Assembly: GCA_964501135.1 (NCBI GenBank)
Contig: CAZCRI010000003.1
Location: 18,654-82,653 of the forward strand
DNA from: an uncultured Candidatus Saccharibacteria bacterium
GTDB lineage: Bacteria; Patescibacteriota; CPR2; UBA1875; CAIMLA01
DNA length: 64,000 nucleotides
Direction of reading: 5' to 3'
Below the pieces are notes generated by a model. It saw only the letters and a list, made by a program, of their open reading frames with translations, was not told the DNA's origin and ran no database searches. The position numbers were made by a program, and so were the translations under genes. How positions within the stretch are numbered: position 1 is the stretch's first letter; the number at the start of each line of letters is the position of its first letter. Positions 1 through 64,000 of the stretch are shown here, in pieces.

Positions 1-96
1 TGGAACCGACACCCCAAGCCAAGTGGTGGTGAATTACATATTATGATGACTAAATACCGCGGAAGCCCTCAGGCAACGCGTAAAAAGAGTCTTTTT

Positions 97-236
97 TGAA
101 TACTTTTTGTGACGATAGACAAAAAGTATTACGGAAGTGCCTTGCTTTAGCAAGGAAGGGAAAGCTGTTCTCGATTAACTCAAATAATATTGAGAGAGAT
201 TCCAGCCTTCGCTGGAATGACGGGAGGGTGATAAGT
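97..236 (+). promoter_or_regulatory. Composite upstream element (hairpin H1 100-129, hairpin H2 140-155, hairpin+AATGACGGGAGGG motif 202-228) ahead of topA
   Basis: Perfect 11-bp stem atactttttgt/acaaaaagtat; ccttgc-ttta-gcaagg stem; ccagc-cttc-gctgg followed by aatgacgggaggg. Same module order recurs at 15627-15718 and 21260-21366. Confidence 0.4.
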
Positions 237-312
237 ATTGAATAAAACTTTTATACAAAGTTTTTAAACATTTGACACCACCCACTTTACCCGGTACCAT
301 TAGTCCTTAGTT

Positions 313-2472
313 ATGAAACTTGTAATTGTAGAGTCTCCCGCAAAGGGAAAGACAATAGAGAAATATCTCGGACCGGGCCACAAAGTGATGGCCTCTTTTG
401 GCCATGTCCGTGATTTACCGAAAAGCAACAAGGACGCCGTAGATGTAGAACACGGCTTCAAACCAAAGTACATTATGACTCCCAGGGGCAGCAAAACCGT
501 CCGGGAACTCCGAGCCGCCGCCGCAGGAGCCGACAAAGTATTACTCGCTACCGACCCGGATCGTGAAGGGGAAGCGATTTCTTGGCATCTTGCCGAAGTG
601 CTAAAGCTTAAAGATAAAGATTACGACCGCATCGAATTTCACGAGATTACCAAGGGAGCCGTAGAGAAGGCGGCTGCCAATCCTCGCAAGATAAACATGG
701 ACCTCGTGGACGCACAGCAGGCAAGACGTATTCTAGACCGCTTGGTCGGGTATGATCTTTCTGGTGTAATCTGGAAGAAAGTCCGCTACGGTCTCTCTGC
801 CGGACGGGTACAATCCCCAGCTCTACGCATCATTATGGAACGAGAACGTGAGATTCGAGCCTTCATCTCCGAGGATTTTTGGACCCTAACTGCAGAAACC
901 AAAACTTCCAAAAATGCGCCTCTCTCCCTGACTTGTACAGAGGAACCGAGAAGCAAAGAGCGTCTGGACGAGATAGAAAAGGTAGCAAAGGCCGGTGACT
1001 GGAAGGTATCTAAGGTCAGTAGTAGCGAAGCCAAGCGTGCCCCCAAGGCACCATTTACCACCTCTACCTTGCAACAAACTGCTAGTACTAGACTGGGGTT
1101 TTCGCCATCTCGTACCATGTCTGTAGCTCAGAAACTTTACGAAGCGGGTCTAATTAGCTATATGCGTACCGATAGTACCAATCTCTCCGAGACCGCCATA
1201 GGCCAGATAAAGGAAGTGGTTACCAATAAATACGGCAAGGAATTCCTCTCTCCTCATGTTTATAAAACCAATAGCAAGAATGCTCAGGAAGCCCATGAAG
1301 CGATTCGTCCAACCAACTTTGAACACGAACACGCCGGCCACAACGAGGAGCAAAAGAAACTTTACCAGTTGATCTGGGCACGTACTGTCGCTAGCCAGAT
1401 GGCAGACGCCAAAATGCTCCGCAGCAAGATTACTGCCACATATACTACAGATAAACAGATGCCGACCTTCACTGCCAATGGTAGTCTGATGCAATTTCCA
1501 GGTTGGCTTCTTGCCGATCCTGCAGCAAAGGGAGAGGAAGTAATGCTGCCCGAGGTTACAGAAGGGGAACCACTAACACTCATTGACTTTATTACATTAG
1601 CTAAGCAGACCGAGCCACCATCCCGCTACACCGAGGCTGGCCTGATCAAGGAGCTTGAGAAACGCGGTATCGGTCGTCCTAGTACCTATGCCAGCATTAT
1701 GAAAACTCTTGAGGATCGCGGATATGTAACCAAAGAAGGGCGAACGCTCTTCCCAACAGATACTGGAGATGTCGTCAGCTCATTCCTCGAGAAATACTTT
1801 GCCGAATACATCAGCGACACCTTTACCGCCGAAATGGAGGACGAACTCGACCTTATCTCCAACGGCCAGGCAAAATACGCGCAAATTCTTTCTGATTTCT
1901 ATGGCTTCTTCCGCGAGAAGGTAAAAGAAGAAACTAAGCGTCCGGCAGAACCAGTACCAGCAGATCTACAGTACAAGTGTCCAACTTGCGGAAGCGATAT
2001 GATCATAAAGCTCGGAAAAAATGGTAAGTTTATGAGCTGTTCTCGATTTCCAGAGTGCGAGGGAGCCCTCACTATGGAAGGGCGCGAGATGGAAGGACCC
2101 AAAGAAATAGGGGAATCCTGCCCCGAGTGCGGTGGTGCCCTGATAGAGCGTGAGGGAAAGTATGGAAAGTTTATCTCCTGCAGCAATTATCCAAAATGTA
2201 AATATATCCGCAAAGACGAAAACGAAGAAAAGGCTGGCGGTACAGGCGTCGCCTGTCCAAAATGTAAAAAGGGCGAGATGACAGAAAAACGAGGACGTTT
2301 CGGTGTTTTCTACTCGTGCAATAATTATCCAAAATGTAAGTATGCCATCAAAGCCAAACCTACAGGTAATACCTGTAAAATCTGTGGCTCACTGATGATG
2401 GAAGGAACCAAAACGATCCCAGAGCGCTGCTCGGACAAGGAATGTCCGGGTCACAATCCACATAAGGCTTAA
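313..2472 (+). CDS. topA: DNA topoisomerase I with C-terminal Cys4 zinc-ribbon repeats
   Basis: N-terminal TOPRIM start MKLVIVESPAKGKTIEKYLG; multiple CxxC...CxxC zinc ribbons at the C-terminus; 719 aa. Confidence 0.95.
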   Translation: MKLVIVESPAKGKTIEKYLGPGHKVMASFGHVRDLPKSNKDAVDVEHGFKPKYIMTPRGSKTVRELRAAAAGADKVLLATDPDREGEAISWHLAEVLKLKDKDYDRIEFHEITKGAVEKAAANPRKINMDLVDAQQARRILDRLVGYDLSGVIWKKVRYGLSAGRVQSPALRIIMEREREIRAFISEDFWTLTAETKTSKNAPLSLTCTEEPRSKERLDEIEKVAKAGDWKVSKVSSSEAKRAPKAPFTTSTLQQTASTRLGFSPSRTMSVAQKLYEAGLISYMRTDSTNLSETAIGQIKEVVTNKYGKEFLSPHVYKTNSKNAQEAHEAIRPTNFEHEHAGHNEEQKKLYQLIWARTVASQMADAKMLRSKITATYTTDKQMPTFTANGSLMQFPGWLLADPAAKGEEVMLPEVTEGEPLTLIDFITLAKQTEPPSRYTEAGLIKELEKRGIGRPSTYASIMKTLEDRGYVTKEGRTLFPTDTGDVVSSFLEKYFAEYISDTFTAEMEDELDLISNGQAKYAQILSDFYGFFREKVKEETKRPAEPVPADLQYKCPTCGSDMIIKLGKNGKFMSCSRFPECEGALTMEGREMEGPKEIGESCPECGGALIEREGKYGKFISCSNYPKCKYIRKDENEEKAGGTGVACPKCKKGEMTEKRGRFGVFYSCNNYPKCKYAIKAKPTGNTCKICGSLMMEGTKTIPERCSDKECPGHNPHKA

Positions 2473-2473
2473 C

Positions 2474-2854
2474 ATGAGTAAACCCAAGGAAATATCGTAC
2501 GGATTCAAGATACCCGAAGCCAGCCTCTGGGCACTTGATGTCCCCACCGAAGCAGTTAGCATCGATGAGATTTCATACAATCTAGATATTCCATATTTGG
2601 AACACGAAGGTACCGACGACTGGAATATGAGCATTACCTCGCTGTTAGCAAATTTTAATAACGAACCACATCATGCCGCTCAAGTAGAAAGAGCCAATCT
2701 CGACTACCCGATAGAGTTATACCTATTTGATGGCCGTTGGATTATACTAGATGGAGTCCACAGGCTTACAAAAGCGATTCGCCTAGGAAGAACACAAATC
2801 AAAGCACGACGAATCCCGCAATTAGAAATCGACCGCTTACTCTCTACTTTATAG
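2474..2854 (+). CDS. Hypothetical protein, possible ParB/Srx-like fold (ILDGVHRL...A..LG motif)
   Basis: ATG overlaps topA stop region (translational coupling); C-terminal DGxHR-type motif reminiscent of ParB-like nuclease/sulfiredoxin superfamily; weak. Confidence 0.4.
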   Translation: MSKPKEISYGFKIPEASLWALDVPTEAVSIDEISYNLDIPYLEHEGTDDWNMSITSLLANFNNEPHHAAQVERANLDYPIELYLFDGRWIILDGVHRLTKAIRLGRTQIKARRIPQLEIDRLLSTL

Positions 2855-2885
2855 CAATAAATTTTGAGATTATTAGGAGGACACC

Positions 2886-2984
2886 ATGGCAAAAGGACAG
2901 AATTCACAGAAGAATGTGAAGAAACCCAAGAAAGCAAAGAAGCCAAAGGGCGTACAGGTAACATCGAGTATTACCCCTAGCTAG
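2886..2984 (+). CDS. Small lysine-rich peptide (32 aa) MAKGQNSQKNVKKPKKAKKPKGVQV...
   Basis: Strong RBS aggagg 6 nt upstream of ATG; below ORF-track length cutoff; highly basic. Confidence 0.25.
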   Translation: MAKGQNSQKNVKKPKKAKKPKGVQVTSSITPS

Positions 2985-2985
2985 C

Positions 2986-3204
2986 ATGGACTACAAGAAA
3001 GTATTTTTTACACTTCTTACGACGGTGCTTTTTGTGCTGCTTATTATTGGCGGTTATTTACTAACGAAACAGCAAACCGAGAGGAAGGCTACCCCTTCGG
3101 ACGGTGGTGTCGCTTGTACCATGGAGGCAAGAGTCTGTCCCGACGGCAGCTATGTCAGTCGCAGTGGTCCAAAGTGTGAATTTGCAGCCTGCCCGATGAA
3201 ATAA
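2986..3204 (+). CDS. Small membrane-anchored Cys-rich protein (72 aa, 4 Cys)
   Basis: N-terminal hydrophobic helix then CTMEARVCPDGSY...CEFAACP; no recognised family. Confidence 0.35.
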   Translation: MDYKKVFFTLLTTVLFVLLIIGGYLLTKQQTERKATPSDGGVACTMEARVCPDGSYVSRSGPKCEFAACPMK

Positions 3205-3221
3205 TTAGACGTAAACCACGA

Positions 3222-3268
3222 AAAAACCCACTGCCGGGTAGGTCCTTTCGGATCCACTCAGAAGTGGG
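3222..3268. terminator. Bidirectional stem-loop/terminator between small ORF and sigma factor gene
   Basis: cccactgccgggtaggtcctttcggatccactcagaagtggg; on minus strand followed by tttttt run. Confidence 0.5.
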
Positions 3269-3877
3269 TCAGTTTATCTGCATCTGTATTGCAAGCTTTC
3301 GCTTGGCGCGCTGCAGTGCGTTGTCGACGGCTTTGGGGTGTGACCCCAGTTCGAGAGCGATCTCTACGTAGGAGCGCCCGTTGTAGAACAAGCGCAGGCT
3401 GCTCGCCTCAAACTTCGAAAGAGACGCCGCAAGCCCCTGGCACACCGCCTCGTGCGAGAGTGCTGCCAGACAGACCTCTTCAGCCGAAACAGATGCCTCG
3501 TCGCAGAACACATCTAACAGTGTCCGGTCGCCGTCGCTGGTCATGTCAACGGTACGACTCAGAGAGACATACCCGTTGAGCGGACTGTGCTTCTTACGCA
3601 TAGCCTGCTTCACGGCGGATATGAGATGACGAGAAACACAGAGCTCAGCGAAGCTATGGAACGACGCACCCTTCGAAGGGTCGTAGTCCCAGATCGCTTT
3701 GCAGAGACCGATGTTTCCCTCCTGGACGACATCATCTCGACCTGCTCCTGCCAAGAAGTAGGAACGCGCCCTGGAACGAATCATCGGGCGGTAACGACGG
3801 AAGAGCTCGTCGTAGGCTGATTGGTCGCCCTTACGGGCGGCCACAACCAGCTGAGGATCTGCCTTTTGTGTGTGCAT
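3269..3877 (-). CDS. Sigma-70 family sigma factor, SigH (Spo0H)-like; high-GC (~62%) gene
   Basis: Region 2 (DDVVQEGNIGLCKAI), FAELCVSRHLISAVK, LNGYVSLS...DRTLLDVF and region 4 HTH; resembles Bacillus SigH by memory; strong RBS gggggga before ATG; GC far above neighbouring genes. Confidence 0.85.
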   Translation of the reverse strand: MHTQKADPQLVVAARKGDQSAYDELFRRYRPMIRSRARSYFLAGAGRDDVVQEGNIGLCKAIWDYDPSKGASFHSFAELCVSRHLISAVKQAMRKKHSPLNGYVSLSRTVDMTSDGDRTLLDVFCDEASVSAEEVCLAALSHEAVCQGLAASLSKFEASSLRLFYNGRSYVEIALELGSHPKAVDNALQRAKRKLAIQMQIN

Positions 3878-3932
3878 TTTGTCTCCCCCCGAGACGTCGA
3901 ACTTGCTTTTGCGGGTACAACTTGTCGAGCAA

Positions 3933-3961
3933 GATTATATACCATTTATACCTCCGTGTCA
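3933..3961 (-). promoter_or_regulatory. Consensus sigma-70 type promoter TTGACA-N17-TATAAT for the SigH-like gene
   Basis: Minus strand: ttgaca(3956-3961) 17-nt spacer tataat(3933-3938). Confidence 0.5.
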
Positions 3962-3980
3962 AGATTAATATACCCCAGGC

Positions 3981-4014
3981 AACATTCTAACATTCTATAG
4001 AATGTTAGAATGTT
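3981..4014. promoter_or_regulatory. Perfect palindrome copy 1: aacattctaacattcta|tagaatgttagaatgtt = (ACATTCTA)x2 then (TAGAATGT)x2; abuts -35 (ttgaca 4016-4021) of ArsR-like gene
   Basis: Exact reverse-complement symmetry read directly; identical 32-bp core at 4327-4358 and 8224-8255. Confidence 0.85.
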
Positions 4015-4052
4015 GTTGACAAGAGTCAGTGTACAAGACGTAAGATAAACCC

Positions 4053-4325
4053 ATGGGGAAATCTCCGAAACAACTAGAACGTTATTGTAAAGGGATAGCA
4101 AATCACCACCGCATCAGCATCCTTAATCTTATTCACGACGAACCGGGAATATGCGTGGAAGACATATCAAAGAAACTGGAGACAAGTTACAAGACTGTGG
4201 CCATTCACACTCAAAAACTAGTCCAAGCAGGGCTAGTAAACAAACGCTATATGGGAAAGGAGATGACGCAGGTACTATCTCCCTACGGCGAAACTTTCTA
4301 CAAATTTCTACAATCAATAAAGTAA
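4053..4325 (+). CDS. ArsR/SmtB-family winged-helix transcriptional regulator (90 aa)
   Basis: HHRISILNLIHDEPGICVEDISKKLETSYKTVAIHTQKLVQAGLV is a typical ArsR HTH; flanked on both sides by the 32-bp palindrome. Confidence 0.75.
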   Translation: MGKSPKQLERYCKGIANHHRISILNLIHDEPGICVEDISKKLETSYKTVAIHTQKLVQAGLVNKRYMGKEMTQVLSPYGETFYKFLQSIK

Positions 4326-4326
4326 T

Positions 4327-4358
4327 ACATTCTAACATTCTATAGAATGTTAGAATGT
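4327..4358. promoter_or_regulatory. Perfect 32-bp palindrome copy 2 (between ArsR-like gene stop and rarA start)
   Basis: acattctaacattctatagaatgttagaatgt exact. Confidence 0.85.
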
Positions 4359-4369
4359 ATATGAGAGAC

Positions 4370-5674
4370 ATGGAAAAGAAAAGTATATTTAATTTAAATG
4401 ATGCTCATAAACCGTTAGCGGAGAGGATGCGTCCTACGGACTTTGCCCATTTCTTTGGGCAAGGGGAAATTGTTGGAGAGGGAACGCTGCTACGCCAGAT
4501 CATCGAGAATGACAGCCTCGGGTCGATTATCCTCTGGGGACCTCCTGGAACCGGCAAAACTACCTTGGCACGAATTATTGCCAACCAGACCAAAAGTCAC
4601 TTCGAGGAATTCAGTGCCGTCACAAGCGGGATTGCCGACCTGAGACGGGTGGTAAAGGAAGCCCGCGAACGCCGCGAACTCTATCAGCAAAAGACGGTAC
4701 TTTTTGTTGACGAGATTCATCGTTTTAGCAAAAGTCAGCAAGACGGCTTCTTGCCCCATATTGAGAACGGCACTATAGTCCTCATTGGTGCCACTACCGA
4801 AAATCCAGGGTTCGAGATCAACTCCGCCATCATGTCTCGTTCCAAACTCTTTGAACTAAAGCCTCTTACCGAGGATGATATCAAAAATATCATCAAGCTT
4901 GCCCTCAAGGATAAAGTCAGCGGACTCGGTGAGCGAAAACTTACGATAGAAAAGAAAGCCCTAGACCAGTTAGCCGCCTTCTCGGCAGGGGATGCCCGTG
5001 TAGCCCTAAACTCGCTCGAGATCGCCACCAAGGCAAAACTTTTGAACAACAAAATTACTCAAGAAATGGTAGAACAAGCCCTGAGCAAACGCTTTGTCAG
5101 TGCCTACAAAGGTGGCGCTAATCACTATGACATTATCAGTGCATTTATCAAGTCAATGCGCGGCAGCGACCCTGACGCAGCTATCTACTGGCTCGCCAGG
5201 ATGATCGAGGGCGGGGAAGACCCCAAGTTTATTGCTCGCCGTATGCTCGTCTTTGCCTCCGAAGATATCGGCAATGCCGCACCAATGGCACTGGTCCTTG
5301 CCAACGCTACCTTTGAGGCCGTCACCAAGATTGGTCTCCCCGAGGCTCGAATCAATCTTGCCCAATGCGTAACCTATCTCGCAAGCGCTCCCAAATCCAA
5401 TGCCTCATACCTAGCAATCGATAAGGCGCTAGGCGATGTGCGCAAGGAAACCTTTAGCGGGGTCCCGAAGCACATTGTGAATGCGCCAACAGCTTTTGAT
5501 AAAAGTCAAGGAAAATCATCTGGGTATAAGTATCCTCATGATTACCCGGGCCACTATGTAAACCAGGAATATCTACCACCAGAACTTATAAATAAAAAGT
5601 ACTACTTACCTACCGAGAACGGGGGAGAAGCCGAGATTAAGACTCGCCTTGCTAAGCTAAAAGATAAAAAGTAA
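4370..5674 (+). CDS. rarA: Replication-associated recombination protein A (AAA+ ATPase RarA/MgsA)
   Basis: Walker A GPPGTGKTTLARIIA, Walker B LFVDEIHRF, C-terminal MgsA domain; ORF track starts at 4355 but ATG 4370 (MEKK) has better spacing from gagaga. Confidence 0.9.
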   Translation: MEKKSIFNLNDAHKPLAERMRPTDFAHFFGQGEIVGEGTLLRQIIENDSLGSIILWGPPGTGKTTLARIIANQTKSHFEEFSAVTSGIADLRRVVKEARERRELYQQKTVLFVDEIHRFSKSQQDGFLPHIENGTIVLIGATTENPGFEINSAIMSRSKLFELKPLTEDDIKNIIKLALKDKVSGLGERKLTIEKKALDQLAAFSAGDARVALNSLEIATKAKLLNNKITQEMVEQALSKRFVSAYKGGANHYDIISAFIKSMRGSDPDAAIYWLARMIEGGEDPKFIARRMLVFASEDIGNAAPMALVLANATFEAVTKIGLPEARINLAQCVTYLASAPKSNASYLAIDKALGDVRKETFSGVPKHIVNAPTAFDKSQGKSSGYKYPHDYPGHYVNQEYLPPELINKKYYLPTENGGEAEIKTRLAKLKDKK

Positions 5675-5715
5675 AATACCAGGAGAGCAAACCTCTAATT
5701 TAGAATGGAGACGAT

Positions 5716-7533
5716 ATGTCAGAGATAGCCGAAATCGAGCGACCCCACGGACTAGAAGACAGCACAGAAAACCATCTAGAAGATAGCGAAATTACAGAAA
5801 CTCTTAAGCCTAGAAGCTACGTAGACTCCGATGGTACAGAGAGACAAATCTACACACTAAAGAGCAAAGACGGCAAACCCGTAGAGGTAGTATTCTACTC
5901 TCCAGAGGAGATTCCATTCAACGGTGACGTAGTTTCAGATAAGCACGTCATGATACTGGGCGAACAGCCTAAATGGCGCTCCAAGAAAGAGTGGGATACT
6001 TTTGGGCACAACATCGCAACTGAATCTCTAGGGGGAGTCAATAGCCCCTCTATGAGCCATCAAACAGAGCGGGTTCTTGAAGGTAACGGCTTAATTTTTG
6101 CCGAGTCAAACCCTACGGCGATTCTAGACTTGGCAATGATACTGACAGGGGATTCAAGCAAAGAAGATCAAAATGATCGACGAAACGCCCATCTCAAGAT
6201 AATCACCCCTAGAGCACAAGAGATGATGGACAAAATCATCGCGTGTAAGCTATATGACTCGAACGGCAAAAGAAGAAATGCTAGCAGTTATGAAGGTGAG
6301 GTACTAACCTTGCTCGCCCTGGCTGGTAATAACGAGGCTCAGGAGATACTTGACCGCAGTTACGAGCTGATGCAAAAACAGGATGCCGAAACCGAAGCAG
6401 AATTACAAGATCAAATCGCAGAAATGGGGGAGCGCAACAAAGACTCTGAAGATATGAAGATAGAAGATCTAGTTGCTGTTCATGCCACCCGATATTTACC
6501 AAAAACAATCAGTGGTACCCCGACCATTCGTACCACCTTTGATGCTACGGGCTGGGAAGTTCCACGCGACACCGTTCATTTCTCCCTGAACCATCACGTC
6601 GCTGGTCATATGTATGGTAGCTGGGATGGAGCTCCCTACGTCGTGATATCTTCCCTGGGGGATATGATGGAGACCAATGGCAAACCAGCCTCTCTTAACA
6701 CCGTAGATACTTACTTTGAGGCCACTCCTGGTACAGGGGTGAAACTCCCTGAAAGCACCTGGATAGCTAAGCCAGGAATACTGGCAGAAGGTGAAATCGT
6801 TGCGTTCGATGACGAGAAACAAGAGCTTGTATACAAAAACGAACGAATAAATGCAGCCGATATTGCCAAGCTTTACGAATCTCTCGGCTACGACGAAAAA
6901 CAATGGTTCGAATGGACCGTCCTCGACAGGCTTACTGCCGACCTTAGCCAATATGAAGAATGGTGGCGTATCCATGTCACACAAGAACAAAGCGACCGTG
7001 TTTATGAATATCGAAAAGCTGAGGGTTCGGGTCAAGAAACGACTTTGGCATTCGTTGAATTGGGTGTCGATGAAGCAGTGCGAAAAATCTGTGAAGAGAA
7101 GTTTGGGGTAGTACTCTCGGACAAAGACTTCGCTACTTTATGCAACACCATGCGTTCGTACTTTGCTAGTAAGATAAAAACTTTTGCCATCAACAGTCAG
7201 ATTACCAGAATGGGCTACAAACCAGAGCACGGCGGGATGTGGGCCTGGGGAGACTCCTGGGACGTTACTGGCTCTACCGCAAAGTTAGGTGGTGAGATTG
7301 GAGTTCCCGTAATGGCACACTCCGGCACTATCAATTCCGATATGGAAAGCTATGTACCAAGTGAATTCAGACGAATGAATGCTGAGCCTAGGGCAGACGA
7401 TGATGGTTATGCCCCCGTGAAACCCAAAGACCCTAGAGAAGTGAAAGAAGATGTAAAAACTACTGTTAGGGAAAAGGCTGATAAAATATCACCGCAACTC
7501 CGCCGCGCCCTCTACCTGATGGGGGCGCTCTAG
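5716..7533 (+). CDS. Large hypothetical protein (605 aa), acidic N-terminus, no recognisable domain
   Basis: RBS ggaga before ATG; long uninterrupted ORF at native GC; no motif recognised. Confidence 0.6.
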   Translation: MSEIAEIERPHGLEDSTENHLEDSEITETLKPRSYVDSDGTERQIYTLKSKDGKPVEVVFYSPEEIPFNGDVVSDKHVMILGEQPKWRSKKEWDTFGHNIATESLGGVNSPSMSHQTERVLEGNGLIFAESNPTAILDLAMILTGDSSKEDQNDRRNAHLKIITPRAQEMMDKIIACKLYDSNGKRRNASSYEGEVLTLLALAGNNEAQEILDRSYELMQKQDAETEAELQDQIAEMGERNKDSEDMKIEDLVAVHATRYLPKTISGTPTIRTTFDATGWEVPRDTVHFSLNHHVAGHMYGSWDGAPYVVISSLGDMMETNGKPASLNTVDTYFEATPGTGVKLPESTWIAKPGILAEGEIVAFDDEKQELVYKNERINAADIAKLYESLGYDEKQWFEWTVLDRLTADLSQYEEWWRIHVTQEQSDRVYEYRKAEGSGQETTLAFVELGVDEAVRKICEEKFGVVLSDKDFATLCNTMRSYFASKIKTFAINSQITRMGYKPEHGGMWAWGDSWDVTGSTAKLGGEIGVPVMAHSGTINSDMESYVPSEFRRMNAEPRADDDGYAPVKPKDPREVKEDVKTTVREKADKISPQLRRALYLMGAL

Positions 7534-7555
7534 GCAAATTCTCTATACTATAAAA

Positions 7556-7591
7556 TACCTAGTGTGGTTATTACCACACTAGGTATTTTTG
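7556..7591 (+). terminator. Rho-independent terminator after 605-aa gene
   Basis: atacctagtgtgg-ttatt-ccacactaggtat followed by ttttt. Confidence 0.6.
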
Positions 7592-7605
7592 AATAAGATT
7601 ATACT

Positions 7606-7634
7606 TGACAATTCTGTCCAAAAGACGTATTATA
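7606..7634 (+). promoter_or_regulatory. Promoter TTGACA-N17-TATTAT for high-GC gene 7698-8087
   Basis: ttgaca 7606-7611, 17-nt spacer, tattat 7629-7634. Confidence 0.45.
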
Positions 7635-7697
7635 TGCTGTCGAAATCATTCGACCTACCGACGAGGTTGCCCAAAGGCAACGAGGGGAGGTGGCTTC

Positions 7698-8087
7698 ATG
7701 CCGCCGATTGCTAGCGAAGAAGAGAAGAGGCAGTACATCGAACTTCTCCTGAAGAACGCTCGTAGACTGGACTACCGGTCTATCCTGCGTTCACCGGAAG
7801 TGAAGCAGGAGTTGAACGGTCAGGAACTGCCGTCCAGTCTTCCGGTCTGGACTATTGCCATCGACGCTGATGACACCTACATCGTCACCGGCCTCGACGC
7901 CAAGGGGCAGGAAGTCGTGAACTTCCTCTACACCATCGGTGGAGAAGAGTACGAACCACGACTCACCACCTTTGTGGCCGCCCAGCTGCTCGTCGAAGGG
8001 GCCATCATCGACCTCATCGTCCAGCACGGCCCTGGCCTCTACTCTGATGTCATCATCGACGAGGTTGTTCAGGACATGGTCGGGTAG
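7698..8087 (+). CDS. Hypothetical protein (130 aa), high-GC island gene
   Basis: RBS gaggggagg then ATG at 7698 (ORF track frame opens at 7605); ~58% GC. Confidence 0.5.
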   Translation: MPPIASEEEKRQYIELLLKNARRLDYRSILRSPEVKQELNGQELPSSLPVWTIAIDADDTYIVTGLDAKGQEVVNFLYTIGGEEYEPRLTTFVAAQLLVEGAIIDLIVQHGPGLYSDVIIDEVVQDMVG

Positions 8088-8223
8088 TCGGCATCCACTC
8101 ACAACAAGGTCCGCCAGGAGAAGGCAGCCAGACCCTCGACTTTACCCGAAGTCCGAGCCACATCACGCCCCGTAGGACGTTCTCAACTCGAGAGCGCCCT
8201 CCGGGGCGCTTTCATGTAAAAAT

Positions 8224-8255
8224 ACATTCTAACATTCTATAGAATGTTAGAATGT
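8224..8255. promoter_or_regulatory. Perfect 32-bp palindrome copy 3 upstream of high-GC membrane protein gene
   Basis: acattctaacattctatagaatgttagaatgt exact. Confidence 0.85.
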
Positions 8256-8413
8256 TGTGCTGAGTAATAATTAAGCTAAGGACGGTAAACCCCTTTACAA
8301 AGGCGGAAAAGGGGAATATAATCTGGCCGTCGAGATTCTTCGACGCACTTTGACTGGTGCTTATATTCGAAACGTGGCCTGGCGGCCACCAAGACCTAAG
8401 GAGGCTGGGCCTA

Positions 8414-8965
8414 ATGAACCCAACTCTTCGTTTGACATGGCGCCTCGCGCCCTATATGTTCTTCGCCCTCGGCGGACTGCTCCTCGTAGCTCTCGAACTC
8501 ACCGTCCTGATCCTGATCGGTGTTCACGGTCTGGATGCACTCACGGTGATCGGAACCATCTATCTGGCGTACGTCTGCAAGATGATCGTCGAGTACATGG
8601 GTGGCAACGTGATCGTCAACGAGCTTGGCGAACGCAACGGAAAACCGATCAAGGTCTTCCGTCCTGGCAAGAAGAACATTCGCTTTCTGAAGAAGCTTGG
8701 CTGGTATCACGACTTGGGGAACTACTATCCCGTACTCGTGAACCCTCGTGAGGGCAAGTTTAGCCTCACCAAGCATCTCTTCATGCTCGAACCTGGCTCG
8801 GAGAAGTTCTCCGACCAGCTCCTCGAAGTAGCAGCCACCAACGCGGTGGCCTACGAGGAAATCGCAAAGAAGGTCCAGACCAGCAAGTACTGCGCTTCAA
8901 GTGATCTGAGAAAGTTCGAGAAGGCGAATGCCATCTCGGAGTCAATCAAGGATATCGTGAAGTAG
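8414..8965 (+). CDS. Hypothetical membrane protein (2 TM N-terminus + soluble C-terminus), high-GC island gene
   Basis: RBS aaggagg then ATG 8414 (MNPTLRL...); hydrophobic segments FFALGGLLLVALELTVLILIGV. Confidence 0.5.
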   Translation: MNPTLRLTWRLAPYMFFALGGLLLVALELTVLILIGVHGLDALTVIGTIYLAYVCKMIVEYMGGNVIVNELGERNGKPIKVFRPGKKNIRFLKKLGWYHDLGNYYPVLVNPREGKFSLTKHLFMLEPGSEKFSDQLLEVAATNAVAYEEIAKKVQTSKYCASSDLRKFEKANAISESIKDIVK

Positions 8966-9048
8966 AACACAACCAGACTACAGACAACAGACAACACAGA
9001 ACATAGTCTGAGAAGAATAGTGAGTGTCCCACACCAGTCAAAGCGCAG

Positions 9049-9088
9049 GGGGCCGACCGCGAACAGCGGCCGGCCCCTTTGCCGTTTT
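9049..9088 (+). terminator. GC-rich rho-independent terminator
   Basis: ggggccgaccgc-gaaca-gcggccggcccc then tttgccgtttt. Confidence 0.6.
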
Positions 9089-9144
9089 ACCTTGTTTTAA
9101 GCACTACTCAAGAGTAGAATGTGGTTATACCAAGGAGAAATTCT

Positions 9145-11250
9145 ATGTCAAACCTTAACCTTAGTGATAACGAAAAACGAGATATTCAAAAATATCTTAC
9201 AGAAAATAAACTGCTCCCAGATAAATACAGGTTTCTTCTTTTTGATTCGACTCGTGAAGTAGAACTTATATGGAATGGCATGTCAGATGATATTGAGAGT
9301 TCAGTATTGCCATTTCAGACAATTGAGCATATTGATGAGCCACGAGATGAAGAGAAGATAAACTCTCAACAAGTGTTATTTGACACCTCGGGAAAACAAA
9401 TCGAAGGATGGTCAAATAAGCTTATCTGGGGCGATAACAAATTTATAATATCCTCACTTAAGAATGGCCCTCTTAGAAAACAGATTGAAGCAGAAGGCGG
9501 ACTAAAGTTAATCTATATAGACCCACCATTTGATGTCGGAGCTGACTTTTCTATGGAGGTAGAAGTTGGAGAGAATAACAGTAAGAATATCTTTACAAAA
9601 AAGCCATCGGTAATTGAAGAGGTCGCATACCGGGACACATGGGGAAAAGGCGCTGACAGCTTCATCTCAATGATATATGAACGACTGAAATTAATGAATG
9701 ATTTATTATCTGAAGACGGAAGTATTTACATACATTGTGACTCACGCGTAAATAGTTATATTCGTCTAATCCTTGACGAAGTGTTTGGAAGAGAAAACTT
9801 TGTAAATGAAATTGCCTGGTGCTACACGAGTGGCGGTGCTGGTAAAACAGCTTTTTCAAAAAAACATGATACGATATACCTCTATTCGAAGGCCAATAAG
9901 CACATTTTTAACATTCAATACTATAAGCGTTATGCCCTAATTCAAGAAGGGGAAGAAGTAGGTTTTGATCCTAGGATACAGTACTATAAAGATGAAAAGG
10001 GGAGAAGTTATCGTTTAAATCTTACTCTTGACTGGTGGAGCGACATTGGAATTGTTTCACCAAATAGCAACACAGAAAGGACGGACTATCCAACACAAAA
10101 GCCAGAGGGCTTACTTCAGAGAATAATTGAGACTTCATCAAATAAGGGCGATTTAGTAGCCGACTTTTTCTGTGGTTCAGGTACAACATTGGCAGTAGCA
10201 GAAAAACTGGGTCGTAAATGGATTGGTTCTGATCTTGGACGGTTTTCAATTCACACCACTCGTAAACGAATGATTGGCGTGCAACGAGAACTAAAAAATG
10301 CCGGGACAGACTTTAGACCATTTGAGATACTTAATATCGGTAAATACGAGAGGGAAAAGTACCTCGGTATTAACGATAGTTTGCGCGATGAAGAAAAACG
10401 AATGCAAAGAGAAAATAAGGAACGCGAATTTATCAAACTCATTCTTTCAGCCTATAAAGCCGAGGCTGTAAATTCCTTTAATAATTTCGTTGGGAAGAAG
10501 CGAGATAGGCTGGTAGCCGTGGGGTCAATTGATACGCCAGTAACAAATGACTTTCTGGAGAATATAATTATTGAGTGCAAAGAAAAGCATATTACAAAAG
10601 TAGACATTCTCGGATTTGACTATGAAATGGGCCTGGACTTTGAAACAACAAAGAAGCTAGGTATTGATGTTCAGTTTAAGGTCATACCTCGAGAAGTATT
10701 TGATAAAAGAGCAATAGAAAGAGGGCAAGTAAAGTTCTATGATGTTGCTTACATTGAAGTTAAACCCATTATCAAGGGCAGAGGAAATGAAAAAGAGGTA
10801 GCAATTGAACTAACCGACTTTAGCGTTTTTTACAATCAGGATAATACCGGAGAGGTTGAGGAAAAATTACAGGCCGGCGGCAGTAAAATTGTTATTGAAA
10901 ATGGACAGGTTATTAAAATTTTCAAGGATAAACAAAGCGGTATAGTAGAACGTGAAACTCTCACGAAGAAATGGACAGACTGGATTGATTATTGGTCTGT
11001 TGACTTTGAATTTGAAAGCAAGAAAGAACTTATCAACATCGCAGATCCCGCAACTGGTAGGGAGGAAAAGAAGTGGACTGGTAATTACATTTTTGAAAAT
11101 GAATGGCAATCCTTTAGAACTAAAAAAAACAGAAACTTAGAGTTAACATCTGCATATAAAATTACGTCGAAGGGTAAAATGAAAATTGCTATCAAGGTAA
11201 TTGATATTTTCGGTAACGATACCACCAAGGTAATTGAGGTGAATGTATGA
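9145..11250 (+). CDS. mod: Type III restriction-modification methyltransferase (Mod), beta-class N6A/N4C MTase
   Basis: Motif IV DPPF (IYIDPPFDV) precedes motif I FCGSGTT (ADFFCGSGTTLAVAEKLGRKWIGSD) with TRD between, the Type III Mod order; RBS aaggaga before ATG 9145; low GC (~37%). Confidence 0.8.
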   Translation: MSNLNLSDNEKRDIQKYLTENKLLPDKYRFLLFDSTREVELIWNGMSDDIESSVLPFQTIEHIDEPRDEEKINSQQVLFDTSGKQIEGWSNKLIWGDNKFIISSLKNGPLRKQIEAEGGLKLIYIDPPFDVGADFSMEVEVGENNSKNIFTKKPSVIEEVAYRDTWGKGADSFISMIYERLKLMNDLLSEDGSIYIHCDSRVNSYIRLILDEVFGRENFVNEIAWCYTSGGAGKTAFSKKHDTIYLYSKANKHIFNIQYYKRYALIQEGEEVGFDPRIQYYKDEKGRSYRLNLTLDWWSDIGIVSPNSNTERTDYPTQKPEGLLQRIIETSSNKGDLVADFFCGSGTTLAVAEKLGRKWIGSDLGRFSIHTTRKRMIGVQRELKNAGTDFRPFEILNIGKYEREKYLGINDSLRDEEKRMQRENKEREFIKLILSAYKAEAVNSFNNFVGKKRDRLVAVGSIDTPVTNDFLENIIIECKEKHITKVDILGFDYEMGLDFETTKKLGIDVQFKVIPREVFDKRAIERGQVKFYDVAYIEVKPIIKGRGNEKEVAIELTDFSVFYNQDNTGEVEEKLQAGGSKIVIENGQVIKIFKDKQSGIVERETLTKKWTDWIDYWSVDFEFESKKELINIADPATGREEKKWTGNYIFENEWQSFRTKKNRNLELTSAYKITSKGKMKIAIKVIDIFGNDTTKVIEVNV

Positions 11251-11804
11251 GCCAGCAATTCATTCCTTTTAGCCATGAGGACATAGAACTAAAAAATGCC
11301 TTGGTCGGTAAAGCAAGGGAATTAAGGAGCTCTGAAGATCTTGGTGCACAACTTTCATCGGCACTAATTTACGCAAGTATTACTGAGTATTTAGCCGAGA
11401 ACTTGTTAGCCAACTTAAGATACCTTGTTTATCGCTCCTCCTATGTTGACTTTGCCGGAATAATATTTATTGATGAGAGAAAGAAGACAAATAAGGCACA
11501 AAAGCAAACACTCGGAGACTCCAAGAACAACCTTGGAAAATACAGTTTCCCAGATAAGCCAGATATTATGGCGGTATTAGAGGAGATAAATAAATCAAGG
11601 AATAATCTATTCCACAATCTCGCCAAAGTTAAAGAGTCGGAATTGCATAAGATAGATACAGACATCAAATGTATACAGAATAATACAGAAGAATTTATTG
11701 AAAAAGTAAATGTACTTTATGCTGGTTTGCAGAAATTGGTAATACCAGAGGCGCCCCAAGTGCCGACTGATACTAAGGAGGGAAAAGAAAATGGCACTGC
11801 ATAA
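11247..11804 (+). CDS. Hypothetical 185-aa protein inserted between mod and res (overlaps both)
   Basis: ATGA overlap with mod stop and 14-nt overlap with res start; no motif recognised. Confidence 0.6.
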   Translation: MSQQFIPFSHEDIELKNALVGKARELRSSEDLGAQLSSALIYASITEYLAENLLANLRYLVYRSSYVDFAGIIFIDERKKTNKAQKQTLGDSKNNLGKYSFPDKPDIMAVLEEINKSRNNLFHNLAKVKESELHKIDTDIKCIQNNTEEFIEKVNVLYAGLQKLVIPEAPQVPTDTKEGKENGTA

Positions 11805-14472
11805 AGATTTTCCTAAGGACAAATTTCAAATACTCGACCCAGCGATTAGATGGTTTCCGGCTGAGGAGGATTTACGTAAGGATGGCTACGAAAAACTCCT
11901 GCCGCCTTTCGTACCTGAGTTAAGGGAAAGAGTAGCGGAGTGGCGTAAGGATCACTATGAGGGTGCTAGTAAGACCTCAAAGGCACTTCTAAGCTGGTGG
12001 TTTAAGGAGCCCCATACTATTTATGGCAAAGATGGTACAAGTATAGCTTTTCAATACTATTTTGCACAAAGAGAAGCCGTAGAAACAATCATCTGGTTAT
12101 ATGAAACGGAAAAAGTAGAGGGTAAATACGATTTAATAAAGTTTGACAAACTGGGACGGGTCAGTCCTAATATGTTTAGTGAAGAGTGGCTACGCTTTGT
12201 TATTAAGATGGCAACAGGTAGTGGCAAGACAAAAGTTATGAGTTTGCTTCTCGCCTGGTCTTACTTTCACAAGCTTTATGAAGAAGGGTCCCAGCTTTCC
12301 AAGAACTTCTTGCTCATAACGCCAAATATCATTGTTCTAGACAGGATTAAAAATGACTTTGTAGGTCTCAAGATATTCTACGAAGACCCAATTCTCCCAG
12401 ACAATGGCTACCATGGTCAAAACTGGCAAGATGATTTTCAGTTAAAGCTTCATCTACAGGATGAGGTTGGTGCTATTTCTAAATCTGGAAACATCTTTCT
12501 AACAAACATACACAGAGTGTATGAAGGAAGCATCAACGAGGCTAGTGCTGATGATGTTGATGTATCAAATTATTTTATGGGCAGTAAGGTGACAGGCAAA
12601 ACTAATGACTCAAAGGTAGATTTGGGTGAAATAGTAAGAGATATTGATGAGCTTATGATAATCAATGATGAAGCGCATCATATCCATGATCCGAATATGG
12701 CTTGGTCAAAGTCAATTGAAGATATTCATAACAAACTTCTACAAAAAGGTGGCAAACTTGCCTTGCAAATTGATGTTACCGCGACGCCAAAAAACAATCG
12801 TGGAGAGATTTTTGTTCAGACCGTAACTGACTACCCACTGGTTGAGGCCATCCACCAGGGTGTTGTCAAAAATCCAGTTTTGCCAGATCTTGCTAGCCAG
12901 GCAAAGTTACAAGAAAAACAAAGCTCAATTTTTTCTGAAAAGTATGAAGACTACATCCGACTTGGTGTAGAAGAGTGGGCCAAAACCTATAAAGAACTTG
13001 AACCGACAGGCAAGAAATCGATCTTGTTCATAATGACTGACGATACCAAGAACTGTGATGACGTAGCTGAGTTTTTAGAGAGGAGCTACGCACAACTCAA
13101 AGGGGCTGTTTTAACAATTCACACTAACCAAAGTGGTGAAATATCAGAGACAGTCTCAGGGAAGAAAGAAAAAGAATTACAAGAACTTCGTAAAAAGGCA
13201 AATGAGATAGATAGTCTTGAGAGTCCGTATAGGGTTATCGTTTCGGTACTTATGCTAAAAGAAGGTTGGGATGTAAAGAACGTAACAACTATCGTGGGGT
13301 TGCGACCATATGGTTCAGACTCAAAAATTCTCCCCGAACAAACTCTCGGTCGCGGTCTTCGTAGAATGTATTTTGGACAAGATGTTGAGGAATACGTGAG
13401 CGTCATCGGTACACCTGCATTTATGGAGTTTGTAGAGTCAATCAAGGCTGAAGGTGTTGAGTTAGAAAAGAGAAGAATGGATCGTTCAGGCACTCCGATT
13501 ACACCGACTGTTATTGAGGTTGATACCGCAAATGTCAAAAAGGATATTGATAATCTAGATATTGAGCTGCCAGTTCTTACTCCGAGAATACAGAGAGAAT
13601 ACAAAAATCTGAATCTTTTGAGTGTTGATAAATTCAAACACAAAAGAATCAAAATAAAACAGTTCTCAGAGGAAGAGAAAAAAGAGATTGTTTTCAAGGA
13701 AATAATTGAAGACAAGTTACATCATACAACAGTCCTGAATAGTTCTATTGAACCTAACTATCAAAGTGTAGTTGGATTCTTTGTTCAACGAATTATGAAA
13801 GAACTAAGGTTGTTCGGTTGCTACGATATACTTTTTGGTAAAGTAAAGGTGTTTATAACTCACGACTTATTTGAAAAGGAAGTTGATCTAAACGACTCCA
13901 ATATTCTGAGAAACCTGTCTGAATTAGAGGCAGTCAAAACAATAGTTGAGACATTCAAAAAGGAAATAAATGACCTGACAGTACAGGATGTTGGTGATAC
14001 TGAAATAAAGAATTATCTCAAAGTAAGTAGCGCGAGACCTTTCGTTGTTACTGATGCTAAATATCTTCTACCGAAGAAAAGCGTATTCAATAAGATAGTT
14101 GGAGATAGTGATTTTGAGCTGGAATTTGCAGATTTTCTTGAGAGAGCTGATGATGTTATTTCATTTGCGAAGAACTACCTAGAAATTCACTTCAAGATTG
14201 ACTATAAAAATGCAAGCGGAGCAATTTCCAGCTATTACCCAGATTTCTTTGTCAAAACAGATAATAAGACGGTCTATATTGTAGAAACTAAGGGACGAGA
14301 AGATCTAGACGATATAGAGAAAATTAAGAGATTGGCACAATGGTGTGAAGACGCAACTGAAAGACAAAAGAAGATAGAATACAAGATGCTTTACGTGAAG
14401 CAAGACGAATGGGAGAGATATAGACCAAGTAAATTCACCGAGTTGATTACTAGTATTGGAATGAAGCCATGA
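11791..14472 (+). CDS. res: Type III restriction enzyme Res subunit (SF2 helicase + C-terminal PD-(D/E)xK nuclease)
   Basis: Walker A MATGSGKTKVM, DEAH box IINDEAHHIHD, helicase motif VI-like region, C-terminal YYPDFFV...VYIVETKGRED nuclease motif. Confidence 0.8.
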   Translation: MALHKDFPKDKFQILDPAIRWFPAEEDLRKDGYEKLLPPFVPELRERVAEWRKDHYEGASKTSKALLSWWFKEPHTIYGKDGTSIAFQYYFAQREAVETIIWLYETEKVEGKYDLIKFDKLGRVSPNMFSEEWLRFVIKMATGSGKTKVMSLLLAWSYFHKLYEEGSQLSKNFLLITPNIIVLDRIKNDFVGLKIFYEDPILPDNGYHGQNWQDDFQLKLHLQDEVGAISKSGNIFLTNIHRVYEGSINEASADDVDVSNYFMGSKVTGKTNDSKVDLGEIVRDIDELMIINDEAHHIHDPNMAWSKSIEDIHNKLLQKGGKLALQIDVTATPKNNRGEIFVQTVTDYPLVEAIHQGVVKNPVLPDLASQAKLQEKQSSIFSEKYEDYIRLGVEEWAKTYKELEPTGKKSILFIMTDDTKNCDDVAEFLERSYAQLKGAVLTIHTNQSGEISETVSGKKEKELQELRKKANEIDSLESPYRVIVSVLMLKEGWDVKNVTTIVGLRPYGSDSKILPEQTLGRGLRRMYFGQDVEEYVSVIGTPAFMEFVESIKAEGVELEKRRMDRSGTPITPTVIEVDTANVKKDIDNLDIELPVLTPRIQREYKNLNLLSVDKFKHKRIKIKQFSEEEKKEIVFKEIIEDKLHHTTVLNSSIEPNYQSVVGFFVQRIMKELRLFGCYDILFGKVKVFITHDLFEKEVDLNDSNILRNLSELEAVKTIVETFKKEINDLTVQDVGDTEIKNYLKVSSARPFVVTDAKYLLPKKSVFNKIVGDSDFELEFADFLERADDVISFAKNYLEIHFKIDYKNASGAISSYYPDFFVKTDNKTVYIVETKGREDLDDIEKIKRLAQWCEDATERQKKIEYKMLYVKQDEWERYRPSKFTELITSIGMKP

Positions 14473-15317
14473 ACTGGACTCCCATAATTGAAGCCGTCTA
14501 TACCGCACTCCGTGTCGGGGCTATCATCCTGCCGCTATTTTTGGTTGTTGACTTTCTAAACCACAAATATGGAAACGACATCGAGAATATTCTACGCAAG
14601 TCCCGCAAGTTCATGCCTATCGTCGGCGCCCTCCTCGGCATCTTACCGGGATGCAACGTGGCGGTAGTTACGGCCATCTTCTTTACTGAGGGCATTGCCT
14701 CACTGGGAACCTTGGTCGCGGTACTTATCGCCAAATCGGACGAAGCGCTTTACGTATTCTTACCCCTAGGGTTCAAGTCTTTCTTACCGATATTACTCGC
14801 TAAGCTAGTACTAGCTATTCTTGCTGGATATCTCATAGATTTCCTACCAAAGATGAAAATGCGCGCTGCCAAACTAGAAACCGATATCGAATTCTGCTGC
14901 GCCCAGCATCCACACCACGACGGTAGAAAAGGGGAGATCGTCCACGCCATCAAGCACACCGTTCGTGTAATGCTGATCGTTTTTGTTACCCTAGCACTCT
15001 TCAACTACGTCCAAGATACCTACGGCACCGGTTTCCTGACTGATTTCTTTGGTCACATACGAATACTAGAGCCGATTATTGCCGCCTTTGCCGGACTAAT
15101 ACCGGGCTGTGGCACCAGTATCGCTATCGCAACACTATATGTACAAAAAGTGATTACCTTTGGCGCTGCGGTTGCAGGCCTCTCCACAGCGAGTGGGGAA
15201 GTGTTTGTCGTTCTGGCTGCACGCGGAGTAAAACCAAAGTATCTAGTAACGATTGCGGCGATACTAGTAATCATCAGCTCCATAGCTGGCATTGCGCTTG
15301 ATTTAATCATCAAATAA
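14469..15317 (+). CDS. Integral membrane protein with internal duplication (two LPGC(N/G) motifs), putative permease; translationally coupled to res
   Basis: ATGA overlap with res stop; ~8 hydrophobic helices; ILPGCNVAV and LIPGCGTSIA repeats. Confidence 0.6.
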   Translation: MNWTPIIEAVYTALRVGAIILPLFLVVDFLNHKYGNDIENILRKSRKFMPIVGALLGILPGCNVAVVTAIFFTEGIASLGTLVAVLIAKSDEALYVFLPLGFKSFLPILLAKLVLAILAGYLIDFLPKMKMRAAKLETDIEFCCAQHPHHDGRKGEIVHAIKHTVRVMLIVFVTLALFNYVQDTYGTGFLTDFFGHIRILEPIIAAFAGLIPGCGTSIAIATLYVQKVITFGAAVAGLSTASGEVFVVLAARGVKPKYLVTIAAILVIISSIAGIALDLIIK

Positions 15318-15339
15318 GCACTAATTATTTTTACATTTA

Positions 15340-15508
15340 CCACTTTTGGCAGCAAAAGTGGTGCAAAACTGCCGACTCCTTGCAAAATCGCAAGTGTTGC
15401 TTCTAACTCACTCGTTCTTAAATGACAAAACTCGTAATGCTCAAACATTGTCTTTTAAGATGCTCGCTCGGGTCGTCGCGCGCTGTATTTTGCAGGTCGC
15501 GGAAAGAA
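15340..15508 (+). repeat. ~170-bp repeat R1 (conserved ends, variable middle); inverted partner at 21073-21254
   Basis: ccacttttggcagcaaaagtgg hairpin, tgcaaaactgccgactccttgcaaaatcgc and ctcgggtcgtcgc.cgctgtattttgcaggtcgcggaaagaa shared with reverse complement of 21073-21254. Confidence 0.8.
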
Positions 15509-15626
15509 GAGTGACCTTAAACTCTCATGGATTTGTCTAATTCAGTACACTAACTCTGATTTAAGTTGATGCTGAATAGCCACTGCGAAGGTCCGCAGAC
15601 CGCCGCATTTATAATGTCTTTTTGGA

Positions 15627-15718
15627 TACTTTTGTGACTACGGACAAAAGTATCGGCTAAGCCTTGCTTTAGCAAGGCAAAGAAGAATAGTTTGCTTTAC
15701 CATGGTCGCAATGCAGCA
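15627..15718 (+). promoter_or_regulatory. H1-H2-M composite element copy B (H1 15627-15654, H2 15662-15679, degenerate M ~15701-15718)
   Basis: atacttttgt-gactacgg-acaaaagtat (stem shortened on both arms relative to copy at 100-129, i.e. compensatory); gccttgctttagcaaggc. Confidence 0.45.
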
Positions 15719-15751
15719 CAAGACATACTATTTAAATGTGTTATAAAATCG

Positions 15752-15780
15752 TTGACGTACCACGCCTTTTGTGCTATAAT
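15752..15780 (+). promoter_or_regulatory. Promoter TTGACG-N17-TATAAT for gene 15791
   Basis: ttgacg 15752-15757, spacer 17, tataat 15775-15780. Confidence 0.5.
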
Positions 15781-15790
15781 TGCACTGTAA

Positions 15791-16873
15791 ATGAAAACAG
15801 CAAACCCACAAAAAACAAATATGAAGGGCCAAAAACTCGACGTAAATGCAGAAGTTGAGTTTATTTTTGCTGCTCCAAAGCTAAAAAAAGAGCGCGACCA
15901 AGCTGTCATTACTGATCGCTTTGGGCTTACTGGAGCCAAACCAAAGACCCTAGAGGAAATTGGTAAGGCCCTGGGGATTACCCGTGAGCGCGTGCGACAG
16001 ATCGAGAAAAATACCCTCAAGAAGCTCTCTGACTTTGTTGCTACCGACCTGAGAGGTCAGGAGATTTCTTCGGTTATTCTGGGCGCTATCAAGAGCGAAG
16101 GCGGCGTAGTCCGTGCCACAACCCTAGATAACGACATCCTCGGTGAGAACGCCAGTGCCAAGGCCAAGCACCAGCTTAGCTTTATCGTGGCCTGCTCTAC
16201 CGACATTTCACTATACACAGAGAGCAATCACGCTCATCGCAGCTACTTCATGGCGCCTCTTGCCTCACCAGTAATTGATAAGGTGCTAAAAGAAGCCGTT
16301 TCTATCCTAAAGAGTGAAGATAAGCCAGTAGAAGAGAAGGCACTAGTTGCGAAGATTCGCAAAGCTGTCTCGGATCTAGAGCCCAAGACTATTGTCGCTA
16401 TCATCGCTATCAGTAAGGTAATATTGCGTACTGAGTCGGGTCACCTCGGTCTCTCTCATTGGCGCGACATCAACCCAAAGAGCATCAAGGACAAGACCTA
16501 TTACATTCTAAAGAAACACAACAAGCCACTGCACTATACCGACATCGCTGATCACATTCAGAACTTTGGCGGTAAAGAGAAACATGTCACCAAGCAAGCG
16601 GTACACAACGAGTTGATTCGTGACGAACGTTTTGTCCTGATTGGCCGTGGTATCTACGCACTCTCTGAGTGGGGATACGCCTCTGGTGTTGTTGAGGAAG
16701 TAATCGAAACCGTCCTGATCGAGGCCGGACGCCCAATGCACAAAGACGACATTATCGATGAAGTTCTAAAGCGTCGCATGGTAAAAGAAACAACTATTTT
16801 ACTAAATCTACAAAAAAAGCGCTTCAAAAGGGTAGCGAGAGCAACGTATACTGTATCTAACGGGAGGGAATAA
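15791..16873 (+). CDS. Sigma-70 region-4 (HTH) domain protein with ~280-aa C-terminal extension
   Basis: [27 protein letters not shown] matches the sigma-70 region 4.2 signature; the remainder is unrecognised. Confidence 0.6.
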
Positions 16874-19800
16874 GTGCTGATTCAAGATATTAGCCTGGCG
16901 ATACTCGGCGGAATGTGGTCCGTCGTGGTTTGGACATGGTGGATAGTAGTGCCGATACTTGGCTACTTCACCTGGAAGAACTACAAAAAAGCAGAGTATG
17001 TTGAGGCGATTGAAACAGTCGTTCTCTCGATTAAAATCCCTAAGAATAACGAAAAAGGTCCGATAGCTGCCGAGATGATGCTAGCGGCGCTTCATGGTAT
17101 CTTGCATCCAAAAAGCCAGCAAAAGAAGGGGACTAGTGTACAAGAGCACCTGAGTTTCGAGATTGTCTCGACCCTCAATGCGATTGAATTCTTTGTTTGG
17201 GTACCGACACACCTAAAGGACTTCGTAGAAGGCCAGGTATACGCCCAGTATCCAACCGCCGAGATTACTACTGTTAGTGACTATTCACTCGATATCGATA
17301 TTGACGATGATAAAGTAGACGACGCCGTCGTCGGCACCGAGCTGGTACTGACGAAGGACGAGATTTATCCGATCAAGACCTTTCTGAACTTTGACGTCGA
17401 CCCACTGGCCGGCATTACAGGTATGCTTTCGAAAATTGAGCAAAAGAGTGAACAGGTCTGGATTCAGATTCTCGCCAAGCCTGTCGATGACGAATGGCGT
17501 GATGGCTCACTAGGGCACATTGCGAGCAAAAAGGGTGGGGCTGGCAGTGCTGATACCTGGGTGCATAAGCTAATCGATATTTTGATTATGCCCCTGCAGG
17601 TAATACCATACATGATCAATGCGATCATTTCGCCAATGACACCAGAACAGAAGAAGAAGCAGGAAGAAAAAGAGAAGAAGGAGAAGGAGAAGAAGGAGAA
17701 GGAAGCTCCGAAGCTCTCTCATTCTGAAGAAACTGAACTCTCTGCGATCGAAGAGAAGGCCAATAAGCTTGGGTACAAAGTAATTATCCGTATCTGTTAC
17801 CTCGCCAAAAGCCCTGAGAAAGCCAAGGAGCGCATCCAGGCCGTGATTGGTGCCTTCAAACAATTCAATACTACTAACCTCAATGGTTTTCAGGGGAGCG
17901 GCCTCTACACCGGACAAGACTTCTTGGACGCTTACCGTGCTCGTCTTTTCAATAATCACGGCTACACTCTAAATATCGAGGAACTCGCGAGCCTCTACCA
18001 CTTACCACACGTTTCAGTAGAAACCCCGAATATCCTCTGGACCTCATCTAAAAAGGGCGAGCCACCAAGCAGCTTGCACATTATTGACTCCGAAGACACT
18101 GTCGATAAAGAGCTCACACCGATGGGAACCACTACCTTCCGTAACGGACAGCGTACCTTTGGTATCACTAGAGACGACCGCCGTAGACATATGTACATCA
18201 TCGGTAAGAGTGGTGTCGGTAAATCACGTATGATGGCAAATCTTGCTATCAACGACATCATTAATGGTGAGGGTGTCGCCGTAGTCGACCCACATGGTGA
18301 GCTTATCGAGCTGATCATGAAATACATTCCAAAGGAACGTATCGACGACGTGATTTATCTGAACCCAGCTGACAAAGATTTTCCGATTGGTTTTAATCCC
18401 CTGGAATCTCCAGAGGGAATGCGTGAAGAGACCGCCAAGGGCTTTATCTCGGTACTCAAACGTATGTTTGGGTATTCGTGGGGTCCTCGTTTGGAATACG
18501 TCCTAAACCACACTGTACTGGCTCTCTCTGAGGTAGAAGGCTCAACGATGCTCGGCATCGTCCGTCTCCTGACCGACAAGGGCTATCGCAAGCGCATCGT
18601 CGAGCAAGTTACCGACCCGGTAGTGCAGATGTTCTGGCTCAAGGAATTCTCGACCTATAACGACAAGATGGCCACCGAAACTGTAGCTCCTATCCTAAAC
18701 AAGGTAGGACAATTTACGGCTTCGGCGATAATTCGTAACATCGTCGGCCAGCCGAAGAGTAGTATCGACTTTTCGGAAATAATGAATACCGGAAAGATAC
18801 TTCTCGTGGACCTCTCTACCGGTAAGATAGGGGAGGTAAACTCCGAACTGCTGGGCTCCCTGATCATTACCAAGCTGCAGCTTGCTGCGATGCAACGTGC
18901 CTACATCCCCGAGGAAGAGCGCAAAGACTTCTACCTCTACGTCGACGAATTCCAGAACTTTGCTACTGACTCCTTTGCGACGATTCTCTCAGAAGCCCGT
19001 AAGTATCGCTTGTCCCTCTGCGTGGCCAATCAGTACATTGCTCAGATGGAAGAAACTGTACGCGACGCTGTCTTTGGTAACGTCGGTACTCTCGTCTCTT
19101 TCCGCGTTGGCGCCACTGATGCCTCTTACCTCGAGAAAGAGTTTGAACCAGTATTTACCCAGAACGACCTGATCAACCTCGATAACCGACACATGTATCT
19201 AAATATGCTGATCAACGGCGTTACGAGTATACCTTTCTCAGCGATGTCCCTAAATACACCAGAGATGAAAGAAGATTGCTCGGCGATTGTAAAGGCCGTC
19301 TCGCGCGAGAAATACGGCAAGAAGCGTGAACTGGTCGAGGATGAGGTAAAACACTGGTACAACGTGGACTCAGTAGTTGCTGGTATCAACGCCAACGAGA
19401 AGGACGACCCAATTGTGACCAAACCAAAGCCTACCATTGTTCGTGAAAAATCTGAGCAGGGGAGTACCCCTAGCCAGCCACTACGAGAAAAGAAAGAAAC
19501 TAATATTAATCCCCCTGCCAGCAAGACCACCGAGAGTCCAAAGAAGAGTGACCTTCAGCTCGCCATAATTGCAAATACTAAAAAATCTGGGAAAGCAGCC
19601 GACAAACCTATGACCGAGAAACAAAAAGTAATCGCCGAGCTCGAGAAGAGTGCGGACTACATCGTGCGCCACAAGGACAAGGACGACAAGTACGTCTTTT
19701 TGCCAAACCACAAACCAGAAGGAGTGATTCCTGACAAGCGTGGCCGCCAAAAGGGCAACAACTACAAGAAGAATGGCCAAAAGATCTACGAAGTAAAGAT

Positions 19801-20449
19801 TAGTATGTACGAACCCAAAGAACATGATCTCTTTGGCGATGGTCGTGCTCCTGATGTCTGGGTAGGTACGGCTGCAGAAATGATCGACCAGTTACAGGCT
19901 ATCGGTGCTGGCCTAGGTGGTGGCAGCAAATTCCTCGGCGTCGAGGACCACACAGATACTCCCGCTATCCTAGAAGCGCTCCTTGCAAAGCAGAAAACCG
20001 CATCTACAGAGAAGGCTCGTGAGACGATTGCGGATAAAATCGGGGTAGATACACTATCTAGCCTCAAGAAGGCCGTCAGCGTGCCCGAAAAACCCGTAGA
20101 AGCGGTCAAGGAACCTACTCCAGAGGCAGTAAAAGAAGAAACCAAAACCCCTGAGGTCGAGGTGGCTCCTGAAAAGCCAGCTGCACCCGAGAAAACTGAA
20201 ATAAAAGAAACAACAAAACCCAAAGAACCCGTAGCTGCCGAACCAGTAGGGAAGAGCCTCGAAGAGATCAAGGACGTCCTGCTCTCTGTCTCCCATCCTA
20301 AAGAGCACCCTATTTACCGTGAAAAGGTCGAGAAGCAGATCACCCCAGAGGACTTTCATAACCTTAAAACAATTGAGCCACACGAACGAATCAGGGTGGT
20401 GACCAAAGAACTGAAGCCAGGGGAGACAGTTCACCTAACAAAACCATAA
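16874..20449 (+). CDS. Membrane-anchored VirD4/TraD-like (type IV coupling protein family) P-loop ATPase with long K/E/P-rich C-terminal tail
   Basis: N-terminal TM helices; Walker A IIGKSGVGKSRMMAN and DPHGE (HerA/DUF87-like); FYLYVDEFQNFAT (TraG-D_C type Walker B); low-complexity KEKKEKEKKEKE and PEKP repeats. Confidence 0.65.
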   Translation: MLIQDISLAILGGMWSVVVWTWWIVVPILGYFTWKNYKKAEYVEAIETVVLSIKIPKNNEKGPIAAEMMLAALHGILHPKSQQKKGTSVQEHLSFEIVSTLNAIEFFVWVPTHLKDFVEGQVYAQYPTAEITTVSDYSLDIDIDDDKVDDAVVGTELVLTKDEIYPIKTFLNFDVDPLAGITGMLSKIEQKSEQVWIQILAKPVDDEWRDGSLGHIASKKGGAGSADTWVHKLIDILIMPLQVIPYMINAIISPMTPEQKKKQEEKEKKEKEKKEKEAPKLSHSEETELSAIEEKANKLGYKVIIRICYLAKSPEKAKERIQAVIGAFKQFNTTNLNGFQGSGLYTGQDFLDAYRARLFNNHGYTLNIEELASLYHLPHVSVETPNILWTSSKKGEPPSSLHIIDSEDTVDKELTPMGTTTFRNGQRTFGITRDDRRRHMYIIGKSGVGKSRMMANLAINDIINGEGVAVVDPHGELIELIMKYIPKERIDDVIYLNPADKDFPIGFNPLESPEGMREETAKGFISVLKRMFGYSWGPRLEYVLNHTVLALSEVEGSTMLGIVRLLTDKGYRKRIVEQVTDPVVQMFWLKEFSTYNDKMATETVAPILNKVGQFTASAIIRNIVGQPKSSIDFSEIMNTGKILLVDLSTGKIGEVNSELLGSLIITKLQLAAMQRAYIPEEERKDFYLYVDEFQNFATDSFATILSEARKYRLSLCVANQYIAQMEETVRDAVFGNVGTLVSFRVGATDASYLEKEFEPVFTQNDLINLDNRHMYLNMLINGVTSIPFSAMSLNTPEMKEDCSAIVKAVSREKYGKKRELVEDEVKHWYNVDSVVAGINANEKDDPIVTKPKPTIVREKSEQGSTPSQPLREKKETNINPPASKTTESPKKSDLQLAIIANTKKSGKAADKPMTEKQKVIAELEKSADYIVRHKDKDDKYVFLPNHKPEGVIPDKRGRQKGNNYKKNGQKIYEVKISMYEPKEHDLFGDGRAPDVWVGTAAEMIDQLQAIGAGLGGGSKFLGVEDHTDTPAILEALLAKQKTASTEKARETIADKIGVDTLSSLKKAVSVPEKPVEAVKEPTPEAVKEETKTPEVEVAPEKPAAPEKTEIKETTKPKEPVAAEPVGKSLEEIKDVLLSVSHPKEHPIYREKVEKQITPEDFHNLKTIEPHERIRVVTKELKPGETVHLTKP

Positions 20450-20470
20450 TTTGCAACTGATGCAATCTTT

Positions 20471-20499
20471 ACAGCCCATACCAAATGGGCTGTAATTTT
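20471..20499 (+). terminator. Rho-independent terminator after 1191-aa gene
   Basis: acagcccat-accaa-atgggctgt then aattttg. Confidence 0.6.
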
Positions 20500-21072
20500 G
20501 GCTAAAACAGGCCCGAGCCGGGAGGCCTAATATTTAGGAATATTTAGATATATATCAAAACAAGGGGGTCTACGCTGAGGGAGCGGAAGGTCCCGGAGAA
20601 AAGATATATTATGAGTATTTACTTAGTTTCTTTGCTGCTTACTGGCCTGTCATCTCGGCGATTGATATTGTGTCGCACAATATATCTTGGACGACATTGC
20701 GCATTCTGAGATTCCCGGGTGTAGTTGGTCATCCAAAAGGAGTTTTAAACGTACATTTTCCCTATATATAGGCACAAACCGCGGGTCTAGCTTCCCAAAT
20801 TTGGGCCGCTTGGTCTGGTCAATATGATTTGTAGAACCTGTAAAAGACAGCCAAATAATCTGGCTGGAATCTGACGATCATTTGCAATTAATACTTAGTT
20901 TCCGCTCGCCTACCAAGAGTTTGAAACGAGACTGAATAAGATAATAATTAATTAACATTTAATATAATATTAGTTAATTCTTTTGCTCACTTGCCCACTC
21001 CCCCAGGTCTCCCCCAATAATCGGAAAATAGATTGCCGCGTCACTACGCTCCTCGCAATGACGTAGGGGTGT

Positions 21073-21254
21073 TTCTTTCCGCGACCTGCAAAATACAGCG
21101 AGCGACGACCCGAGTGACTATCATAAAAAATAATGTTTGACCCCGACGCTACCGTCGGGAGAGTTTTGCTTTTTATGAAGGAACGAAGTAGGAGTGACAC
21201 TAGCGATTTTGCAAGGAGTCGGCAGTTTTGCACCACTTTTGCTGTCAAAAGTGG
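21073..21254 (-). repeat. Repeat R2, inverted copy of R1
   Basis: Ends near-identical to R1 in reverse complement; middle ~80 bp diverged. Confidence 0.8.
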
Positions 21255-21259
21255 TAAGG

Positions 21260-21366
21260 ATTTGTGACTACGGACAAAATTACTAACGTGTTGAGAAAGA
21301 GATCCTGAAACAAGTTCAGGATGGCGTGTAGGTGAGATTGCCGCGCTTCGCTCGCAATGACGAGGG
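21260..21366 (+). promoter_or_regulatory. H1-H2-M composite element copy C (H1 21260-21280, H2 21302-21322, M 21343-21366)
   Basis: atttgt-gactacgg-acaaaat; atcctgaa-acaag-ttcaggat; gcgcttcgctcgcaatgacgaggg. Confidence 0.4.
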
Positions 21367-21453
21367 CTATGGACGAGATTCCTCCACTACCTACTCGTGC
21401 CGAGGCTAGTTCGGGCTGGCTGGCTTGCGACCAGGAATGACAGAAGAATAGGA

Positions 21454-22296
21454 TTACTTATAAAAGATGCGATTAGCAATCCGGAGATCGATATACTCCA
21501 GCTTACTCCCACTACTCTTGGCATCAGCCAACACTCGCTTAAGACTGACCACCTCACCCTTGGCGCTACGGCTTGTATCAAAGTATACATACCAGCCCTG
21601 GTCGGTCGTAACCTTAAGGTCGCTAATGATATCCATAATCTCGTAGCGGACTTGCTTGGCACCAGTCTCTGGAAAGAGGCTCTGCAGGTCCTTGTAGAAG
21701 ACCACCGAAGCTTGTGGCAAGACTTTATCGCCCACTCGGACAGGAAGGTTCTTGGTATCAACAAAGACCGGCAGCGCGGCGTATTTATCCTGATAATTGG
21801 CCCAGATGTAGCCAAGATCATCTACAAGATACTTGTGGTCTAGCGTTTGCCAGACAAGCAGGGGACTCTTCTCTACTATCTCCACTCGGACAGCATGCTG
21901 CCCCAGCCTAGTTACGGAGATATTATCTACCCCGGTCACCTTCTTTAGCCGGCCCGAAAGGCCAAAGATTCCATAAGTAATAATATTATTATCCAGAAAT
22001 GTCTTGCCGTTCTCCGCGGCCCTCGTGAGCTCTCCCCTATTTACGAATTTCGTGGCCGAGAACTCGACCTTGGTAACGCCAAAAATCCCTGAGATGAATA
22101 CTAGGTAGATCAGCGCACCGAGGAGCAAAACAAAAAGAAGCGGGTACCAAATACCCTTACTGCTTCGCCTCTCCTTTACTTCTTCGGTCCGGGAATAGAT
22201 CGAAGGCTGCCTGAGCCTTCGGGCGCTTGCTGGCCTATTCAGTTTCCTTAATCTTTTCCTCAGGGGTTTCCTCCTCCACCTTTGTCTCTTGAGCAA
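21454..22296 (-). CDS. ftsQ: Cell division protein FtsQ/DivIB-like (POTRA)
   Basis: Basic N-terminus, single TM, periplasmic domain; position immediately downstream of murG in the dcw cluster. Confidence 0.65.
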   Translation of the reverse strand: MLKRQRWRRKPLRKRLRKLNRPASARRLRQPSIYSRTEEVKERRSSKGIWYPLLFVLLLGALIYLVFISGIFGVTKVEFSATKFVNRGELTRAAENGKTFLDNNIITYGIFGLSGRLKKVTGVDNISVTRLGQHAVRVEIVEKSPLLVWQTLDHKYLVDDLGYIWANYQDKYAALPVFVDTKNLPVRVGDKVLPQASVVFYKDLQSLFPETGAKQVRYEIMDIISDLKVTTDQGWYVYFDTSRSAKGEVVSLKRVLADAKSSGSKLEYIDLRIANRIFYK

Positions 22297-23434
22297 AACT
22301 GGTACCTAAGTCATAAACAATGTCGGCCACAGCACCGGCAGCCTCTGGTGAAGCTAGCTTGGATAGTTTGGCGGCAAGACCAGCACGTTCCTCGGGGTTT
22401 TCAAAAAGATAGTCTATCTTTCGTTCTAGAATGCGTGGCGTCAGACTTTCCTGAAGGACAAGCATTGCAGCGCCCATACGCGAGAGGATTTTGGCGTTGG
22501 AAACCTGATGGCCATTTGCCGATGAAGCCAGTGGAATCAGAATCGCTGCCTTCTCGAGAGCGGCAATCTCGGCAATAACATTGTTCCCCGCCCTAGAAAT
22601 CACCAGATCAGAAACTGCAAGAGCATCCTTGAGATTCCCAGAAAGGAAGTTGTAAAGATGATAATTTGCAGCCAGTTCTGGTGCAAGCTTGCTGGCCTGG
22701 AAACCGAGCCAATCATAATCACGCTCGCCGGAAACATGAATAATCTGATACTTGGCAAGCAGCTTGGCAAGCGATTCGGAAACTACCTGATTGATCACGA
22801 GGGAGCCCTGACTACCGCCAATAACAAAAAGAATTGGAAGTTTGTCGTGCAGGCGAAATTCGGTCATCGCGCGCTCTTTGCTACCATCGTAAATATCGTT
22901 ACGGACAGGATTGCCAGTATATACAAGTTTTTCCTTCTCTACCTCAGTATATGACTTTAGCGGATATGAAACACAGACCTTGTCGGCCCTCTTGGCCAAA
23001 ATCTTGTTGGAAAGCCCCATGACGCTATCTGATTCGTGGACCACAACCGGATAACCTAGAGAGTGCGCCGCTAAACCTACAGGCAAACTAACATAGCCGC
23101 CCTTGGTAAAGACAACATCAGGGTCGAACTCGGCAACGATTTCCTTTGCCTCAAAGTATCCACGAACAAAACGAAAAAAGTCGACAATGTTTTTGTACAA
23201 AGTAGTTGGGTCGATAATGTTGAGCCAAGTAGCCGCATGATAACGCCGAAATTTGCCCGCACTAATGCCGACGTACTTAAGCCCTGTCTGAGGGATAATC
23301 TTACTCTCCAAGCCTTCCTTGGATCCTATATATAAAAGCTCTACTGTACTATCTAGCTTTTGCAGTTCTACGACGACCGCGAGAACCGGCGAAATATGAC
23401 CACCAGTTCCACCGCCCGAGACGACTATTCGCAT
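22235..23434 (-). CDS. murG: MurG, UDP-GlcNAc:lipid I N-acetylglucosaminyltransferase
   Basis: MRIVVSGGGTGGHISP N-terminal glycine loop; GT28 architecture; start probably at MRIVV rather than ORF-track Met at 23455. Confidence 0.9.
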   Translation of the reverse strand: MRIVVSGGGTGGHISPVLAVVVELQKLDSTVELLYIGSKEGLESKIIPQTGLKYVGISAGKFRRYHAATWLNIIDPTTLYKNIVDFFRFVRGYFEAKEIVAEFDPDVVFTKGGYVSLPVGLAAHSLGYPVVVHESDSVMGLSNKILAKRADKVCVSYPLKSYTEVEKEKLVYTGNPVRNDIYDGSKERAMTEFRLHDKLPILFVIGGSQGSLVINQVVSESLAKLLAKYQIIHVSGERDYDWLGFQASKLAPELAANYHLYNFLSGNLKDALAVSDLVISRAGNNVIAEIAALEKAAILIPLASSANGHQVSNAKILSRMGAAMLVLQESLTPRILERKIDYLFENPEERAGLAAKLSKLASPEAAGAVADIVYDLGTSFAQETKVEEETPEEKIKETE

Positions 23435-24578
23435 CCATTCCTCCTTGTTCAACATGTCTTGAAATACTCAGTAGTATACCGCAAGCAAATAAAATCATTA
23501 CCAGCGATGTCCCACCATAGCTGATAAATGGTAATGGAACCCCTGTGAGTGGCATCAGGCTCAGGATTGCGAGGATATTGATAAAGGCCTGAGCAATAAT
23601 CCAGGTAGTGATTCCAGTTGCCATCAGGCGCGAGAAAGTATCTGGTGCGCCCTTTGCTATTTTATATCCCCTGACCCCAAAAAGCAAAAAGACTACCACG
23701 ACGAGTCCGGCCCGGATAAGACCGAGCTCTTCGGAAATTACGGCAAAGATAGAGTCTGTGGCGGCCTCGGGGAGATAGTTAAACTTCTGGCGACTACGAC
23801 CAAAACCCAGGCCAGTAAGGCCCCCGGTTCCAATTGCCAGTAAGGCCTGGGAGATTTGATAACCGGCGCCGCTCTTGTCGAGATCCGGATGAAGAAAGGT
23901 TGTAAGCCTAGCTAAACGATATGGGGCTAATGCAATGAGACCAGCCACCACCGCAAACCCTGCTCCAATACCTGCAAAAATGTGCCGCATACGCGCTCCC
24001 GCAACAAAGAACATTACAGCGGCGCTAATTACAATAACCGAGGTTGTTCCCATATCGGGCTGTAGCAATACAAGGAACGCCACTGACCCCACTATTGCTG
24101 CAAAGGGTAAAACCCCTTTGTATAAATCCTTGATATCCTCACCTTTCCTCTCTAACCAGTAGGCCAGAAAAATGATCAAAGACAGCTTCATGGACTCCGA
24201 CGGCTGGAAGGTCGTAAACCCTAGGTTGATCCAACGCGAAGCTCCGTTGTGAGCAAAACCAATTCCGGGCAACATTACTGCCACTAGTAATATTAGATTC
24301 GCTATGAAGAATATTGGCGCAATTCGTTTCCAAAAGCTGTAGTGGATTCTAGATATGATATATAAGGCGATGAGGCCAACTGCTGCCCAAGAAAGCTGTG
24401 AAAAAAAGTAGTAGTTCTCCCTGCCAAGGCCAGTTTTGCTCATTACAACCGAGGCCGAAGAAATCATGATTAGTCCAAAAACGAGGAGGGCGGAAATCAG
24501 TAAAATCAATAAATAATCAGGGCGACCAGTCCCTCCACTCTCACGTCCTTCTTTGATTTTACTTCTTGTCAGTGCCAT
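23349..24578 (-). CDS. ftsW: SEDS-family peptidoglycan glycosyltransferase FtsW
   Basis: 10-TM SEDS pattern; dcw-cluster position between mraY and murG. Confidence 0.85.
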   Translation of the reverse strand: MALTRSKIKEGRESGGTGRPDYLLILLISALLVFGLIMISSASVVMSKTGLGRENYYFFSQLSWAAVGLIALYIISRIHYSFWKRIAPIFFIANLILLVAVMLPGIGFAHNGASRWINLGFTTFQPSESMKLSLIIFLAYWLERKGEDIKDLYKGVLPFAAIVGSVAFLVLLQPDMGTTSVIVISAAVMFFVAGARMRHIFAGIGAGFAVVAGLIALAPYRLARLTTFLHPDLDKSGAGYQISQALLAIGTGGLTGLGFGRSRQKFNYLPEAATDSIFAVISEELGLIRAGLVVVVFLLFGVRGYKIAKGAPDTFSRLMATGITTWIIAQAFINILAILSLMPLTGVPLPFISYGGTSLVMILFACGILLSISRHVEQGGMDANSRLGRWNWWSYFAGSRGRRRTAKAR

Positions 24579-25637
24579 TTATCTTGGGCCGCTCCCCATG
24601 AGAGCTACGACGACGCCCATAAAGGCCGAGATAGCACCGATTATCCAGAAACGCATAGTTACCTTGGTCTCGGGCCAGCCCATAGCCTCAAAGTGATGAT
24701 GAATTGGTGCTGAATGAAAAACTTTTTTGCCATGACGCAATTTCTTGGAGGCAATCTGAATGATATCCGAGAGCGTCTCGACGACAAAGACAGAACCAAT
24801 AATCGGGAGCACAAGAGCGGTATTGGTCAGCATAGCGACCACGCCAAGGGTAGCGCCCAGGGCGACCGCACCGGTATCTCCCATAAAGAAACGGGCCGGA
24901 TAAACGTTGAACCAGGTATAAGCAAGTACCGCACCCATGACGGTGCCACAAAAGGCGGCGATACCGAAGTTGCCCTGGAAGAAAGCAATAATCGCATAAG
25001 CACCAAAGGCAGCAGAGAGTAATCCACCAGAAAGACCGTCCAATCCGTCGGTGATGTTGACCGCACTAGCAGTGGAAACCACAACCAAGATAAAGAGCGG
25101 GATGTAGAGCCAGCCGATGCTGAGATCCCCCACCATCGGAATATGCACCACGTTCCAACCAAGTTTCACATAAAACCACCAAGAACCTAGAGCAGCAAAG
25201 GCGGTAAGCCAGGAGAATTTTACCTTTGCCCGAAGGCCAGCGATACCGCCAACGGAATTGATATTGATATAGTCATCGATAAGCCCGAGTAAGCCGACCG
25301 AAATGAGAGTAAAAAGCGGTAGCCAAGTCTGGGCTTTATCAAAATTGAAGAAAAGCGTAATGATACCGACTACGCCCCAGATAATCATTCCGGCCATTGT
25401 CGGGATGTTGCGCTTGTGCTTCTCTGCATGGAGACTGCTATAAACCGTGGCCGCTTCGTTGTTCTTGCCCATCGATGTTTCGCGAGGCTGTTTCCACCAC
25501 TTAAATTTGTAGGCAAAATAGGTAAATATCGGGGTTACGAGAAGCGCAAAGATAAAGCTCACCGAGGTAAAACTAAGGATTCGGACTAGCTGGGGAATAA
25601 TCGCCTGCTCGTTGAAAGAAATTGCGGAATTAATCAT
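24579..25637 (-). CDS. mraY: Phospho-N-acetylmuramoyl-pentapeptide transferase MraY
   Basis: Polytopic membrane protein with the usual MraY conserved blocks (DDYIN..., HHHFE). Confidence 0.9.
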   Translation of the reverse strand: MINSAISFNEQAIIPQLVRILSFTSVSFIFALLVTPIFTYFAYKFKWWKQPRETSMGKNNEAATVYSSLHAEKHKRNIPTMAGMIIWGVVGIITLFFNFDKAQTWLPLFTLISVGLLGLIDDYININSVGGIAGLRAKVKFSWLTAFAALGSWWFYVKLGWNVVHIPMVGDLSIGWLYIPLFILVVVSTASAVNITDGLDGLSGGLLSAAFGAYAIIAFFQGNFGIAAFCGTVMGAVLAYTWFNVYPARFFMGDTGAVALGATLGVVAMLTNTALVLPIIGSVFVVETLSDIIQIASKKLRHGKKVFHSAPIHHHFEAMGWPETKVTMRFWIIGAISAFMGVVVALMGSGPR

Positions 25638-25690
25638 CTAGTTTTCTCCATTTTCATAAATATTCTCGCACAAATAAGCACAATTTACTA

Positions 25691-27424
25691 TTAGTTTACC
25701 GGCTCGGTCGGCGGGATTTGATAATACTTGAGAAGGAAGTCAAGCATCTGCCCCACGACTGGCGCCGCGGTACTCTCTGCCCAATCAACCCCCTTGGGGT
25801 TGTCGATTTTAGCCAGGACAACAAAGTTTGCGTCTGGGGCTACTGGGAAGCCAATAAAGGTACCGATGTTCTTACCGTCCTCGTAGCCAGTACCGTCGGC
25901 CTTAATCACCTGTGCCGTCCCAGTTTTGCCTGCAATCTTATATCCCTTTACTGCCGCTTGTTTCCCGTGACCTTTGATCACAACATTGCGGAGCATTTCT
26001 TTCATATCGGCCGAGGCGGACTTGGAAATTACCTGGCGAACTTCCTTGGGGGCAGTCTTGGTTTCCTTGCCGGTAGGGCTCACTGTCTTATCGACGATAT
26101 ATGGCTTCATCATTTTGCCGTCGTTTGCAATTACAGCATAGCTGACCAACATTTGTAGTGGCGTCATGGAGATACTTTGCCCGAAACTCATGGTGGCATA
26201 GCCGTGTTCGTTGAGCTCATCTGGCTCGTAGACACGTCCCTTGGCCTCGCCATCAAACTCTATCCCGGTCTTCTCACCAAAGCCAAATTTCTTGATGTAT
26301 TCGTAAAATAAGTTCTTCCCCAGCTTCTGTTCCACATATGTCGTGCCGGTATTAAGCGACTGCTCGAGAACATAGCTCATGGTCTGGAGTCCGTGAGCCT
26401 TGAGGTCGGAATTCTTGATGGAATTACCGTTTAAGACCACGGAACCGGTATCGGTATAGGTGTCGGTTGGCTTTATCTTGCCTGCATCTTCGCCCGCTGC
26501 CAGCGTCACTGCCTTGAACACCGATCCCGACTCGTAAACATCGGTAACCGCACGGTTTTTGAAGGCGGTGTAGTCCTTGACTTCTGTATATTTGTTGGGG
26601 TCAAAGGTTGGCGCGTTCGCCATCGCCAAAATCTTACCATTAGTCTTGTCCATGACAATCACCGAACCGCCATCGGCAGAGAATTTCTTTACCGTTTCGG
26701 CCAGGTACTTCTCGGCGGTTCCCTGAATATACCGGTCAATCGTAAGGTAGATACTACTGCCATCTACCGCCGGCTTGGAACCTTTATCAGCAAAGGCGAT
26801 TTTGATTCCGTTAGAGTCAGTCTCTTCGTTCAGATAACCGTTTTGGCCCTTCAGAATGTCGTTGTAGCGACCTTCGATGCCATAATTGCCATCGCCTTCA
26901 TTGTTTACAAAGCCCAAAACCGAGGCCGCAAGGGTATTTTCGGGGAAGATCTGCCAATTCTCGGCCTGAAAACCGACTCCTTTGAGCTTTAGCGCCTTTA
27001 GGGCGTCACCTTCGGCTTTCGTAAGTTTGTGTTTTACCACCAAATACATCGATTTGGGATCCCACTTTGCCTCTATCTCCTCTCGCTTGACGCCAAGAAC
27101 CGAAACTAGTGAGGTCAGGACCTTTTCTTTATCTTCTACTTCCTTGGGGCTAATATAAACCAAATCTAGGGTTTGGCTGCTGGCAAGCAAAAACGGCGAC
27201 CCCGAGAGCGTATCGGTAGCATAGACACTCCCCCTTTTGGCAAAGATAGTATCTTTCATCGAGTGCTGTGAGGTGGCCAAGGCCACGTACTGGTCTCGGT
27301 CTACAACCTGAACATAGAAAAGTCGGACCAAAATTACTGACGTTAGGATAACAAAAATAGAAACCACGAGTGGTATTCTATCGATATTGGTTGTTTGGCG
27401 ACTCTTGTATCTTTTCATTTTCAC
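25691..27424 (-). CDS. ftsI: Penicillin-binding protein (class B transpeptidase, FtsI/PBP2 type)
   Basis: N-terminal TM, SxxK (SVFK), KTGT (AGKTGTAQV) motifs. Confidence 0.85.
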   Translation of the reverse strand: MKMKRYKSRQTTNIDRIPLVVSIFVILTSVILVRLFYVQVVDRDQYVALATSQHSMKDTIFAKRGSVYATDTLSGSPFLLASSQTLDLVYISPKEVEDKEKVLTSLVSVLGVKREEIEAKWDPKSMYLVVKHKLTKAEGDALKALKLKGVGFQAENWQIFPENTLAASVLGFVNNEGDGNYGIEGRYNDILKGQNGYLNEETDSNGIKIAFADKGSKPAVDGSSIYLTIDRYIQGTAEKYLAETVKKFSADGGSVIVMDKTNGKILAMANAPTFDPNKYTEVKDYTAFKNRAVTDVYESGSVFKAVTLAAGEDAGKIKPTDTYTDTGSVVLNGNSIKNSDLKAHGLQTMSYVLEQSLNTGTTYVEQKLGKNLFYEYIKKFGFGEKTGIEFDGEAKGRVYEPDELNEHGYATMSFGQSISMTPLQMLVSYAVIANDGKMMKPYIVDKTVSPTGKETKTAPKEVRQVISKSASADMKEMLRNVVIKGHGKQAAVKGYKIAGKTGTAQVIKADGTGYEDGKNIGTFIGFPVAPDANFVVLAKIDNPKGVDWAESTAAPVVGQMLDFLLKYYQIPPTEPVN

Positions 27425-27469
27425 TTACCGTAACTCGTATTATACAGGAGCGGCTGCTTGTAAGTCGAT

Positions 27470-27811
27470 TTATTTGATATTTACCGCCACGTTTGTATTT
27501 GCTGGGACATAATTGATTTTTGAAACTGGAACCATCCCAGATTTGGCAATCCCGGCATCAAGATTCTGGATTGACTGAAGCCTGGAAGCCTCGATCTGGA
27601 GTCTCTCGTTGTCTAGCCTAAGCTCTTGCTGCACACGTTCTAGTTTGGCAATATCATAGCCACTGGTGGCCATCTTGTTTGACTGCGACAGATATAAAAG
27701 TCCCAACACAAAGGTTAGGGCAACCACAGAGATCACAACGCCCATACGTGATAGTTTGAAGGTCGGTTTGAATTCCTTCCTAAACTTACGTCTTTTTGCG
27801 CGATCTCTCAT
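27470..27811 (-). CDS. ftsL: FtsL-like small bitopic division protein (coiled coil)
   Basis: Basic N-terminus, single TM, heptad-rich C-terminus; sits between rsmH and ftsI. Confidence 0.5.
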   Translation of the reverse strand: MRDRAKRRKFRKEFKPTFKLSRMGVVISVVALTFVLGLLYLSQSNKMATSGYDIAKLERVQQELRLDNERLQIEASRLQSIQNLDAGIAKSGMVPVSKINYVPANTNVAVNIK

Positions 27812-27851
27812 TTGTGTTCCCCTCCCCTATTTGTTTGTTTTTGCTATTTTA

Positions 27852-28781
27852 TTAAATCTTTTCGATAATTCTGAGTTTGGCACTTCGGCTGCGTGGATTT
27901 GTTGCCAGCTCTTCCTCGGTTGCCACGATTGGCTTCTTGGTAATTACCACCCCGTCTGCTTCCTTGCCGCAGATACACTTGGGAAAATCTGGTGGACAGG
28001 TGCATGGGTTGGCCCGTTCTCGCATGAAATCTTTGACAATTCTATCCTCGAGCGAATGAAAACTGATTACTGCGAGCCTAGCTCCAGGTTGTAGCAGCTC
28101 CATCGCCTTGGGCAGAAACTCTCGAAGGACCCCTAGTTCGTCATTTACGACGATTCGGAGCGCCTGGAAAGTCTTGGTCGCAGGGTTTACCCGCTCTGGC
28201 CAAAATCTTCGTGGTATCGCTGCGGATACAATTTCAGCTAGCTCTTTGGTGGTTTCAATGTACTTTTGGTCTCTTGCTTCAGTGATTCTAGTTGCGATCC
28301 GGTAAGCGAATTTCTCTTCCCCGTACTCGCTGATGACTCTTGCCATCTCGTCTGTATCCCACTCGTTCACAATACTTGCTGCGGTAAGTGGATTTTCCTT
28401 GCTCATTCGCATATCTAGTGGTCCGTCTTCTTTGAATGAGAAGCCTCTTTCGGCTTCATCAAGCTGATAGCTCGAAACCCCGATATCTGCAAGAATTCCC
28501 CCGTCTACAGGCATCTCCTGGGCCGCTTGCGCAATCTCGGTGTAGTTGCCGAGATAAGGCATAAAACGCTCTCCGAAGGGCTGTAAACGCTTTGCAGCGT
28601 AGTCTAGGGCGGTTGCATCCTGATCAATTCCGATTAACCGTCCGTCTGGACCCGTAAGCTCCAAGATTTTCTCGCTGTGTCCCCCAAAACCGAGGGTTGC
28701 GTCGATAAAATTCTTATCACTTGTAGGTCTAAGACCGTGAATTACTTCTTGTAAAAGAACTGGAATGTGTGGGCTGTTCAT
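27852..28781 (-). CDS. rsmH: 16S rRNA (cytosine1402-N4)-methyltransferase RsmH (MraW)
   Basis: SAM-binding DATLGFGGHS; start at MNSPHIPVL with RBS aggaga. Confidence 0.9.
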   Translation of the reverse strand: MNSPHIPVLLQEVIHGLRPTSDKNFIDATLGFGGHSEKILELTGPDGRLIGIDQDATALDYAAKRLQPFGERFMPYLGNYTEIAQAAQEMPVDGGILADIGVSSYQLDEAERGFSFKEDGPLDMRMSKENPLTAASIVNEWDTDEMARVISEYGEEKFAYRIATRITEARDQKYIETTKELAEIVSAAIPRRFWPERVNPATKTFQALRIVVNDELGVLREFLPKAMELLQPGARLAVISFHSLEDRIVKDFMRERANPCTCPPDFPKCICGKEADGVVITKKPIVATEEELATNPRSRSAKLRIIEKI

Positions 28782-28954
28782 CTTTTTCTCTCCTGTGAGC
28801 AAGTAGCTAGCAGTCAGTTGAGCAAGTAGTGCTCGTGACTTTACGTAGAAATTTAGTTGGGCTAAATTTGAGGTGGATGTTATAGATAGAAAGGTGCGTG
28901 CTGGCTGCTAGCTATCTGCTGAGGAGAAAACCGTATTTTACTGTAAAGGTTCGC

Positions 28955-29386
28955 CTAAATACCCAGTTCTTCGGCAATATTGACACTGTCCTTCTCGACT
29001 TGAGATTTGTATACTTCCCAAGCAGCTGGTGCCCAGATCTCGACATGGTCACCAAGGCCAGTAACTACAGTGGCGCCCTCGATACCAGCGTAACCACGAA
29101 GGGCGGCTGGAACGTTGACTCTCCCCTGTTTATCAATCTCTACTGGAAAGGCGCTGGCAAGCATAAAACGAGCGTAAGCACGAGCTTTTGCCTGTGTTAG
29201 GGGCAAACTCATAAGACGCTCTGCCTCAAACTCCCAACCTTCCTTTGTAAATATAGAAAGACAATTATCTAAGCCCTTCGTAACCACAGCCCCTTCTGAG
29301 AGCTGACCACGAAACTTGGCCGGGATAGCTAGCCTTCCTTTGTCGTCTATATTGTGTTGATATTCCCCGATAAACATCCGTATCAC
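28955..29386 (-). CDS. mraZ: Transcriptional regulator MraZ
   Basis: Tandem MraZ/AbrB-fold repeats: MFIGEYQHNIDDKGRLAIPAKFR ... GRVNVPAALR. Confidence 0.9.
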   Translation of the reverse strand: MIRMFIGEYQHNIDDKGRLAIPAKFRGQLSEGAVVTKGLDNCLSIFTKEGWEFEAERLMSLPLTQAKARAYARFMLASAFPVEIDKQGRVNVPAALRGYAGIEGATVVTGLGDHVEIWAPAAWEVYKSQVEKDSVNIAEELGI

Positions 29387-29518
29387 CTCTTTCCCTCGTT
29401 TACCCTAGAAAAATCGTAGAATTTTCTAGGAAAGGAGCAACCGAGCAATGGTGGAGCAAGTTACTTTAGTAAGTTGCGGAACCTGGTCTCGGATTGCGAC
29501 GCGTGGAGTAGGGGGAAA

Positions 29519-29545
29519 ACCCTCCGCTTCCCCACTATTCCCCAC
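29519..29545 (-). promoter_or_regulatory. Putative MraZ operator: direct repeats GTGGGG/GGAGGG with 10-bp periodicity upstream of mraZ
   Basis: Minus strand reads gtgggg-aata-gtgggg-aagc-ggaggg; MraZ is known to bind direct repeats with ~10-nt spacing in other bacteria. Confidence 0.4.
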
Positions 29546-29715
29546 GTGTCACCATTTTATACCACCATATACCACTTGTCTATACTTTTGAGAGATTTTC
29601 CCCCACTGTGCAGCATTTTAGCTTTATTTGCCCTTTGCATGGCTAAAATATAATAAGTAAAATCCCCCACTTGTCGTGCACTTTGTACACTTATCCACAT
29701 AGCAAAAAATTTCAT

Positions 29716-29742
29716 AATAAAAAAGAGCCGCAAGTGCGGCTC
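29716..29742 (-). terminator. Rho-independent terminator after rplA
   Basis: gagccgc-aagt-gcggctc with T-run on minus strand. Confidence 0.6.
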
Positions 29743-29762
29743 TAGTTATGAACAGGGAAAAA

Positions 29763-30611
29763 TTATTTAGTAGCTAGCTTTACGCCAGGTCCCATAGTAG
29801 TTGCAAGCGAGATTCCCTTGATGTAGGTCCCCTTTACACCACTAGGCTTCACACGAACGATAGTGTCGAGTAGTGTGTTGTAATTCTCTACTAGCTTCTC
29901 CTCGTCGAATGATACCTTACCGATGATGAGGTGCATCGTACCAGTCTTGTCGACTTTGTACTCGATCATGCCCTTCTTGATATCGGCAACAACCCTACCT
30001 ACGTTTGGCGTTACAGTGCCAACCTTTGGATTTGGCATCAGACCCTTGGTACCAAGGATTTTACCAATCTTACCAAGTTTTGGCATCATATCTGGAGTGG
30101 CGACTACGATTTCGAAATCGAGCCAACCCTTTTCGATCTTGGCAATAATGTCTTCGCCGCCAACAAAATCAGCGCCCGCATCCTTGGCTTCCTTTTCCTT
30201 CTCACTACCAACAATCGCAAGTACCTTCTTGGTCTTACCTGTGCCGTGGGGAAGAACTAAGCTCCCGCGAACCTGTTGCTCTGAATTTTGAGGATCAACG
30301 TTCAAACGAATGTGAACTTCTACAGAAGAATCAAACTTGGTAACTGCAGTCTTCTTCATAACGTCTACAGCTTCCTCGATGGCATACTCTTTGGTCTTAT
30401 CGACAATACCGACTACAGCGCGGTACTTCTTACCAAAACGCTTTTCGGAATGCTTAAGCTTCTTTTTGTCTGACTTGACAGCAATTTTAGTGCTTTTCTT
30501 TGCTGCAGCCTTCTTTGGCTTCTCTGCGACTACTTCGGCAACAACTTCTGGCTGTACTTCGGTAGCTTCTACGACTTCTTCGGTTTTCTTTGTGGCTTTC
30601 TTCTCTGCCAT
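29763..30611 (-). CDS. rplA: 50S ribosomal protein L1 with ~50-aa K/E/A-rich N-terminal extension
   Basis: Canonical L1 core after extension. Confidence 0.9.
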   Translation of the reverse strand: MAEKKATKKTEEVVEATEVQPEVVAEVVAEKPKKAAAKKSTKIAVKSDKKKLKHSEKRFGKKYRAVVGIVDKTKEYAIEEAVDVMKKTAVTKFDSSVEVHIRLNVDPQNSEQQVRGSLVLPHGTGKTKKVLAIVGSEKEKEAKDAGADFVGGEDIIAKIEKGWLDFEIVVATPDMMPKLGKIGKILGTKGLMPNPKVGTVTPNVGRVVADIKKGMIEYKVDKTGTMHLIIGKVSFDEEKLVENYNTLLDTIVRVKPSGVKGTYIKGISLATTMGPGVKLATK

Positions 30612-30668
30612 GGTATTCTCCTTTGTGGTTCAAACCTCCGACACTATGTCCGGAGTCCCACTATTGGT

Positions 30669-31094
30669 TTATTTTTCTACTTCGATGCCCATGCTACGTG
30701 CAGTTCCGGCAATAACCTTTTCGGCTTGCTCGATGCTGTGTGCATTTAGGTCTTCCATCTTCTTTTCAGCAACTGCGCGCAACTGGTCTTTGGTCATGGT
30801 AGCAACTTTGTCTTTCTTTGAGTTTGCAGAACCCTTGGCTAGACCAATCTCGCTCTTGATAAGAACTGAGGCTGGTGGCTGCTTCATGATAAAGTCAAAT
30901 GTGCGATCCTCGTAGATATTGATAACACAAGGAATCGTAACGCCCATCTTGTCCTTCGTCTTGTCGTTGAACTGAGAACAGAAGTCCATGATGTTTACAC
31001 CTGTAGGCCCGAGAGCCGTTCCGACTGGAGGAGCAGGATTAGCCTGTCCGCCCTTGACTTGAAGTTTTACCTTCTTTGTAATTTTCTTTGCCAT
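30669..31094 (-). CDS. rplK: 50S ribosomal protein L11
   Basis: [25 protein letters not shown] is the typical L11 N-terminus. Confidence 0.95.
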
Positions 31095-31244
31095 TTTATC
31101 TCCTTCGTGGTTTTAGCGAGCGTTTGCTCTCCCACTAACTTTACATTTCTAATTGATATTGAATTCATAAATTGATTTATCTATAACTGTTTCCCGTGCT
31201 GTTTCGAGCTAGTTTCCCGCTTTCGCGGGAATGACGGGAGGGGA

Positions 31245-31787
31245 TTAAATCTTTTTTACTTGTAGACTGTCGAGCTCAACTGGGGTTTCGCGGCCAAACA
31301 TGTTGACCATAACCTTGATCTTACCCTTGTCCTGATCGACATCCTCTACCGCACCATCAAAGCTCTTGAAAGGCCCGTCGATGATACTAACTAGGTCACC
31401 CTTGCGTAGATCAATCTGGAACTTAGGCTCTTCGATACCCATACGACGCTGAATCAGTGAAACCTCAGCATCGCTCATTGGGATTGGAGCAGTACCAGAA
31501 CCGATGAAACCAGTAACCTGAGGCGTGTTGCGTACTACGTACCAACTATCGTCAGTTACAATCATTTCCACCATGACGTAACCTGGGAAGATTCGCTTCT
31601 CGACTGTACGACGACGACCATTCTTGATTTCGATGGTTTTTTCCTTTGGTACAATGACGTCAAAAATCTTGTCCGACATATCGAGAGACTTGATTCTCTG
31701 CTTCAGGTTATCCGCAACTTTCTCTTCGTAACCAGAGTAAGTATGGATAACGTACCAATTTCTACCTTCACTAACCTGCTTTGACAT
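31245..31787 (-). CDS. nusG: Transcription antitermination factor NusG
   Basis: NGN + KOW domains; WYVIHTYSGYE start. Confidence 0.9.
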   Translation of the reverse strand: MSKQVSEGRNWYVIHTYSGYEEKVADNLKQRIKSLDMSDKIFDVIVPKEKTIEIKNGRRRTVEKRIFPGYVMVEMIVTDDSWYVVRNTPQVTGFIGSGTAPIPMSDAEVSLIQRRMGIEEPKFQIDLRKGDLVSIIDGPFKSFDGAVEDVDQDKGKIKVMVNMFGRETPVELDSLQVKKI

Positions 31788-31796
31788 ATGTGGCTC

Positions 31797-32000
31797 CTAT
31801 TTCTTCAACGTTAGTAACTGTGCGAGGCCTTTTTGTAGGCCGAAGTCTGTGAGACCGAGGAAAACCCCGATAACAAGCGACAGTATCAATACTGCCAGGG
31901 TCATTTCGAGAACCTGCTTTCTAGTAGGCCAAACGACCTTCGAAAGCTCGATCCACGACTCTTTGAAATATCCAGTGATTTTACCGAAAAATTTCTTCAT
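31797..32000 (-). CDS. secE: Preprotein translocase subunit SecE
   Basis: Small single-TM protein directly upstream of nusG. Confidence 0.8.
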   Translation of the reverse strand: MKKFFGKITGYFKESWIELSKVVWPTRKQVLEMTLAVLILSLVIGVFLGLTDFGLQKGLAQLLTLKK

Positions 32001-32083
32001 TTTCTCTCCAAAATTCCTTGGATTTTAAAAAAGCCTCTCGGCTTCTAAATACAGTAATATTCTACCTAAAATATACCGTTATG

Positions 32084-33349
32084 TCAATCACTTTGAGGTG
32101 CCGGATTTAAGACTACTGAAGATTTCTGCACTACTGGGTTTGTGCCTTCATTCAGTCTCTCGTCTAATTCTGAAATAACCTCGCCAATTTGTTCAATGAC
32201 ACCAACAACAAGAGCATTCCCCATACAAAAAAATCTGAATTTCTCAGGCATACCAGTATTTGTCCAGTTGGCTGGAAACCCATTTATCTTTTCCGCCTCA
32301 ACAGGAGTTAATGTTCTAATCCCGTCTTTATCCTCTACGTAATGAGTACTACGATTAATGCTCGACTCCGAGGTCAACATTGTTCTAGCTGGCCTTGTAG
32401 CGGGGTCTGGGAAAACAACTGTCCCTTCTGCATAGTTATAAGTAAATCCATCCTTAGTTGTTCTTACTTCCCTTTTCCCCTCTTTGGTTTTTTTTGCGGC
32501 TGCCAACTGAGAATCCGAGAGGTAATAACGTTCATCAGCGCCTTTTTCAAGAATATCACCCAGCAACGCACGCTTTCCAAAATATACAGGTTCATAGTCT
32601 GACATTTTAACAACTCCAGAAATCATTGAACCAATATTTAGAAACTTCCCAGAATCGTACTTCTCGGAGACTGAAAAAGTATCAGAGAACCTAGCCATAT
32701 CAAAAATGACTTCTTTGCCTTTTAGCTTGTAATTAAACTTACCCTTATAGAGGTGATCTTCTGATAATTCAAAATTACCTCCACTATGTAATTTCAAATT
32801 TCGTTTATAGGCAAAAATGTAAACCCTTCGTCTTCTTTGTACGAAGCCGTAGTCAGCCGCGTTAACAACCATCCACTGAACATCATAACCATTCTTATCA
32901 AGAGACTTCAGAACAATCGCAAAATCTCTTCCTCGCTGTGAGGATGGTGATTTCAATAGCCTATCCACATTTTCCAACAAGATGTATTTTGGATTTCTTT
33001 TTGAAATAATTTTATCAATTTCCCACCAGAGGACGCCCTTTTTCCCTTGAATTCCAGCAGCTTTCGTTCTGGCTACCGAATAATCCTGACAAGGAAATCC
33101 CCCTACCAATAAATCATGCTTTGGCGGATTTTGTGCCAATACCGCGATGTCTTCGTTACTATGGAAGTCCTCTCTAAAGTTCTGTTGATAGCAATCAAAT
33201 GCGTGTTGAGACTTTTTACCTGGCTCCCATTGATTGGCCAAAATTGTCTCAAAAGAGCTACTGGCTGCCTCCAGACCAAGTCGAAAACCACCTACACCCG
33301 CGAAAAGCTCTAATACCTTAATTTTATTGTCTGATTTATTTTTATTCAT
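32084..33349 (-). CDS. DNA (cytosine-5)-methyltransferase
   Basis: Motif I FAGVGGF, motif IV GGFPCQDYS, ENV motif (LLENV). Confidence 0.9.
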   Translation of the reverse strand: MNKNKSDNKIKVLELFAGVGGFRLGLEAASSSFETILANQWEPGKKSQHAFDCYQQNFREDFHSNEDIAVLAQNPPKHDLLVGGFPCQDYSVARTKAAGIQGKKGVLWWEIDKIISKRNPKYILLENVDRLLKSPSSQRGRDFAIVLKSLDKNGYDVQWMVVNAADYGFVQRRRRVYIFAYKRNLKLHSGGNFELSEDHLYKGKFNYKLKGKEVIFDMARFSDTFSVSEKYDSGKFLNIGSMISGVVKMSDYEPVYFGKRALLGDILEKGADERYYLSDSQLAAAKKTKEGKREVRTTKDGFTYNYAEGTVVFPDPATRPARTMLTSESSINRSTHYVEDKDGIRTLTPVEAEKINGFPANWTNTGMPEKFRFFCMGNALVVGVIEQIGEVISELDERLNEGTNPVVQKSSVVLNPAPQSD

Positions 33350-33421
33350 AATTTATCTGTTACTATTATAAGTGTAACAAAGGTTCAAGTAAAGATCAAT
33401 CTTTAAAGAATGGAGTAAAAC

Positions 33422-34036
33422 ATGGAATATACTGTTTATTCACATCGCCACGGGTTAGCTGTAGCGCTTTCAGAGGAAGATAATCGAAGGCTCTGGACTG
33501 AGATTCTCGAATCGCTCGACTCTATAAGCGAGGAGGATATTATTAACTCTTTTCAAAACACCGCCAGAAAGACCAAGAGCATTTCCGATACGATAAACAA
33601 GCTTATTGACGAGCGCATGGTGGCAAAGAACTGGCATAGACAAAGTGAAATATTCAAAGACTCACATTACAAGAGTGAATCATACCGCCTAGATTTTGCA
33701 AAAGGAAACTATTCAGTAGAGGTCGCCTTTAATCACTCACAAGTCGCCCCGTGGAATCTAATAAAACCCGTACTAGCAAGTGAGCTTAATCACGTTGAGA
33801 AAGAAATTCAAACAGACATCGGGGTCATAATCTGTGCAACTCACGACATGCAGAAAGCCGGCGGATTTGATAATGCCATCGGAACGGCAGAAAAATACCT
33901 TGGCCTACTAAAGCCAATGTACAATATGCTAACCACTCCTACCATCATAATTGCCCTAGAGAAACCCAAATCTTTCAAAATAGCCCAAACAAAAAACAAC
34001 ATTCAAAGGTTTGATGCTGTTATTGAAAGAATTTAA
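33422..34036 (+). CDS. Putative Type II restriction endonuclease (divergent partner of the C5-MTase)
   Basis: Divergently transcribed 72 bp from the MTase start; possible D...E-x-E-like segment RLDFAKGNYSVEVAF; family not recognised. Confidence 0.35.
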   Translation: MEYTVYSHRHGLAVALSEEDNRRLWTEILESLDSISEEDIINSFQNTARKTKSISDTINKLIDERMVAKNWHRQSEIFKDSHYKSESYRLDFAKGNYSVEVAFNHSQVAPWNLIKPVLASELNHVEKEIQTDIGVIICATHDMQKAGGFDNAIGTAEKYLGLLKPMYNMLTTPTIIIALEKPKSFKIAQTKNNIQRFDAVIERI

Positions 34037-34428
34037 GTTCTCTTACCTTCTAGATATTCTTCAATTACTGGGACGATGTTGGGCGCAGAGTCTGTAGGTA
34101 AATGACGAACATCAAACCAGTCCCACTCTCGGATATCTGCCCCCGGAGTAATCTCCCCTTTTCTGGTAGATAAGTAGTGGATGAGTATTACGACTTTATC
34201 GGGCATATCTATCATCATTGGCTTTAGCGGCCGAATAAGATCTACAGCAAGGCCCATCTCTTCCATGACTTCGCGCTTGGCAACCTCCTCGAGCGAGATG
34301 TCGGTCTGCTCTGCCCTACCACCGACAAACTTCCAAAAGGCATCGTCACCGTGTTTGTTGAGGAGTACCTTCCCGTTCTCGATGATTACCGGGCCGGAAG
34401 CAATAATAATAGGTTTAGTAGATTTCAT
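34033..34428 (-). CDS. NUDIX hydrolase
   Basis: Nudix box GGRAEQTDISLEEVAKREVMEEMGL. Confidence 0.8.
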   Translation of the reverse strand: MKSTKPIIIASGPVIIENGKVLLNKHGDDAFWKFVGGRAEQTDISLEEVAKREVMEEMGLAVDLIRPLKPMMIDMPDKVVILIHYLSTRKGEITPGADIREWDWFDVRHLPTDSAPNIVPVIEEYLEGKRT

Positions 34429-34477
34429 GAATATATTTTAACATAAATAAAATAACCCTGATTATTCATGGTTATTT

Positions 34478-34551
34478 TGGCAGGGGCGGAAGGAATCGAA
34501 CCCTCAATAAAGGTTTTGGAGACCTTCGTTATACCGTTTAACTACGCCCCT
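34478..34551 (-). tRNA. tRNA-Trp (anticodon CCA)
   Basis: Cloverleaf parsed by hand: acceptor aggggcg/cgcccct, anticodon stem aaggt/acctt, loop ctCCAaa, T-loop ttcgatt, 3' CCA encoded. Confidence 0.85.
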
Positions 34552-34577
34552 TCAAAGCCCACTTCGGGGCTTACATA

Positions 34578-34748
34578 TTATTTAGTTTCTTTGTGCAGTG
34601 TGTGAACGTGTTCGCGCTTACAGAACTTCTTGATTTCCAAGCGAGCTGTAGTGTTACGAGTGTTTTTTGTAGTAGCGTAATTACGCTCCTTACATTCAGT
34701 ACACTCAAGTGTAATCACTGGACGAATGTCTTTTTTCTTAGTTGCCAT
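34578..34748 (-). CDS. rpmG: 50S ribosomal protein L33
   Basis: [32 protein letters not shown]...; only the C-terminal 56 codons of ORF-track entry 34578-35006 are real. Confidence 0.9.
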
Positions 34749-34768
34749 TTGATCTCCTAATCTTTCTA

Positions 34769-34844
34769 TGGAGCCCACCACCAGGATTGAACTGGTGACC
34801 TCATCCTTACCATGGATGCGCTCTACCGACTGAGCTAGGTGGGC
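34769..34844 (-). tRNA. tRNA-Thr (anticodon GGT)
   Basis: Acceptor gcccacc/ggtgggc, D-arm agctcagtcggtagagc, anticodon stem catcc/ggatg with loop atGGTaa, T-loop ttcaatc, CCA encoded. Confidence 0.85.
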
Positions 34845-34870
34845 GCAAATCGGCTTAATAATAATTAATA

Positions 34871-34956
34871 TGGTGGGGAGTGAGGGATTCGAACCCCCGA
34901 AGGCGTATGCCAACAGATTTACAGTCTGCTCCGTTTGACCGCTTCGGTAACTCCCC
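34871..34956 (-). tRNA. tRNA-Tyr (anticodon GTA), type II with long variable arm
   Basis: Acceptor ggggagt/actcccc, anticodon loop ctGTAaa, long variable arm, T-loop ttcgaatcc, CCA encoded; 86 nt. Confidence 0.85.
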
Positions 34957-35161
34957 ACGTCGTCGGAATCCGCTAACGTATTTTGATGCCACCGCTTCAG
35001 TAGCACCTATCTACTTTCGCGATTCCTCCTCTTTCGACAAAACCCAGGTTTTGTCGAGTAACCATCGAAAAGCGTTAGATTTTCGATGGAAAGGAAGAAT
35101 AACGAGAAGCCAAAGTGGTTTTATTTTGTAAAACTGCGACGGCTGTCAGTTTATTCTGACG

Positions 35162-35236
35162 TGGAGCCGCCTGTCGGACTTGAACCGACGACCGACTGTT
35201 TACAAAACAGTTGCTCTACCACTGAGCTAAGGCGGC
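35162..35236 (-). tRNA. tRNA-Thr (anticodon TGT)
   Basis: Acceptor gccgcct/aggcggc, D-arm agctcagtggtagagc, anticodon stem actgt/acagt with loop ttTGTaa, T-loop ttcaagtcc, CCA encoded. Confidence 0.8.
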
Positions 35237-35314
35237 GTAATAAAAAGAGACGTCTGGAGGCCTCTTTGAACCAGAATATTATAACAAAAAGAGAGGCAAA
35301 GGTCAACGAAAGCG

Positions 35315-36043
35315 TTAGCTTTGGTCTAGTCTTGCGAGTTTACGATGCGCTTCTAGGTTTGCCGGCTCAAGCTCTACTATCTTCTCCAGAGCTTTCTTTG
35401 CCTCTGACTTATCGTCTGCTGCGAGTGCTGCGGTAACTAAAGCATTCAAGTAACCCATATTCTCTGGCTCTAGATCGACTGCGCTTGCGAGGGCACTTAC
35501 CTGTCGCTTTATATTGCCAGCCTTCTCTGCCGCCAGCGCCAGATTGATATAACGGTGTGGGACGTGCGTATCCAGAGCTACAGCATGTTCGTAAGCCGTC
35601 ACTGCTTCGTCATATTTCTTGAGCTGCATCAACGCCATACCGAGGCTAGTGAGAGCGGTATCGTTTGTTGGCTCGAATTCAATTACCTTTTTTAGTGCTT
35701 CTGCAGCACCCTCGAATTCGCTCTGCTCGAGATAGAGATTACCAAGCCCGAGATAGGCATTGACGTTCTTGTGGTCCTTTACCAGGATGGCAAGGTATTT
35801 CTTCTCCGCTTGTTTGAAACGATTACCTCGAACCAGCTTGTTTGCTTCCTTGATGATACCTTTGTGCTCTCTTTCAGCTTTTTTTTCTGTCTTCTCGGTG
35901 TCGAGAACCTCCTGAATACGCTCCCCGATCTTCTTTACTTCACGTTTTTGACCCAAGATAATTTCGGTATCGTTTCCGGTACCCTTGATCGCAAAATATA
36001 AAACCGCCCCACCAATTACAAGTAACAAGATGTAAGAGATCAT
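35315..36043 (-). CDS. Membrane-anchored TPR-repeat protein
   Basis: N-terminal TM then repeated A..Y..G / LGNLYLEQSEFEGAAEALKKVIEFEP TPR units. Confidence 0.7.
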   Translation of the reverse strand: MISYILLLVIGGAVLYFAIKGTGNDTEIILGQKREVKKIGERIQEVLDTEKTEKKAEREHKGIIKEANKLVRGNRFKQAEKKYLAILVKDHKNVNAYLGLGNLYLEQSEFEGAAEALKKVIEFEPTNDTALTSLGMALMQLKKYDEAVTAYEHAVALDTHVPHRYINLALAAEKAGNIKRQVSALASAVDLEPENMGYLNALVTAALAADDKSEAKKALEKIVELEPANLEAHRKLARLDQS

Positions 36044-36699
36044 TTTACTCTCCTTGCCACCGGTTTATTCCCTGCTTCATAGGCGAGGCAGCACATTAGT
36101 CTGCCGCACATACCGGTTACTTTACTGGCGTTTACGTTATTTTCATATTGATCTCTAGCCATATCCATAGTGACACTCTCAGTACGGGTAAGAAAACGCT
36201 TACAACAAACTGGCTGACCACAAATCCCGTAGCCATCAAGTAATTTCGCCTCGTCCCTAGGACCGATCTGGCGCATCATGACGCCCTTTTTCCACTCCCG
36301 GGAAAGCTCACGGATCAGGTCGCGGAAGTCTACCCTGGCATCTGCCGTAAAGTAACAAACTACTTTTTCACCATCAAAGGAAAGCTCGGTTCGTACCGGC
36401 TTCATCACAAGAGATCCGGCAAGAACGGCTTCTTTGAAACGGTCAAAATATTCTGCGCCACCCTCGATCATGCGATTGTATCGATCGATATCTTTCTCAT
36501 CTGCGACGCGGATAATCTCCTTCACGTCCTCTTCATTCTCTGGCTTAATCTCCTTGTTGAGATAAACTACCCGGCCAATCTCCTTGCCTTGCGCTGTCTC
36601 GACCAAAACCCAATCATTAAGCTCCGGCTTGGCTACGCCTGGCTTGAAATCATATATTCTAACTGCAGAATTAAACTGCACACCAACAACTTTTAACAT
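36040..36699 (-). CDS. PSP1/YaaT-family protein (RicT-like)
   Basis: C-terminal Cys cluster CGQPVCCKRF...MCGRLMCCLAYE typical of PSP1 domain; follows holB as in many bacteria. Confidence 0.75.
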   Translation of the reverse strand: MLKVVGVQFNSAVRIYDFKPGVAKPELNDWVLVETAQGKEIGRVVYLNKEIKPENEEDVKEIIRVADEKDIDRYNRMIEGGAEYFDRFKEAVLAGSLVMKPVRTELSFDGEKVVCYFTADARVDFRDLIRELSREWKKGVMMRQIGPRDEAKLLDGYGICGQPVCCKRFLTRTESVTMDMARDQYENNVNASKVTGMCGRLMCCLAYEAGNKPVARRVK

Positions 36700-37610
36700 T
36701 AGATACTCCTCAATAAAACTGATTCGAAAACTAGCTTTGGATTAATATTTTTTCTTAGTAATTCGTCCCCTGCTGCAAGTGCATCTAGCGCGGAAACGAT
36801 GTCAGTAAGTTCACTCTCCTTTTTTTGCAGCTCAGTTGCTAGCAAAATCCTGCGAATAGTTGCTGAAATAGCTGGAATCTGATCCCTGAGCCCTTCCTTG
36901 ACCGAGGCTAGCTTGGCTGCTAGAAAGAGTTTATCCACGATACTATCTGAGCGGAAAACACGGAGGAAATTCTCTCCTTCGCGAATCTGAGCATTGGCAT
37001 CTACCTCAGTCTCACTGAGTCCGACTGCCATCCCGACGCGTCCAGCAGCTACAATCGAGAGGTCCTTGGCCCGCTCCTTCTTTACCCCTAATTCCTGATT
37101 CAGGTATTCAAAAACTACCTTGTCGGAAACTGGCCCAAAATTCACTTGTCTGGTGCGTGAAACAATCGTAGGAAGCAAGGTAGCCTTATTCTCGGTCGTC
37201 ATAATGATTACCGTATTGTCCTTTGGCTCCTCTAGCGTCTTTAGAAACGAATTGAGCGCTTGGACGGTAAGATCCTGGACGTGAGTAATGACCGCCACAC
37301 GATATTTGGACTGGTATGGCATCATGGCAAGCTGCCTAGTAATTTCACGAACCTCTTCGACCCCAGCTCCGGTACTAGAGAGAAAGTGGAGATCTGGATG
37401 CGACATAGAAGCTACCAGGTGGCAACTCGGACAATCACACTCCTCCTTCGCCTCTAGCTTGCAAAGTAGTGTGCGTGCCATCTCGACTGCAAAAGTGGTT
37501 TTGCCCACCGATACCGGCCCGGAAAACAAATAGGCATGGCTGAAAGTCTCGTTCTTTAAAGAATCCGAGAGAATTTTCTGGGCTTTTTCGTTGCCGATAA
37601 TCGCTTTCAT
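36699..37610 (-). CDS. holB: DNA polymerase III delta-prime subunit
   Basis: AAA+ P-loop GPVSVGKTTFAVEMARTLLC and Zn-module-like CDCPSCH. Confidence 0.85.
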   Translation of the reverse strand: MKAIIGNEKAQKILSDSLKNETFSHAYLFSGPVSVGKTTFAVEMARTLLCKLEAKEECDCPSCHLVASMSHPDLHFLSSTGAGVEEVREITRQLAMMPYQSKYRVAVITHVQDLTVQALNSFLKTLEEPKDNTVIIMTTENKATLLPTIVSRTRQVNFGPVSDKVVFEYLNQELGVKKERAKDLSIVAAGRVGMAVGLSETEVDANAQIREGENFLRVFRSDSIVDKLFLAAKLASVKEGLRDQIPAISATIRRILLATELQKKESELTDIVSALDALAAGDELLRKNINPKLVFESVLLRSI

Positions 37611-37643
37611 GTTCCGTTATTATACACGGAATGAGGCCTTTTC

Positions 37644-38495
37644 TCAATCTTCGAGCGTGCTCAGAATGCTCGTAAGTTCCACAGGCAACGGTGAGATAAA
37701 TTCCTGTCTTTTGCCTGTTTTGGGACTTGTAATAGTGAGGCTATACGCGTGAAGAAAAACTCGTGATTGCTCCTTGCCGCCGTAGCGCAGATCGCCGTAG
37801 AGTGGATGTCCGATAGAGGAAAAGTGAGTTCTGATCTGATGAGTCCTACCTGTCTTAGGCATAGCGTCCAAAAGGGTCCACTCCTGATATCTCTTTATCA
37901 CGGTAAAGTCTGTAACGGCTCCGCGACCTTCATGAACTGGAATAATCTTACCTCGCGCATTTAGGCTACGCCCCAGGCTGATGTCGATGGAACCCTGATT
38001 TTCGGCCACAATTCCGCTGGCTAGTGCCTTGTACACCTTCTTTACTTTGCGGTCATGGAATTGTTTCTTTAGATTCTCTGCCGCCTTCTCAGTCTTCGCA
38101 AGTACCATTACACCGGAAGTTCCCTTGTCGAGGCGATGAACCACAAATACCGGTTGCGGTAAAAGTTCAAAAACGGTGAGGTCCTTCTCGCCCGGTGCTG
38201 GGTGAGTAGTAATGCCAGATGGTTTATCGATTACGATAATCTCTGAGTCTTGGTAGAGCACAGGAATGTCAGTAACCTGCTCATTCCTGATGAGTTTATG
38301 GCATACTACTGTATCACCAGCTATTACCTTCCGGTTACTCTTTGCCACTTCCCCATTCACCGTAATCTGTCCGGCAGCAGCTAGTTTCTGAGCAGCACTA
38401 CGAGTAATTTCACATTTTTCGGCCACAAAAATATCTAGGCGCTTCCCAGAATTTGCCGTATCTACTAATATGTCTTGTACAATATTTTTATTCAA
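37644..38495 (-). CDS. RluA-family pseudouridine synthase with N-terminal S4 domain (RluD-like)
   Basis: Catalytic HRLDKGTSGVMVLAKT motif. Confidence 0.85.
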   Translation of the reverse strand: MNKNIVQDILVDTANSGKRLDIFVAEKCEITRSAAQKLAAAGQITVNGEVAKSNRKVIAGDTVVCHKLIRNEQVTDIPVLYQDSEIIVIDKPSGITTHPAPGEKDLTVFELLPQPVFVVHRLDKGTSGVMVLAKTEKAAENLKKQFHDRKVKKVYKALASGIVAENQGSIDISLGRSLNARGKIIPVHEGRGAVTDFTVIKRYQEWTLLDAMPKTGRTHQIRTHFSSIGHPLYGDLRYGGKEQSRVFLHAYSLTITSPKTGKRQEFISPLPVELTSILSTLED

Positions 38496-39461
38496 TTATC
38501 CGACCAAGTCGGCAACGCCTTCTAGCTGTGTGCGGTTGCCCATCACAATTAGTTTATCACCCTGATGTAATAGTTCGGTTCCTAACGGATTAATCTTGGT
38601 CTTTCCGTCCTTCTGATTTATCGCTAGGATAGTCACACCTGTTCGATCTCGAGAAATTGCTCCGGCAATTGTTTTGCCAATAAGGAATGAGGTCTTTGGA
38701 ATCTCTATCTCCTCTACCTCTAGTTCATCATGTCGAGAATCGACAATAACATCCAGAAAGTCGAGAACCCCTGGGCGCAGAGCCATAGTGGCCATGTGAT
38801 AACCACCGATCTGATAAGGTGTCGCTACTCTGTTGGCACCACCTTTTTCGAATTTCGGAATATTCTCTTCGTAATTTGCTCTGGCTACAATGTAAAGCTC
38901 TGTATTTAGGGAGCGCGCCGTCAGTGTAACAAAGAGGTTGTCGGTGTCCTCACCAAGACAAGTGATAAGCGCCTTGGCCTTCTCGATTCCAACCTTGGTC
39001 AAGCTCTCTTCCATTGTAGGGTCAGCACAAACCGCGTTGTAACCCTTGTCGGTCGCCTTCTTCACCTCTCGCTGATCTCTATCGATAATGACAAAGGCAG
39101 CCTTGTCGTGAGAAAGCTCGTCCGCAACCTGTGTACCGACTCTTCCGTATCCGCAAACTATGTAGTGACCTTCCATTTTGTTCACATTCTTCATAATTTT
39201 GTTCTTCCTCCTGCTCTCCTTAAATTGCCCGCCCATAAAGTAGTCGGCAGCGAGCCTCAGCAAATACGCTACGACTATGTAGCTGCCAATAATTAATATT
39301 ATTGATAAAATTTGTTCCCAAACGGGGTCATCGACGCCATGCAGGAAATGGCTGAGTAAGATGATGGCTGTAGAGTAAAAAGCCCGCCATGGGGTCTCGC
39401 CACCAACTACCATAAAGCCAAGCATGCCAAAAGTAAGCATCCCGCCCAACACCAAAAGCAT
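38496..39461 (-). CDS. Potassium channel protein with TrkA-N/TrkA-C (RCK) domains
   Basis: Two N-terminal TM helices; Rossmann YIVCGYGRVGTQVADEL. Confidence 0.75.
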   Translation of the reverse strand: MLLVLGGMLTFGMLGFMVVGGETPWRAFYSTAIILLSHFLHGVDDPVWEQILSIILIIGSYIVVAYLLRLAADYFMGGQFKESRRKNKIMKNVNKMEGHYIVCGYGRVGTQVADELSHDKAAFVIIDRDQREVKKATDKGYNAVCADPTMEESLTKVGIEKAKALITCLGEDTDNLFVTLTARSLNTELYIVARANYEENIPKFEKGGANRVATPYQIGGYHMATMALRPGVLDFLDVIVDSRHDELEVEEIEIPKTSFLIGKTIAGAISRDRTGVTILAINQKDGKTKINPLGTELLHQGDKLIVMGNRTQLEGVADLVG

Positions 39462-39551
39462 CTTCCTTAAAGCATTATTCTCGTTCAGTTGTTCCCTCCT
39501 GTGTAATTAGATAATAACATATAGCTGCTGCCAAGTTAAGCATGAATATTT

Positions 39552-39580
39552 AACAAAAAAGCCCCCGCAAGGGGGCTTTT
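39552..39580 (-). terminator. Bidirectional rho-independent terminator downstream of rpsI
   Basis: aaaaaagcccccgcaagggggcttttt. Confidence 0.7.
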
Positions 39581-39590
39581 TATAATATAC

Positions 39591-39995
39591 TTAACGTTTT
39601 GAGAACTGAGGAGCTTTACGGGCTCTCTTGAGACCTGGTTTCTTACGCTCCTTCTCACGAGGATCGCGAGTGAGATAGCCTACCTTACGCAATGTAGTTT
39701 TGTTCTCTTCATCGAGCTCAACTAGGGCACGAGCAACGCCGAGACGAACTGCCTCTGACTGTGCTGCCTTACCACCGCCTGTAGCGATAGCACTTATCGA
39801 AAACTTCTCGATGTTACCTGTAAGTGTAAGCGGCGCATAGACGGCGTCTACGAGGTTCTTATCACCAAAGTAATCTTCTACACTCTTACCGTTTACGGTA
39901 GAAGCGCTTTTCTTTTGAATAAGGCGAACACGAACGGTAGCTTCCTTGCGTCGGCCTAGTCCAAAAAAGTATTTTTCTGCTGCTTTTTCTGCCAT
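39591..39995 (-). CDS. rpsI: 30S ribosomal protein S9
   Basis: C-terminal ...KRARKAPQFSKR. Confidence 0.95.
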   Translation of the reverse strand: MAEKAAEKYFFGLGRRKEATVRVRLIQKKSASTVNGKSVEDYFGDKNLVDAVYAPLTLTGNIEKFSISAIATGGGKAAQSEAVRLGVARALVELDEENKTTLRKVGYLTRDPREKERKKPGLKRARKAPQFSKR

Positions 39996-40004
39996 ATCTG
40001 TCCC

Positions 40005-40439
40005 CTAACCCTGAATCTTTAATACTTCAGGCTTCTGAGCTGTATGGTCGTGCTCTGCACCTGGAAATAATTTCATTTTTGCAATAATCTCTGAAGCTAA
40101 ACGGTTCTTTGGTAGCATACCCTTAACTGCCTCATAAACTACCTTGCGAGAATCCTTGGCAAGCACCTCTTCGAGGCTAAGCTCACGCATGCCTCCAGGA
40201 AAACCACTGTAGTTGTAATATTTCTTCGCAAGAAGTTTGTTGCCAGTTACGGCTACCTTGTCGGTGTTGATTACGATTACATAATCACCGCAATCTACGC
40301 TTGGAGAAAAGTTTGCCTTGTTCTTACCACGAAGTACGTCTGCAATAACAACAGCAAGTCTTCCGAGAGTAGCACCAGAGGCGTCGACAATAAACCACTT
40401 CTTTGTAATGTCTGCTGGTTTTGTTACATGAGTTTTCAT
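40005..40439 (-). CDS. rplM: 50S ribosomal protein L13
   Basis: Sequence family match. Confidence 0.95.
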   Translation of the reverse strand: MKTHVTKPADITKKWFIVDASGATLGRLAVVIADVLRGKNKANFSPSVDCGDYVIVINTDKVAVTGNKLLAKKYYNYSGFPGGMRELSLEEVLAKDSRKVVYEAVKGMLPKNRLASEIIAKMKLFPGAEHDHTAQKPEVLKIQG

Positions 40440-40440
40440 A

Positions 40441-40932
40441 CTACTTGTCCTCTTTCTTGGTTGCTACTTTTTTTGCAGCTGGTTTCTTGGTGGCTACCTT
40501 CTTTGCAACAGGAGCAGCTTTTTCAGCTTTCTCGGCCTTTGGCTTGCTAGCAACTACCTTTTTGGTAAGTTTATCAGCATCAACGAGCTCAATGATAGCC
40601 ATTGGAGCGGCATCGCCGGCACGAAAACCTGTTTTTACAATACGGGTGTATCCGCCATTGCGATCCTTGTAGATAAGAGTGATTTCTTTCATAAGCTTCT
40701 GAACCGCATTCTCGCCGTATAGGTAAGCGCTAAGCTTACGTACTGCAGCAAGGTCGCCCTTCTTAGCTACGGTAATCAATTTCTCAACAATTGGCTGAAC
40801 TTCTTTTGCCTTAGGCGTAGTAGTTTTTACCTTTTCAAAGAGAATTACTGAAGTTGCAAGACCGCGCATCAGAGCTTTGCGCTGAGCGGATTTTCGGCCT
40901 AATTTTCTTGTGCTATAACTGTGTCTATGCAT
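40441..40932 (-). CDS. rplQ: 50S ribosomal protein L17 with K/A-rich C-terminal extension
   Basis: MHRHSYSTRKLGRKSAQRKALMRGL. Confidence 0.9.
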   Translation of the reverse strand: MHRHSYSTRKLGRKSAQRKALMRGLATSVILFEKVKTTTPKAKEVQPIVEKLITVAKKGDLAAVRKLSAYLYGENAVQKLMKEITLIYKDRNGGYTRIVKTGFRAGDAAPMAIIELVDADKLTKKVVASKPKAEKAEKAAPVAKKVATKKPAAKKVATKKEDK

Positions 40933-40934
40933 AA

Positions 40935-41864
40935 CTACTCGCTAAGTCCCTCGAACCCAAGCTCTACGAGCTTGTCTTTTACTTCATCGTAAGCCTTGCT
41001 TCCAAAACCCTTGAGAGTCTTTAGCTCACCGTCGGTAAGCTTTAGGATGTCGGCTACGGTCTTAATATCATTATTCAAAAGTGCATTTGTAGTGCGTGGA
41101 GAAAGATTAACTTCCTCGATTAGGATGTCGGCACCTTCTTCGTTGCTTACGACTTCTTCGCAATTACCGCGAGCTGTAACGTCCTTACCAGCAAGAACCA
41201 TGAAGTGGTCTACTAGAATCTCAGATGCCTGAGCAACAGCCTCTGAAGGTGTAATAACCCCATTGGTTTCAACTTCGATAATAAGCTTATCTAGGTCGGT
41301 CATCTGTCCAACACGAGTACTCTCAACGTTGTAACGAACACGACGGATTGGGCTATAAAGTGCGTCTACAGCGATAACGCCGATGCCGAGCTTGCCGCCA
41401 TCACGCTTCTCTACTGGGACATAACCACGACCCTTCTCGATATAAACTTCGAGCTCGAGTTTAGCAGATTTGCCATCTAGAGTAGCAATTACCTGTTCTG
41501 GGTTTGTGATTTCAATATCAGCATTCTTCTCAAATGACTTTGCTGTAACAACACCGTCACCAGAAGCAACTAGCTTAAGGGCAACAATTTCATCAGAAAA
41601 AGATTTAACGCTAAGCTTCTTTAAGTTAAGGATAATCTCAACTACATCTTCTTTGACGTTCTTTAGTGTGCTGAACTCGTGGTTTGCACCCTCAATCTTA
41701 ACGCCAGTAACTGCAGCGCCTGGTAAACTTGATAGGATTACGCGACGAAGCGAATTTCCTAAAGTCATACCATATCCAGGGAAAAGTGGTTCGATGCTAA
41801 ATGTAGCAACGTTGCCTTCTTCGTGGATGGTCTTTAATTCTGGTAAATGGATTTCATACAACAT
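40935..41864 (-). CDS. rpoA: DNA-directed RNA polymerase alpha subunit
   Basis: N-terminal dimerisation domain and C-terminal CTD. Confidence 0.95.
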   Translation of the reverse strand: MLYEIHLPELKTIHEEGNVATFSIEPLFPGYGMTLGNSLRRVILSSLPGAAVTGVKIEGANHEFSTLKNVKEDVVEIILNLKKLSVKSFSDEIVALKLVASGDGVVTAKSFEKNADIEITNPEQVIATLDGKSAKLELEVYIEKGRGYVPVEKRDGGKLGIGVIAVDALYSPIRRVRYNVESTRVGQMTDLDKLIIEVETNGVITPSEAVAQASEILVDHFMVLAGKDVTARGNCEEVVSNEEGADILIEEVNLSPRTTNALLNNDIKTVADILKLTDGELKTLKGFGSKAYDEVKDKLVELGFEGLSE

Positions 41865-41894
41865 GTTAGTGCTCCTTAAGTACTTAGGATTACT

Positions 41895-42530
41895 TTATTT
41901 CGAATACAATTCAACGATTAGCTGTTCATTGATCTCAGGATCAAGTTCGCTACGTGCTGGGATAGATAATACTTCACCGGTAATCTTTTTGGCGTCTAGT
42001 TTGAGCCAGCTTGGAGTAGAAGCCTTGGCAACAAGTGCAGGTAAAACTTCTTTATAGAATTTGCCGTTTGTGCTCTCTTTGATAAACTCGATTTTGTCTC
42101 CGACACGTACCTGATAAGAAGGAATGTTTACTTTCTTACCGTTTACTGTGAAGTGATCGTGGTTTACAAGCTGTCTAGACATACTACGTGAAGGAGCGAA
42201 ACCGAGACGATAAACTACATTGTCAAGCCTTGTCTCTAGGAGTTGGAGAAGAATTTCACCAGTAACACCTTGCTTGCGATCGGCCTTTTCGAAATAATTA
42301 CGGAACTGGGTTTCCAGTACGCCATAAATTCGTTTAACCTTCTGCTTCTCGCGTAGCTGGAACAAGTAGTCACTTGGTTTCCCGCGTCTGCGGCTAAGAC
42401 CGTGCTGACCAGGAGCGTAGTTACGCTTAATCATGGTACACTTTGGACCTTCGCATTTTTCGCCCTTAAGCATAAGTTTTACGCCTTCGCGGCGACATTG
42501 TCTACATTTTGCTGTTAAAATTCTTGCCAT
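41895..42530 (-). CDS. rpsD: 30S ribosomal protein S4
   Basis: MARILTAKCRQCRREGVKL. Confidence 0.95.
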   Translation of the reverse strand: MARILTAKCRQCRREGVKLMLKGEKCEGPKCTMIKRNYAPGQHGLSRRRGKPSDYLFQLREKQKVKRIYGVLETQFRNYFEKADRKQGVTGEILLQLLETRLDNVVYRLGFAPSRSMSRQLVNHDHFTVNGKKVNIPSYQVRVGDKIEFIKESTNGKFYKEVLPALVAKASTPSWLKLDAKKITGEVLSIPARSELDPEINEQLIVELYSK

Positions 42531-42559
42531 ATAACTCTACTCTTCTTATAAAATAATTA

Positions 42560-42943
42560 TTAAACTCTACGAGCCTTTGGAGGGCGGCATCCATTATGTG
42601 GAATTGGAGTAACGTCCTTGATTGATGAAACATAGATACCAGAGGCATTGAAAGCACGCACTGCAGAGTCACGGCCAGAACCGATACCCTTAACAAAAAC
42701 CTCTACCTTCTCTAGGCCATAAGCTTTTGCCTTTTCGATAGCGGTTTCAGCGGCAATCTGCGCTGCATAAGGTGTGGACTTGCGAGAACCCTTGAAGCCA
42801 GAAGCTCCAGCGGTTGCCCAAGAGATTACCCCACCATCTTTATCAGAAATAGTGATGATAGTATTGTTAAAAGTAGCCTGGATATGTACTTGTCCGTGCG
42901 CTACTACCTTCTTGATTTTCTTTTTCTTGACTACTTTTGCCAT
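42560..42943 (-). CDS. rpsK: 30S ribosomal protein S11
   Basis: Family match. Confidence 0.95.
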
Positions 42944-42989
42944 AATTCTCTTTGTTGTTATAAGTTTATAAAAATACTATTGTTGTGAC

Positions 42990-43373
42990 TTAAGTCTTCG
43001 AGACTTTCTTCTTTCCGCTACCCATAGTGACTCTCTTGCCACGTTTGGTGCGGGAATTCGTCTTGGTGCGCTGACCATTTACTGGTAGACCAAGTTTGTG
43101 ACGGATACCACGGTATGAAAGAATTTCCTTGAGACGGCTGATGTTCTGAGTTACTTCGCGGCGTAGGTCACCCTCTACCTTGTAGTTTTTCTCAAGAATT
43201 TCACGAATTCGATTCAATTCAGTCTCAGTAAGGTCCTTTACGCGAACATCTGGACTGACATTTGCCTGAACCAAGATCTTCTGACTACGGGTAAGCCCGA
43301 TACCATAAATATAAGTAAGAGCAATCTCTACTCTTTTGTCGGTTGGAATATTTACACCTGAGATTCTAGCCAA
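42990..43373 (-). CDS. rpsM: 30S ribosomal protein S13
   Basis: [26 protein letters not shown]. Confidence 0.95.
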
Positions 43374-43382
43374 GACTAACTC

Positions 43383-43499
43383 CTAATTACCCTGACGCTG
43401 TTTGTGTTTTGGATTTTCACAAATCACACGTACAACGCCTTCGCGCTTAATGACTTTACATTTCATACAAATTTTCTTTACAGATGGACGTACTTTCAT
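43383..43499 (-). CDS. rpmJ: 50S ribosomal protein L36
   Basis: Hand translation [38 protein letters not shown] (below ORF-track cutoff). Confidence 0.9.
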
Positions 43500-43500
43500 A

Positions 43501-43728
43501 CTATTTTTCCTTGTGTCTATAAACTACTCTACCCTTCGAGAGATCATATGGTGTCATCTCGATTGTGACTTTGTCCCCTGGCAGGATCTTAATGTAGTGC
43601 ATTCTCATTTTTCCTGAAATATGCGCTAAAATAACATGCCCGTTCTCTAGCTCTACCCGAAACATTGCGTTCGGAAGGGTCTCAAGGACGGTTCCTGTCA
43701 GTTCAATTACTTCCTTTGTTTCACTCAT
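43501..43728 (-). CDS. infA: Translation initiation factor IF-1
   Basis: S1-like fold; ...[35 protein letters not shown]. Confidence 0.95.
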
Positions 43729-43983
43729 TACTGTTTACTATGTCCTTCTCGTGACAGTTATAAATTATACACATCTTGGGGCCTTTTGACAAGAGTTTTG
43801 TGAGACTATTTGTGATTTCAACGCATTTATATATCTATGTCTATTGCTTGTCGTTCTAAAACTCATAATTTTGGCTGTAAATTGCGCTAACTTCGTCGAG
43901 ATACAGGAATATCCCTTCTTATTTGTCACAATTTTCGCTCAAAATTCTGAGTTTTATAATCGACATGAAATCACTCACAGTCT

Positions 43984-45294
43984 CTAGAACTCGTCATAAC
44001 TTCTCGTGATAAGCTGCGCATCGAGCTGATTCTTGATCTCAATGGCTACACCAACCACGATTAACACCCCCGTGCCGCCTACTGTCAGATTGGCGTCACC
44101 AGTGAGTGGTTTTAAGGCAAATGGAAGTACCGCTATAAGCGATAGGAACATGGCACCCCAAAGAGTAATGCGGTTGATCATGAAATTTAGATACTTCTCG
44201 GTCTGAGTTCCTGGACGAATACCAGGAATAAATCCCCCTTGCTTCTGTAGATTCTCGGCTACTTCGTTTGGTTTAAAGTAGATAAAAGTAGAAAAGAAAG
44301 TAAAGGTAAATACCAGGAGGAAGAGTGCTACAGCGTAAGGGTTCGTGCTTGGAGCAAAAGTGGTCTGTATCCATTTGGCGCTACTAGCAATCCAGGCCGT
44401 CTTTGCACTCGAGAGAAATCCAATCATTGAAGGCACATTCATAAATGCGCTCGCGAAAATAATTGGGATAACACCGGACATATTGAGACGAAGTGGCAAA
44501 AAGGTGTCGATGCCACCGTAAAGCTTGTCACCACGCATCTTCTTGGCGTAAGAAATAGGAAGTTTACGCAGGGCTTCTGTAATGAGGACGATAAGTCCGA
44601 TAACTACGATAGCAAGGACCGCGACCACCAGAATTTTGACCAACTCTGTACTCTGAAACTCACCGACGAAGAGTTTCTGAATTTGCTGACCAATGGTTTG
44701 TGGCAACCGTGCAATAATACCGGCAAAAATAATCATACTAATACCGTTACCGATACCCTTTTCGGTAATTAGCTCACCAAGCCACATCAGAAGCATAGTA
44801 CCAGCAGTAATACTAGTAAGCATTACCGACCACTGCCAGATACTAAGATTGTTTAGGAACGTCATGTTAGCACCACTACTGGCGCTTTGTAGTAAACGAA
44901 TCATTCCAAATCCCTCAACTAGAGCGATAGGAATCGCGATTAGGCGGGAATATTGATTGATTTTATTGCGCCCCTGCTCCCCTTCTTTGGACAGACTCTC
45001 GAAACTAGGCACGATAATAGTAAGCAATTGCATAATAATCGATGCTGTAATGTATGGTCCAACGGCAAGCATCGCGATTGAAAACCGACTAATACTTCCA
45101 CCCGAGAAGATATCCAGAAAAGAAAGTACAGCATTACTAGAGAAGGTTGTGGAAAGGAATTGACGTACTAGCGCTGGATCTGGACCCGGAATTGGGATAT
45201 GCGAAATAACACGATAGACAAGAAGTAGACCCATAACATAGGCGATTTTCTTGAGCAGATCGCGACTCGCAAATATTTTCTTTAAGTAGCCCAT
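43984..45294 (-). CDS. secY: Preprotein translocase SecY
   Basis: 10-TM SecY pattern. Confidence 0.95.
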   Translation of the reverse strand: MGYLKKIFASRDLLKKIAYVMGLLLVYRVISHIPIPGPDPALVRQFLSTTFSSNAVLSFLDIFSGGSISRFSIAMLAVGPYITASIIMQLLTIIVPSFESLSKEGEQGRNKINQYSRLIAIPIALVEGFGMIRLLQSASSGANMTFLNNLSIWQWSVMLTSITAGTMLLMWLGELITEKGIGNGISMIIFAGIIARLPQTIGQQIQKLFVGEFQSTELVKILVVAVLAIVVIGLIVLITEALRKLPISYAKKMRGDKLYGGIDTFLPLRLNMSGVIPIIFASAFMNVPSMIGFLSSAKTAWIASSAKWIQTTFAPSTNPYAVALFLLVFTFTFFSTFIYFKPNEVAENLQKQGGFIPGIRPGTQTEKYLNFMINRITLWGAMFLSLIAVLPFALKPLTGDANLTVGGTGVLIVVGVAIEIKNQLDAQLITRSYDEF

Positions 45295-45323
45295 CAGATA
45301 TCCCCCTTCCTCGTAATCGAGGT

Positions 45324-45782
45324 TTAGTTTTTATCAGTAGTGGCTTTTTCGGCAACCTTTTCGGTCTTCTTGACCGGAGCGGCAACTGCACGGGCAGCTT
45401 CACTCATCTTATCTAGTTCAAAAATAAGCTCGTTGGTGTATTTGGTGCTATGAACAACTTTATAGCCAGCACGAACGTTGGCAATCATACCTTCAGCAAC
45501 TAGGGTCTCGACAGTAACTTTGCTCCCCTTTTTCAAGTGATTAAACTTGTCTAATGGCAAAGTAGTTGCCTTGGCAGTAAGAGCCTTAAAGCCAGGCTTT
45601 TTCGGTACGCGCTGAGCAAGTGGAAGCTGACCACCCTCGAAACCTGGGCGAATCTTCTTACCAGTTCTTGAGAGCTGACCCTTGGTACCACGACCAGCGG
45701 TCTTACCCTTACCAGAACCAATACCGCGACCTACGCGCTTATTGTCTTGTTTGATGTTTCCAAAAAGTGATTCTAATTTCAT
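45324..45782 (-). CDS. rplO: 50S ribosomal protein L15
   Basis: Family match; no L30 gene between rpsE and rplO. Confidence 0.9.
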
Positions 45783-46366
45783 TACTTGGCCTCCTCGACG
45801 ACTTCGTGTCGAGATCCCGACTGTGACGTCGGGGCAGTTATTACATCTACTACAACCTTCTCGACTTTCGTCTTTGAAGAAACTGGTGTAGCTTTTAGGT
45901 CTTTAAGTGCCAAAATAGTGGCATAAGCATTGTTGATTTTGGAGTTTGAACCAATCATCTTGGATAGGATATCGCGGATACCAGCAGCTTCCAGCACAGC
46001 ACGAACGGCTCCACCGGCGATAACTCCAGTACCTTCAGAGGCTGGTTTTAAGAAAACATAGGCACCGCCCTTACGAGCTGAAAGCTCATGAGCAATGGTG
46101 GTACCATTTAGGTTTACTTCGATCATGTCACGTTTTGCACGTGCTACAGCTTTTTGGACTGCAGTCATGACTTCATTACCTTTGTCTACACCGACTCCAA
46201 CTTTACCCTTTTTGTTTCCGACAACTACTGTTGCACGGAAGCGCAGTCTACGACCACCCTTTACAACGCGAGTAACACGGTCGATAGAAACTACCTTTTC
46301 CTCGAACTCTGGTGCTTCACCGAATTCCTGGTTCTTTCTGTCTCTTGGATTTGTATCTCTCATCAT
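45782..46366 (-). CDS. rpsE: 30S ribosomal protein S5 (N-terminal extension)
   Basis: Family match. Confidence 0.9.
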
Positions 46367-46371
46367 AACTC

Positions 46372-46719
46372 CTAAAATTCTAGCCCGTTAGTACGCGCTG
46401 CTTCGGCAAGTGCCTTCACTCTACCGTGATATAGCTTACCACCGCGGTCAAAAACTACTGATTTAACTTTGGCTTTCTTTGCTAGTTCTGCAATCGCAGC
46501 ACCAACAGCCGCAGCTTTTTCGGTTTTTGTACCCTTGGCAGCTAATAGTAAATCACTCGTGTAAGCAATAGTGTTTCCGGATTCGTCGTTAATCACCTGA
46601 GCAATAACGTGCATGTTGCTAACGCTTACGGATAGACGTGGGCGAAGAGCCGTACCGAATACCTTGCTACGAATACGATTTTTGCGACGATCTTTCTTTA
46701 TAAATCTTTCTAGCATCAT
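46372..46719 (-). CDS. rplR: 50S ribosomal protein L18
   Basis: Family match. Confidence 0.9.
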
Positions 46720-46725
46720 AGCTCC

Positions 46726-47262
46726 TTACTTCGCACCCGTCTTACCAGCTTTGCGTCTGATAGTCTCGGTTACATATTTAACACCCTTACCTTTGTAAGG
46801 TTCTGGCTTTCGAAATGCGCGGATTTCTGCTGAAGTCTGACCAACAAGTTGTTTGTCGACGCCAGATACAGTAACAATGTTTTTCTCTACAGCGATGGTA
46901 ATGCCAGCTGGGGCAATAAACTCGATTGGGTGAGAATAACCAAGGTTTAGAGTAAGCTTAGAACCAGAAACTGCGGCACGATAACCGATACCGTTGATCT
47001 CTAGTTCTTTCTTAAAGCCCTCAGAAACCCCGACAACCATGTTGTTGATTAGAGTTCGAACCAAGCCATAAAGCTCAGCGCTGGTAGGATCTTCGACAGT
47101 CTTTGTAACTAAAAGTGTATTTTCGTTCTGAGCAACAGCAATCTTGTCGCTAAACTCATATGAAAGCTCGCCCTTAGAGCCTGTAACTTTGATGTTCTGT
47201 CCGTTTATTTCGACAGAAACACCGCTTGGTAATGTGATTGGTAATCTTCCTATTCTTGACAT
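46726..47262 (-). CDS. rplF: 50S ribosomal protein L6
   Basis: Family match. Confidence 0.95.
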   Translation of the reverse strand: MSRIGRLPITLPSGVSVEINGQNIKVTGSKGELSYEFSDKIAVAQNENTLLVTKTVEDPTSAELYGLVRTLINNMVVGVSEGFKKELEINGIGYRAAVSGSKLTLNLGYSHPIEFIAPAGITIAVEKNIVTVSGVDKQLVGQTSAEIRAFRKPEPYKGKGVKYVTETIRRKAGKTGAK

Positions 47263-47271
47263 ATTACTCTC

Positions 47272-47649
47272 CTACCAAACTTTACAGATTAATTCGCCAC
47301 CGAGACCGAGTTTCTTGGCTGATTTACCGCTCATAACACCTTTTGAGGTAGAGATAATGACCAAACCATGACCCTGAAGAACTCGTGGAATCTCTTCCTT
47401 GCCGACGTAAACACGACGACCAGGCTTTGATACACGGACCAATTTCTTGGTATCTGTGCCAGCGATATTCGCGAGGATAGTTGCGCCGCTGTTCTCAAGT
47501 GAAAATTCACCGATATAACCTTCAGTTTTTAAGACCTTTAAGATCTCGATTTTTAGCTTTGATGCAGGAATAACAACGCTTTCCTTGTGCACCATTCGTG
47601 CATTTCGGATACGTGTCAGCATATCTGCAATTGGATCTGTTGTTGCCAT
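47272..47649 (-). CDS. rpsH: 30S ribosomal protein S8
   Basis: [17 protein letters not shown]. Confidence 0.95.
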
Positions 47650-47660
47650 AATGTTACTCC

Positions 47661-47846
47661 TTACCAGCTTGATTTGGTTACACCAGGGATTTCTCCCTTG
47701 CTTGCCAGTTCTCTAAAACAGATACGACACATGTCGAATTTGCGCAGATATCCGTGTGGACGACCACATAGTGCACAACGGGTGTAAGATCTGCTTGAAA
47801 ACTTAGGCGTTTTCTTTGCTTTTGCGATTAATGATTTCTTTGCCAT
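47661..47846 (-). CDS. rpsZ: 30S ribosomal protein S14 type Z (zinc-binding)
   Basis: [23 protein letters not shown]. Confidence 0.9.
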
Positions 47847-47855
47847 CTCTATCCT

Positions 47856-48395
47856 CTAATCCTTAAATGGAAAACCAAGTTTAGTCAGTAGGGCCTTGCC
47901 TTCAGCGTCGGTTTTTGCGCTGGTTGCAACGTTTACCTGTAATCCAAAGGTGTTTACTGCTTCTTCGAAGCTAATCTCTGGGAACACACCATACTCTTTG
48001 ATACCAAGTGAGTAATTACCGTGTCCATCGAAAGCGTTACCTTTGATACCGCGGAAGTCACGAACGCGAGGTAAGGTGACGTTTACTAGACGATCTAGAA
48101 ACTCATACATACGCTCGCCGCGTAGAGTGACGCTTGCGCCAATGTTCATGCCTTCACGAATCTTGAAACCAGCGATAGACTTACGAGCCTTGTTGATAAC
48201 GGGTGCTTGACCTGCAATCTTGGTAAGACCAGCGATTACTGGATCAAGGGCCTTGGAATCAGCAGATGCTCGGCCAACGCCAGCGTTAATTACTACCTTG
48301 GTAACTTTTGGAATCATGTTGACGTTCTTATAACCGAACTCGGTCTGAAGAAGAGCGGCAACCTTTTCTTTGTATAAATCTTTCATTCTTGCCAT
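47856..48395 (-). CDS. rplE: 50S ribosomal protein L5
   Basis: Family match. Confidence 0.95.
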   Translation of the reverse strand: MARMKDLYKEKVAALLQTEFGYKNVNMIPKVTKVVINAGVGRASADSKALDPVIAGLTKIAGQAPVINKARKSIAGFKIREGMNIGASVTLRGERMYEFLDRLVNVTLPRVRDFRGIKGNAFDGHGNYSLGIKEYGVFPEISFEEAVNTFGLQVNVATSAKTDAEGKALLTKLGFPFKD

Positions 48396-48398
48396 CTC

Positions 48399-48713
48399 TT
48401 ACTCCTTCACAATCGCTTGGCATTTCTTGCACAAACGTGCTTTCTTGCCGTCTTTAGCGATACTATAACCGATACGGGTTGGCTTGCCACATTTAGGACA
48501 AACGAGGGCTACGTTGGAAAGCGAGAGCGGCTTTGCAATCTCGAGGATTCCACCAGCAGCGTTCTTCTTGCTTGGCTTTACGGCCTTCTTGACTAGATTA
48601 ATCCCAGCAACGATAACCTTGTTATCACGAACGAGGACCTTGCTAACTTCACCAGTCTTACCCTTGTCTTTACCGGCAGTAATGTATACTTTGTCGTTTT
48701 TTAGAATCTTCAT
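48399..48713 (-). CDS. rplX: 50S ribosomal protein L24
   Basis: KOW domain. Confidence 0.9.
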   Translation of the reverse strand: MKILKNDKVYITAGKDKGKTGEVSKVLVRDNKVIVAGINLVKKAVKPSKKNAAGGILEIAKPLSLSNVALVCPKCGKPTRIGYSIAKDGKKARLCKKCQAIVKE

Positions 48714-48721
48714 ATTCGTTC

Positions 48722-49090
48722 CTACAATACTTCTGGCGCTAGGGAAACAATCTTCATATAGCCCTTCTCACGAAGTTCGCGAGCTACTGGGCCGAAGATA
48801 CGAGTACCTCTAGGCTGATTATTCTTGTCAATCAGGACTACAGCGTTGTCATCAAATTTGATGGTGCTGCCGTCTTTGCGGATAAAATCTTTACTAATGC
48901 GGACTACCACTGCCTTTGCAACTTCTTTCTTCTTAGCGTTACCGCCTGGAAGAGCAGACTTTACGGAACAAGTGATAATGTCGCCGAGACTTGCGTAGCG
49001 TCTCTTGGAGCCACCGAGAACCTTGATGCAAAGAACTTCTTTCGCGCCAGTGTTGTCAGCAACTTTTAATCTTGTCATATGCTGAATCAT
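48722..49090 (-). CDS. rplN: 50S ribosomal protein L14
   Basis: [18 protein letters not shown]. Confidence 0.95.
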
Positions 49091-49091
49091 C

Positions 49092-49343
49092 TTATTTCTC
49101 CAAATCCTTCTCTGTCAGGACTTTCACAAGTGACCAACGTTTGGTCGCAGACAATGGACGAGATTCTTCAATCACAACCATGTCCCCTGCTTTGGCTATA
49201 CCAGCCTCGTCATGAGCAGCAAACTTAGTAGAAACGCTATACTTTTTCTTGTAAAGCGGGTGTTCTTTGACACGATCAACGAGAACGACGATAGTCTTCT
49301 CCATCTTGTCTGAAACAACCTTACCTGTTAGTGTTCTTTTCAT
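49092..49343 (-). CDS. rpsQ: 30S ribosomal protein S17
   Basis: Start at internal [10 protein letters not shown]; ORF-track N-terminal extension probably spurious. Confidence 0.85.
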
Positions 49344-49344
49344 C

Positions 49345-49563
49345 TTACTTCTCCCCCGTCTGCTTCTCTGCTTCGAAGATCTCGCGTTCACGGAGAACAG
49401 TCTTGATCTGAGCAATGAGCTTTCGGCTTTTTGCAACCTCGCTCACATTTGTGAGCTCTCTACCAGCGATAGCGAAACGATCCTTTAGGAGCTTAGCTTC
49501 TGTATCGGCTAGCAATTTCTGTAGGCTTTTTAGGTCCTTTTCTACTAGTTCTTTAGCTTTCAT
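49345..49563 (-). CDS. rpmC: 50S ribosomal protein L29
   Basis: Family match. Confidence 0.9.
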
Positions 49564-49984
49564 CGCTCTCTCCTTGGGAATCTTTCACAATAATCTTGGT
49601 TTTGATTGGTAACTTATGTTTTGCGAGACGTAATGCTTCGCGGGCAATCTCTGGTGACACACCATCCATCTCGAAGAGGATTCTTCCTGGCTTCACAACT
49701 GCTGCGTAGTGGTCGATATTACCTTTACCACTTCCCATGCGAACTTCGTTTGGTTTCTTGGTGATTGGCTTGTCTGGGAAAATACGGATCCAGATCTTAC
49801 CACCACGTTTGATATAACGAGTCATTGCACGACGAGCAGCTTCGATCTGACGTGAGGTAACCCAGGCTGGCTCTAGAGCCTTGATGGCGTACTTACCAAA
49901 GTCGATGTTGGTTCCTCTGCCAGCCTTGCCGGTCTGAGGATTTTTCTGCATCTTTCGATACTTGGTCTTCTTAGGCTGTAACAT
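49553..49984 (-). CDS. rplP: 50S ribosomal protein L16
   Basis: [11 protein letters not shown] start. Confidence 0.9.
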
Positions 49985-50636
49985 CAGTAGCCTCCGATTT
50001 CTTCTTCTTTTCAATCATGCCAGTGAAAACCCAAACCTTGACCCCGATAATTCCGTAAGTGGTCTTGGCACGGCTAGTTGCATATTTGATATCAGCATCA
50101 ATAGTAGCTAGTGGGATCTTGCCCTTGATTACGAACTCAGAACGAGCGATTTCGGCACCGTTCAAACGTCCGCCAACCATGATCTTGACACCCTTAACGC
50201 CGGCACGTTGTGCCTTCTCTACTGCCTGACGCATTGCGCGCTTGAAAGCGATACGGCGTTCTAGCTGCTGTGCGATGTTATCGGCAATAATCTGAGCATT
50301 GGTATCTGGATTCTTAACTTCGAAGACGTTGATGTCTTTGATCTTACCGGTTGTAAGCTTGGCAAGTTTAGTCTTGAGCTCAGTAGCTCCGGCTCCGCCG
50401 CGTCCGATGACAACACCTGGTTTTGCGGTATGGATACTAATGCTAACCTGATTGGCATTACGCTCAATCTCAACATTAGCGATACCAGCGCGCATTCCAA
50501 GCTCTTTTAAGATGAAACGACGAATCATAATATCTTCATGCAGAAGTTTTGCGTAGTCACGTTTGGAAAACCAGCGTGAGGTCCAGTTCTTGCTTACCTG
50601 AAGACGGAAACTGATTGGATTTACTTTATGTCCCAT
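49971..50636 (-). CDS. rpsC: 30S ribosomal protein S3
   Basis: [12 protein letters not shown]. Confidence 0.95.
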
Positions 50637-51052
50637 TACTTGACCTCCTCTGGAGTAGCTTTGACAGCTTTCTTCACTTCTTTAGCTTCAGCCTTGGCTG
50701 CCTTCTTTACTTCTTTTGCCTCAGCTCCAGAAACCACGACAATAATGTGGCTGGTGCGCTTTAGAAGCGGTGAAGCCATACCCTTGGAACGTGGGCGGAA
50801 ACGCTTTAGGCTTGGACCTTGATCAACTGTAAGCTTGGTAATTACTAGCTCTTCACGAACTAGACCAAAATTGTTGACTGCGTTTGAAACTGCCGAGTTG
50901 ATAGCTTTACTAATGATCCCAGCGGCTTTCTTTGGAGTGAACTTGAGGGTAGTCATCGCAGAAACTGCATTCTGACCACGAACAATATCAGCAACCAATC
51001 GTGCTTTCTTTGGGGAGATACGAATATATTTCTCTACTGCGCGTACTTCCAT
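50636..51052 (-). CDS. rplV: 50S ribosomal protein L22 with K/A/E-rich C-terminal extension
   Basis: Family match. Confidence 0.9.
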   Translation of the reverse strand: MEVRAVEKYIRISPKKARLVADIVRGQNAVSAMTTLKFTPKKAAGIISKAINSAVSNAVNNFGLVREELVITKLTVDQGPSLKRFRPRSKGMASPLLKRTSHIIVVVSGAEAKEVKKAAKAEAKEVKKAVKATPEEVK

Positions 51053-51324
51053 TACTTCTTCCCCTTCGCGAGCTTACCACCGTGACCACGGAACTTACGT
51101 GTTGGTGAAAATTCACCGAGACGATGACCTACCATGTTTTCAGAAACGAAAACTGGTGTGTGCTCTTTGCCGTTATGAACCGCAAAAGTGTGGCCTACAA
51201 ACTCAGGAATGATGACAGCGGCACGAGACCAGGTCTTGATAACCTTTTTGTCGTTCCCGAGAGCATCAACCTTACGCACGAGGCGTTCGTCTATATATGG
51301 ACCTTTTTTCAGTGATCTAGACAT
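51052..51324 (-). CDS. rpsS: 30S ribosomal protein S19
   Basis: [12 protein letters not shown]. Confidence 0.95.
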
Positions 51325-51333
51325 CTTTACCCC

Positions 51334-52173
51334 TTACCTTCGGCCCTTTTTGCGGCCTTTAACAATATACTTACTTGATAATTTCTTCTTATTTCTAGTC
51401 TTTAGACCGAGTGCCTTAGCACCCCAAGGTGTCTTTGGTCCGCCCATTAGAGCGATTGAAGTACCACCTTCACCACCACCGTGTGGATGGTCTACTGGAT
51501 TCATAGCCTTACCACGGACAGAAGGACGGAAACCCATGTGACGAGTACGTCCGGCCTTACCTACCTTGATGTTGCTATGATCAGAATTTGAGACAGTACC
51601 GATAGAGGCACCACAATTCTCTGAAACTAAACGGATTTCACCAGAAGGCAACTTAATCTGAACCATGCCAGCCTCTTTCGCCATAATCTGAGCCTTGGTA
51701 CCAGCCGAGCGAGCGAGCTGTGCGCCCTTACCAGGCTGCATCTCTACTGCGTAGACGATAGTACCAACTGGAATGTCGCGAAGAACCTTGCGGTTTCCTG
51801 TGCGGATTTCAGCATCTTCACCGAAGGCAAGCTTGGCGCCAACCGTAACTCCAGTAGGAGCCACGATGTAGGCCTTTTTGCCATCTTCTTTGGTGACTAG
51901 AGCGATACGAGCGGAACGATTTGGATCGTACTCGATAGATTCCACAGTAACAGTTGTGTTTCCAAGCATCTTTAGGTCGATTAGACGATAAAGACGTTTG
52001 ACGCCACCACCACGATGACGAACGGTAATCTTGCCCTGAGAGTTACGACCGGCTTGGCTTTTTAAGCCAAATGTCAGTGACTTCTCGGGACTTTTCTTTG
52101 TAATATCGGCAAAATCGTCGACGGACATGCCGCGTCTTGCGTTGCTAGTTGGTTTTACTAATCTGATACCCAT
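51334..52173 (-). CDS. rplB: 50S ribosomal protein L2
   Basis: Family match. Confidence 0.95.
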   Translation of the reverse strand: MGIRLVKPTSNARRGMSVDDFADITKKSPEKSLTFGLKSQAGRNSQGKITVRHRGGGVKRLYRLIDLKMLGNTTVTVESIEYDPNRSARIALVTKEDGKKAYIVAPTGVTVGAKLAFGEDAEIRTGNRKVLRDIPVGTIVYAVEMQPGKGAQLARSAGTKAQIMAKEAGMVQIKLPSGEIRLVSENCGASIGTVSNSDHSNIKVGKAGRTRHMGFRPSVRGKAMNPVDHPHGGGEGGTSIALMGGPKTPWGAKALGLKTRNKKKLSSKYIVKGRKKGRR

Positions 52174-52175
52174 CT

Positions 52176-52460
52176 CTAAATTCCCTTAAAGTCCTCTATC
52201 GTTTCACCCTTTTTGATGGTAACGATAGCCTTTTTAAAATCACTTCTCTTGCCGAAAGATTTACCAAATTTCTTAATCTTACCAGCGATAATAACGGTAT
52301 TGACGGCAGTAACATGTACCGAGAATGCCTTCTCTACAGCCTGGGCGATTTCGGTTTTTGTAGCGTCGATGTCGACTACAAATACGTACTTGCCTAGGTC
52401 AGCAGAAGCAAAGCTCTTCTCTGAAATTACTGGTCTTTTTAGGACGCTTAACTGTTTCAT
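52176..52460 (-). CDS. rplW: 50S ribosomal protein L23
   Basis: Family match. Confidence 0.9.
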   Translation of the reverse strand: MKQLSVLKRPVISEKSFASADLGKYVFVVDIDATKTEIAQAVEKAFSVHVTAVNTVIIAGKIKKFGKSFGKRSDFKKAIVTIKKGETIEDFKGI

Positions 52461-53077
52461 TATTTGGCCCCCAATACTTCGTTTGTCTTCTCTAGAGCGT
52501 CAGCGACAAATACCATCGTGTCGGACCAAAGAATGTCATAAACGTTTAGGTTACGGTAATCACATACGCGGACGTTTGAAAGATTACGTGATACTAGGAT
52601 TGCCTGTTCGGTGAGGCCAGTCATAACGACAAGCTTCTTGCCAGTGGCAATCTTCTCGATTGCAAGGGCGAAATCCTTGGTCTTTGTAAACTCAAACTTA
52701 TCTAGAACTACAGAGCTGTCCTTGCGAGTAGCAAGAGCAGAAAGTACCGCTCCTGAACGTTTCTTCTTAAGAACCTTAAGAGTGAAGTTCTGAATCCCCG
52801 TAGGTCCGAAAGTTGTACCACCACCACGCCATAGCGGGTTACGGATAGAACCAGTACGAGCGCGGCCAGTACCCTTCTGAGCGTAAGGTTTCTTACCACC
52901 ACCAGAGACTTCGGCACGTGTCTTTACCTTGGCGCTAGCGGCACGGCGTGCAGCAAGCTGTGCGGTAACAACTTCGTGAATCAGTGCTGGATTTACTGGT
53001 GCATCAAATAAAGTGACTTTTACGTCCTTATCTGCCTGTTTTGTGCCTTTTGTATCGTATACTGCAATCTTCATCAT
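52460..53077 (-). CDS. rplD: 50S ribosomal protein L4
   Basis: Family match. Confidence 0.95.
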   Translation of the reverse strand: MMKIAVYDTKGTKQADKDVKVTLFDAPVNPALIHEVVTAQLAARRAASAKVKTRAEVSGGGKKPYAQKGTGRARTGSIRNPLWRGGGTTFGPTGIQNFTLKVLKKKRSGAVLSALATRKDSSVVLDKFEFTKTKDFALAIEKIATGKKLVVMTGLTEQAILVSRNLSNVRVCDYRNLNVYDILWSDTMVFVADALEKTNEVLGAK

Positions 53078-53700
53078 TAACCTCTCAGCACCACAATCCC
53101 CTTGCGTGGTCCTGGAATAGCACCCTTGATCGCAAGTGTATTGTTTTCTTTATCGATACTAATAATTTCTAGGTTCTTTACAGTCACCTTCTCGGCACCC
53201 ATGTGGCCTGCCATACGCATGCCCTTCATAACGTGCTGAGGATAACCTGCACCAATAGATCCTGGTGCGCGATAGTTGTGTGAGCCATGTGTCTTTGGTC
53301 CAGTTGTAAAGTTGTGACGCTTTACAGTACCTGCAAAACCTTTACCCTTGGAAGTACCAGTAGCAGCAAGGAGCTGGCCAACCTCAAAAGTGTCAACGCT
53401 AATAACGTCGCCAACCTTGATAGTTACCGCTTCTTCACCTTCTGGAGCAACCTCTACGAGATCAAACTCGCGAAGTACTTTTGGCACTGCGCCAGAGCTC
53501 TTGACGTGCCCAGCCAGTGGCTTGTTGATACGTTTGTCCAAGCCAAAACCGAGCTGAACAGCGCTATAGCCGTCAACTTCTGGTGTTTTCACCTGAACAA
53601 CAGTACAAGGACCCGCTTCTACGACGGTCACAGGCACAACAGTACCCTTCTCGTCAAAGATGTGAGTCATTCCGATTTTTTTACCGATCAATGCCTTCAT
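53077..53700 (-). CDS. rplC: 50S ribosomal protein L3
   Basis: Family match. Confidence 0.95.
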   Translation of the reverse strand: MKALIGKKIGMTHIFDEKGTVVPVTVVEAGPCTVVQVKTPEVDGYSAVQLGFGLDKRINKPLAGHVKSSGAVPKVLREFDLVEVAPEGEEAVTIKVGDVISVDTFEVGQLLAATGTSKGKGFAGTVKRHNFTTGPKTHGSHNYRAPGSIGAGYPQHVMKGMRMAGHMGAEKVTVKNLEIISIDKENNTLAIKGAIPGPRKGIVVLRG

Positions 53701-53820
53701 TGTTCATCCTTTTTACTCAATAAAATACTTTTCGACAGACAAACAGTTTCTGCGGGCGTTCGTGCAGACTTGTTCATCCCCCGATGGTTTTTTGCGAATA
53801 TATCTTTTTACGCAAGAACA

Positions 53821-53849
53821 ATTGTATATAAAATATGGGTAAATGTCAA
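53821..53849 (-). promoter_or_regulatory. Consensus promoter TTGACA-N17-TACAAT at the edge of the high-GC insertion, reading into rplC
   Basis: Minus strand: ttgaca (53844-53849), 17-nt spacer, tacaat (53821-53826). Confidence 0.5.
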
Positions 53850-53863
53850 CTATTTTGGTCGAC

Positions 53864-53892
53864 GTGGGCAGCGGGGTTTCCCCGCCGCCCAC
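53864..53892. other. GC-rich stem-loop (gtgggcagcgggg-tttc-ccccgccgcccac) flanked by gtcgac repeats, 3' of island gene 53913-54236
   Basis: 13-bp stem with one mismatch; no clear U-tract. Confidence 0.5.
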
Positions 53893-53912
53893 GGTCGTCG
53901 ACGTTGACGCGT

Positions 53913-54236
53913 CTAGTGGCCCTCGGCCTGCTCCTTACGAGCCCTGTCGATTCGGATAGCCTCCTCGTAGTTGTAGACCGACTTGAGTCGCTTGAAGCCC
54001 TCAGGATTCTCGCGATCAAGTTCCTGCCAAGTTGCGAGGTCCATGCCCCGAAGGGCAAAGATGGTCTCGCGAGCCCGTGTCGCGTCTCCCCACAGATCAG
54101 GTTCGAGCTCGACCGCCTGTTCGACAAGAGTGTCGAGAGTCACCTCGGGGCACCCCTGCTTCCCAGGGATAGCGTACCTCGGTCCCTGACGAATGAAGAA
54201 CAACATCTGAGCATAGAACTGGTCGATTTCGTTCAC
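53913..54236 (-). CDS. Hypothetical protein (107 aa), high-GC insertion between rpsJ and rplC
   Basis: ~56% GC ORF in an operon position that is normally rpsJ directly followed by rplC. Confidence 0.5.
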   Translation of the reverse strand: MNEIDQFYAQMLFFIRQGPRYAIPGKQGCPEVTLDTLVEQAVELEPDLWGDATRARETIFALRGMDLATWQELDRENPEGFKRLKSVYNYEEAIRIDRARKEQAEGH

Positions 54237-54269
54237 TGCATCACCTTCCTCTTTGGCTTCATGGCTATG

Positions 54270-54800
54270 CTAGAAGAGCTCGCCCTGGCCGTCACCGGCA
54301 CCCGTAAGCTTCTGGAACTTGGCCTTCGCTCTCGCTTCTTCCTTGGCCTTCTTCTCGGCCTTCATAGCCCTGTCAGCAGCCATAATCGCCGCTGTGTCGA
54401 GAACGTTCGCCTCGGCACGTGCAAAGATGGCAGACAACTCTGAAGTAGACAACGAGCCGATGGCACGAGAACGGAACTCAACGAGCCGATACTGGCTAGG
54501 CGCCAGCATATCAACGTCGATTCCGTAGTCCATACGCAACTTGGCAGCAATCAGGTGACCGTAATTACGGTCAACAGTATCTCCGTGGTTGTCCTTGAGC
54601 CAGGCATTCTTCTGTTCGACACTGACTACAAAACTCACACGGTATTTGGACCTGCCAAGCACCTCGAACTCAGCCACCCAGGGGCAGTTCGGGCGCTTAA
54701 CTCCAGCTTCTTGCTCTGTAAGCAAAGCTGTCACTGAGACCACCCCTTCCAGGGTACTATTTGACGTCAACGAACACCACTTCACGGTGTGAAGCGACAC
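54270..54800 (-). CDS. Hypothetical protein (up to 176 aa; true start may be internal GTG after ggaagggg), high-GC insertion, K/A/E-rich C-terminus
   Basis: High GC; no motif recognised. Confidence 0.45.
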   Translation of the reverse strand: MSLHTVKWCSLTSNSTLEGVVSVTALLTEQEAGVKRPNCPWVAEFEVLGRSKYRVSFVVSVEQKNAWLKDNHGDTVDRNYGHLIAAKLRMDYGIDVDMLAPSQYRLVEFRSRAIGSLSTSELSAIFARAEANVLDTAAIMAADRAMKAEKKAKEEARAKAKFQKLTGAGDGQGELF

Positions 54801-55259
54801 TATAATTTAATACTAAATTGCCATTTTGTCAATAATCTGACCTTCTCCTCTCCCCGAAAAATCGCCCGGGCTCGCAGCCCCGACTATCCTCGAATGCTAG
54901 AAATTATTGCAAGTTTACTCAGCAAAATTTCGTACAGGGCGTTCTGGGTTCGATTTTTCTTGAACTTTGGGATACCTTTCTTTTAAGAGAAAGGTATCAA
55001 GAAACGTAGTATTAAGATTCCCTTCTTCAAGGGAATGACAGGAAAATGGGGCACAAAGAAATCCTGTCCGATGATTCCGACTGGACGAATATTGGACTCG
55101 TCGGAGAATCAAATTCAAGATGCCAGGAGAAAGGCTGGGTTCCTGGCTTACGACCAGGAATGACAATACCAGTAATCAAAAGGAGCCCCCAGGGGCCCCC
55201 TTTTGATAGTTATTACCCCGACGTTCGTCGGGATCTCGCAAAAGCAATCCGCCTTTGCT

Positions 55260-55580
55260 TTACATCTTGATTTCGATGTCTACTCCGGCTGGAAGTGAAA
55301 GACTCATCAAACTATCTACTGTCTTCGCAGTGAAGTCAGTAATGTCGATCAGGCGCTTGTGCACCCGCATCTCGAACTGTTCACGTGCGTTCTTATTGAC
55401 GTTGCTAGCACGGTTTACGGTGATAGGAGTTCTATCGGTTGGTAGTGGGATTGGTCCTGCTACCTTCGCACCGCTGCGTACTGCAGTCTCAATAATCTGC
55501 GTTGTCGACTGGTCAATAATCTTGTTATCGTAAGCCTTCAGTTTGATTCGGATTCTCTGTTTTTCGTTTTTCTCAGCCAT
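55260..55580 (-). CDS. rpsJ: 30S ribosomal protein S10
   Basis: Start at [18 protein letters not shown] (internal to ORF-track entry). Confidence 0.95.
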
Positions 55581-55629
55581 ATGTCTCCTTCTAGTTCCCA
55601 GGGTCACATTGCCCTGCTATCTATAAGTT

Positions 55630-55665
55630 TTAGTTTATTATAAGATCCCCGCTTGCGCGGGGATC
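55630..55665 (-). terminator. Stem-loop/terminator after tuf
   Basis: gatccccgc-ttgc-gcggggatc followed on minus strand by ttataataaac. Confidence 0.5.
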
Positions 55666-55674
55666 TGTGTGAAT

Positions 55675-56850
55675 CTATTTGTTGATCTTGGTAACTACAC
55701 CAGCGCCAACTGTACGGCCACCTTCGCGGATAGCGAAGCGAAGACCTTCCTCGATAGCGATTGGCTGGATAAGCTTAACGGCCATCTTGACGTTATCGCC
55801 AGGCATAACCATTTCGCCTTCGAACTCGATCTCACCAGTTACATCAGTTGTACGGATGTAGAACTGAGGCTTGTAACCCTTGAAGAAAGGAGTGTGACGT
55901 CCGCCTTCTTCTTTGGTAAGAACGTATACTTCAGCGTCGAACTCAGTATGAGGTGTAATAGAACCAGACTTAGCTAGAACCATTCCGCGCTCAATATCAT
56001 TCTTTTCAATACCGCGTAGTAGTAGGCCAGCATTGTCACCAGCTTGTCCCTGCTCGAGCTGCTTTTTAAACATCTCGATACCAGTAACAACGGTCTTGCG
56101 AGTAGGTTTGATACCAATGATTTCTACTTCGTCGTTGATCTTAACAACACCACGGTCGATACGACCAGTAGCAACTGTACCACGTCCCTTGATAGAGAAA
56201 ACGTCTTCTACAGCCATCATGAAAGGCTTGTCAGTATCACGAGTAGGCTCTGGAATGTATTCATCAAGAGCGTTCATAAGCTCCATGATTGACTCTTCGT
56301 ACTTAGCATCGCCTTCAAGCGCCTTAAGAGCTGAACCACGAATGATAGGTGTGTTGTCACCATCATATTTGTACTTAGTAAGAAGTTCACGAATTTCCAT
56401 CTCAACAAGGTCAAGCATCTCTGCATCATCAACCATGTCGCATTTGTTCATGTAAACAACGATTTGTGGAACACCAACCTGGTAAGCAAGTAGGATGTGC
56501 TCACGAGTCTGTGGCATAGGACCGTCAGTAGCAGCCACAACCAAGATAGCGCCGTCCATCTGTGCAGCACCAGTGATCATGTTCTTTACGTAGTCGGCAT
56601 GTCCAGGACAGTCAACGTGCGCATAGTGACGCTTGTCTGTCTCATACTCTTGATGAGAAGTAGCAATAGTAATACCGCGCTCGCGCTCTTCTGGAGCGTT
56701 GTCGATGTCGGCAAACTTTCTAGCAGTAGCTAGGCCTTTCTTTGCTAGTACAGATGTAATAGCAGCTGTCAGGGTTGTCTTACCATGGTCAACGTGTCCG
56801 ATAGTACCAACGTTTACATGGGGCTTGTCTCTCTTATAAACTTCAGCCAT
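55675..56850 (-). CDS. tuf: Elongation factor Tu
   Basis: [27 protein letters not shown] motifs. Confidence 0.97.
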
Positions 56851-57132
56851 TTGGTCTCCTTGTAAGTTTTTACTTTGTTAATTTTGTTTAATATTCTTGG
56901 TAATACACTTTAAATCCCCCGCGTCCTTCGTGACGTGGCGGATATGTATTCATTTGGCCTACAAATATTACTATATATCACTACTTTGTGCAAGTATTTA
57001 ATAGTGAAAGTTCATAAAATTTGTAATGCCATAAGGTCTATAACGTAGAAGGCCGCGTGCCCGCCTCCTCGTCTGCTTTCGCAGAGAAGTGCGGACCCAC
57101 GGCCCAGAAGGAATTCGTCACCTTCGCTGCGC

Positions 57133-57672
57133 CTAAGCGCTTGGAGAGTGACCACTGTTGGCGAGACGCTCACCTATGGCAAGGTAGAGCACACAGGCGA
57201 GCACGATGAAGGCAGTAACCACAAGCGAGCCGGGCCAAACGGCGAGCGGTGTCCAAAGCAGCCACCGTGGAGCATGGTAACCGACTACTGCCAGTACAGC
57301 GAGGTACTCGACGAAGAGCACTACAGCCGTTACCAGCTTCCAGTGCTCGATTGACGAAAGGACCAAGCCCAACACTGCATACCAGAAGTCGCTGGGATGC
57401 ATCCTCGAACGCGACGCTCTGGAGCCGGCCGTGCGCGGCATCGTGTTGTAGACTCCGCTCTTGTGGCAAGCCACGTTGGAGCAGTGCGGACACTGCCCAG
57501 TAGACTTCTGCCAGAAGCACTGGAAACCACCAGACCACAGAAGGTAAGCGACCAGGGAGACGCCTCCCACAACCGCAAGCGCGAGCAGCGCTACTCCGAA
57601 GACAGCCAGTCTCTCGACCGCATCTCCGAAGAGAACGAGCATCGTCGTGATGCCAACCGTGTCGCTGTTCAT
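57133..57672 (-). CDS. Hypothetical polytopic membrane protein with CPHC motif, high-GC island between fusA and tuf
   Basis: ~62% GC; 4-5 hydrophobic helices; overlaps upstream ORF by ATGA. Confidence 0.5.
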   Translation of the reverse strand: MNSDTVGITTMLVLFGDAVERLAVFGVALLALAVVGGVSLVAYLLWSGGFQCFWQKSTGQCPHCSNVACHKSGVYNTMPRTAGSRASRSRMHPSDFWYAVLGLVLSSIEHWKLVTAVVLFVEYLAVLAVVGYHAPRWLLWTPLAVWPGSLVVTAFIVLACVLYLAIGERLANSGHSPSA

Positions 57673-57929
57673 GACATCCCCAATTCAGTAGGTCTCGGGC
57701 CAAAATCGGCGATGTTTACGACAACGTCCCCTACCTGCAGGTCATGAACCGAATCCTCTTCGGTCACAACCAGAGGCTGTGTGCACAACTGGTAGTTGCG
57801 CTTGTCGGTCTTACCGAGCTGCTCCACCAGCCCACGAGAGTAATCGAGCGTGACAGATGTCGCCAGCGGCGGAAGCTCCTCGGTTGATATCGCCCTACCT
57901 CCCGGCAGGGAGACAATGACTTTACTCAT
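57669..57929 (-). CDS. Hypothetical protein (86 aa; ORF-track alternative 57669-58058), high-GC island
   Basis: RBS ggggggttgacc then ATG at 57929 (MSKVIVSLPGG...). Confidence 0.4.
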   Translation of the reverse strand: MSKVIVSLPGGRAISTEELPPLATSVTLDYSRGLVEQLGKTDKRNYQLCTQPLVVTEEDSVHDLQVGDVVVNIADFGPRPTELGMS

Positions 57930-57949
57930 GGTCAACCCCCCATCTGGCG

Positions 57950-58087
57950 TTAGGCGCCCTCGTCGTTGCCCAACTGAACCGGCAGCAATCCACTCTCGAC
58001 CAGAACCCACAGGCCCCAAGCTGCGAAGCAGACCAAGTAGACCACGGCGGTCCACCACAGGTCACTCAACTTCTTCTTCATATTCAT
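57950..58087 (-). CDS. Possible 45-aa single-TM peptide (MNMKKKLSDLWWTAVVYLVCFAAWGLWVLV...)
   Basis: Hand translation; sits directly downstream of promoter P2; overlaps alternative long ORF so only one of the two can be real. Confidence 0.3.
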   Translation of the reverse strand: MNMKKKLSDLWWTAVVYLVCFAAWGLWVLVESGLLPVQLGNDEGA

Positions 58088-58147
58088 CCCCTCGTCTCTT
58101 CAAGGTGCACGCCGTAAGGCGCATGCACCTTTGGCTTCAATGGCGGT

Positions 58148-58176
58148 ATTATATGCCGAATGGTGGCTAAAATCAA
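58148..58176 (-). promoter_or_regulatory. Promoter P2 TTGATT-N17-TATAAT inside high-GC island
   Basis: Minus strand ttgatt (58171-58176) 17-nt spacer tataat (58148-58153); core ggtattatatgccgaa duplicated at 59150-59166. Confidence 0.5.
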
Positions 58177-58249
58177 GGAAAACGAAAAGGCCACGAACCG
58201 CATGGCCTTCCCGAACTATTGCGAGAAATGCTATTGCGTGTCGTGGCCT

Positions 58250-58570
58250 CTATGTGTACCTCTGGCAGGCAAGGCAGACCCTGAAACCGAAGTCCTTGAC
58301 CAGGATGTTCATCACAGCCTCGTCGACCAGGAAGCATGCCGAGTTTGTAGAGTCACGCCGGCGTTCGGCGTAAATCTCGGCGAATTCTGCACGAAACTCG
58401 TCGAAGTCGACAAGGTCACGGCAGACAAGAACCCGGCAGTTGTTGTAGTAACGTCCGCATGCTGAGTGTGTCCACTCCCTGTCACGCCTTGCGATGTGCA
58501 GTACCTTGGAGCCATCGATTACGACGTACCAGGGCTTCTCACCAGACCTGAGCCGAAAGCTCCTACCCAT
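58250..58570 (-). CDS. Hypothetical protein (106 aa, Cys-rich), high-GC island
   Basis: High GC ORF; no motif recognised. Confidence 0.4.
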   Translation of the reverse strand: MGRSFRLRSGEKPWYVVIDGSKVLHIARRDREWTHSACGRYYNNCRVLVCRDLVDFDEFRAEFAEIYAERRRDSTNSACFLVDEAVMNILVKDFGFRVCLACQRYT

Positions 58571-58596
58571 CAGTTTCCTCCGCTCATGTCGTAACC

Positions 58597-58845
58597 CTAG
58601 CCGAGATCTTCAGCTGCCGTGATAACCTTGGCCAGTACGGAAGCGAGGTTCTTCGCGTCGCTGAGGTCGAGGGTCTGGTACCCTGACGTCGAAGCGTCTA
58701 CCAGGCTCTTGGTCCAGATGCGAACCCTCGGCTCGTCCCCCTTCTTCTCACCAGGATTCGCCATGGCATCGAAAACAGGTGCCTTGATGCACGATTCGAT
58801 CGTAGTACCATCGGCATCCAAGTGCCAAGTATTACCTCTACTCAT
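58597..58845 (-). CDS. Hypothetical protein (82 aa), high-GC island
   Basis: High GC ORF. Confidence 0.4.
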   Translation of the reverse strand: MSRGNTWHLDADGTTIESCIKAPVFDAMANPGEKKGDEPRVRIWTKSLVDASTSGYQTLDLSDAKNLASVLAKVITAAEDLG

Positions 58846-58860
58846 AGTCTTACACCTCCT

Positions 58861-59109
58861 CTACCAGTCTCGCTGATGCTCAGGTACACCACATGCCGCT
58901 AACCAACAGTATCGCACTGCTCGATAGCCGAGATATATGGGTATCCACGAGAGGATAGCCAATCCCTCCTTCCAATTCGGCAGATCCTTCGGCGCCCCCT
59001 CGCTGAAAACAACCCAAAGTAGGGCAACGGCGCCGATCAGCCACAGCAGACCGATGGCCGCGAAAGGAGCAATCTGGACAAACTGGAACAACGTCATCGT
59101 AGACCCCAA
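58861..59109 (-). CDS. Hypothetical small membrane protein (82 aa; may start at second ATG 59097)
   Basis: Two hydrophobic helices; downstream of promoter P1. Confidence 0.45.
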   Translation of the reverse strand: MGSTMTLFQFVQIAPFAAIGLLWLIGAVALLWVVFSEGAPKDLPNWKEGLAILSWIPIYLGYRAVRYCWLAACGVPEHQRDW

Positions 59110-59156
59110 TCTATGGTACGCGCCGCCAGGCGCTTTATACCTGACTTTGTGCCGGT

Positions 59157-59185
59157 ATTATATGCCGAAAACCGGCAATAATCAA
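59157..59185 (-). promoter_or_regulatory. Promoter P1 TTGATT-N17-TATAAT inside high-GC island
   Basis: Minus strand ttgatt (59180-59185) 17-nt spacer tataat (59157-59162). Confidence 0.5.
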
Positions 59186-59316
59186 CGTTTTTAACGCCAA
59201 TTTGCCCTGTGGCGCGTCTACAGCCCCTAGAACACACGATTAATATGACGCGTCTAAAATACGACCACCTAAATACTCCTTGCTTCAGCAAGGGAAGAAA
59301 CGAGATTAGTACCAAT

Positions 59317-59345
59317 CAAAAAGACCTCATTACTGAGGTCTTTTT
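59317..59345 (-). terminator. Rho-independent terminator after fusA
   Basis: aaaaagacctcattactgaggtctttttg. Confidence 0.75.
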
Positions 59346-59370
59346 GTATACAAGAGTTGTACAATCTACT

Positions 59371-61491
59371 TTATTCTGCCTGTTTCTTACCGCGCTTAGC
59401 GATAATTTCCTGGGCAACATTTCCTGGTACTTCCTCGTAGTGATCAAACTCCATAGTACTAGTACCACGACCTTGAGTCATCGAGCGAAGGTTGGTAGCA
59501 TAACCAAACATCTCAGCAAGTGGGACGAAAGCATCTACAATCTTGGCGTTACCACGATCTGACATCTGCTGAATGCGTCCACGCTTTGAGTTTAGGTCAC
59601 CCATAATATCACCCATATACTCTTCTGGTACGGTAACTTCTACCTTCATGATAGGCTCAAGGATGATAGGAGTAGCCTTGCGTACACCTTCCTGAAGCGC
59701 CATGGAACCGGCAATTTTGAAGGCCATTTCGTTCGAGTCAACCTCGTGAAATGAACCGTCATAAAGAGTAACCTTGACGTCAACTACTGGATAACCAGCG
59801 ATAACACCATTGTCGAGAGCTTCCTTGATACCGTTTTGTACCGGGTTGATATATTCTTTTGGAATCGCGCCACCAACAATCTTGTTAATAAACTCAAATC
59901 CTAGACCTTCTTCGTTAGGCTCAATCTCAATCCAAACATGACCATACTGACCACGTCCACCAGACTGACGAACAAACTTACCTTCTTGTTTTACCTTGCC
60001 CTTGATAGACTCACGATAAGCAACCTGAGGTTTACCAACATTTGCCTCGACCTTGAACTCTCGCTTCATACGATCTACAAGGATATCTAGGTGAAGCTCA
60101 CCCATACCAGCGATAATGGTCTGACCAACTTCTTCGTCCGTATGTACACGGAAAGTAGGATCTTCTTCTGCAAGACGTGCAAGTGCCATGCCCATCTTAT
60201 CTTGGTCGGCTTTTGTCTTAGGCTCTATAGCAATCTCGATAACTGGCTCTGGGAATGTAATATTCTCAAGCTTGATTGGATGTGCTACATCGCAAAGAGT
60301 ATCGCCAGTAGTGGTCTTACCAAGACCAACAGCGGCTGCAATATCACCTGAATAAACTTCACTTAGCTCTTCTCTGTGATTTGCGTGCATCTGTACGATA
60401 CGACCGATACGCTCCTTGCTACCAGTAGTGGCATTTAGGACGTATGAACCCTTCTGTAGAACACCACGATATACACGGAAGAAGATAAGCTTACCAACGA
60501 AAGGGTCTGCGGCTACCTTGAAAGCAAGGGCTGCAAATGGCTCATCGTCAGTAGCTGAGATCGCGAGATCATCACCAGTCTTCTCATCGACAGCGTGTGC
60601 TGGAATAACATCAAGTGGTGATGGTAGATAGTCGATGATAGCATCTACAAGTATAGAAACGATTACACCACGACCATCTCCGCCCAAATATGGATAGAAA
60701 TTACCAGAAACTGTCGCTTTACGGACTAGTTTTTTCAACTCTTCAGCAGTAAATGTTCCACCTGCAAGGTATTTTTCCATAGCATCATCGTCATATTCGA
60801 CGACTTTTTCGATAAGCTCTTCACGGTACTTCTCTACCTTGTCCATCATATCTGCAGGAACCTCGACTTCTTCGAGCTTCTTGTCAGTATACTCTTTGTA
60901 CATATAGGCTTTCATCTCGATAAGATCGACGGCACCCTTGATAGTCTGCTCATGACCGATCGGTAAGAAAATAGGATATGCATTTTTAGATAGTCTATCG
61001 CGAACAGAGTCGAGAGTCTTATAAAAGTCTCCACCTGTCTGGTTGATCTTGTTGGCGAAAAACATACGAGGAACGCTGTATTTGTCAGCCTGACGCCATA
61101 CTGTCTCAGACTGTGGCTCTACGCCCATCTTGCCATCCAAAATAACGACAGCACCGTCTAGTACACGCAAAGAACGCTCTACTTCTACAGTAAAGTCCAC
61201 GTGACCAGGAGTGTCGATGATATTGATACGGTGTTTTTTCCAGAAACAAGTAGTAGCAGCGGAAGTAATCGTGATACCACGCTCTTGTTCTTGCTCCATC
61301 CAGTCCATAGTTGCGGCACCTTCATGCACTTCACCGATCTTGTGAACACGTCCTGAGATATACAAGATACCTTCTGTGACAGTGGTCTTACCTGCATCGA
61401 TGTGCGCAATAGTACCAATATTTCTAGTTTTTTCGAGTGAATATTCTCTAGGCATATAGTTAAGCTCCAATTTCCAAGTACCAAATTCCAA
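59371..61491 (-). CDS. fusA: Elongation factor G
   Basis: [21 protein letters not shown] motifs; 706 aa. Confidence 0.97.
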
Positions 61492-61566
61492 ATAATTTCG
61501 CGGATTTTAGTATTGGAACTTAGGTATTTATTTGTTATTTGTCGTTTGATATTTGCAATTTATCAA

Positions 61567-62043
61567 TTAGTAACGAGCAAAGTGAGCAAAAGCCTTGTTG
61601 GCTTCGGCCATACGGTGAGTATCTTCCTTTTTCTTCATGGCGATACCAATGCTGTTGTAAGCATCAACTAGCTCAAGGGCGAGTGCCTTTGAGAAGTCCA
61701 TACCCTTACGGTTGCGGGCAGCATCACGAATCCAGCTGAAGCCGTAGTGCATACGACGATCACCCTTTACTTCCATCGGTACCTGGTATGTAGCACCACC
61801 GATGCGGCGTGATTTTACCTGAACTACCGGTGAAACGTTCTTGATGGCGGTTTCGAAGATTTCCAAAGCTGGCTTACCCAGCTTCTTCTCGGCTTCTTCC
61901 ATTGCTCCGTATACTAGGTTCTGAGCAAGACTCTTCTTGCCGTCGAGCATTACCTTGTTGATAAATTTGGACACGATTACGCTACCATACTTTGCGTCTG
62001 GTAACAGGATTCTTTTTTCTACTTTTCTAGGATCTCTTGGCAT
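61567..62043 (-). CDS. rpsG: 30S ribosomal protein S7
   Basis: Family match. Confidence 0.95.
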   Translation of the reverse strand: MPRDPRKVEKRILLPDAKYGSVIVSKFINKVMLDGKKSLAQNLVYGAMEEAEKKLGKPALEIFETAIKNVSPVVQVKSRRIGGATYQVPMEVKGDRRMHYGFSWIRDAARNRKGMDFSKALALELVDAYNSIGIAMKKKEDTHRMAEANKAFAHFARY

Positions 62044-62150
62044 ACTTCTCCTTCGTAAGAGTCAGGATTTGCCCTGCTCTCGATGAATACTTTAGCTGCT
62101 CTCTACCCAGGTGGAGCAGCTAATAGCACTGCATTTATTTATAATTTGTA

Positions 62151-62558
<408 letters not shown>

Positions 62559-62599
62559 ATTTTCCCTTTTCCTTTGAAAATCTTATAGATTTTAACAAA

Positions 62600-64000
62600 T
62601 TATTTGTTCTTTTGCAATGATTGAGCAAAGCCCGTTCCGGCTGGAATCAGCTTACCAATAATCACATTCTCTTTAAGACCTTTGAGTTCGTCGACCTTAC
62701 CGGCTACTGCGGCGCTAATAAGTACTCTGCTAGTTTCCTGGAAGGAAGCTGCAGAGAGGAAGCTATCGGTTGTGATAGAAACCTTGGTAATCGAGAGGAG
62801 AAGGTTTGTAAATTCAGCAATCTTCTTTTTCTCTTTCTTTGTCTTGTTGTTCGTACGCTGCATTGCAGAACGAGAAACAATTTCACCAGCGATAAAGTTG
62901 GTATCATTTGCCTCGTCAATGCGGCAGCGTGAGAACATCTGACGGATAATAATTTCGATGTGCTTGTCATTGATCGTCTGACCCTGAGAAGCATATGTCT
63001 GCTGAACTTCAGTCATGATGTAACGTTCTACTGCGTTCTCACCCATAAGCTTCAGCGCATCCTGTAGATTCCATGAACCTTCAGTAATTTGGTGACCAAC
63101 CTCTACTGTGTCACCATCTTTGACGTAAACACCTACCTGCTGAGGAACTTCGTAGCTCTTGATTTCAGCATCGCGGACTACGCGAAGGGTACCATCTTTG
63201 ATCTTAACGATACCGGCATTCTTTGCCTTTACAGGCTTCTTACCGTCCTTGGTAGCGAGAACGTCCTTCATCTCGACCTTCTGATTGTTCTTGACCTCTG
63301 GTGTTAGACCAGTCATGTCATAAACATCTTCGGAAAGTACATCTGAAACAATGTCGATCTTGTGCTTACCGTTAGCGTTGGTGATCACAATCTTACCCGA
63401 AATTTCGGCTAGAATTGCCTGACCCTTTGGCTGACGAGCTTCGAAAAGCTCTTCTACACGAGGCAGACCCTGTGTGATGTCAACGCCAGCAATACCACCA
63501 GCATGGAAGGTTCTCATCGTTAGCTGTGTACCAGGCTCACCGATAGATTGTGCGGCGATAATACCGACAGCTTCACCGAGAGCGATCAAACCACCACGTG
63601 CTAAGTCGGAACCATAACAGTGTTGGCAGATTCCCCACTCTGACTCACAGGTGAGTGCAGAACGGATCGTAACTTCAGTAATCTGAGCGACATCAAGCTT
63701 GGCAAATTCATCAGTGCCGATAAGCGTACCCTTCTTGAGGATAATCTCACCAGTTTTCTCGTCCACTGCGTCTTTGGCAAGCACACGGCTGATAACGCGA
63801 GCCGAGAAATCTTCACCAATTTTCTTAGATTCAGTCTTGGTGATGACAGTACCATTCTTGGTACCACAATCCTTCTCGGTAACAACAACTTCCTGGGAAA
63901 CGTCTACCAAACGACGTGTCAGGTATCCAGAGTCGGAAGTCTTAAGCGCGGTATCGGAAAGACCCTTACGTGCGCCGTGAGTTGATGAGAAGTATTCTAG
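62600..64000 (-). CDS. rpoC: DNA-directed RNA polymerase beta-prime subunit, C-terminal part (5' end outside window)
   Basis: Frame stays open to the window edge: ...EYFSSTHGARKGLSDTALKTSDSGYLTRRLVDVSQE... Confidence 0.9.
   Translation of the reverse strand, partial: LEYFSSTHGARKGLSDTALKTSDSGYLTRRLVDVSQEVVVTEKDCGTKNGTVITKTESKKIGEDFSARVISRVLAKDAVDEKTGEIILKKGTLIGTDEFAKLDVAQITEVTIRSALTCESEWGICQHCYGSDLARGGLIALGEAVGIIAAQSIGEPGTQLTMRTFHAGGIAGVDITQGLPRVEELFEARQPKGQAILAEISGKIVITNANGKHKIDIVSDVLSEDVYDMTGLTPEVKNNQKVEMKDVLATKDGKKPVKAKNAGIVKIKDGTLRVVRDAEIKSYEVPQQVGVYVKDGDTVEVGHQITEGSWNLQDALKLMGENAVERYIMTEVQQTYASQGQTINDKHIEIIIRQMFSRCRIDEANDTNFIAGEIVSRSAMQRTNNKTKKEKKKIAEFTNLLLSITKVSITTDSFLSAASFQETSRVLISAAVAGKVDELKGLKENVIIGKLIPAGTGFAQSLQKNK

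Follow-up and report, generated by a model that had tools for sequence, protein, structure and literature searches.

A putative integron-like cassette slot in the rpsJ–rplC gap of a family-level Saccharibacteria clade

Gene Order and Composition of the rpsJ–rplC Gap

The window, i.e., the whole stretch of 64,000 nucleotides analysed, contains a gap of 1559 bp between rpsJ and rplC (ORF list), close to the 1.5 kb originally predicted. Both genes and all features of the gap are oriented in the same direction (Table 1). The product of rpsJ shares 99% amino acid identity with that of the related locus L002, and the Pfam family Ribosomal_S10 was found in the syntenic loci.

Table 1. Annotated and predicted features of the rpsJ–rplC region, listed in the direction of transcription.
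Feature	Position	Strand	Remarks
rpsJ (uS10)	55260-55607	-	last gene of the rpsL-rpsG-fusA-...-tuf-rpsJ unit; ORF list
Intrinsic terminator of the str unit, AAAAGGGGGCCCC-T-GGGGGCTCCTTTT	55175-55207	-	inverted repeat I6, 16-nt arms
Non-coding filler, rich in short hairpins of the GTCATTCC...GGAAT type	54866-55174	-	conserved relative to L002
Predicted cassette (slot) promoter TTGACA-N17-TAAATT, then ATAGTGTC	54804-54832	-	10/12 consensus positions
5′ hairpin, predicted start of the cassette transcript	54777-54797	-	RNAfold
5′ box TTGACGTCAA	54761-54770	-	perfect 10-bp palindrome; read from the sequence
SD sequence GGAAGGGGTG	54750-54741	-	downstream of the 5′ box
Cargo gene 1, ORF154 (earlier 176-aa ORF, 54270-54800)	54270-54734	-	probable GTG start at 54734, 154 aa
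Cargo gene 2, ORF107	53913-54236	-	107 aa; ORF confirmed
3′ box GTCAACGTCGAC and two-tier hairpin	53858-53908	-	outer stem GTCGAC/GTCGAC, 13-bp GC inner stem
Predicted promoter of rplC (S10/spc operon), TTGACA-N17-TACAAT	53821-53849	-	11/12 consensus positions
Conserved rplC leader	53701-53820	-	about 120 nt; stem, U-rich tract and SD sequence in this order
rplC (uL3)	53077-53700	-	first gene of the downstream r-protein operon; ORF list; used as search query

The GC-content, calculated in 200-nt windows, is 0.53–0.605 across positions 53800–54799 and 0.41–0.50 in the flanks. The predicted GC-rich island at 53850–54810 was confirmed, with a value of 0.559 compared to a window mean of 0.459 (sd 0.038), or 55.9% against 46%. 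Just 1.3% of the 960-nt windows attain this value, and all of them lie within a second island, located between fusA and tuf. The GC3 values of the two ORFs of the gap are 0.63 and 0.70 (z = 3.2 and 4.5) relative to 55 ordinary genes of the window (0.445, sd 0.058, maximum 0.58). Both ORFs are co-directional with the operon, and the earlier description of a two-gene cassette of distinct composition on that strand is supported. The same bias is found in every cargo of the related loci, with a GC3 of 0.58–0.81 versus 0.28–0.53 in the flanking genes. A restriction–modification signature was rejected as a source of the GTCGAC and GACGTC motifs, as 16 and 10 occurrences were observed in the window versus 11.9 expected, approximately the expected frequency.

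An abrupt GC step at both borders could also be produced by an assembly or binning artefact, in which a high-GC fragment was joined to a Saccharibacteria contig. The independent Logan read assembly ERR3839025 covers positions 54919–53672 of the window at 100% identity and crosses the island edge into rplC; the junction therefore did not arise in assembly. The same architecture was also assembled independently in L002, L082, L084–L086, L088, L089 and L095, and the probability left for a chimeric join is negligible.

End of the str Unit and the Upstream Spacer

A canonical U-tract terminator is located at the same place after rpsJ in L002, L082, L004, L030, L088 and L089. The str unit (rpsL-rpsG-fusA...tuf-rpsJ) is thus predicted to terminate after rpsJ throughout the clade. 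The filler that follows in the window lies within a 3.2-kb BLAST alignment to L002 with 81% identity overall and ends in a terminator-like hairpin (54883–54866). No Rfam family was found at the gathering or permissive thresholds anywhere in the rpsJ–rplC gap, including the filler.

The distance between rpsJ and rplC varied from 511 to 6590 bp in 14 Saccharimonadia loci (every locus retrieved), compared with 24–364 bp in nearly all non-CPR loci found in the same search. The gap had previously been regarded as an unusual interruption of the operon. This view is not sustained, as the Saccharimonadia loci retrieved are all split, with a terminator after rpsJ.

Slot Promoter and 5′ Frame of the Cassette

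The original prediction of a cassette with its own promoter is supported by the TTGACA-N17-TAAATT element at 54832–54804. In alignment A7, this promoter is kept in L002, L082, L004, L030 and L089, and in a looser form in L084, ahead of unrelated cargo. In the window and the former five loci, it takes the form TTGACA-N17-TAnATT and stands immediately before the first unit. Conservation extends to the 5′ UTR, and the conserved segment precedes unrelated cargo in the window/L002/L082 group, L004, L030 and L089. A common promoter therefore seems to head the array and probably drives the cassettes.

A hairpin of different sequence is found at the position of the 5′ hairpin in L002, L082, L004, L030, L084 and the units of L089. 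Of 15 cassettes compared, 13 carry a GACGTC-type box 25–38 nt upstream of the start codon, and two (L088 and L083 unit B) lack a clear box at one end.

3′ Box and Two-Tier Hairpin

The cassette ends, as predicted, in a GC-rich stem-loop with GTCGAC flanks, which was located at 53858–53902. It reads GTCGAC-GACC-GTGGGCGGCGGGG-AAA-CCCCGCTGCCCAC-GTCGAC, where GACC forms a 4-nt asymmetric loop. The hairpin has a folding energy of −37.2 kcal/mol (z = −5.3), and none of 200 shuffled sequences was equally stable. It is directly followed by CAAAAUAG, with no U tract, and was not called in a terminator scan; the rpsJ and fusA terminators in the same loci carry U tracts. As canonical U-tract terminators are used elsewhere in the region, the U-less two-tier hairpins can be considered a distinct class, which argues against reading them as ordinary terminators.

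Hairpins of the window type stand behind ORF154 and ORF107, behind cassettes in L002 (twice, once after the third gene), behind the gene pair of L082 and behind unit 2 of L089. Hairpins of the same architecture and other sequence follow cassettes in L004, L030, L083, L084 and L089. All cassette hairpins are unusually stable, with folding energies from −26 to −39 kcal/mol and z-scores from −3.5 to −7.3. In a fold comparison, 14 of 14 elements featured an outer stem of 4–8 bp, an asymmetric loop of 2–4 nt and an inner stem of 10–13 bp. The inner stems represent at least four unrelated sequences; the outer arms are GTCGAC/GTCGAC or CGACG/CGTC, and GACGTC precedes them.

In 1.3 Mb of fetched loci, the Saccharibacteria box-plus-hairpin elements are confined to the rpsJ–rplC slot. 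A dispersed REP-like repeat was rejected, as the hairpin is single-copy in the 64 kb and slot-only across the fetched Saccharibacteria loci. A search of IMG/VR with the hairpin pattern gave no true relatives; the viral matches, from phages of 61–72% GC, are due to chance.

Cargo Genes ORF154 and ORF107

The slot of the window contains one unit of two genes: ORF154, a member of a very small family found in this slot only, and ORF107. The original prediction gave proteins of 107 and about 176 aa. The former was confirmed, while the latter most likely has 154 aa, since the SD sequence GGAAGGGGTG upstream of the GTG codon, the NCBI call and the starts of the homologues agree. Both genes are under purifying selection, with dN/dS values relative to the L002 orthologues of 0.19 for ORF154 and 0.30 for ORF107.

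An exhaustive phmmer search of 1.84 billion representatives yielded only four further members of the ORF154 family, each located between rpsJ and rplC. In total, the family is found in five lineages, in this gap only and always at high GC, with 30–60% amino acid identity in the four other lineages. ORF107 is 65% identical to its L002 orthologue, and a search of 5.8 billion proteins revealed no other homologue. Relatives carrying the same genes at the same junction and with similar GC, proposed earlier as a sign of an ancestral feature, were largely found: L002 contains both genes, and the ORF154 family is present in four more lineages. This distribution points to an old residence at the locus. 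The divergence of ORF154 roughly follows the host tree, a congruence equally compatible with long vertical residence and with mobility. An attribution of the ORF154 family to lineage-specific ribosome- or translation-associated proteins, located here for that function, is unlikely.

ORF154 is predicted to form a small beta-beta-alpha-alpha-beta domain (AF2 domain model, pLDDT 83 and pTM 0.73). It also has a long basic helix, and its C-terminal tail reads GQGELF. No PDB or fold match was found for ORF154, and a PDB sequence-profile search returned only noise. Scans against Pfam, PHROGs and PADLOC were uninformative for ORF154, ORF107 and ten other cargo proteins, and neither cassette protein had a match in these databases at permissive thresholds or true relatives in IMG/VR. 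The lack of Pfam and PHROGs matches and of IMG/VR relatives also sets the locus apart from prophages, IS and integrative elements. The cargo proteins are small, lineage-restricted and either cytosolic or membrane-located, and we suspect that they serve the epibiotic lifestyle or conflict systems in an accessory capacity.

Two small-protein genes in one operon, with their own promoter and at a variable locus, resemble a toxin–antitoxin or other defence module. The absence of Pfam, PADLOC and PHROGs matches at permissive thresholds does not favour such an assignment. Moreover, the pair is not obligate: homologues of ORF154 occur without ORF107 in L082, next to a different partner, and alone in L083, L084 and L095. 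We consider a module of this kind highly unlikely. The second gene of the cassette is ORF107 in the window and L002 and encodes a 106-aa membrane protein in L082. There is no box between genes 1 and 2, yet gene 2 differs, and hence not all changes of cargo are box-mediated.

Promoter and Structured Leader of rplC

The predicted near-consensus promoter reading into rplC, with a predicted transcription start near 53815, is present in the sequence. Its TTGAC motif, spacing and −10 element are shared by L002, L003, L004 and L030 (alignment A1). Upstream of rplC in L082, L084, L088 and L089, and in most of the more distant Saccharimonadia loci, a TTGACx −35 element and a TAnnnT-type −10 element are present. 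No such elements are evident in L012 or L021.

The leader contains a long interrupted stem (53784–53732), which encloses a variable hairpin, and a U-rich tract, GUAUUUUAUUG, at about 53728–53718. RNAalifold analysis of 17 sequences (alignment A5) showed compensatory changes in 12 of the 14 pairs of the stem. Pairing was observed in 87.9% of cells, compared to 35–51% in slid controls, and was reached in none of 500 shuffles. The single-sequence MFE structure is consistent with this stem. No Rfam leader family was found by cmscan (E ≤ 5) in the region 53600–59500. Three of eight metagenome matches to the leader pattern (L087, L090 and L094) gave no match to any query protein and do not resemble L089.

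Sequence conservation suggests that rplC is the head of a separate operon with an ancestral sigma70-type promoter and a structured leader. According to the original prediction, the promoter of rplC had been supplied by the island. The promoter and the leader of about 120 nt are kept where the cargo is unrelated or no cassette is present; being conserved whatever lies upstream, the promoter is better regarded as ancestral than as island-borne.

The broader earlier reading, a recent horizontal high-GC island inserted into an intact S10 operon with its promoter restoring rplC transcription, already conflicts with this conservation. It draws on a compositional contrast that is real (GC3 z-scores of 3.2–4.5), on the near-consensus promoter at the island edge and on the absence of cargo homologues outside the clade. 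However, the split, the rpsJ terminator and the rplC promoter and leader are common to relatives with other cargo, and the same genes at the L002 junction, with the ORF154 family in four more lineages, indicate that residence is old. Neither an integrase, a transposase or a target-site duplication nor a PHROGs or viral-contig match was found. A recent insertion is decidedly unlikely.

The Slot in Related Genomes

The neighbours of the slot are rpsJ and rplC in the window, L002, L082, L088, L089 and L095. The evidence comes from approximately ten contigs of MAGs or metagenomes; since L091 matches a part of L089 identically, it adds no independent support. In L002, the two genes of the window are accompanied by a third, which has a copy of the same 52-bp hairpin on either side. 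L089 harbours five tandem units, in which an 82-nt spacer is present in three copies of 70–88% identity, each ending at the box. Units 3 and 5 of L089 have hairpins of 98% identity and unrelated ORFs; the hairpin of unit 2 is of the window type.

A comparison of L004 with unit 1 of L089 revealed 84.6% identity over 65 nt of the promoter and UTR, stopping just after ACGTCGACAA, and 84.9% identity over 53 nt of the hairpin, beginning at TTCGACGT. There is no similarity between the cargoes. Homology, both between genomes and between the units of one array, breaks at the boxes. The frame persists, and the cargo changes from genome to genome.

The slot thus comprises a dedicated promoter and, behind it, one to five expression units. 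A unit begins with a 5′ hairpin or spacer, continues with a TTGACGTC(R)A box and a strong SD sequence ahead of one or two small high-GC3 ORFs, and closes with a CGACGTC(GAC) box fused to a very stable, U-less, two-tier GC hairpin. We propose, with a probability of about 60%, that the rpsJ–rplC spacer of the window is a local case of a conserved cassette slot of a family-level Saccharibacteria clade, integron-like in organisation and without an integrase or attC cores. Saccharibacteria possess natural competence and incorporate DNA through homologous recombination (PMC10633639). Cargo might be gained, lost and swapped through recombination at the repeats of about 25 nt, comprising boxes and arms, that flank every cargo, in concert with homologous recombination in the neighbouring r-protein genes once DNA has entered by natural transformation. 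Any inserted ORF would then be expressed from the slot promoter and the SD sequence linked to the box, and the terminal hairpin would stabilise or end the cassette transcript and insulate the adjacent rplC promoter. The high GC3 may reflect a recombination history or a shared pool rather than one recent foreign insertion.

The boxes are short and could be plain conserved UTR or terminator sequence, in which case homology would break at them because function ends there. On this basis, the cargo can be seen as ordinary lineage-specific accessory genes in an inter-operon gap, preceded by a conserved 5′ UTR, followed by a U-less terminator and reshaped, in the absence of any cassette mechanism, by deletions, duplications and replacement of the entire locus by homologous recombination within the core genes on either side. 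Gaps between conserved core genes are commonly hot spots of flexible genes. The absence of a recombinase nearby, the rough congruence of ORF154 divergence with the host tree and the one change of cargo without a box are in line with such a scheme. Whole-locus replacement does not account for a hairpin shared by unrelated ORFs of a single array (L089 units 3 and 5), for a common frame enclosing unrelated cargo in separate genomes (L004 and L089 unit 1), for the duplication of the hairpin around the third gene of L002 or for the fivefold tandem spacer, box and SD sequence of L089. We find the accessory-gene scheme rather doubtful.

A stronger form of the cassette-slot reading is a gene-capture system within the r-protein cluster, in which a promoter-equipped array inserts, excises and reshuffles promoterless ORFs by site-specific, possibly hairpin- or ssDNA-based, recombination at SD-supplying GACGTCGAC boxes. 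It would be an integron analogue whose recombinase is encoded elsewhere or is unrecognised, and is put forward only tentatively. The fusA|tuf gap may be a second expression platform of the same sort.

Comparison with Known Systems

Integrons and CALINs (clusters of attC sites without an integrase) share several features with the slot: a unidirectional array of small ORFs, most of them uncharacterised, headed by a promoter; a unit-end imperfect inverted repeat predicted to fold into a two-stem hairpin with an asymmetric internal loop, conserved in its outer arms and variable in its inner sequence; cassettes varying in number and identity among close relatives; and cargo composition unlike that of the host. 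Unlike an integron, the slot adjoins no IntI gene, its immediate neighbours being rpsJ and rplC, and it is situated inside a ribosomal-protein gene cluster. Its cores are GACGTC/GTCGAC instead of the attC RYYYAAC/GTTRRRY, and its hairpins are shorter (45–52 nt). Integron cassettes combine one ORF with its own attC, whereas the slot hairpins are not tied to their cargo, and the slot units add a 5′ box and SD sequence, often with a spacer of about 60 nt.

The pdif/Xer modules of Acinetobacter plasmids are also small, with short repeated recombination-type sites and varied combinations in related replicons. The slot, in contrast, has no 28-bp XerC/XerD-type site, its sites are direct repeats on both sides of the cargo and not inverted pairs, and it is chromosomal and fixed in position. 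Flexible islands between core genes resemble the slot in their fixed position, variable content and occurrence in naturally competent organisms (PMC10633639), but the slot also has a conserved promoter of its own and an internal frame, made up of box, SD sequence and hairpin, that is repeated in tandem.

The rplC leader is similar to the E. coli S10 leader (L4-mediated attenuation and translational control) in that a long stem followed by a U-rich tract precedes the first gene of the L3/L4 operon. It is located upstream of rplC and not of rpsJ, and has no sequence or covariance-model similarity to any Rfam leader.

Significance for Saccharibacteria

Patescibacteria have tiny genomes with few recognised mobile elements, and their gene acquisition and expression are poorly understood. 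In the literature searched, neither the rpsJ|rplC split nor a cassette array or this rplC leader is described for Saccharibacteria. The canonical S10 operon is split in Saccharimonadia, and the new, covariation-supported leader RNA before rplC is a candidate autoregulatory element. The cargo genes are lineage-restricted, fast-evolving and consistently GC-rich, and their products are candidates for roles in host interaction or conflict during epibiotic life. If the proposed reading is correct, a fixed, promoter-equipped slot beside the most highly expressed operons, swapping small ORFs among relatives, would represent a simple device for gene capture and expression. It would also offer a natural landing pad for the engineering of the now-transformable Saccharibacteria.

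Composition of the gap between rpsJ and rplC

Between rpsJ and rplC, in the space separating two operons, lies a conserved cassette slot with its own promoter; in the window, it holds one two-gene unit. We assign a probability of about 0.85 to this description as a whole (frame, conservation, ancestral promoter and leader, junction-specific family). The minus-strand gene order is rpoC'-rpsL-rpsG-fusA, a 2.5-kb gap, tuf-rpsJ, a 1.56-kb gap and rplC-rplD-rplW-rplB, continuing onward. The GC-content across 53800-54799 is 0.53–0.605 versus 0.41–0.50 in the flanks (200-nt windows), and the block 53850-54810 has a value of 0.559. The window averages 0.459 (sd 0.038), and no other part of it except the fusA/tuf gap comes up to the level of this block. 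The GC3 values of the two gap ORFs are 0.63 and 0.70 versus 0.445 (sd 0.058) in 55 ordinary genes. Thus, the high-GC, two-ORF gap of the original prediction is present, and the GTCGAC-flanked, GC-rich stem-loop said to close it was located. The size given for ORF107 was correct, but the larger ORF, put at about 176 aa, most likely starts at GTG 54734 (154 aa, hence ORF154), with GGAAGGGGTG upstream, in agreement with the NCBI call and the starts of homologues. The Logan read assembly of ERR3839025 matches 54919-53672 exactly, so an assembly artefact at the island-rplC join is ruled out.

Features of the rpsJ-rplC gap in the window
Feature	Coordinates	Strand	Remarks
rpsJ-rplC gap	53701-55259	minus	two co-directional ORFs inside
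Canonical U-tract terminator of rpsJ	55175-55207	minus	directly after rpsJ
Slot promoter TTGACA-N17-TAAATT	54832-54804	minus	promoter-like site before first ORF
Larger gap ORF	54270-54800	minus	176 aa if counted from first possible start codon
ORF107	53913-54236	minus	107 aa
3' hairpin GTCGAC-GACC-GTGGGCGGCGGGG-AAA-CCCCGCTGCCCAC-GTCGAC	53858-53902	minus	dG -37.2 kcal/mol, z -5.3
rplC promoter TTGACA-N17-TACAAT	53849-53821	minus	11/12 positions matched
rplC leader	53701-53820	minus	long stem, variable hairpin, U-rich tract; alignment A5, 17 loci

Separation of rpsJ and rplC

The distance between rpsJ and rplC is 511–6590 bp in 14 Saccharimonadia loci and 24–364 bp in almost all non-CPR loci of the same search. 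The content of the Saccharimonadia gaps varies: it includes small orphan ORFs but also radical-SAM, aminotransferase, Nudix, ABC transporter, PHP-domain protein, prs and HD hydrolase genes. About 2.7 kb also separates the two genes in L069 and L070, loci of non-CPR Alcaligenaceae (Neopusillimonas / Pusillimonas); hence, a filled gap is not exclusive to Patescibacteria.

The relatives' loci L002, L082, L004, L030, L088 and L089 likewise have a canonical U-tract terminator immediately after rpsJ. The TTGAC -35 element, 17-nt spacing, -10 element and leader of about 120 nt upstream of rplC align in the window, L002, L003, L004 and L030 (alignment A1), regardless of the upstream content. This conservation marks the predicted promoter as rplC's own and not brought by the island. 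The near-consensus promoter of the original prediction is therefore present as sequence and conserved, but its supply by the island is not upheld. The key inference, an insertion that interrupts the operon and re-promotes it, was wrong: the split is ancestral and lineage-wide, the rplC promoter and leader are conserved whatever lies upstream, and the rpsJ terminator is canonical.

In 17 Saccharimonadia, the rplC leader features a variable hairpin inside a long interrupted stem, followed by a U-rich tract. Compensatory changes were found in 12 of 14 pairs, and 87.9% of cells are paired versus 35–51% with the partners slid; the observed values were reached in none of 500 shuffles. The minimum-energy fold of the window leader is consistent with the consensus stem, and Rfam 15 contains no match. 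The covariation-supported leader is a candidate element of r-protein (L4/L3) autoregulation or attenuation.

Frame of the cassette slot

The window was compared with L002, L082, L004 (identical to L092), L030, L084, L088 and L089. The common frame starts with the rpsJ terminator, followed in some genomes by about 300 nt of hairpin-rich filler, and then by the slot promoter (TTGACAAA...TAnATT-ATAGTGTC). A hairpin differing in sequence by lineage lies at the predicted transcript start, followed by a GACGTC-type 5' box (TTGACGTCAA in the window, TTTGACGTCGARC in L089 and ACGTCGACAA in L004), a strong SD sequence and the cargo ORF(s). The 3' box, (T)TCGACGTC(GAC), is located 0–20 nt from the stop codon and is fused to a two-tier hairpin without a U tract; the rplC promoter starts 9–37 nt further downstream. 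The cassette hairpins (dG -26 to -39 kcal/mol, z -3.5 to -7.3 across loci) have inner stems of at least four unrelated sequences and one shared architecture. The 5' box with SD (TTGACGTCGARCACCGGAAGGGGTG) resembles the 3' box with the 5' hairpin arm (TTGACGTCGACGACCGTTGGGGGTG), so imperfect direct repeats, about 25 nt long, lie on either side of each cargo. Across the 1.3 Mb of loci retrieved, Saccharibacteria have box-plus-hairpin elements in this slot only, and the 3' hairpin is single-copy in the 64-kb window.

The window's filler (54866-55174, after the rpsJ terminator; 7975-8260 in L002) is non-coding, with repeated short hairpins of the GTCATTCC...GGAAT type and a terminator-like hairpin (54883-54866) at its end. 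It lies inside a BLAST alignment to L002, 81% identical overall, and a related 46-nt piece follows fusA in L002 (4483-4528). The filler might represent either a small RNA or a repeat element in decay.

Variation and composition of the cargo

The cargo is unrelated across lineages: the ORF154 family occupies the window, L002, L082, L083 and L084, other orphan proteins are encoded in L004, L030 and L088, and five different ORFs in L089. The last locus is the clearest case, with five tandem units, each consisting of box, SD, ORF, box and hairpin. Three copies of an 82-nt spacer (70–88% identity) stop precisely at the 5' box. Units 3 and 5 have unrelated ORFs but hairpins that are 98% identical, and the unit 2 hairpin is of the window's type. 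L004 and unit 1 of L089 share the promoter/UTR (84.6% identity, 65 nt, up to just past ACGTCGACAA) and the hairpin (84.9%, 53 nt, from TTCGACGT on), and nothing of the stretch that separates these two segments. The frame is conserved and can be reiterated in tandem, the cargo inside is unrelated, and homology breaks at the boxes. In L002, an extra third gene stands between two copies of one 52-bp hairpin; the window has a single copy of this hairpin and lacks that gene.

All 17 cargo ORFs examined have a GC3 of 0.58–0.81, although their families are unrelated, against 0.28–0.53 for rplC and rpsJ in the genomes that carry them. The prs and HD genes co-resident in L083 and L084 and a 405-aa ORF of L084 (0.33–0.44) are inside the host range. 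A single recent transfer is unable to explain high GC3 across unrelated families. GC-biased gene conversion at a recombination hot spot, steady re-supply from a GC-rich pool or RNA-level selection may be the cause.

ORF154, ORF107 and their relatives

Among 5.8 billion proteins, ORF154 and ORF107 matched only themselves. With the rplC protein as query, a scan of the GTDB species genomes recovered L002 (Patescibacteria MAG JTS-AC303), with r-protein genes about 90% DNA-identical to the window. It carries both genes at the same junction, with amino acid identities of just 56–60% (ORF154) and 65% (ORF107). The dN/dS ratios of 0.19 and 0.30, respectively, show that both are genuine, fast-evolving coding genes.

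Searched exhaustively with phmmer, 1.84 billion cluster representatives yielded four proteins matching ORF154, the L002 orthologue and three distant relatives (34–43% identity), and a profile search added no members. The distant relatives and a fourth sequence of the same 90% cluster are all encoded between rpsJ and rplC (L082, L083, L084-86 and L095); this makes the family a very small one, exclusive to the junction. Such recurrence in relatives runs against the insertion originally predicted. On host trees (rpsJ+rplC and tuf+rpsJ), non-carriers (L030, L003, L004, L088 and L089) branch in among the carriers (window, L002, L082 and the L083/L084 pair), and ORF154 divergence broadly tracks the host tree; this pattern indicates that the family has long been resident and was replaced in some lineages, rather than having arrived recently.

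ORF154 contains a beta-beta-alpha-alpha-beta domain (AF2 model, residues 7-96, pLDDT 83, pTM 0.73), a long Lys/Ala/Glu-rich helix and a conserved C-terminal tail (GQGELF in the window, GQGSLF or DVPMF in relatives). ORF107 has no relatives past L002. Pfam, PHROGs and PADLOC gave no match for any cargo protein, and confidence in any statement on cargo function is low.

Other regions of note in the window

A second high-GC island (56851-59370, minus strand, GC 0.55–0.62) lies between fusA and tuf. It comprises two tandem units separated by a U-tract terminator (58213-58183). Both units are preceded by the same promoter, TTGATT-N17-TATAAT (59185-59157 and 58176-58148), which lies within a 36-nt repeat (81% identity). 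Each unit contains about three small high-GC3 ORFs, several encoding membrane proteins; no GACGTC boxes are evident where the units begin and end. The same gap contains homologues of ORF179, ORF129 and ORF106 in L082, L002/L030 and L088, and five orphan ORFs are found there in L095. The fusA protein (59371-61491) is just 79% identical to that of L002 (dS 1.5) versus 99–100% for tuf, rpsJ, rplC and rplD (dS 0.2–0.6), which suggests that part of fusA, beside this variable gap, was replaced by recombination.

Isolated high-GC3 genes (0.65–0.72) were found at 3269-3877(-), 7605-8087(+) and 8357-8965(+). Each is equipped with a strong promoter of its own, a 5' hairpin, often of the form GTCGA...TCGAC, and an SD of the GGAGG type. 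One of them codes for a protein of the sigma-70 family, with Pfam regions r2 and r4; TTCGACGTCTC, which resembles the cassette 5' box, lies 16 nt upstream of its start codon. A perfect 32-nt palindrome, ACATTCTAACATTCTATAGAATGTTAGAATGT, occurs at about 3979-4012 and at 8224-8257, just upstream of the promoters of the ECF-like sigma factor gene 3269-3877(-) and the ORF ending at 8965(+). The palindrome has the appearance of a common operator for a regulator of the GC-rich accessory genes. A low-GC block at 9121-14472(+) (GC 0.37–0.38 and GC3 0.34–0.37 versus a 46% background), with three large co-directional ORFs (709, 185 and 893 aa), is probably a separately acquired island.

Comparison with known systems and possible cargo exchange

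No description of the slot, the rpsJ/rplC split or the rplC leader was found in the searchable literature. In its working, the slot is closest to an integron cassette array without integrase (CALIN), sharing a head promoter, unidirectional small ORFs of variable number and content, and a structured imperfect inverted repeat closing each unit. However, IntI is not adjacent, RYYYAAC/GTTRRRY cores are absent and the hairpins are not bound to particular cargo, so the slot lacks the defining features of an integron. It also resembles the hot spots for flexible genes that lie between core genes, from which its dedicated promoter and reiterated internal frame set it apart.

Cargo would move by homologous or site-specific recombination at the box/arm repeats, a mechanism we rate at slightly under even odds. 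Strictly box-mediated exchange is at variance with the second gene, which is ORF107 in the window and L002 but encodes an unrelated 106-aa membrane protein in L082, without a box separating genes 1 and 2. In addition, a clear box is missing from one end in 2 of the 15 units, and no recombinase is adjacent to the slot. The slot promoter and box-linked SD would express the cargo, and the terminal hairpin would end or stabilise the transcript and shield the rplC promoter. Natural transformation and homologous recombination have been documented experimentally in Saccharibacteria (PMC10633639); acting in the flanking r-protein genes, they would aid cargo exchange.

Follow-up and report, generated by a model that had tools for sequence, protein, structure and literature searches.

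Saccharibacteria are tiny bacteria with very small genomes that depend on host bacteria. In the Saccharibacterium studied here, about 2.1 kb of GC-rich DNA lies between fusA and tuf, which raises the question of whether a foreign segment was inserted there once or whether the slot holds the local version of a gene set that varies among related strains. The window, that is, the whole stretch of 64,000 nucleotides that was analyzed, was compared with the corresponding junctions of relatives. The best matches of its EF-Tu and EF-G were MAGs of Saccharibacteria or Patescibacteria.

Composition, modules and genes of the island

The island extends from about 57040 to 59190, with rpsG, fusA, tuf, rpsJ and rplC as its neighbors. 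Its GC content (measured over 57080-59200) was 0.563 versus 0.456 in the rest of the window, and the neighboring genes had 0.45-0.47 against 0.56 in the island. No other 2.12-kb segment of the window reached this GC; the mean of such segments was 0.459 (sd 0.033), and the best one elsewhere had 0.510. This confirmed the ~2.1-kb high-GC island described in an earlier note on this DNA, whereas the 60-62% GC given there applied only to local peaks (0.61 over 300 nt; 0.596 over 1 kb) and not to the island overall. A chimeric assembly is argued against by Logan contig L081, from an independent assembly, which matched window positions 57484-58696 at 100% identity. Neither an integrase, att repeats, a tRNA nor structural phage genes were found in or around the island, and the repeats inside it, apart from the promoter module, were short two-copy matches at the level expected by chance.

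The minus strand, on which the features of the island and its flanking genes are located, carries the promoter TTGATT-N17-TATAAT in duplicate along with six ORFs (i1 to i6). As read from the sequence, the island is composed of two autonomous cassettes, each with a promoter module and GC leader hairpin, three ORFs and a long-stem terminator hairpin. Cassette A consists of P1, hairpin 1, i1-i2-i3 and T1, and cassette B of P2, hairpin 2, i4-i5-i6 and T2. The predicted promoters P1 (59157..59185) and P2 (58148..58176, directly after the T1 tail) lie exactly where the duplicated promoter had been noticed before. A pattern with 20 bases specified matched the window twice versus 0.01 times expected, and the two copies form a 36-nt repeat of 81% identity. 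P1 was orthologous to promoters in the relatives L001, L082, L083 and L086, and promoter plus leader could be aligned across six copies. Upstream of P1, the segment 59186..59262 is conserved and aligned with the DNA that precedes the island promoters of L001, L082 and L083; it belongs to the promoter module and not to the site, because it is internal to the island in L083. The 5'-leader GC hairpins 1 (59116..59133, GCGCC-TGGC-GGCGC-GTAC) and 2 (58105..58122, GCGCC-TTAC-GGCGTGCAC) stand behind P1 and P2, respectively. Their motif was found twice in the window versus 0.05 times expected, each time behind an island promoter, as well as in relatives' islands; in the hairpin alignment, 82.5% of the cells were paired and two pairs exhibited a compensatory change, which is modest support for the structure.

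The predicted terminator module of cassette A, T1 (58186..58251, followed by UUUUCGUUUUCC; dG -34 kcal/mol, z -5.4), was also flagged by a terminator scan and recurs in L083 (twice), L085 and L087. T2 (57050..57105; dG -40.4 kcal/mol, z -4.7), which closes cassette B and the island, has a U-poor tail (UUCUACGUU). A hand count gave it ~89% identity with the module at the island end of L084, the stems of the two differing by compensatory changes (GT...C versus AC...T). The island terminator modules are recurrent and fold far better than shuffled sequence (dG -26 to -40 kcal/mol, z -3.1 to -6.4), and compensatory changes were present in both terminator and leader hairpin stems.

All six small minus-strand ORFs listed in the earlier note were found, and three of the six island proteins are membrane proteins. 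The first, i1 (58861..59097), encodes a membrane protein of 78 aa from its ATG, the previously reported length of 82 aa corresponding to an upstream TTG; it has a GC3 of 0.62, a Shine-Dalgarno GGGG, a hydrophobic segment at residues 6-40 and a C-terminus weakly similar to an ORF of L085. The soluble proteins i2 (58597..58845; 82 aa, GC3 0.66, Shine-Dalgarno GAGGAGG) and i3 (58250..58570; 106 aa with 6 Cys, GC3 0.70) formed singleton clusters, with i3 present also in L081; the AF2 model of i3 (pLDDT 46) was too poor for use. Cassette B begins with i4 (57950..58081), a single-pass membrane peptide of 43 aa, or 45 aa from an upstream ATG. The 43-aa form, which is the form on record, is preferred and gives proper spacing from the Shine-Dalgarno GAGGGG. 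A homologue in L082 (58% identical, dN/dS 0.33) indicated that this peptide, listed earlier only as possible, is real. The most widely shared island gene, i5 (57669..57929), encodes an 86-aa soluble protein with a beta-grasp-like fold, and its stop overlaps the start of i6 (57133..57672) in an ATGA. This is the sole overlap; the remaining genes are 15-26 nt apart.

The 179-aa product of i6 is a polytopic membrane protein with hydrophobic segments, and it contains the CPHC motif reported for it. Homologues were detected in L082 (41% identity across the C-terminal half) and, weakly, in L086, but both lack CPHC. Neither this motif nor the Cys pattern of i3 was taken to indicate a redox or zinc role, since CPHC is not conserved and the i3 pattern had no comparison sequences. 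Because dN/dS was 0.19-0.50, GC3 was 0.62-0.82 (versus 0.39-0.45 in the flanks, with 0.39-0.42 in fusA and tuf) with the order GC3 > GC1 > GC2, and a G-rich Shine-Dalgarno site precedes every start, the predicted island genes are judged to be real and under purifying selection.

A profile search with i5 retrieved three proteins from 5.8 billion, all within the Saccharibacteria clade, and an exhaustive search with i6 against 1.84 billion representatives retrieved two, namely i6 itself and the L082 protein. As these hits indicate, i5 and i6, the properly searched genes, are restricted to this Saccharibacteria clade. No family match for the island proteins was obtained from Pfam, PHROG, PADLOC or NCBIfam, no island match was returned by phage and plasmid tblastn searches (INPHARED included), and no relatives of the proteins were found in IMG/VR. 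For individual proteins, i2 had no match in family, PDB, phage, plasmid or IMG/VR searches, i3 had none in the family libraries and other searches run, and i5 had no significant match in the BFVD fold library. The promoter-module pattern had no match in IMG/VR or JGI metagenomes, and the promoter-plus-hairpin pattern none in IMG/VR. The general description of the island as compositionally foreign, accessory and made up of small membrane or unknown genes was supported, as was that of its duplicated consensus promoter.

The fusA-tuf slot and its variants in relatives

On the upstream side, fusA (59371..61455, start set by alignment to the EF-G of L001 with 89% identity) ends, as had been proposed, with its own intrinsic terminator, a hairpin read at 59317..59345 (AAAAAGACCTCA-gtaa-TGAGGTCTTTTT) that also follows fusA in L001 and L086. 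An Rfam match to SpF51 RNA at this position (28 bits versus a gathering score of 50) was only the terminator hairpin itself and was discarded. Between terminator and promoter module lies the first-hairpin fragment (59278..59299) of a ~110-nt three-hairpin intergenic repeat, of which three copies occur in the window versus 0.04 expected; full copies are located near 15575-15690 and 55-170, and the remainder of the repeat is found at the same island flank in L082.

On the downstream side, tuf (55675..56850) encodes an EF-Tu 95% identical to that of L001 and is preceded by a predicted promoter-like site (56965..56993, TTGCAC-N17-TAATAT) with a conserved leader. This site was not called by a simple promoter scan; it is kept in L001 and L082-L087, and in the island-free L002 as TTGCAG-N17-TAAATT. 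Its use as a search pattern recovered five metagenome loci. Because T2 ends the island and the promoter-like site is kept even in L002, tuf is probably independent of the island promoters and has its own predicted, conserved promoter behind the island terminator, contrary to the suggestion that it is transcribed from within the island. Some read-through past T2 into tuf could nevertheless occur, the tail of T2 being U-poor. The sequence GCACAAAGT, which occurs downstream of P1 and again within the -35 region of tuf, was considered as a target-site duplication but rejected, as L083 and L086 do not retain this pairing.

Islands were found at the same slot in seven relatives (L001 and L082-L087), where common promoter, hairpin and terminator modules surround differing mixes of ~7 small-gene families. 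At least six distinct contents were recognized (window, L001, L082, L083/L087, L085 and L086), with L084 representing one more, partial one, and the families i4, i5, i6, TM103, Zn-ribbon and 'DFEF..EDGSY' were shared among the variants in different combinations. The fusA and tuf flanks were collinear in the window, L001, L086 and L002-L005. The slot is empty in the slightly more distant L002, and the junction is tight (93-257 bp) in L002-L005. A tight junction is not the norm in this phylum, as had been assumed it would be, since the gap exceeded 600 bp in 25 of the 57 relatives having fusA upstream of tuf. Because different cassette sets with the same non-coding modules fill the slot in seven relatives, the fusA-tuf slot is, from this comparison, probably a gene-swapping hotspot and not the site of a one-off foreign insertion.

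The explanation given earlier was that foreign DNA, possibly from the actinobacterial host, was inserted horizontally in a single event, separating fusA from tuf and leaving the island promoters to drive tuf. It would suit the difference in GC (56% versus 46%) and GC3 (0.62-0.82 versus ~0.4), and cultivated Saccharibacteria live on Actinobacteria (PMC10633639). However, a single event is largely refuted by the variant islands in the seven relatives, and the terminator module at the island end and the tuf promoter kept in L002 speak against island-driven tuf. No evidence pointed to an actinobacterial source: all homologues found for i5 and i6 belong to the clade, and GC3 alone names no donor. 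This explanation is considered extremely unlikely.

As a rule, accessory DNA contains more AT than the core genome. GC3 was raised in all island variants, and the gene pool across the clade had ~49-57% GC and a GC3 of 0.52-0.82; a GC excess in all variants is unusual and leads one to ask where such a pool of genes is located. The high GC of the island could have arisen through a local mutational or gene-conversion bias instead of from donor DNA.

Probable exchange between strains and possible roles

Between the window and its closest relative, L082, dS was 0.18 for tuf, ~0.96 for i4 and i5 and 1.5 for i6. The synonymous divergence of i4 and i5 was five-fold that of the adjacent tuf, a contrast based on 99 tuf codons. 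As a codon-biased gene, tuf has an intrinsically low dS. The tuf leader was 94.7% identical and the island promoter region only 73%, both on short stretches, and at the tuf promoter identity showed a sharp drop (95-96% to 71-73%) that was seen in non-coding DNA as well. L083 and L085 likewise had a tuf dS of 0.18, yet their island contents differed. The contrast of island-gene dS of ~1 versus tuf dS of 0.18 argues for the exchange of alleles or cassettes by recombination, comparable to minimal mobile elements of Neisseria but with units resembling phage morons.

Vertical inheritance of lineage-specific small operons, with fast evolution, gene loss and gain in place, a local GC bias and no exchange between strains, could also produce variable islands. 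It would account for the occurrence of i5 at the same slot in three genomes and for the raised GC3 of all variants, which is more in line with a local equilibrium that is stable than with recent import and amelioration. It would also agree with the i5 dS of 1.9 between the window and L001, which is of the same order as that of fusA (1.34) and not clearly above the flanks (0.84-1.34), both values being near saturation. Nevertheless, it is hard to reconcile with the five-fold synonymous excess and the identity break against L082, the completely different gene contents of L083 and L085 at a tuf dS of only 0.18 and the mosaic combination of families, and it is regarded as quite unlikely.

We favor as probable that the island is a strain-variable accessory islet of one Saccharibacteria sub-clade, whose two autonomous cassettes are swapped by homologous recombination with the tuf promoter retained. 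In the window, the local version of this islet would occupy the space from the fusA terminator to the tuf promoter. Each cassette, with a sigma-70-type promoter module and leader GC hairpin, three small genes and a long-stem terminator module, would be drawn from a GC-richer gene pool common to the clade. Homology for the swapping of cassettes and alleles, the mechanism that we infer, may be supplied by the ultra-conserved fusA and tuf flanks and by the repeated promoter and terminator modules. The most likely route would be natural transformation, which has been demonstrated in cultivated Saccharibacteria, with DNA integrated through ~1-kb homology arms (PMC10633639). In the same study, the tuf and rpsJ promoters were picked as predicted strong and separate, and cassettes placed on them yielded selectable resistance and detectable reporters (PMC10633639). 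The island would represent an add-on to the str operon that leaves its wiring intact.

An origin as leftover cargo (morons) of a Saccharibacteria phage, satellite or plasmid, which integrated and then decayed, was also considered. Promoter-gene-terminator units with deviant GC fit the moron definition as reviewed in PMC3594210, and small overlapping genes without known relatives are typical of phages. Against such an origin stand the lack of phage-type genes and attachment signatures described above, flanks consisting of collinear ribosomal-protein and elongation-factor genes, and searches of PHROG, INPHARED and IMG/VR without a match. A single IMG/VR match to the terminator pattern (L088) was rejected as chance, as it fell within coding DNA of 67% GC in which GTGGCCAC words abound and which had no protein similarity. 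Phage leftovers are considered very unlikely.

With low confidence, the products of the favored islet may function at the cell envelope in interactions that differ by strain, for example to exclude phages or competitors or in contacts with the host bacterium, as their membrane topology and analogy suggest. The cassettes might instead be addiction or conflict modules, composed of a membrane toxin with a soluble antidote or of bacteriocin-immunity pairs. Small hydrophobic peptides (43-78 aa) beside small soluble proteins, strong predicted promoters with structured leaders and variation between strains are in line with such modules. Yet searches with defense and toxin-antitoxin models gave a best PADLOC E-value of 0.025 at 12 bits and nothing significant in Pfam or NCBIfam, the operons have three genes, one including a 179-aa polytopic protein, and neither an antisense RNA nor an obvious antitoxin DNA-binding fold was found, i5 being beta-grasp-like. 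Little probability is assigned to this interpretation.

A broader and still unlikely proposal is that an undescribed modular cassette system exists in Saccharibacteria and possibly other Patescibacteria. Standard promoter, leader-hairpin and terminator modules around GC-rich small genes would be parked at fusA-tuf and apparently rpsJ-rplC, both junctions of ultra-conserved translation genes, and reshuffled among strains and species through natural transformation, with the extremely conserved flanks as universal homology arms and small envelope proteins setting strain-specific phage resistance or the host specificity of the epibiont. The modules of the fusA-tuf island were absent from the rpsJ-rplC island. 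Hypervariable, clade-specific putative envelope proteins with strong predicted promoters amid the most conserved operon would make this locus a good candidate for host range or phage resistance, an idea that is directly testable now that Saccharibacteria can be transformed. Furthermore, the locus may serve as a naturally permissive insertion site for genetic tools, in which its compact native promoter, leader and terminator modules would be usable.

Comparison with known variable elements

The island differs from a classical genomic island or prophage in having no integrase, no adjoining tRNA and no flanking direct repeats. As in integrons, strain-variable small genes, often without known relatives, are arranged in tandem and separated by conserved hairpin elements. 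However, there is no intI gene between rpsG and rplC, a TTGATT-N17-TATAAT promoter stands at the start of each island cassette, unlike in integrons, whose cassettes usually lack one, and the hairpins are found at the places expected for terminators and leaders, with no attC-type core sites recognized by eye. The tails of the 3' hairpins are U-rich and terminator-like, although that of T2 is U-poor. The flexible genomic islets of streamlined bacteria, known from metagenome recruitment, are likewise small, site-specific variable regions between core genes, which differ among near-identical strains and in which envelope-related and uncharacterized genes are enriched. The islands at fusA-tuf (0.65 to >2.6 kb) differ from them by a GC above that of the core and by the modular promoter/terminator architecture.

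Phage morons (Juhala et al. 2000, as reviewed in PMC3594210) often encode, according to that review, small inner-membrane proteins, one example being HK97 gp15, a mediator of superinfection exclusion. Like a moron, each island unit has its own promoter (P1, P2) and terminator (T1, T2), known here from sequence alone, a deviating GC (0.56 versus 0.45-0.47 in the neighbors) and a position between genes of a conserved operon. Unlike a moron, it resides in a cellular chromosome with no surrounding prophage and no phage similarity, carries three genes and takes its promoter and terminator from a conserved family of modules that recurs in different cassettes.

The minimal mobile elements (MMEs) of Neisseria, following the definition of Saunders & Snyder 2002 as quoted in PMC3082526, share further features with the island. 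It sits between two conserved adjacent genes, its site holds different whole-gene cassettes in different strains, it brings along neither a transposase or integrase nor terminal repeats, and its ORFs are small and without family match. Exchange via homologous recombination in a naturally transformable lineage would be a further parallel, recombination and competence being presumed for the island host. In contrast to MMEs, the cargo is uniformly made up of GC-rich small genes without known relatives, the flanks are elongation-factor genes inside the str operon, and the units are bracketed by conserved promoter and terminator modules that may themselves be substrates for recombination.

Anatomy of the GC-rich island between fusA and tuf

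The source organism, judged from its sequence, is a member of the Saccharibacteria (Patescibacteria). EF-Tu encoded in the window was 95% identical to that of L001, a locus from an 'uncultured Candidatus Saccharibacteria' MAG, and the next best EF-Tu matches were from Saccharibacteria and other Patescibacteria MAGs. The str/S10 cluster was found on the minus strand in the order rpsG (61567-62043), fusA (59371-61455), the island, tuf (55675-56850), rpsJ (55260-55607), a second GC-rich insert and rplC (start near 53699). An island GC content of 60-62%, given in the earlier note, held for local peaks only; the whole stretch (57080-59200) had a GC content of 0.563 versus 0.456 in the remaining window, and was the GC-richest 2.1-kb stretch of the window, ~3 sd over the mean. 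All six minus-strand ORFs claimed for it (i1 to i6) were present, each preceded at 5-9 nt by a G-rich Shine-Dalgarno site. The gene starts had also been described as overlapping or coupled, which was confirmed for i5/i6 (ATGA), whereas no other pair overlapped. GC3 was 0.62-0.82 in the six ORFs, where GC2 was lowest, compared with 0.39 in fusA and 0.42 in tuf. Such a pattern, with GC3 high and GC2 low, is that of coding sequence from a GC-richer genome.

The island is predicted to comprise two complete transcription units, all elements being on the minus strand. Cassette A runs from promoter P1 (59185-59157) through a GC-rich leader hairpin (59133-59116) and the genes i1, i2 and i3 to T1, a 66-nt long-stem terminator hairpin with a UUUUCGUUUU tail (58251-58186; dG -34 kcal/mol, z -5.4). 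Cassette B begins 7 nt past the end of cassette A and contains promoter P2 (58176-58148), a leader hairpin (58122-58105), the genes i4, i5 and i6, and the end hairpin T2 (57105-57050; dG -40 kcal/mol, z -4.7). The two TTGATT-N17-TATAAT promoter copies were exactly where they had been reported, the 20-base-specified pattern giving two matches against 0.01 expected, and the promoter repeat spanned 36 nt at 81% identity.

Variation of the fusA-tuf slot among relatives

Contrary to the expectation that the fusA-tuf junction is normally tight, a gap of more than 600 bp was found in 25 of the 57 relatives in which fusA lies upstream of tuf. Many Saccharibacteria carry in this gap a conserved gene of ~110-230 aa with ordinary GC. 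This gene belongs to another Saccharibacteria clade (L012, L018-L024, L026, L031, L039 and L042); its product shows an N-terminal 'GKVVIV..DG...GV.L..DEY.K' segment and a conserved C-terminal '...EEIKPNFDDI', the former presumably reminiscent, by eye, of Phd/YefM antitoxins. The L021 gap ORF (~3800-3950) includes a run of X where the contig as stored has masked bases or Ns, and the size and content of that gap are therefore unreliable. The GC-rich island is a peculiarity of the sub-clade to which the window belongs. Slightly more distant relatives (L002-L005) had a tight junction of 93-257 bp, and in L002 the tuf promoter directly followed fusA.

Beyond the window, seven related loci were recovered at this slot. 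L001 is an NCBI MAG, L081 and L082 are Logan assemblies reached via i5, and L083-L087 are JGI metagenome loci recovered with the tuf-promoter pattern. An assembly artefact is excluded as the source of the island by L081, which was 100% identical to window 57484-58696. The L001 island encodes a membrane protein of 103 aa with two helices, a homologue of i5 and a CxxC...CxxC protein of 60 aa, and that of L082 a 56-aa membrane protein and i4 and i5 homologues, followed by a new terminator and a promoter with an i6 homologue. The L086 island encodes nothing but a membrane protein resembling i6 and a CxxC protein of 43 aa. In L083 two cassettes carry eight or more small ORFs, and the islands of L084 and L085 hold further gene sets, each different. 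An all-against-all BLAST resolved ~7 gene families in mosaic combinations among the islands.

The non-coding modules recurred across these loci. Promoter and leader hairpin were alignable over six copies, one of them internal to the L083 island and including ~75 nt upstream. The leader-hairpin motif GCGCC-N4-GGCGYGYAC was restricted to the islands of the window and its relatives, where it also stood in front of promoterless internal genes. The terminator module GGCCACGACACGCA...CGTGGCC-UUUUCGUUU was found again in L083, L085 and L087, and T2 was ~89% identical (by hand count) to the module at the end of the L084 island, with compensatory stem changes. All nine cassette-end hairpins that were folded were far stabler than shuffled sequence (z -3.1 to -6.4). 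Covariation lends modest support to the leader hairpin, with 82.5% of cells paired and two pairs showing double changes, as in 22 of 500 shuffles; for the terminator modules it was visible but alignment-limited. Because promoter, leader and terminator modules are common to several genomes, P2 is not a private duplication of P1, both being members of a module family conserved across genomes. Another kind of hairpin at the island end, CCGGAGGTCC...GGGGCCTCCGG, was observed at L082 1575-1625 (dG -38 kcal/mol) and L086 6172-6215 (-26 kcal/mol), where it takes the place of the GGCCACG-type terminator module directly upstream of the tuf promoter and has no U-tract behind it.

The proposal that tuf is driven by the island promoters was not borne out. 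A strong predicted terminator ends the island, and a promoter-like site, TTGCAC-N17-TAATAT (56993-56965, minus strand), lies ~55 nt beyond T2 and is followed by the tuf leader; site and leader were kept in all relatives, including the island-free one. Partial read-through from the island into tuf is possible, as the T2 tail is U-poor.

Divergence between window and L082 changed abruptly at the slot, with nucleotide identity dropping from 96% to 71% exactly at the tuf promoter. Over 99 codons of tuf, dS was 0.18 and dN 0.004, and the tuf promoter and leader were 94.7% identical, yet dS reached 0.96 in i4, 0.97 in i5 and 1.5 in i6, the island promoter region was 73% identical and cassette A was wholly different. 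L083 and L085 likewise differed in island content at a tuf dS of 0.18. If alleles or cassettes were replaced through homologous recombination, such a break between a closely related tuf and a diverged island would be expected. Natural competence is a trait of cultivated Saccharibacteria, which integrate linear DNA via ~1-kb homology arms; in the same work, the tuf and rpsJ promoters were picked because they were predicted to be strong and independent, and cassettes placed on them were functional (PMC10633639). By analogy, cassettes or alleles may be exchanged through recombination by this route in the window's organism.

GC3 was 0.52-0.82 across all island variants whatever their genes, compared with 0.39-0.45 in flanking genes. 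That high GC persists in alleles diverged to dS of at least 1 suggests either a GC-richer reservoir tapped repeatedly or a local bias, for example GC-biased gene conversion at a recombination hotspot. As to the suggested origin from Actinobacteria, no link between the islands and that group was found.

Other inserts and repeats in the window

The second GC-rich insert, between rpsJ and rplC (53860-55170, minus strand), has a predicted promoter, TTGACA-N17-TAAATT (54832-54804), followed by a leader hairpin and two genes for soluble proteins, j1 (54270-54800, 176 aa) and j2 (53913-54236, 107 aa), with GC3 of 0.64-0.70 and zero family matches. It closes with a GC hairpin ahead of the rplC promoter (53849-53821) and did not share the modules of the fusA-tuf island. 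The same slot holds a different GC-rich ORF (119 aa) in L001, whereas in L083 it is taken up by 3 kb of other small ORFs.

An intergenic repeat of ~110 nt was observed at 55-170 and 15575-15690, with a fragment at the island flank (59278-59299, minus strand) and a further copy at L082 1-65, where it borders the L082 island on the left. It consists of three successive hairpins, the first CCTTGCT-NAAG-CAAGG, the second ATACTTTTGT...ACAAAAGTAT and the third a GC hairpin, and gave three window matches against 0.04 expected. The 15.6-kb copy folded with z -5.4 and the 55-170 copy showed compensatory stem differences; candidate identities for the repeat are a small RNA and an element of REP or MITE type.

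A low-GC block (9000-14500; 0.38 versus 0.46) encodes, by eye from the translations, a 709-aa DNA methyltransferase-like and an 893-aa helicase/restriction-subunit-like protein, and is probably a horizontally acquired restriction-modification system. Further GC-rich genes (0.55-0.60) at 3269-3877 (minus strand) and 7605-8965 (plus strand) encode a 202-aa sigma-70-family-like protein and ORFs of 160 and 202 aa without obvious identity; window-wide pattern searches located none of the island promoter or terminator modules there.

Island proteins and likeness to known systems

The island proteins had zero matches in Pfam, PHROGs, PADLOC, NCBIfam, PDB, phage records, plasmid records and IMG/VR. 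A profile search with i5 among 5.8 billion proteins returned three proteins only, and an exhaustive phmmer search with i6 among 1.84 billion representatives returned only i6 itself and the L082 homologue; the 90% clusters of i2 to i6 were singleton or two-member. Purifying selection on i4, i5 and i6 is clear from substitution rates (dN/dS 0.33, 0.19-0.25 and 0.50). Hydrophobic segments of transmembrane length were present in i1, i4 and i6, and the structure model of i3 was too poor to use. Small membrane proteins make up three of the six products, with strong predicted promoters and variation between strains, and morons (phage-borne autonomous gene units), which are the nearest analogues in structure, often encode small inner-membrane exclusion proteins. 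The reading we favour on these grounds, as a doubtful one, is a strain-specific envelope role, either in exclusion of phage or rivals or in interaction with the host bacterium. The main alternative to an envelope role is a toxin/antidote or bacteriocin/immunity function. Interest in the feature is moderate at present, and would rise should host or phage specificity turn out to be under the control of the cassettes.

The island of the earlier note stood as an observation, and its interpretation was right only in part. Minimal mobile elements (MMEs) of Neisseria are regions between two conserved genes in which differing whole-gene cassettes are taken in by homologous recombination (PMC3082526), and the replacement-type discontinuity at fusA-tuf corresponds to their defining behaviour. 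A moron is defined as a unit that brings its own promoter and its own terminator and departs from its neighbours in GC content (PMC3594210). Each island unit fits this structural definition with its predicted promoter and terminator and deviant GC, but the units reside in a cellular operon with phage genes absent nearby. By analogy, the feature would be a variable slot of MME type, occupied by moron-like cassettes and unusual in its reused promoter, leader and terminator modules, its uniformly high GC and its position within the str operon of an ultra-small epibiont.
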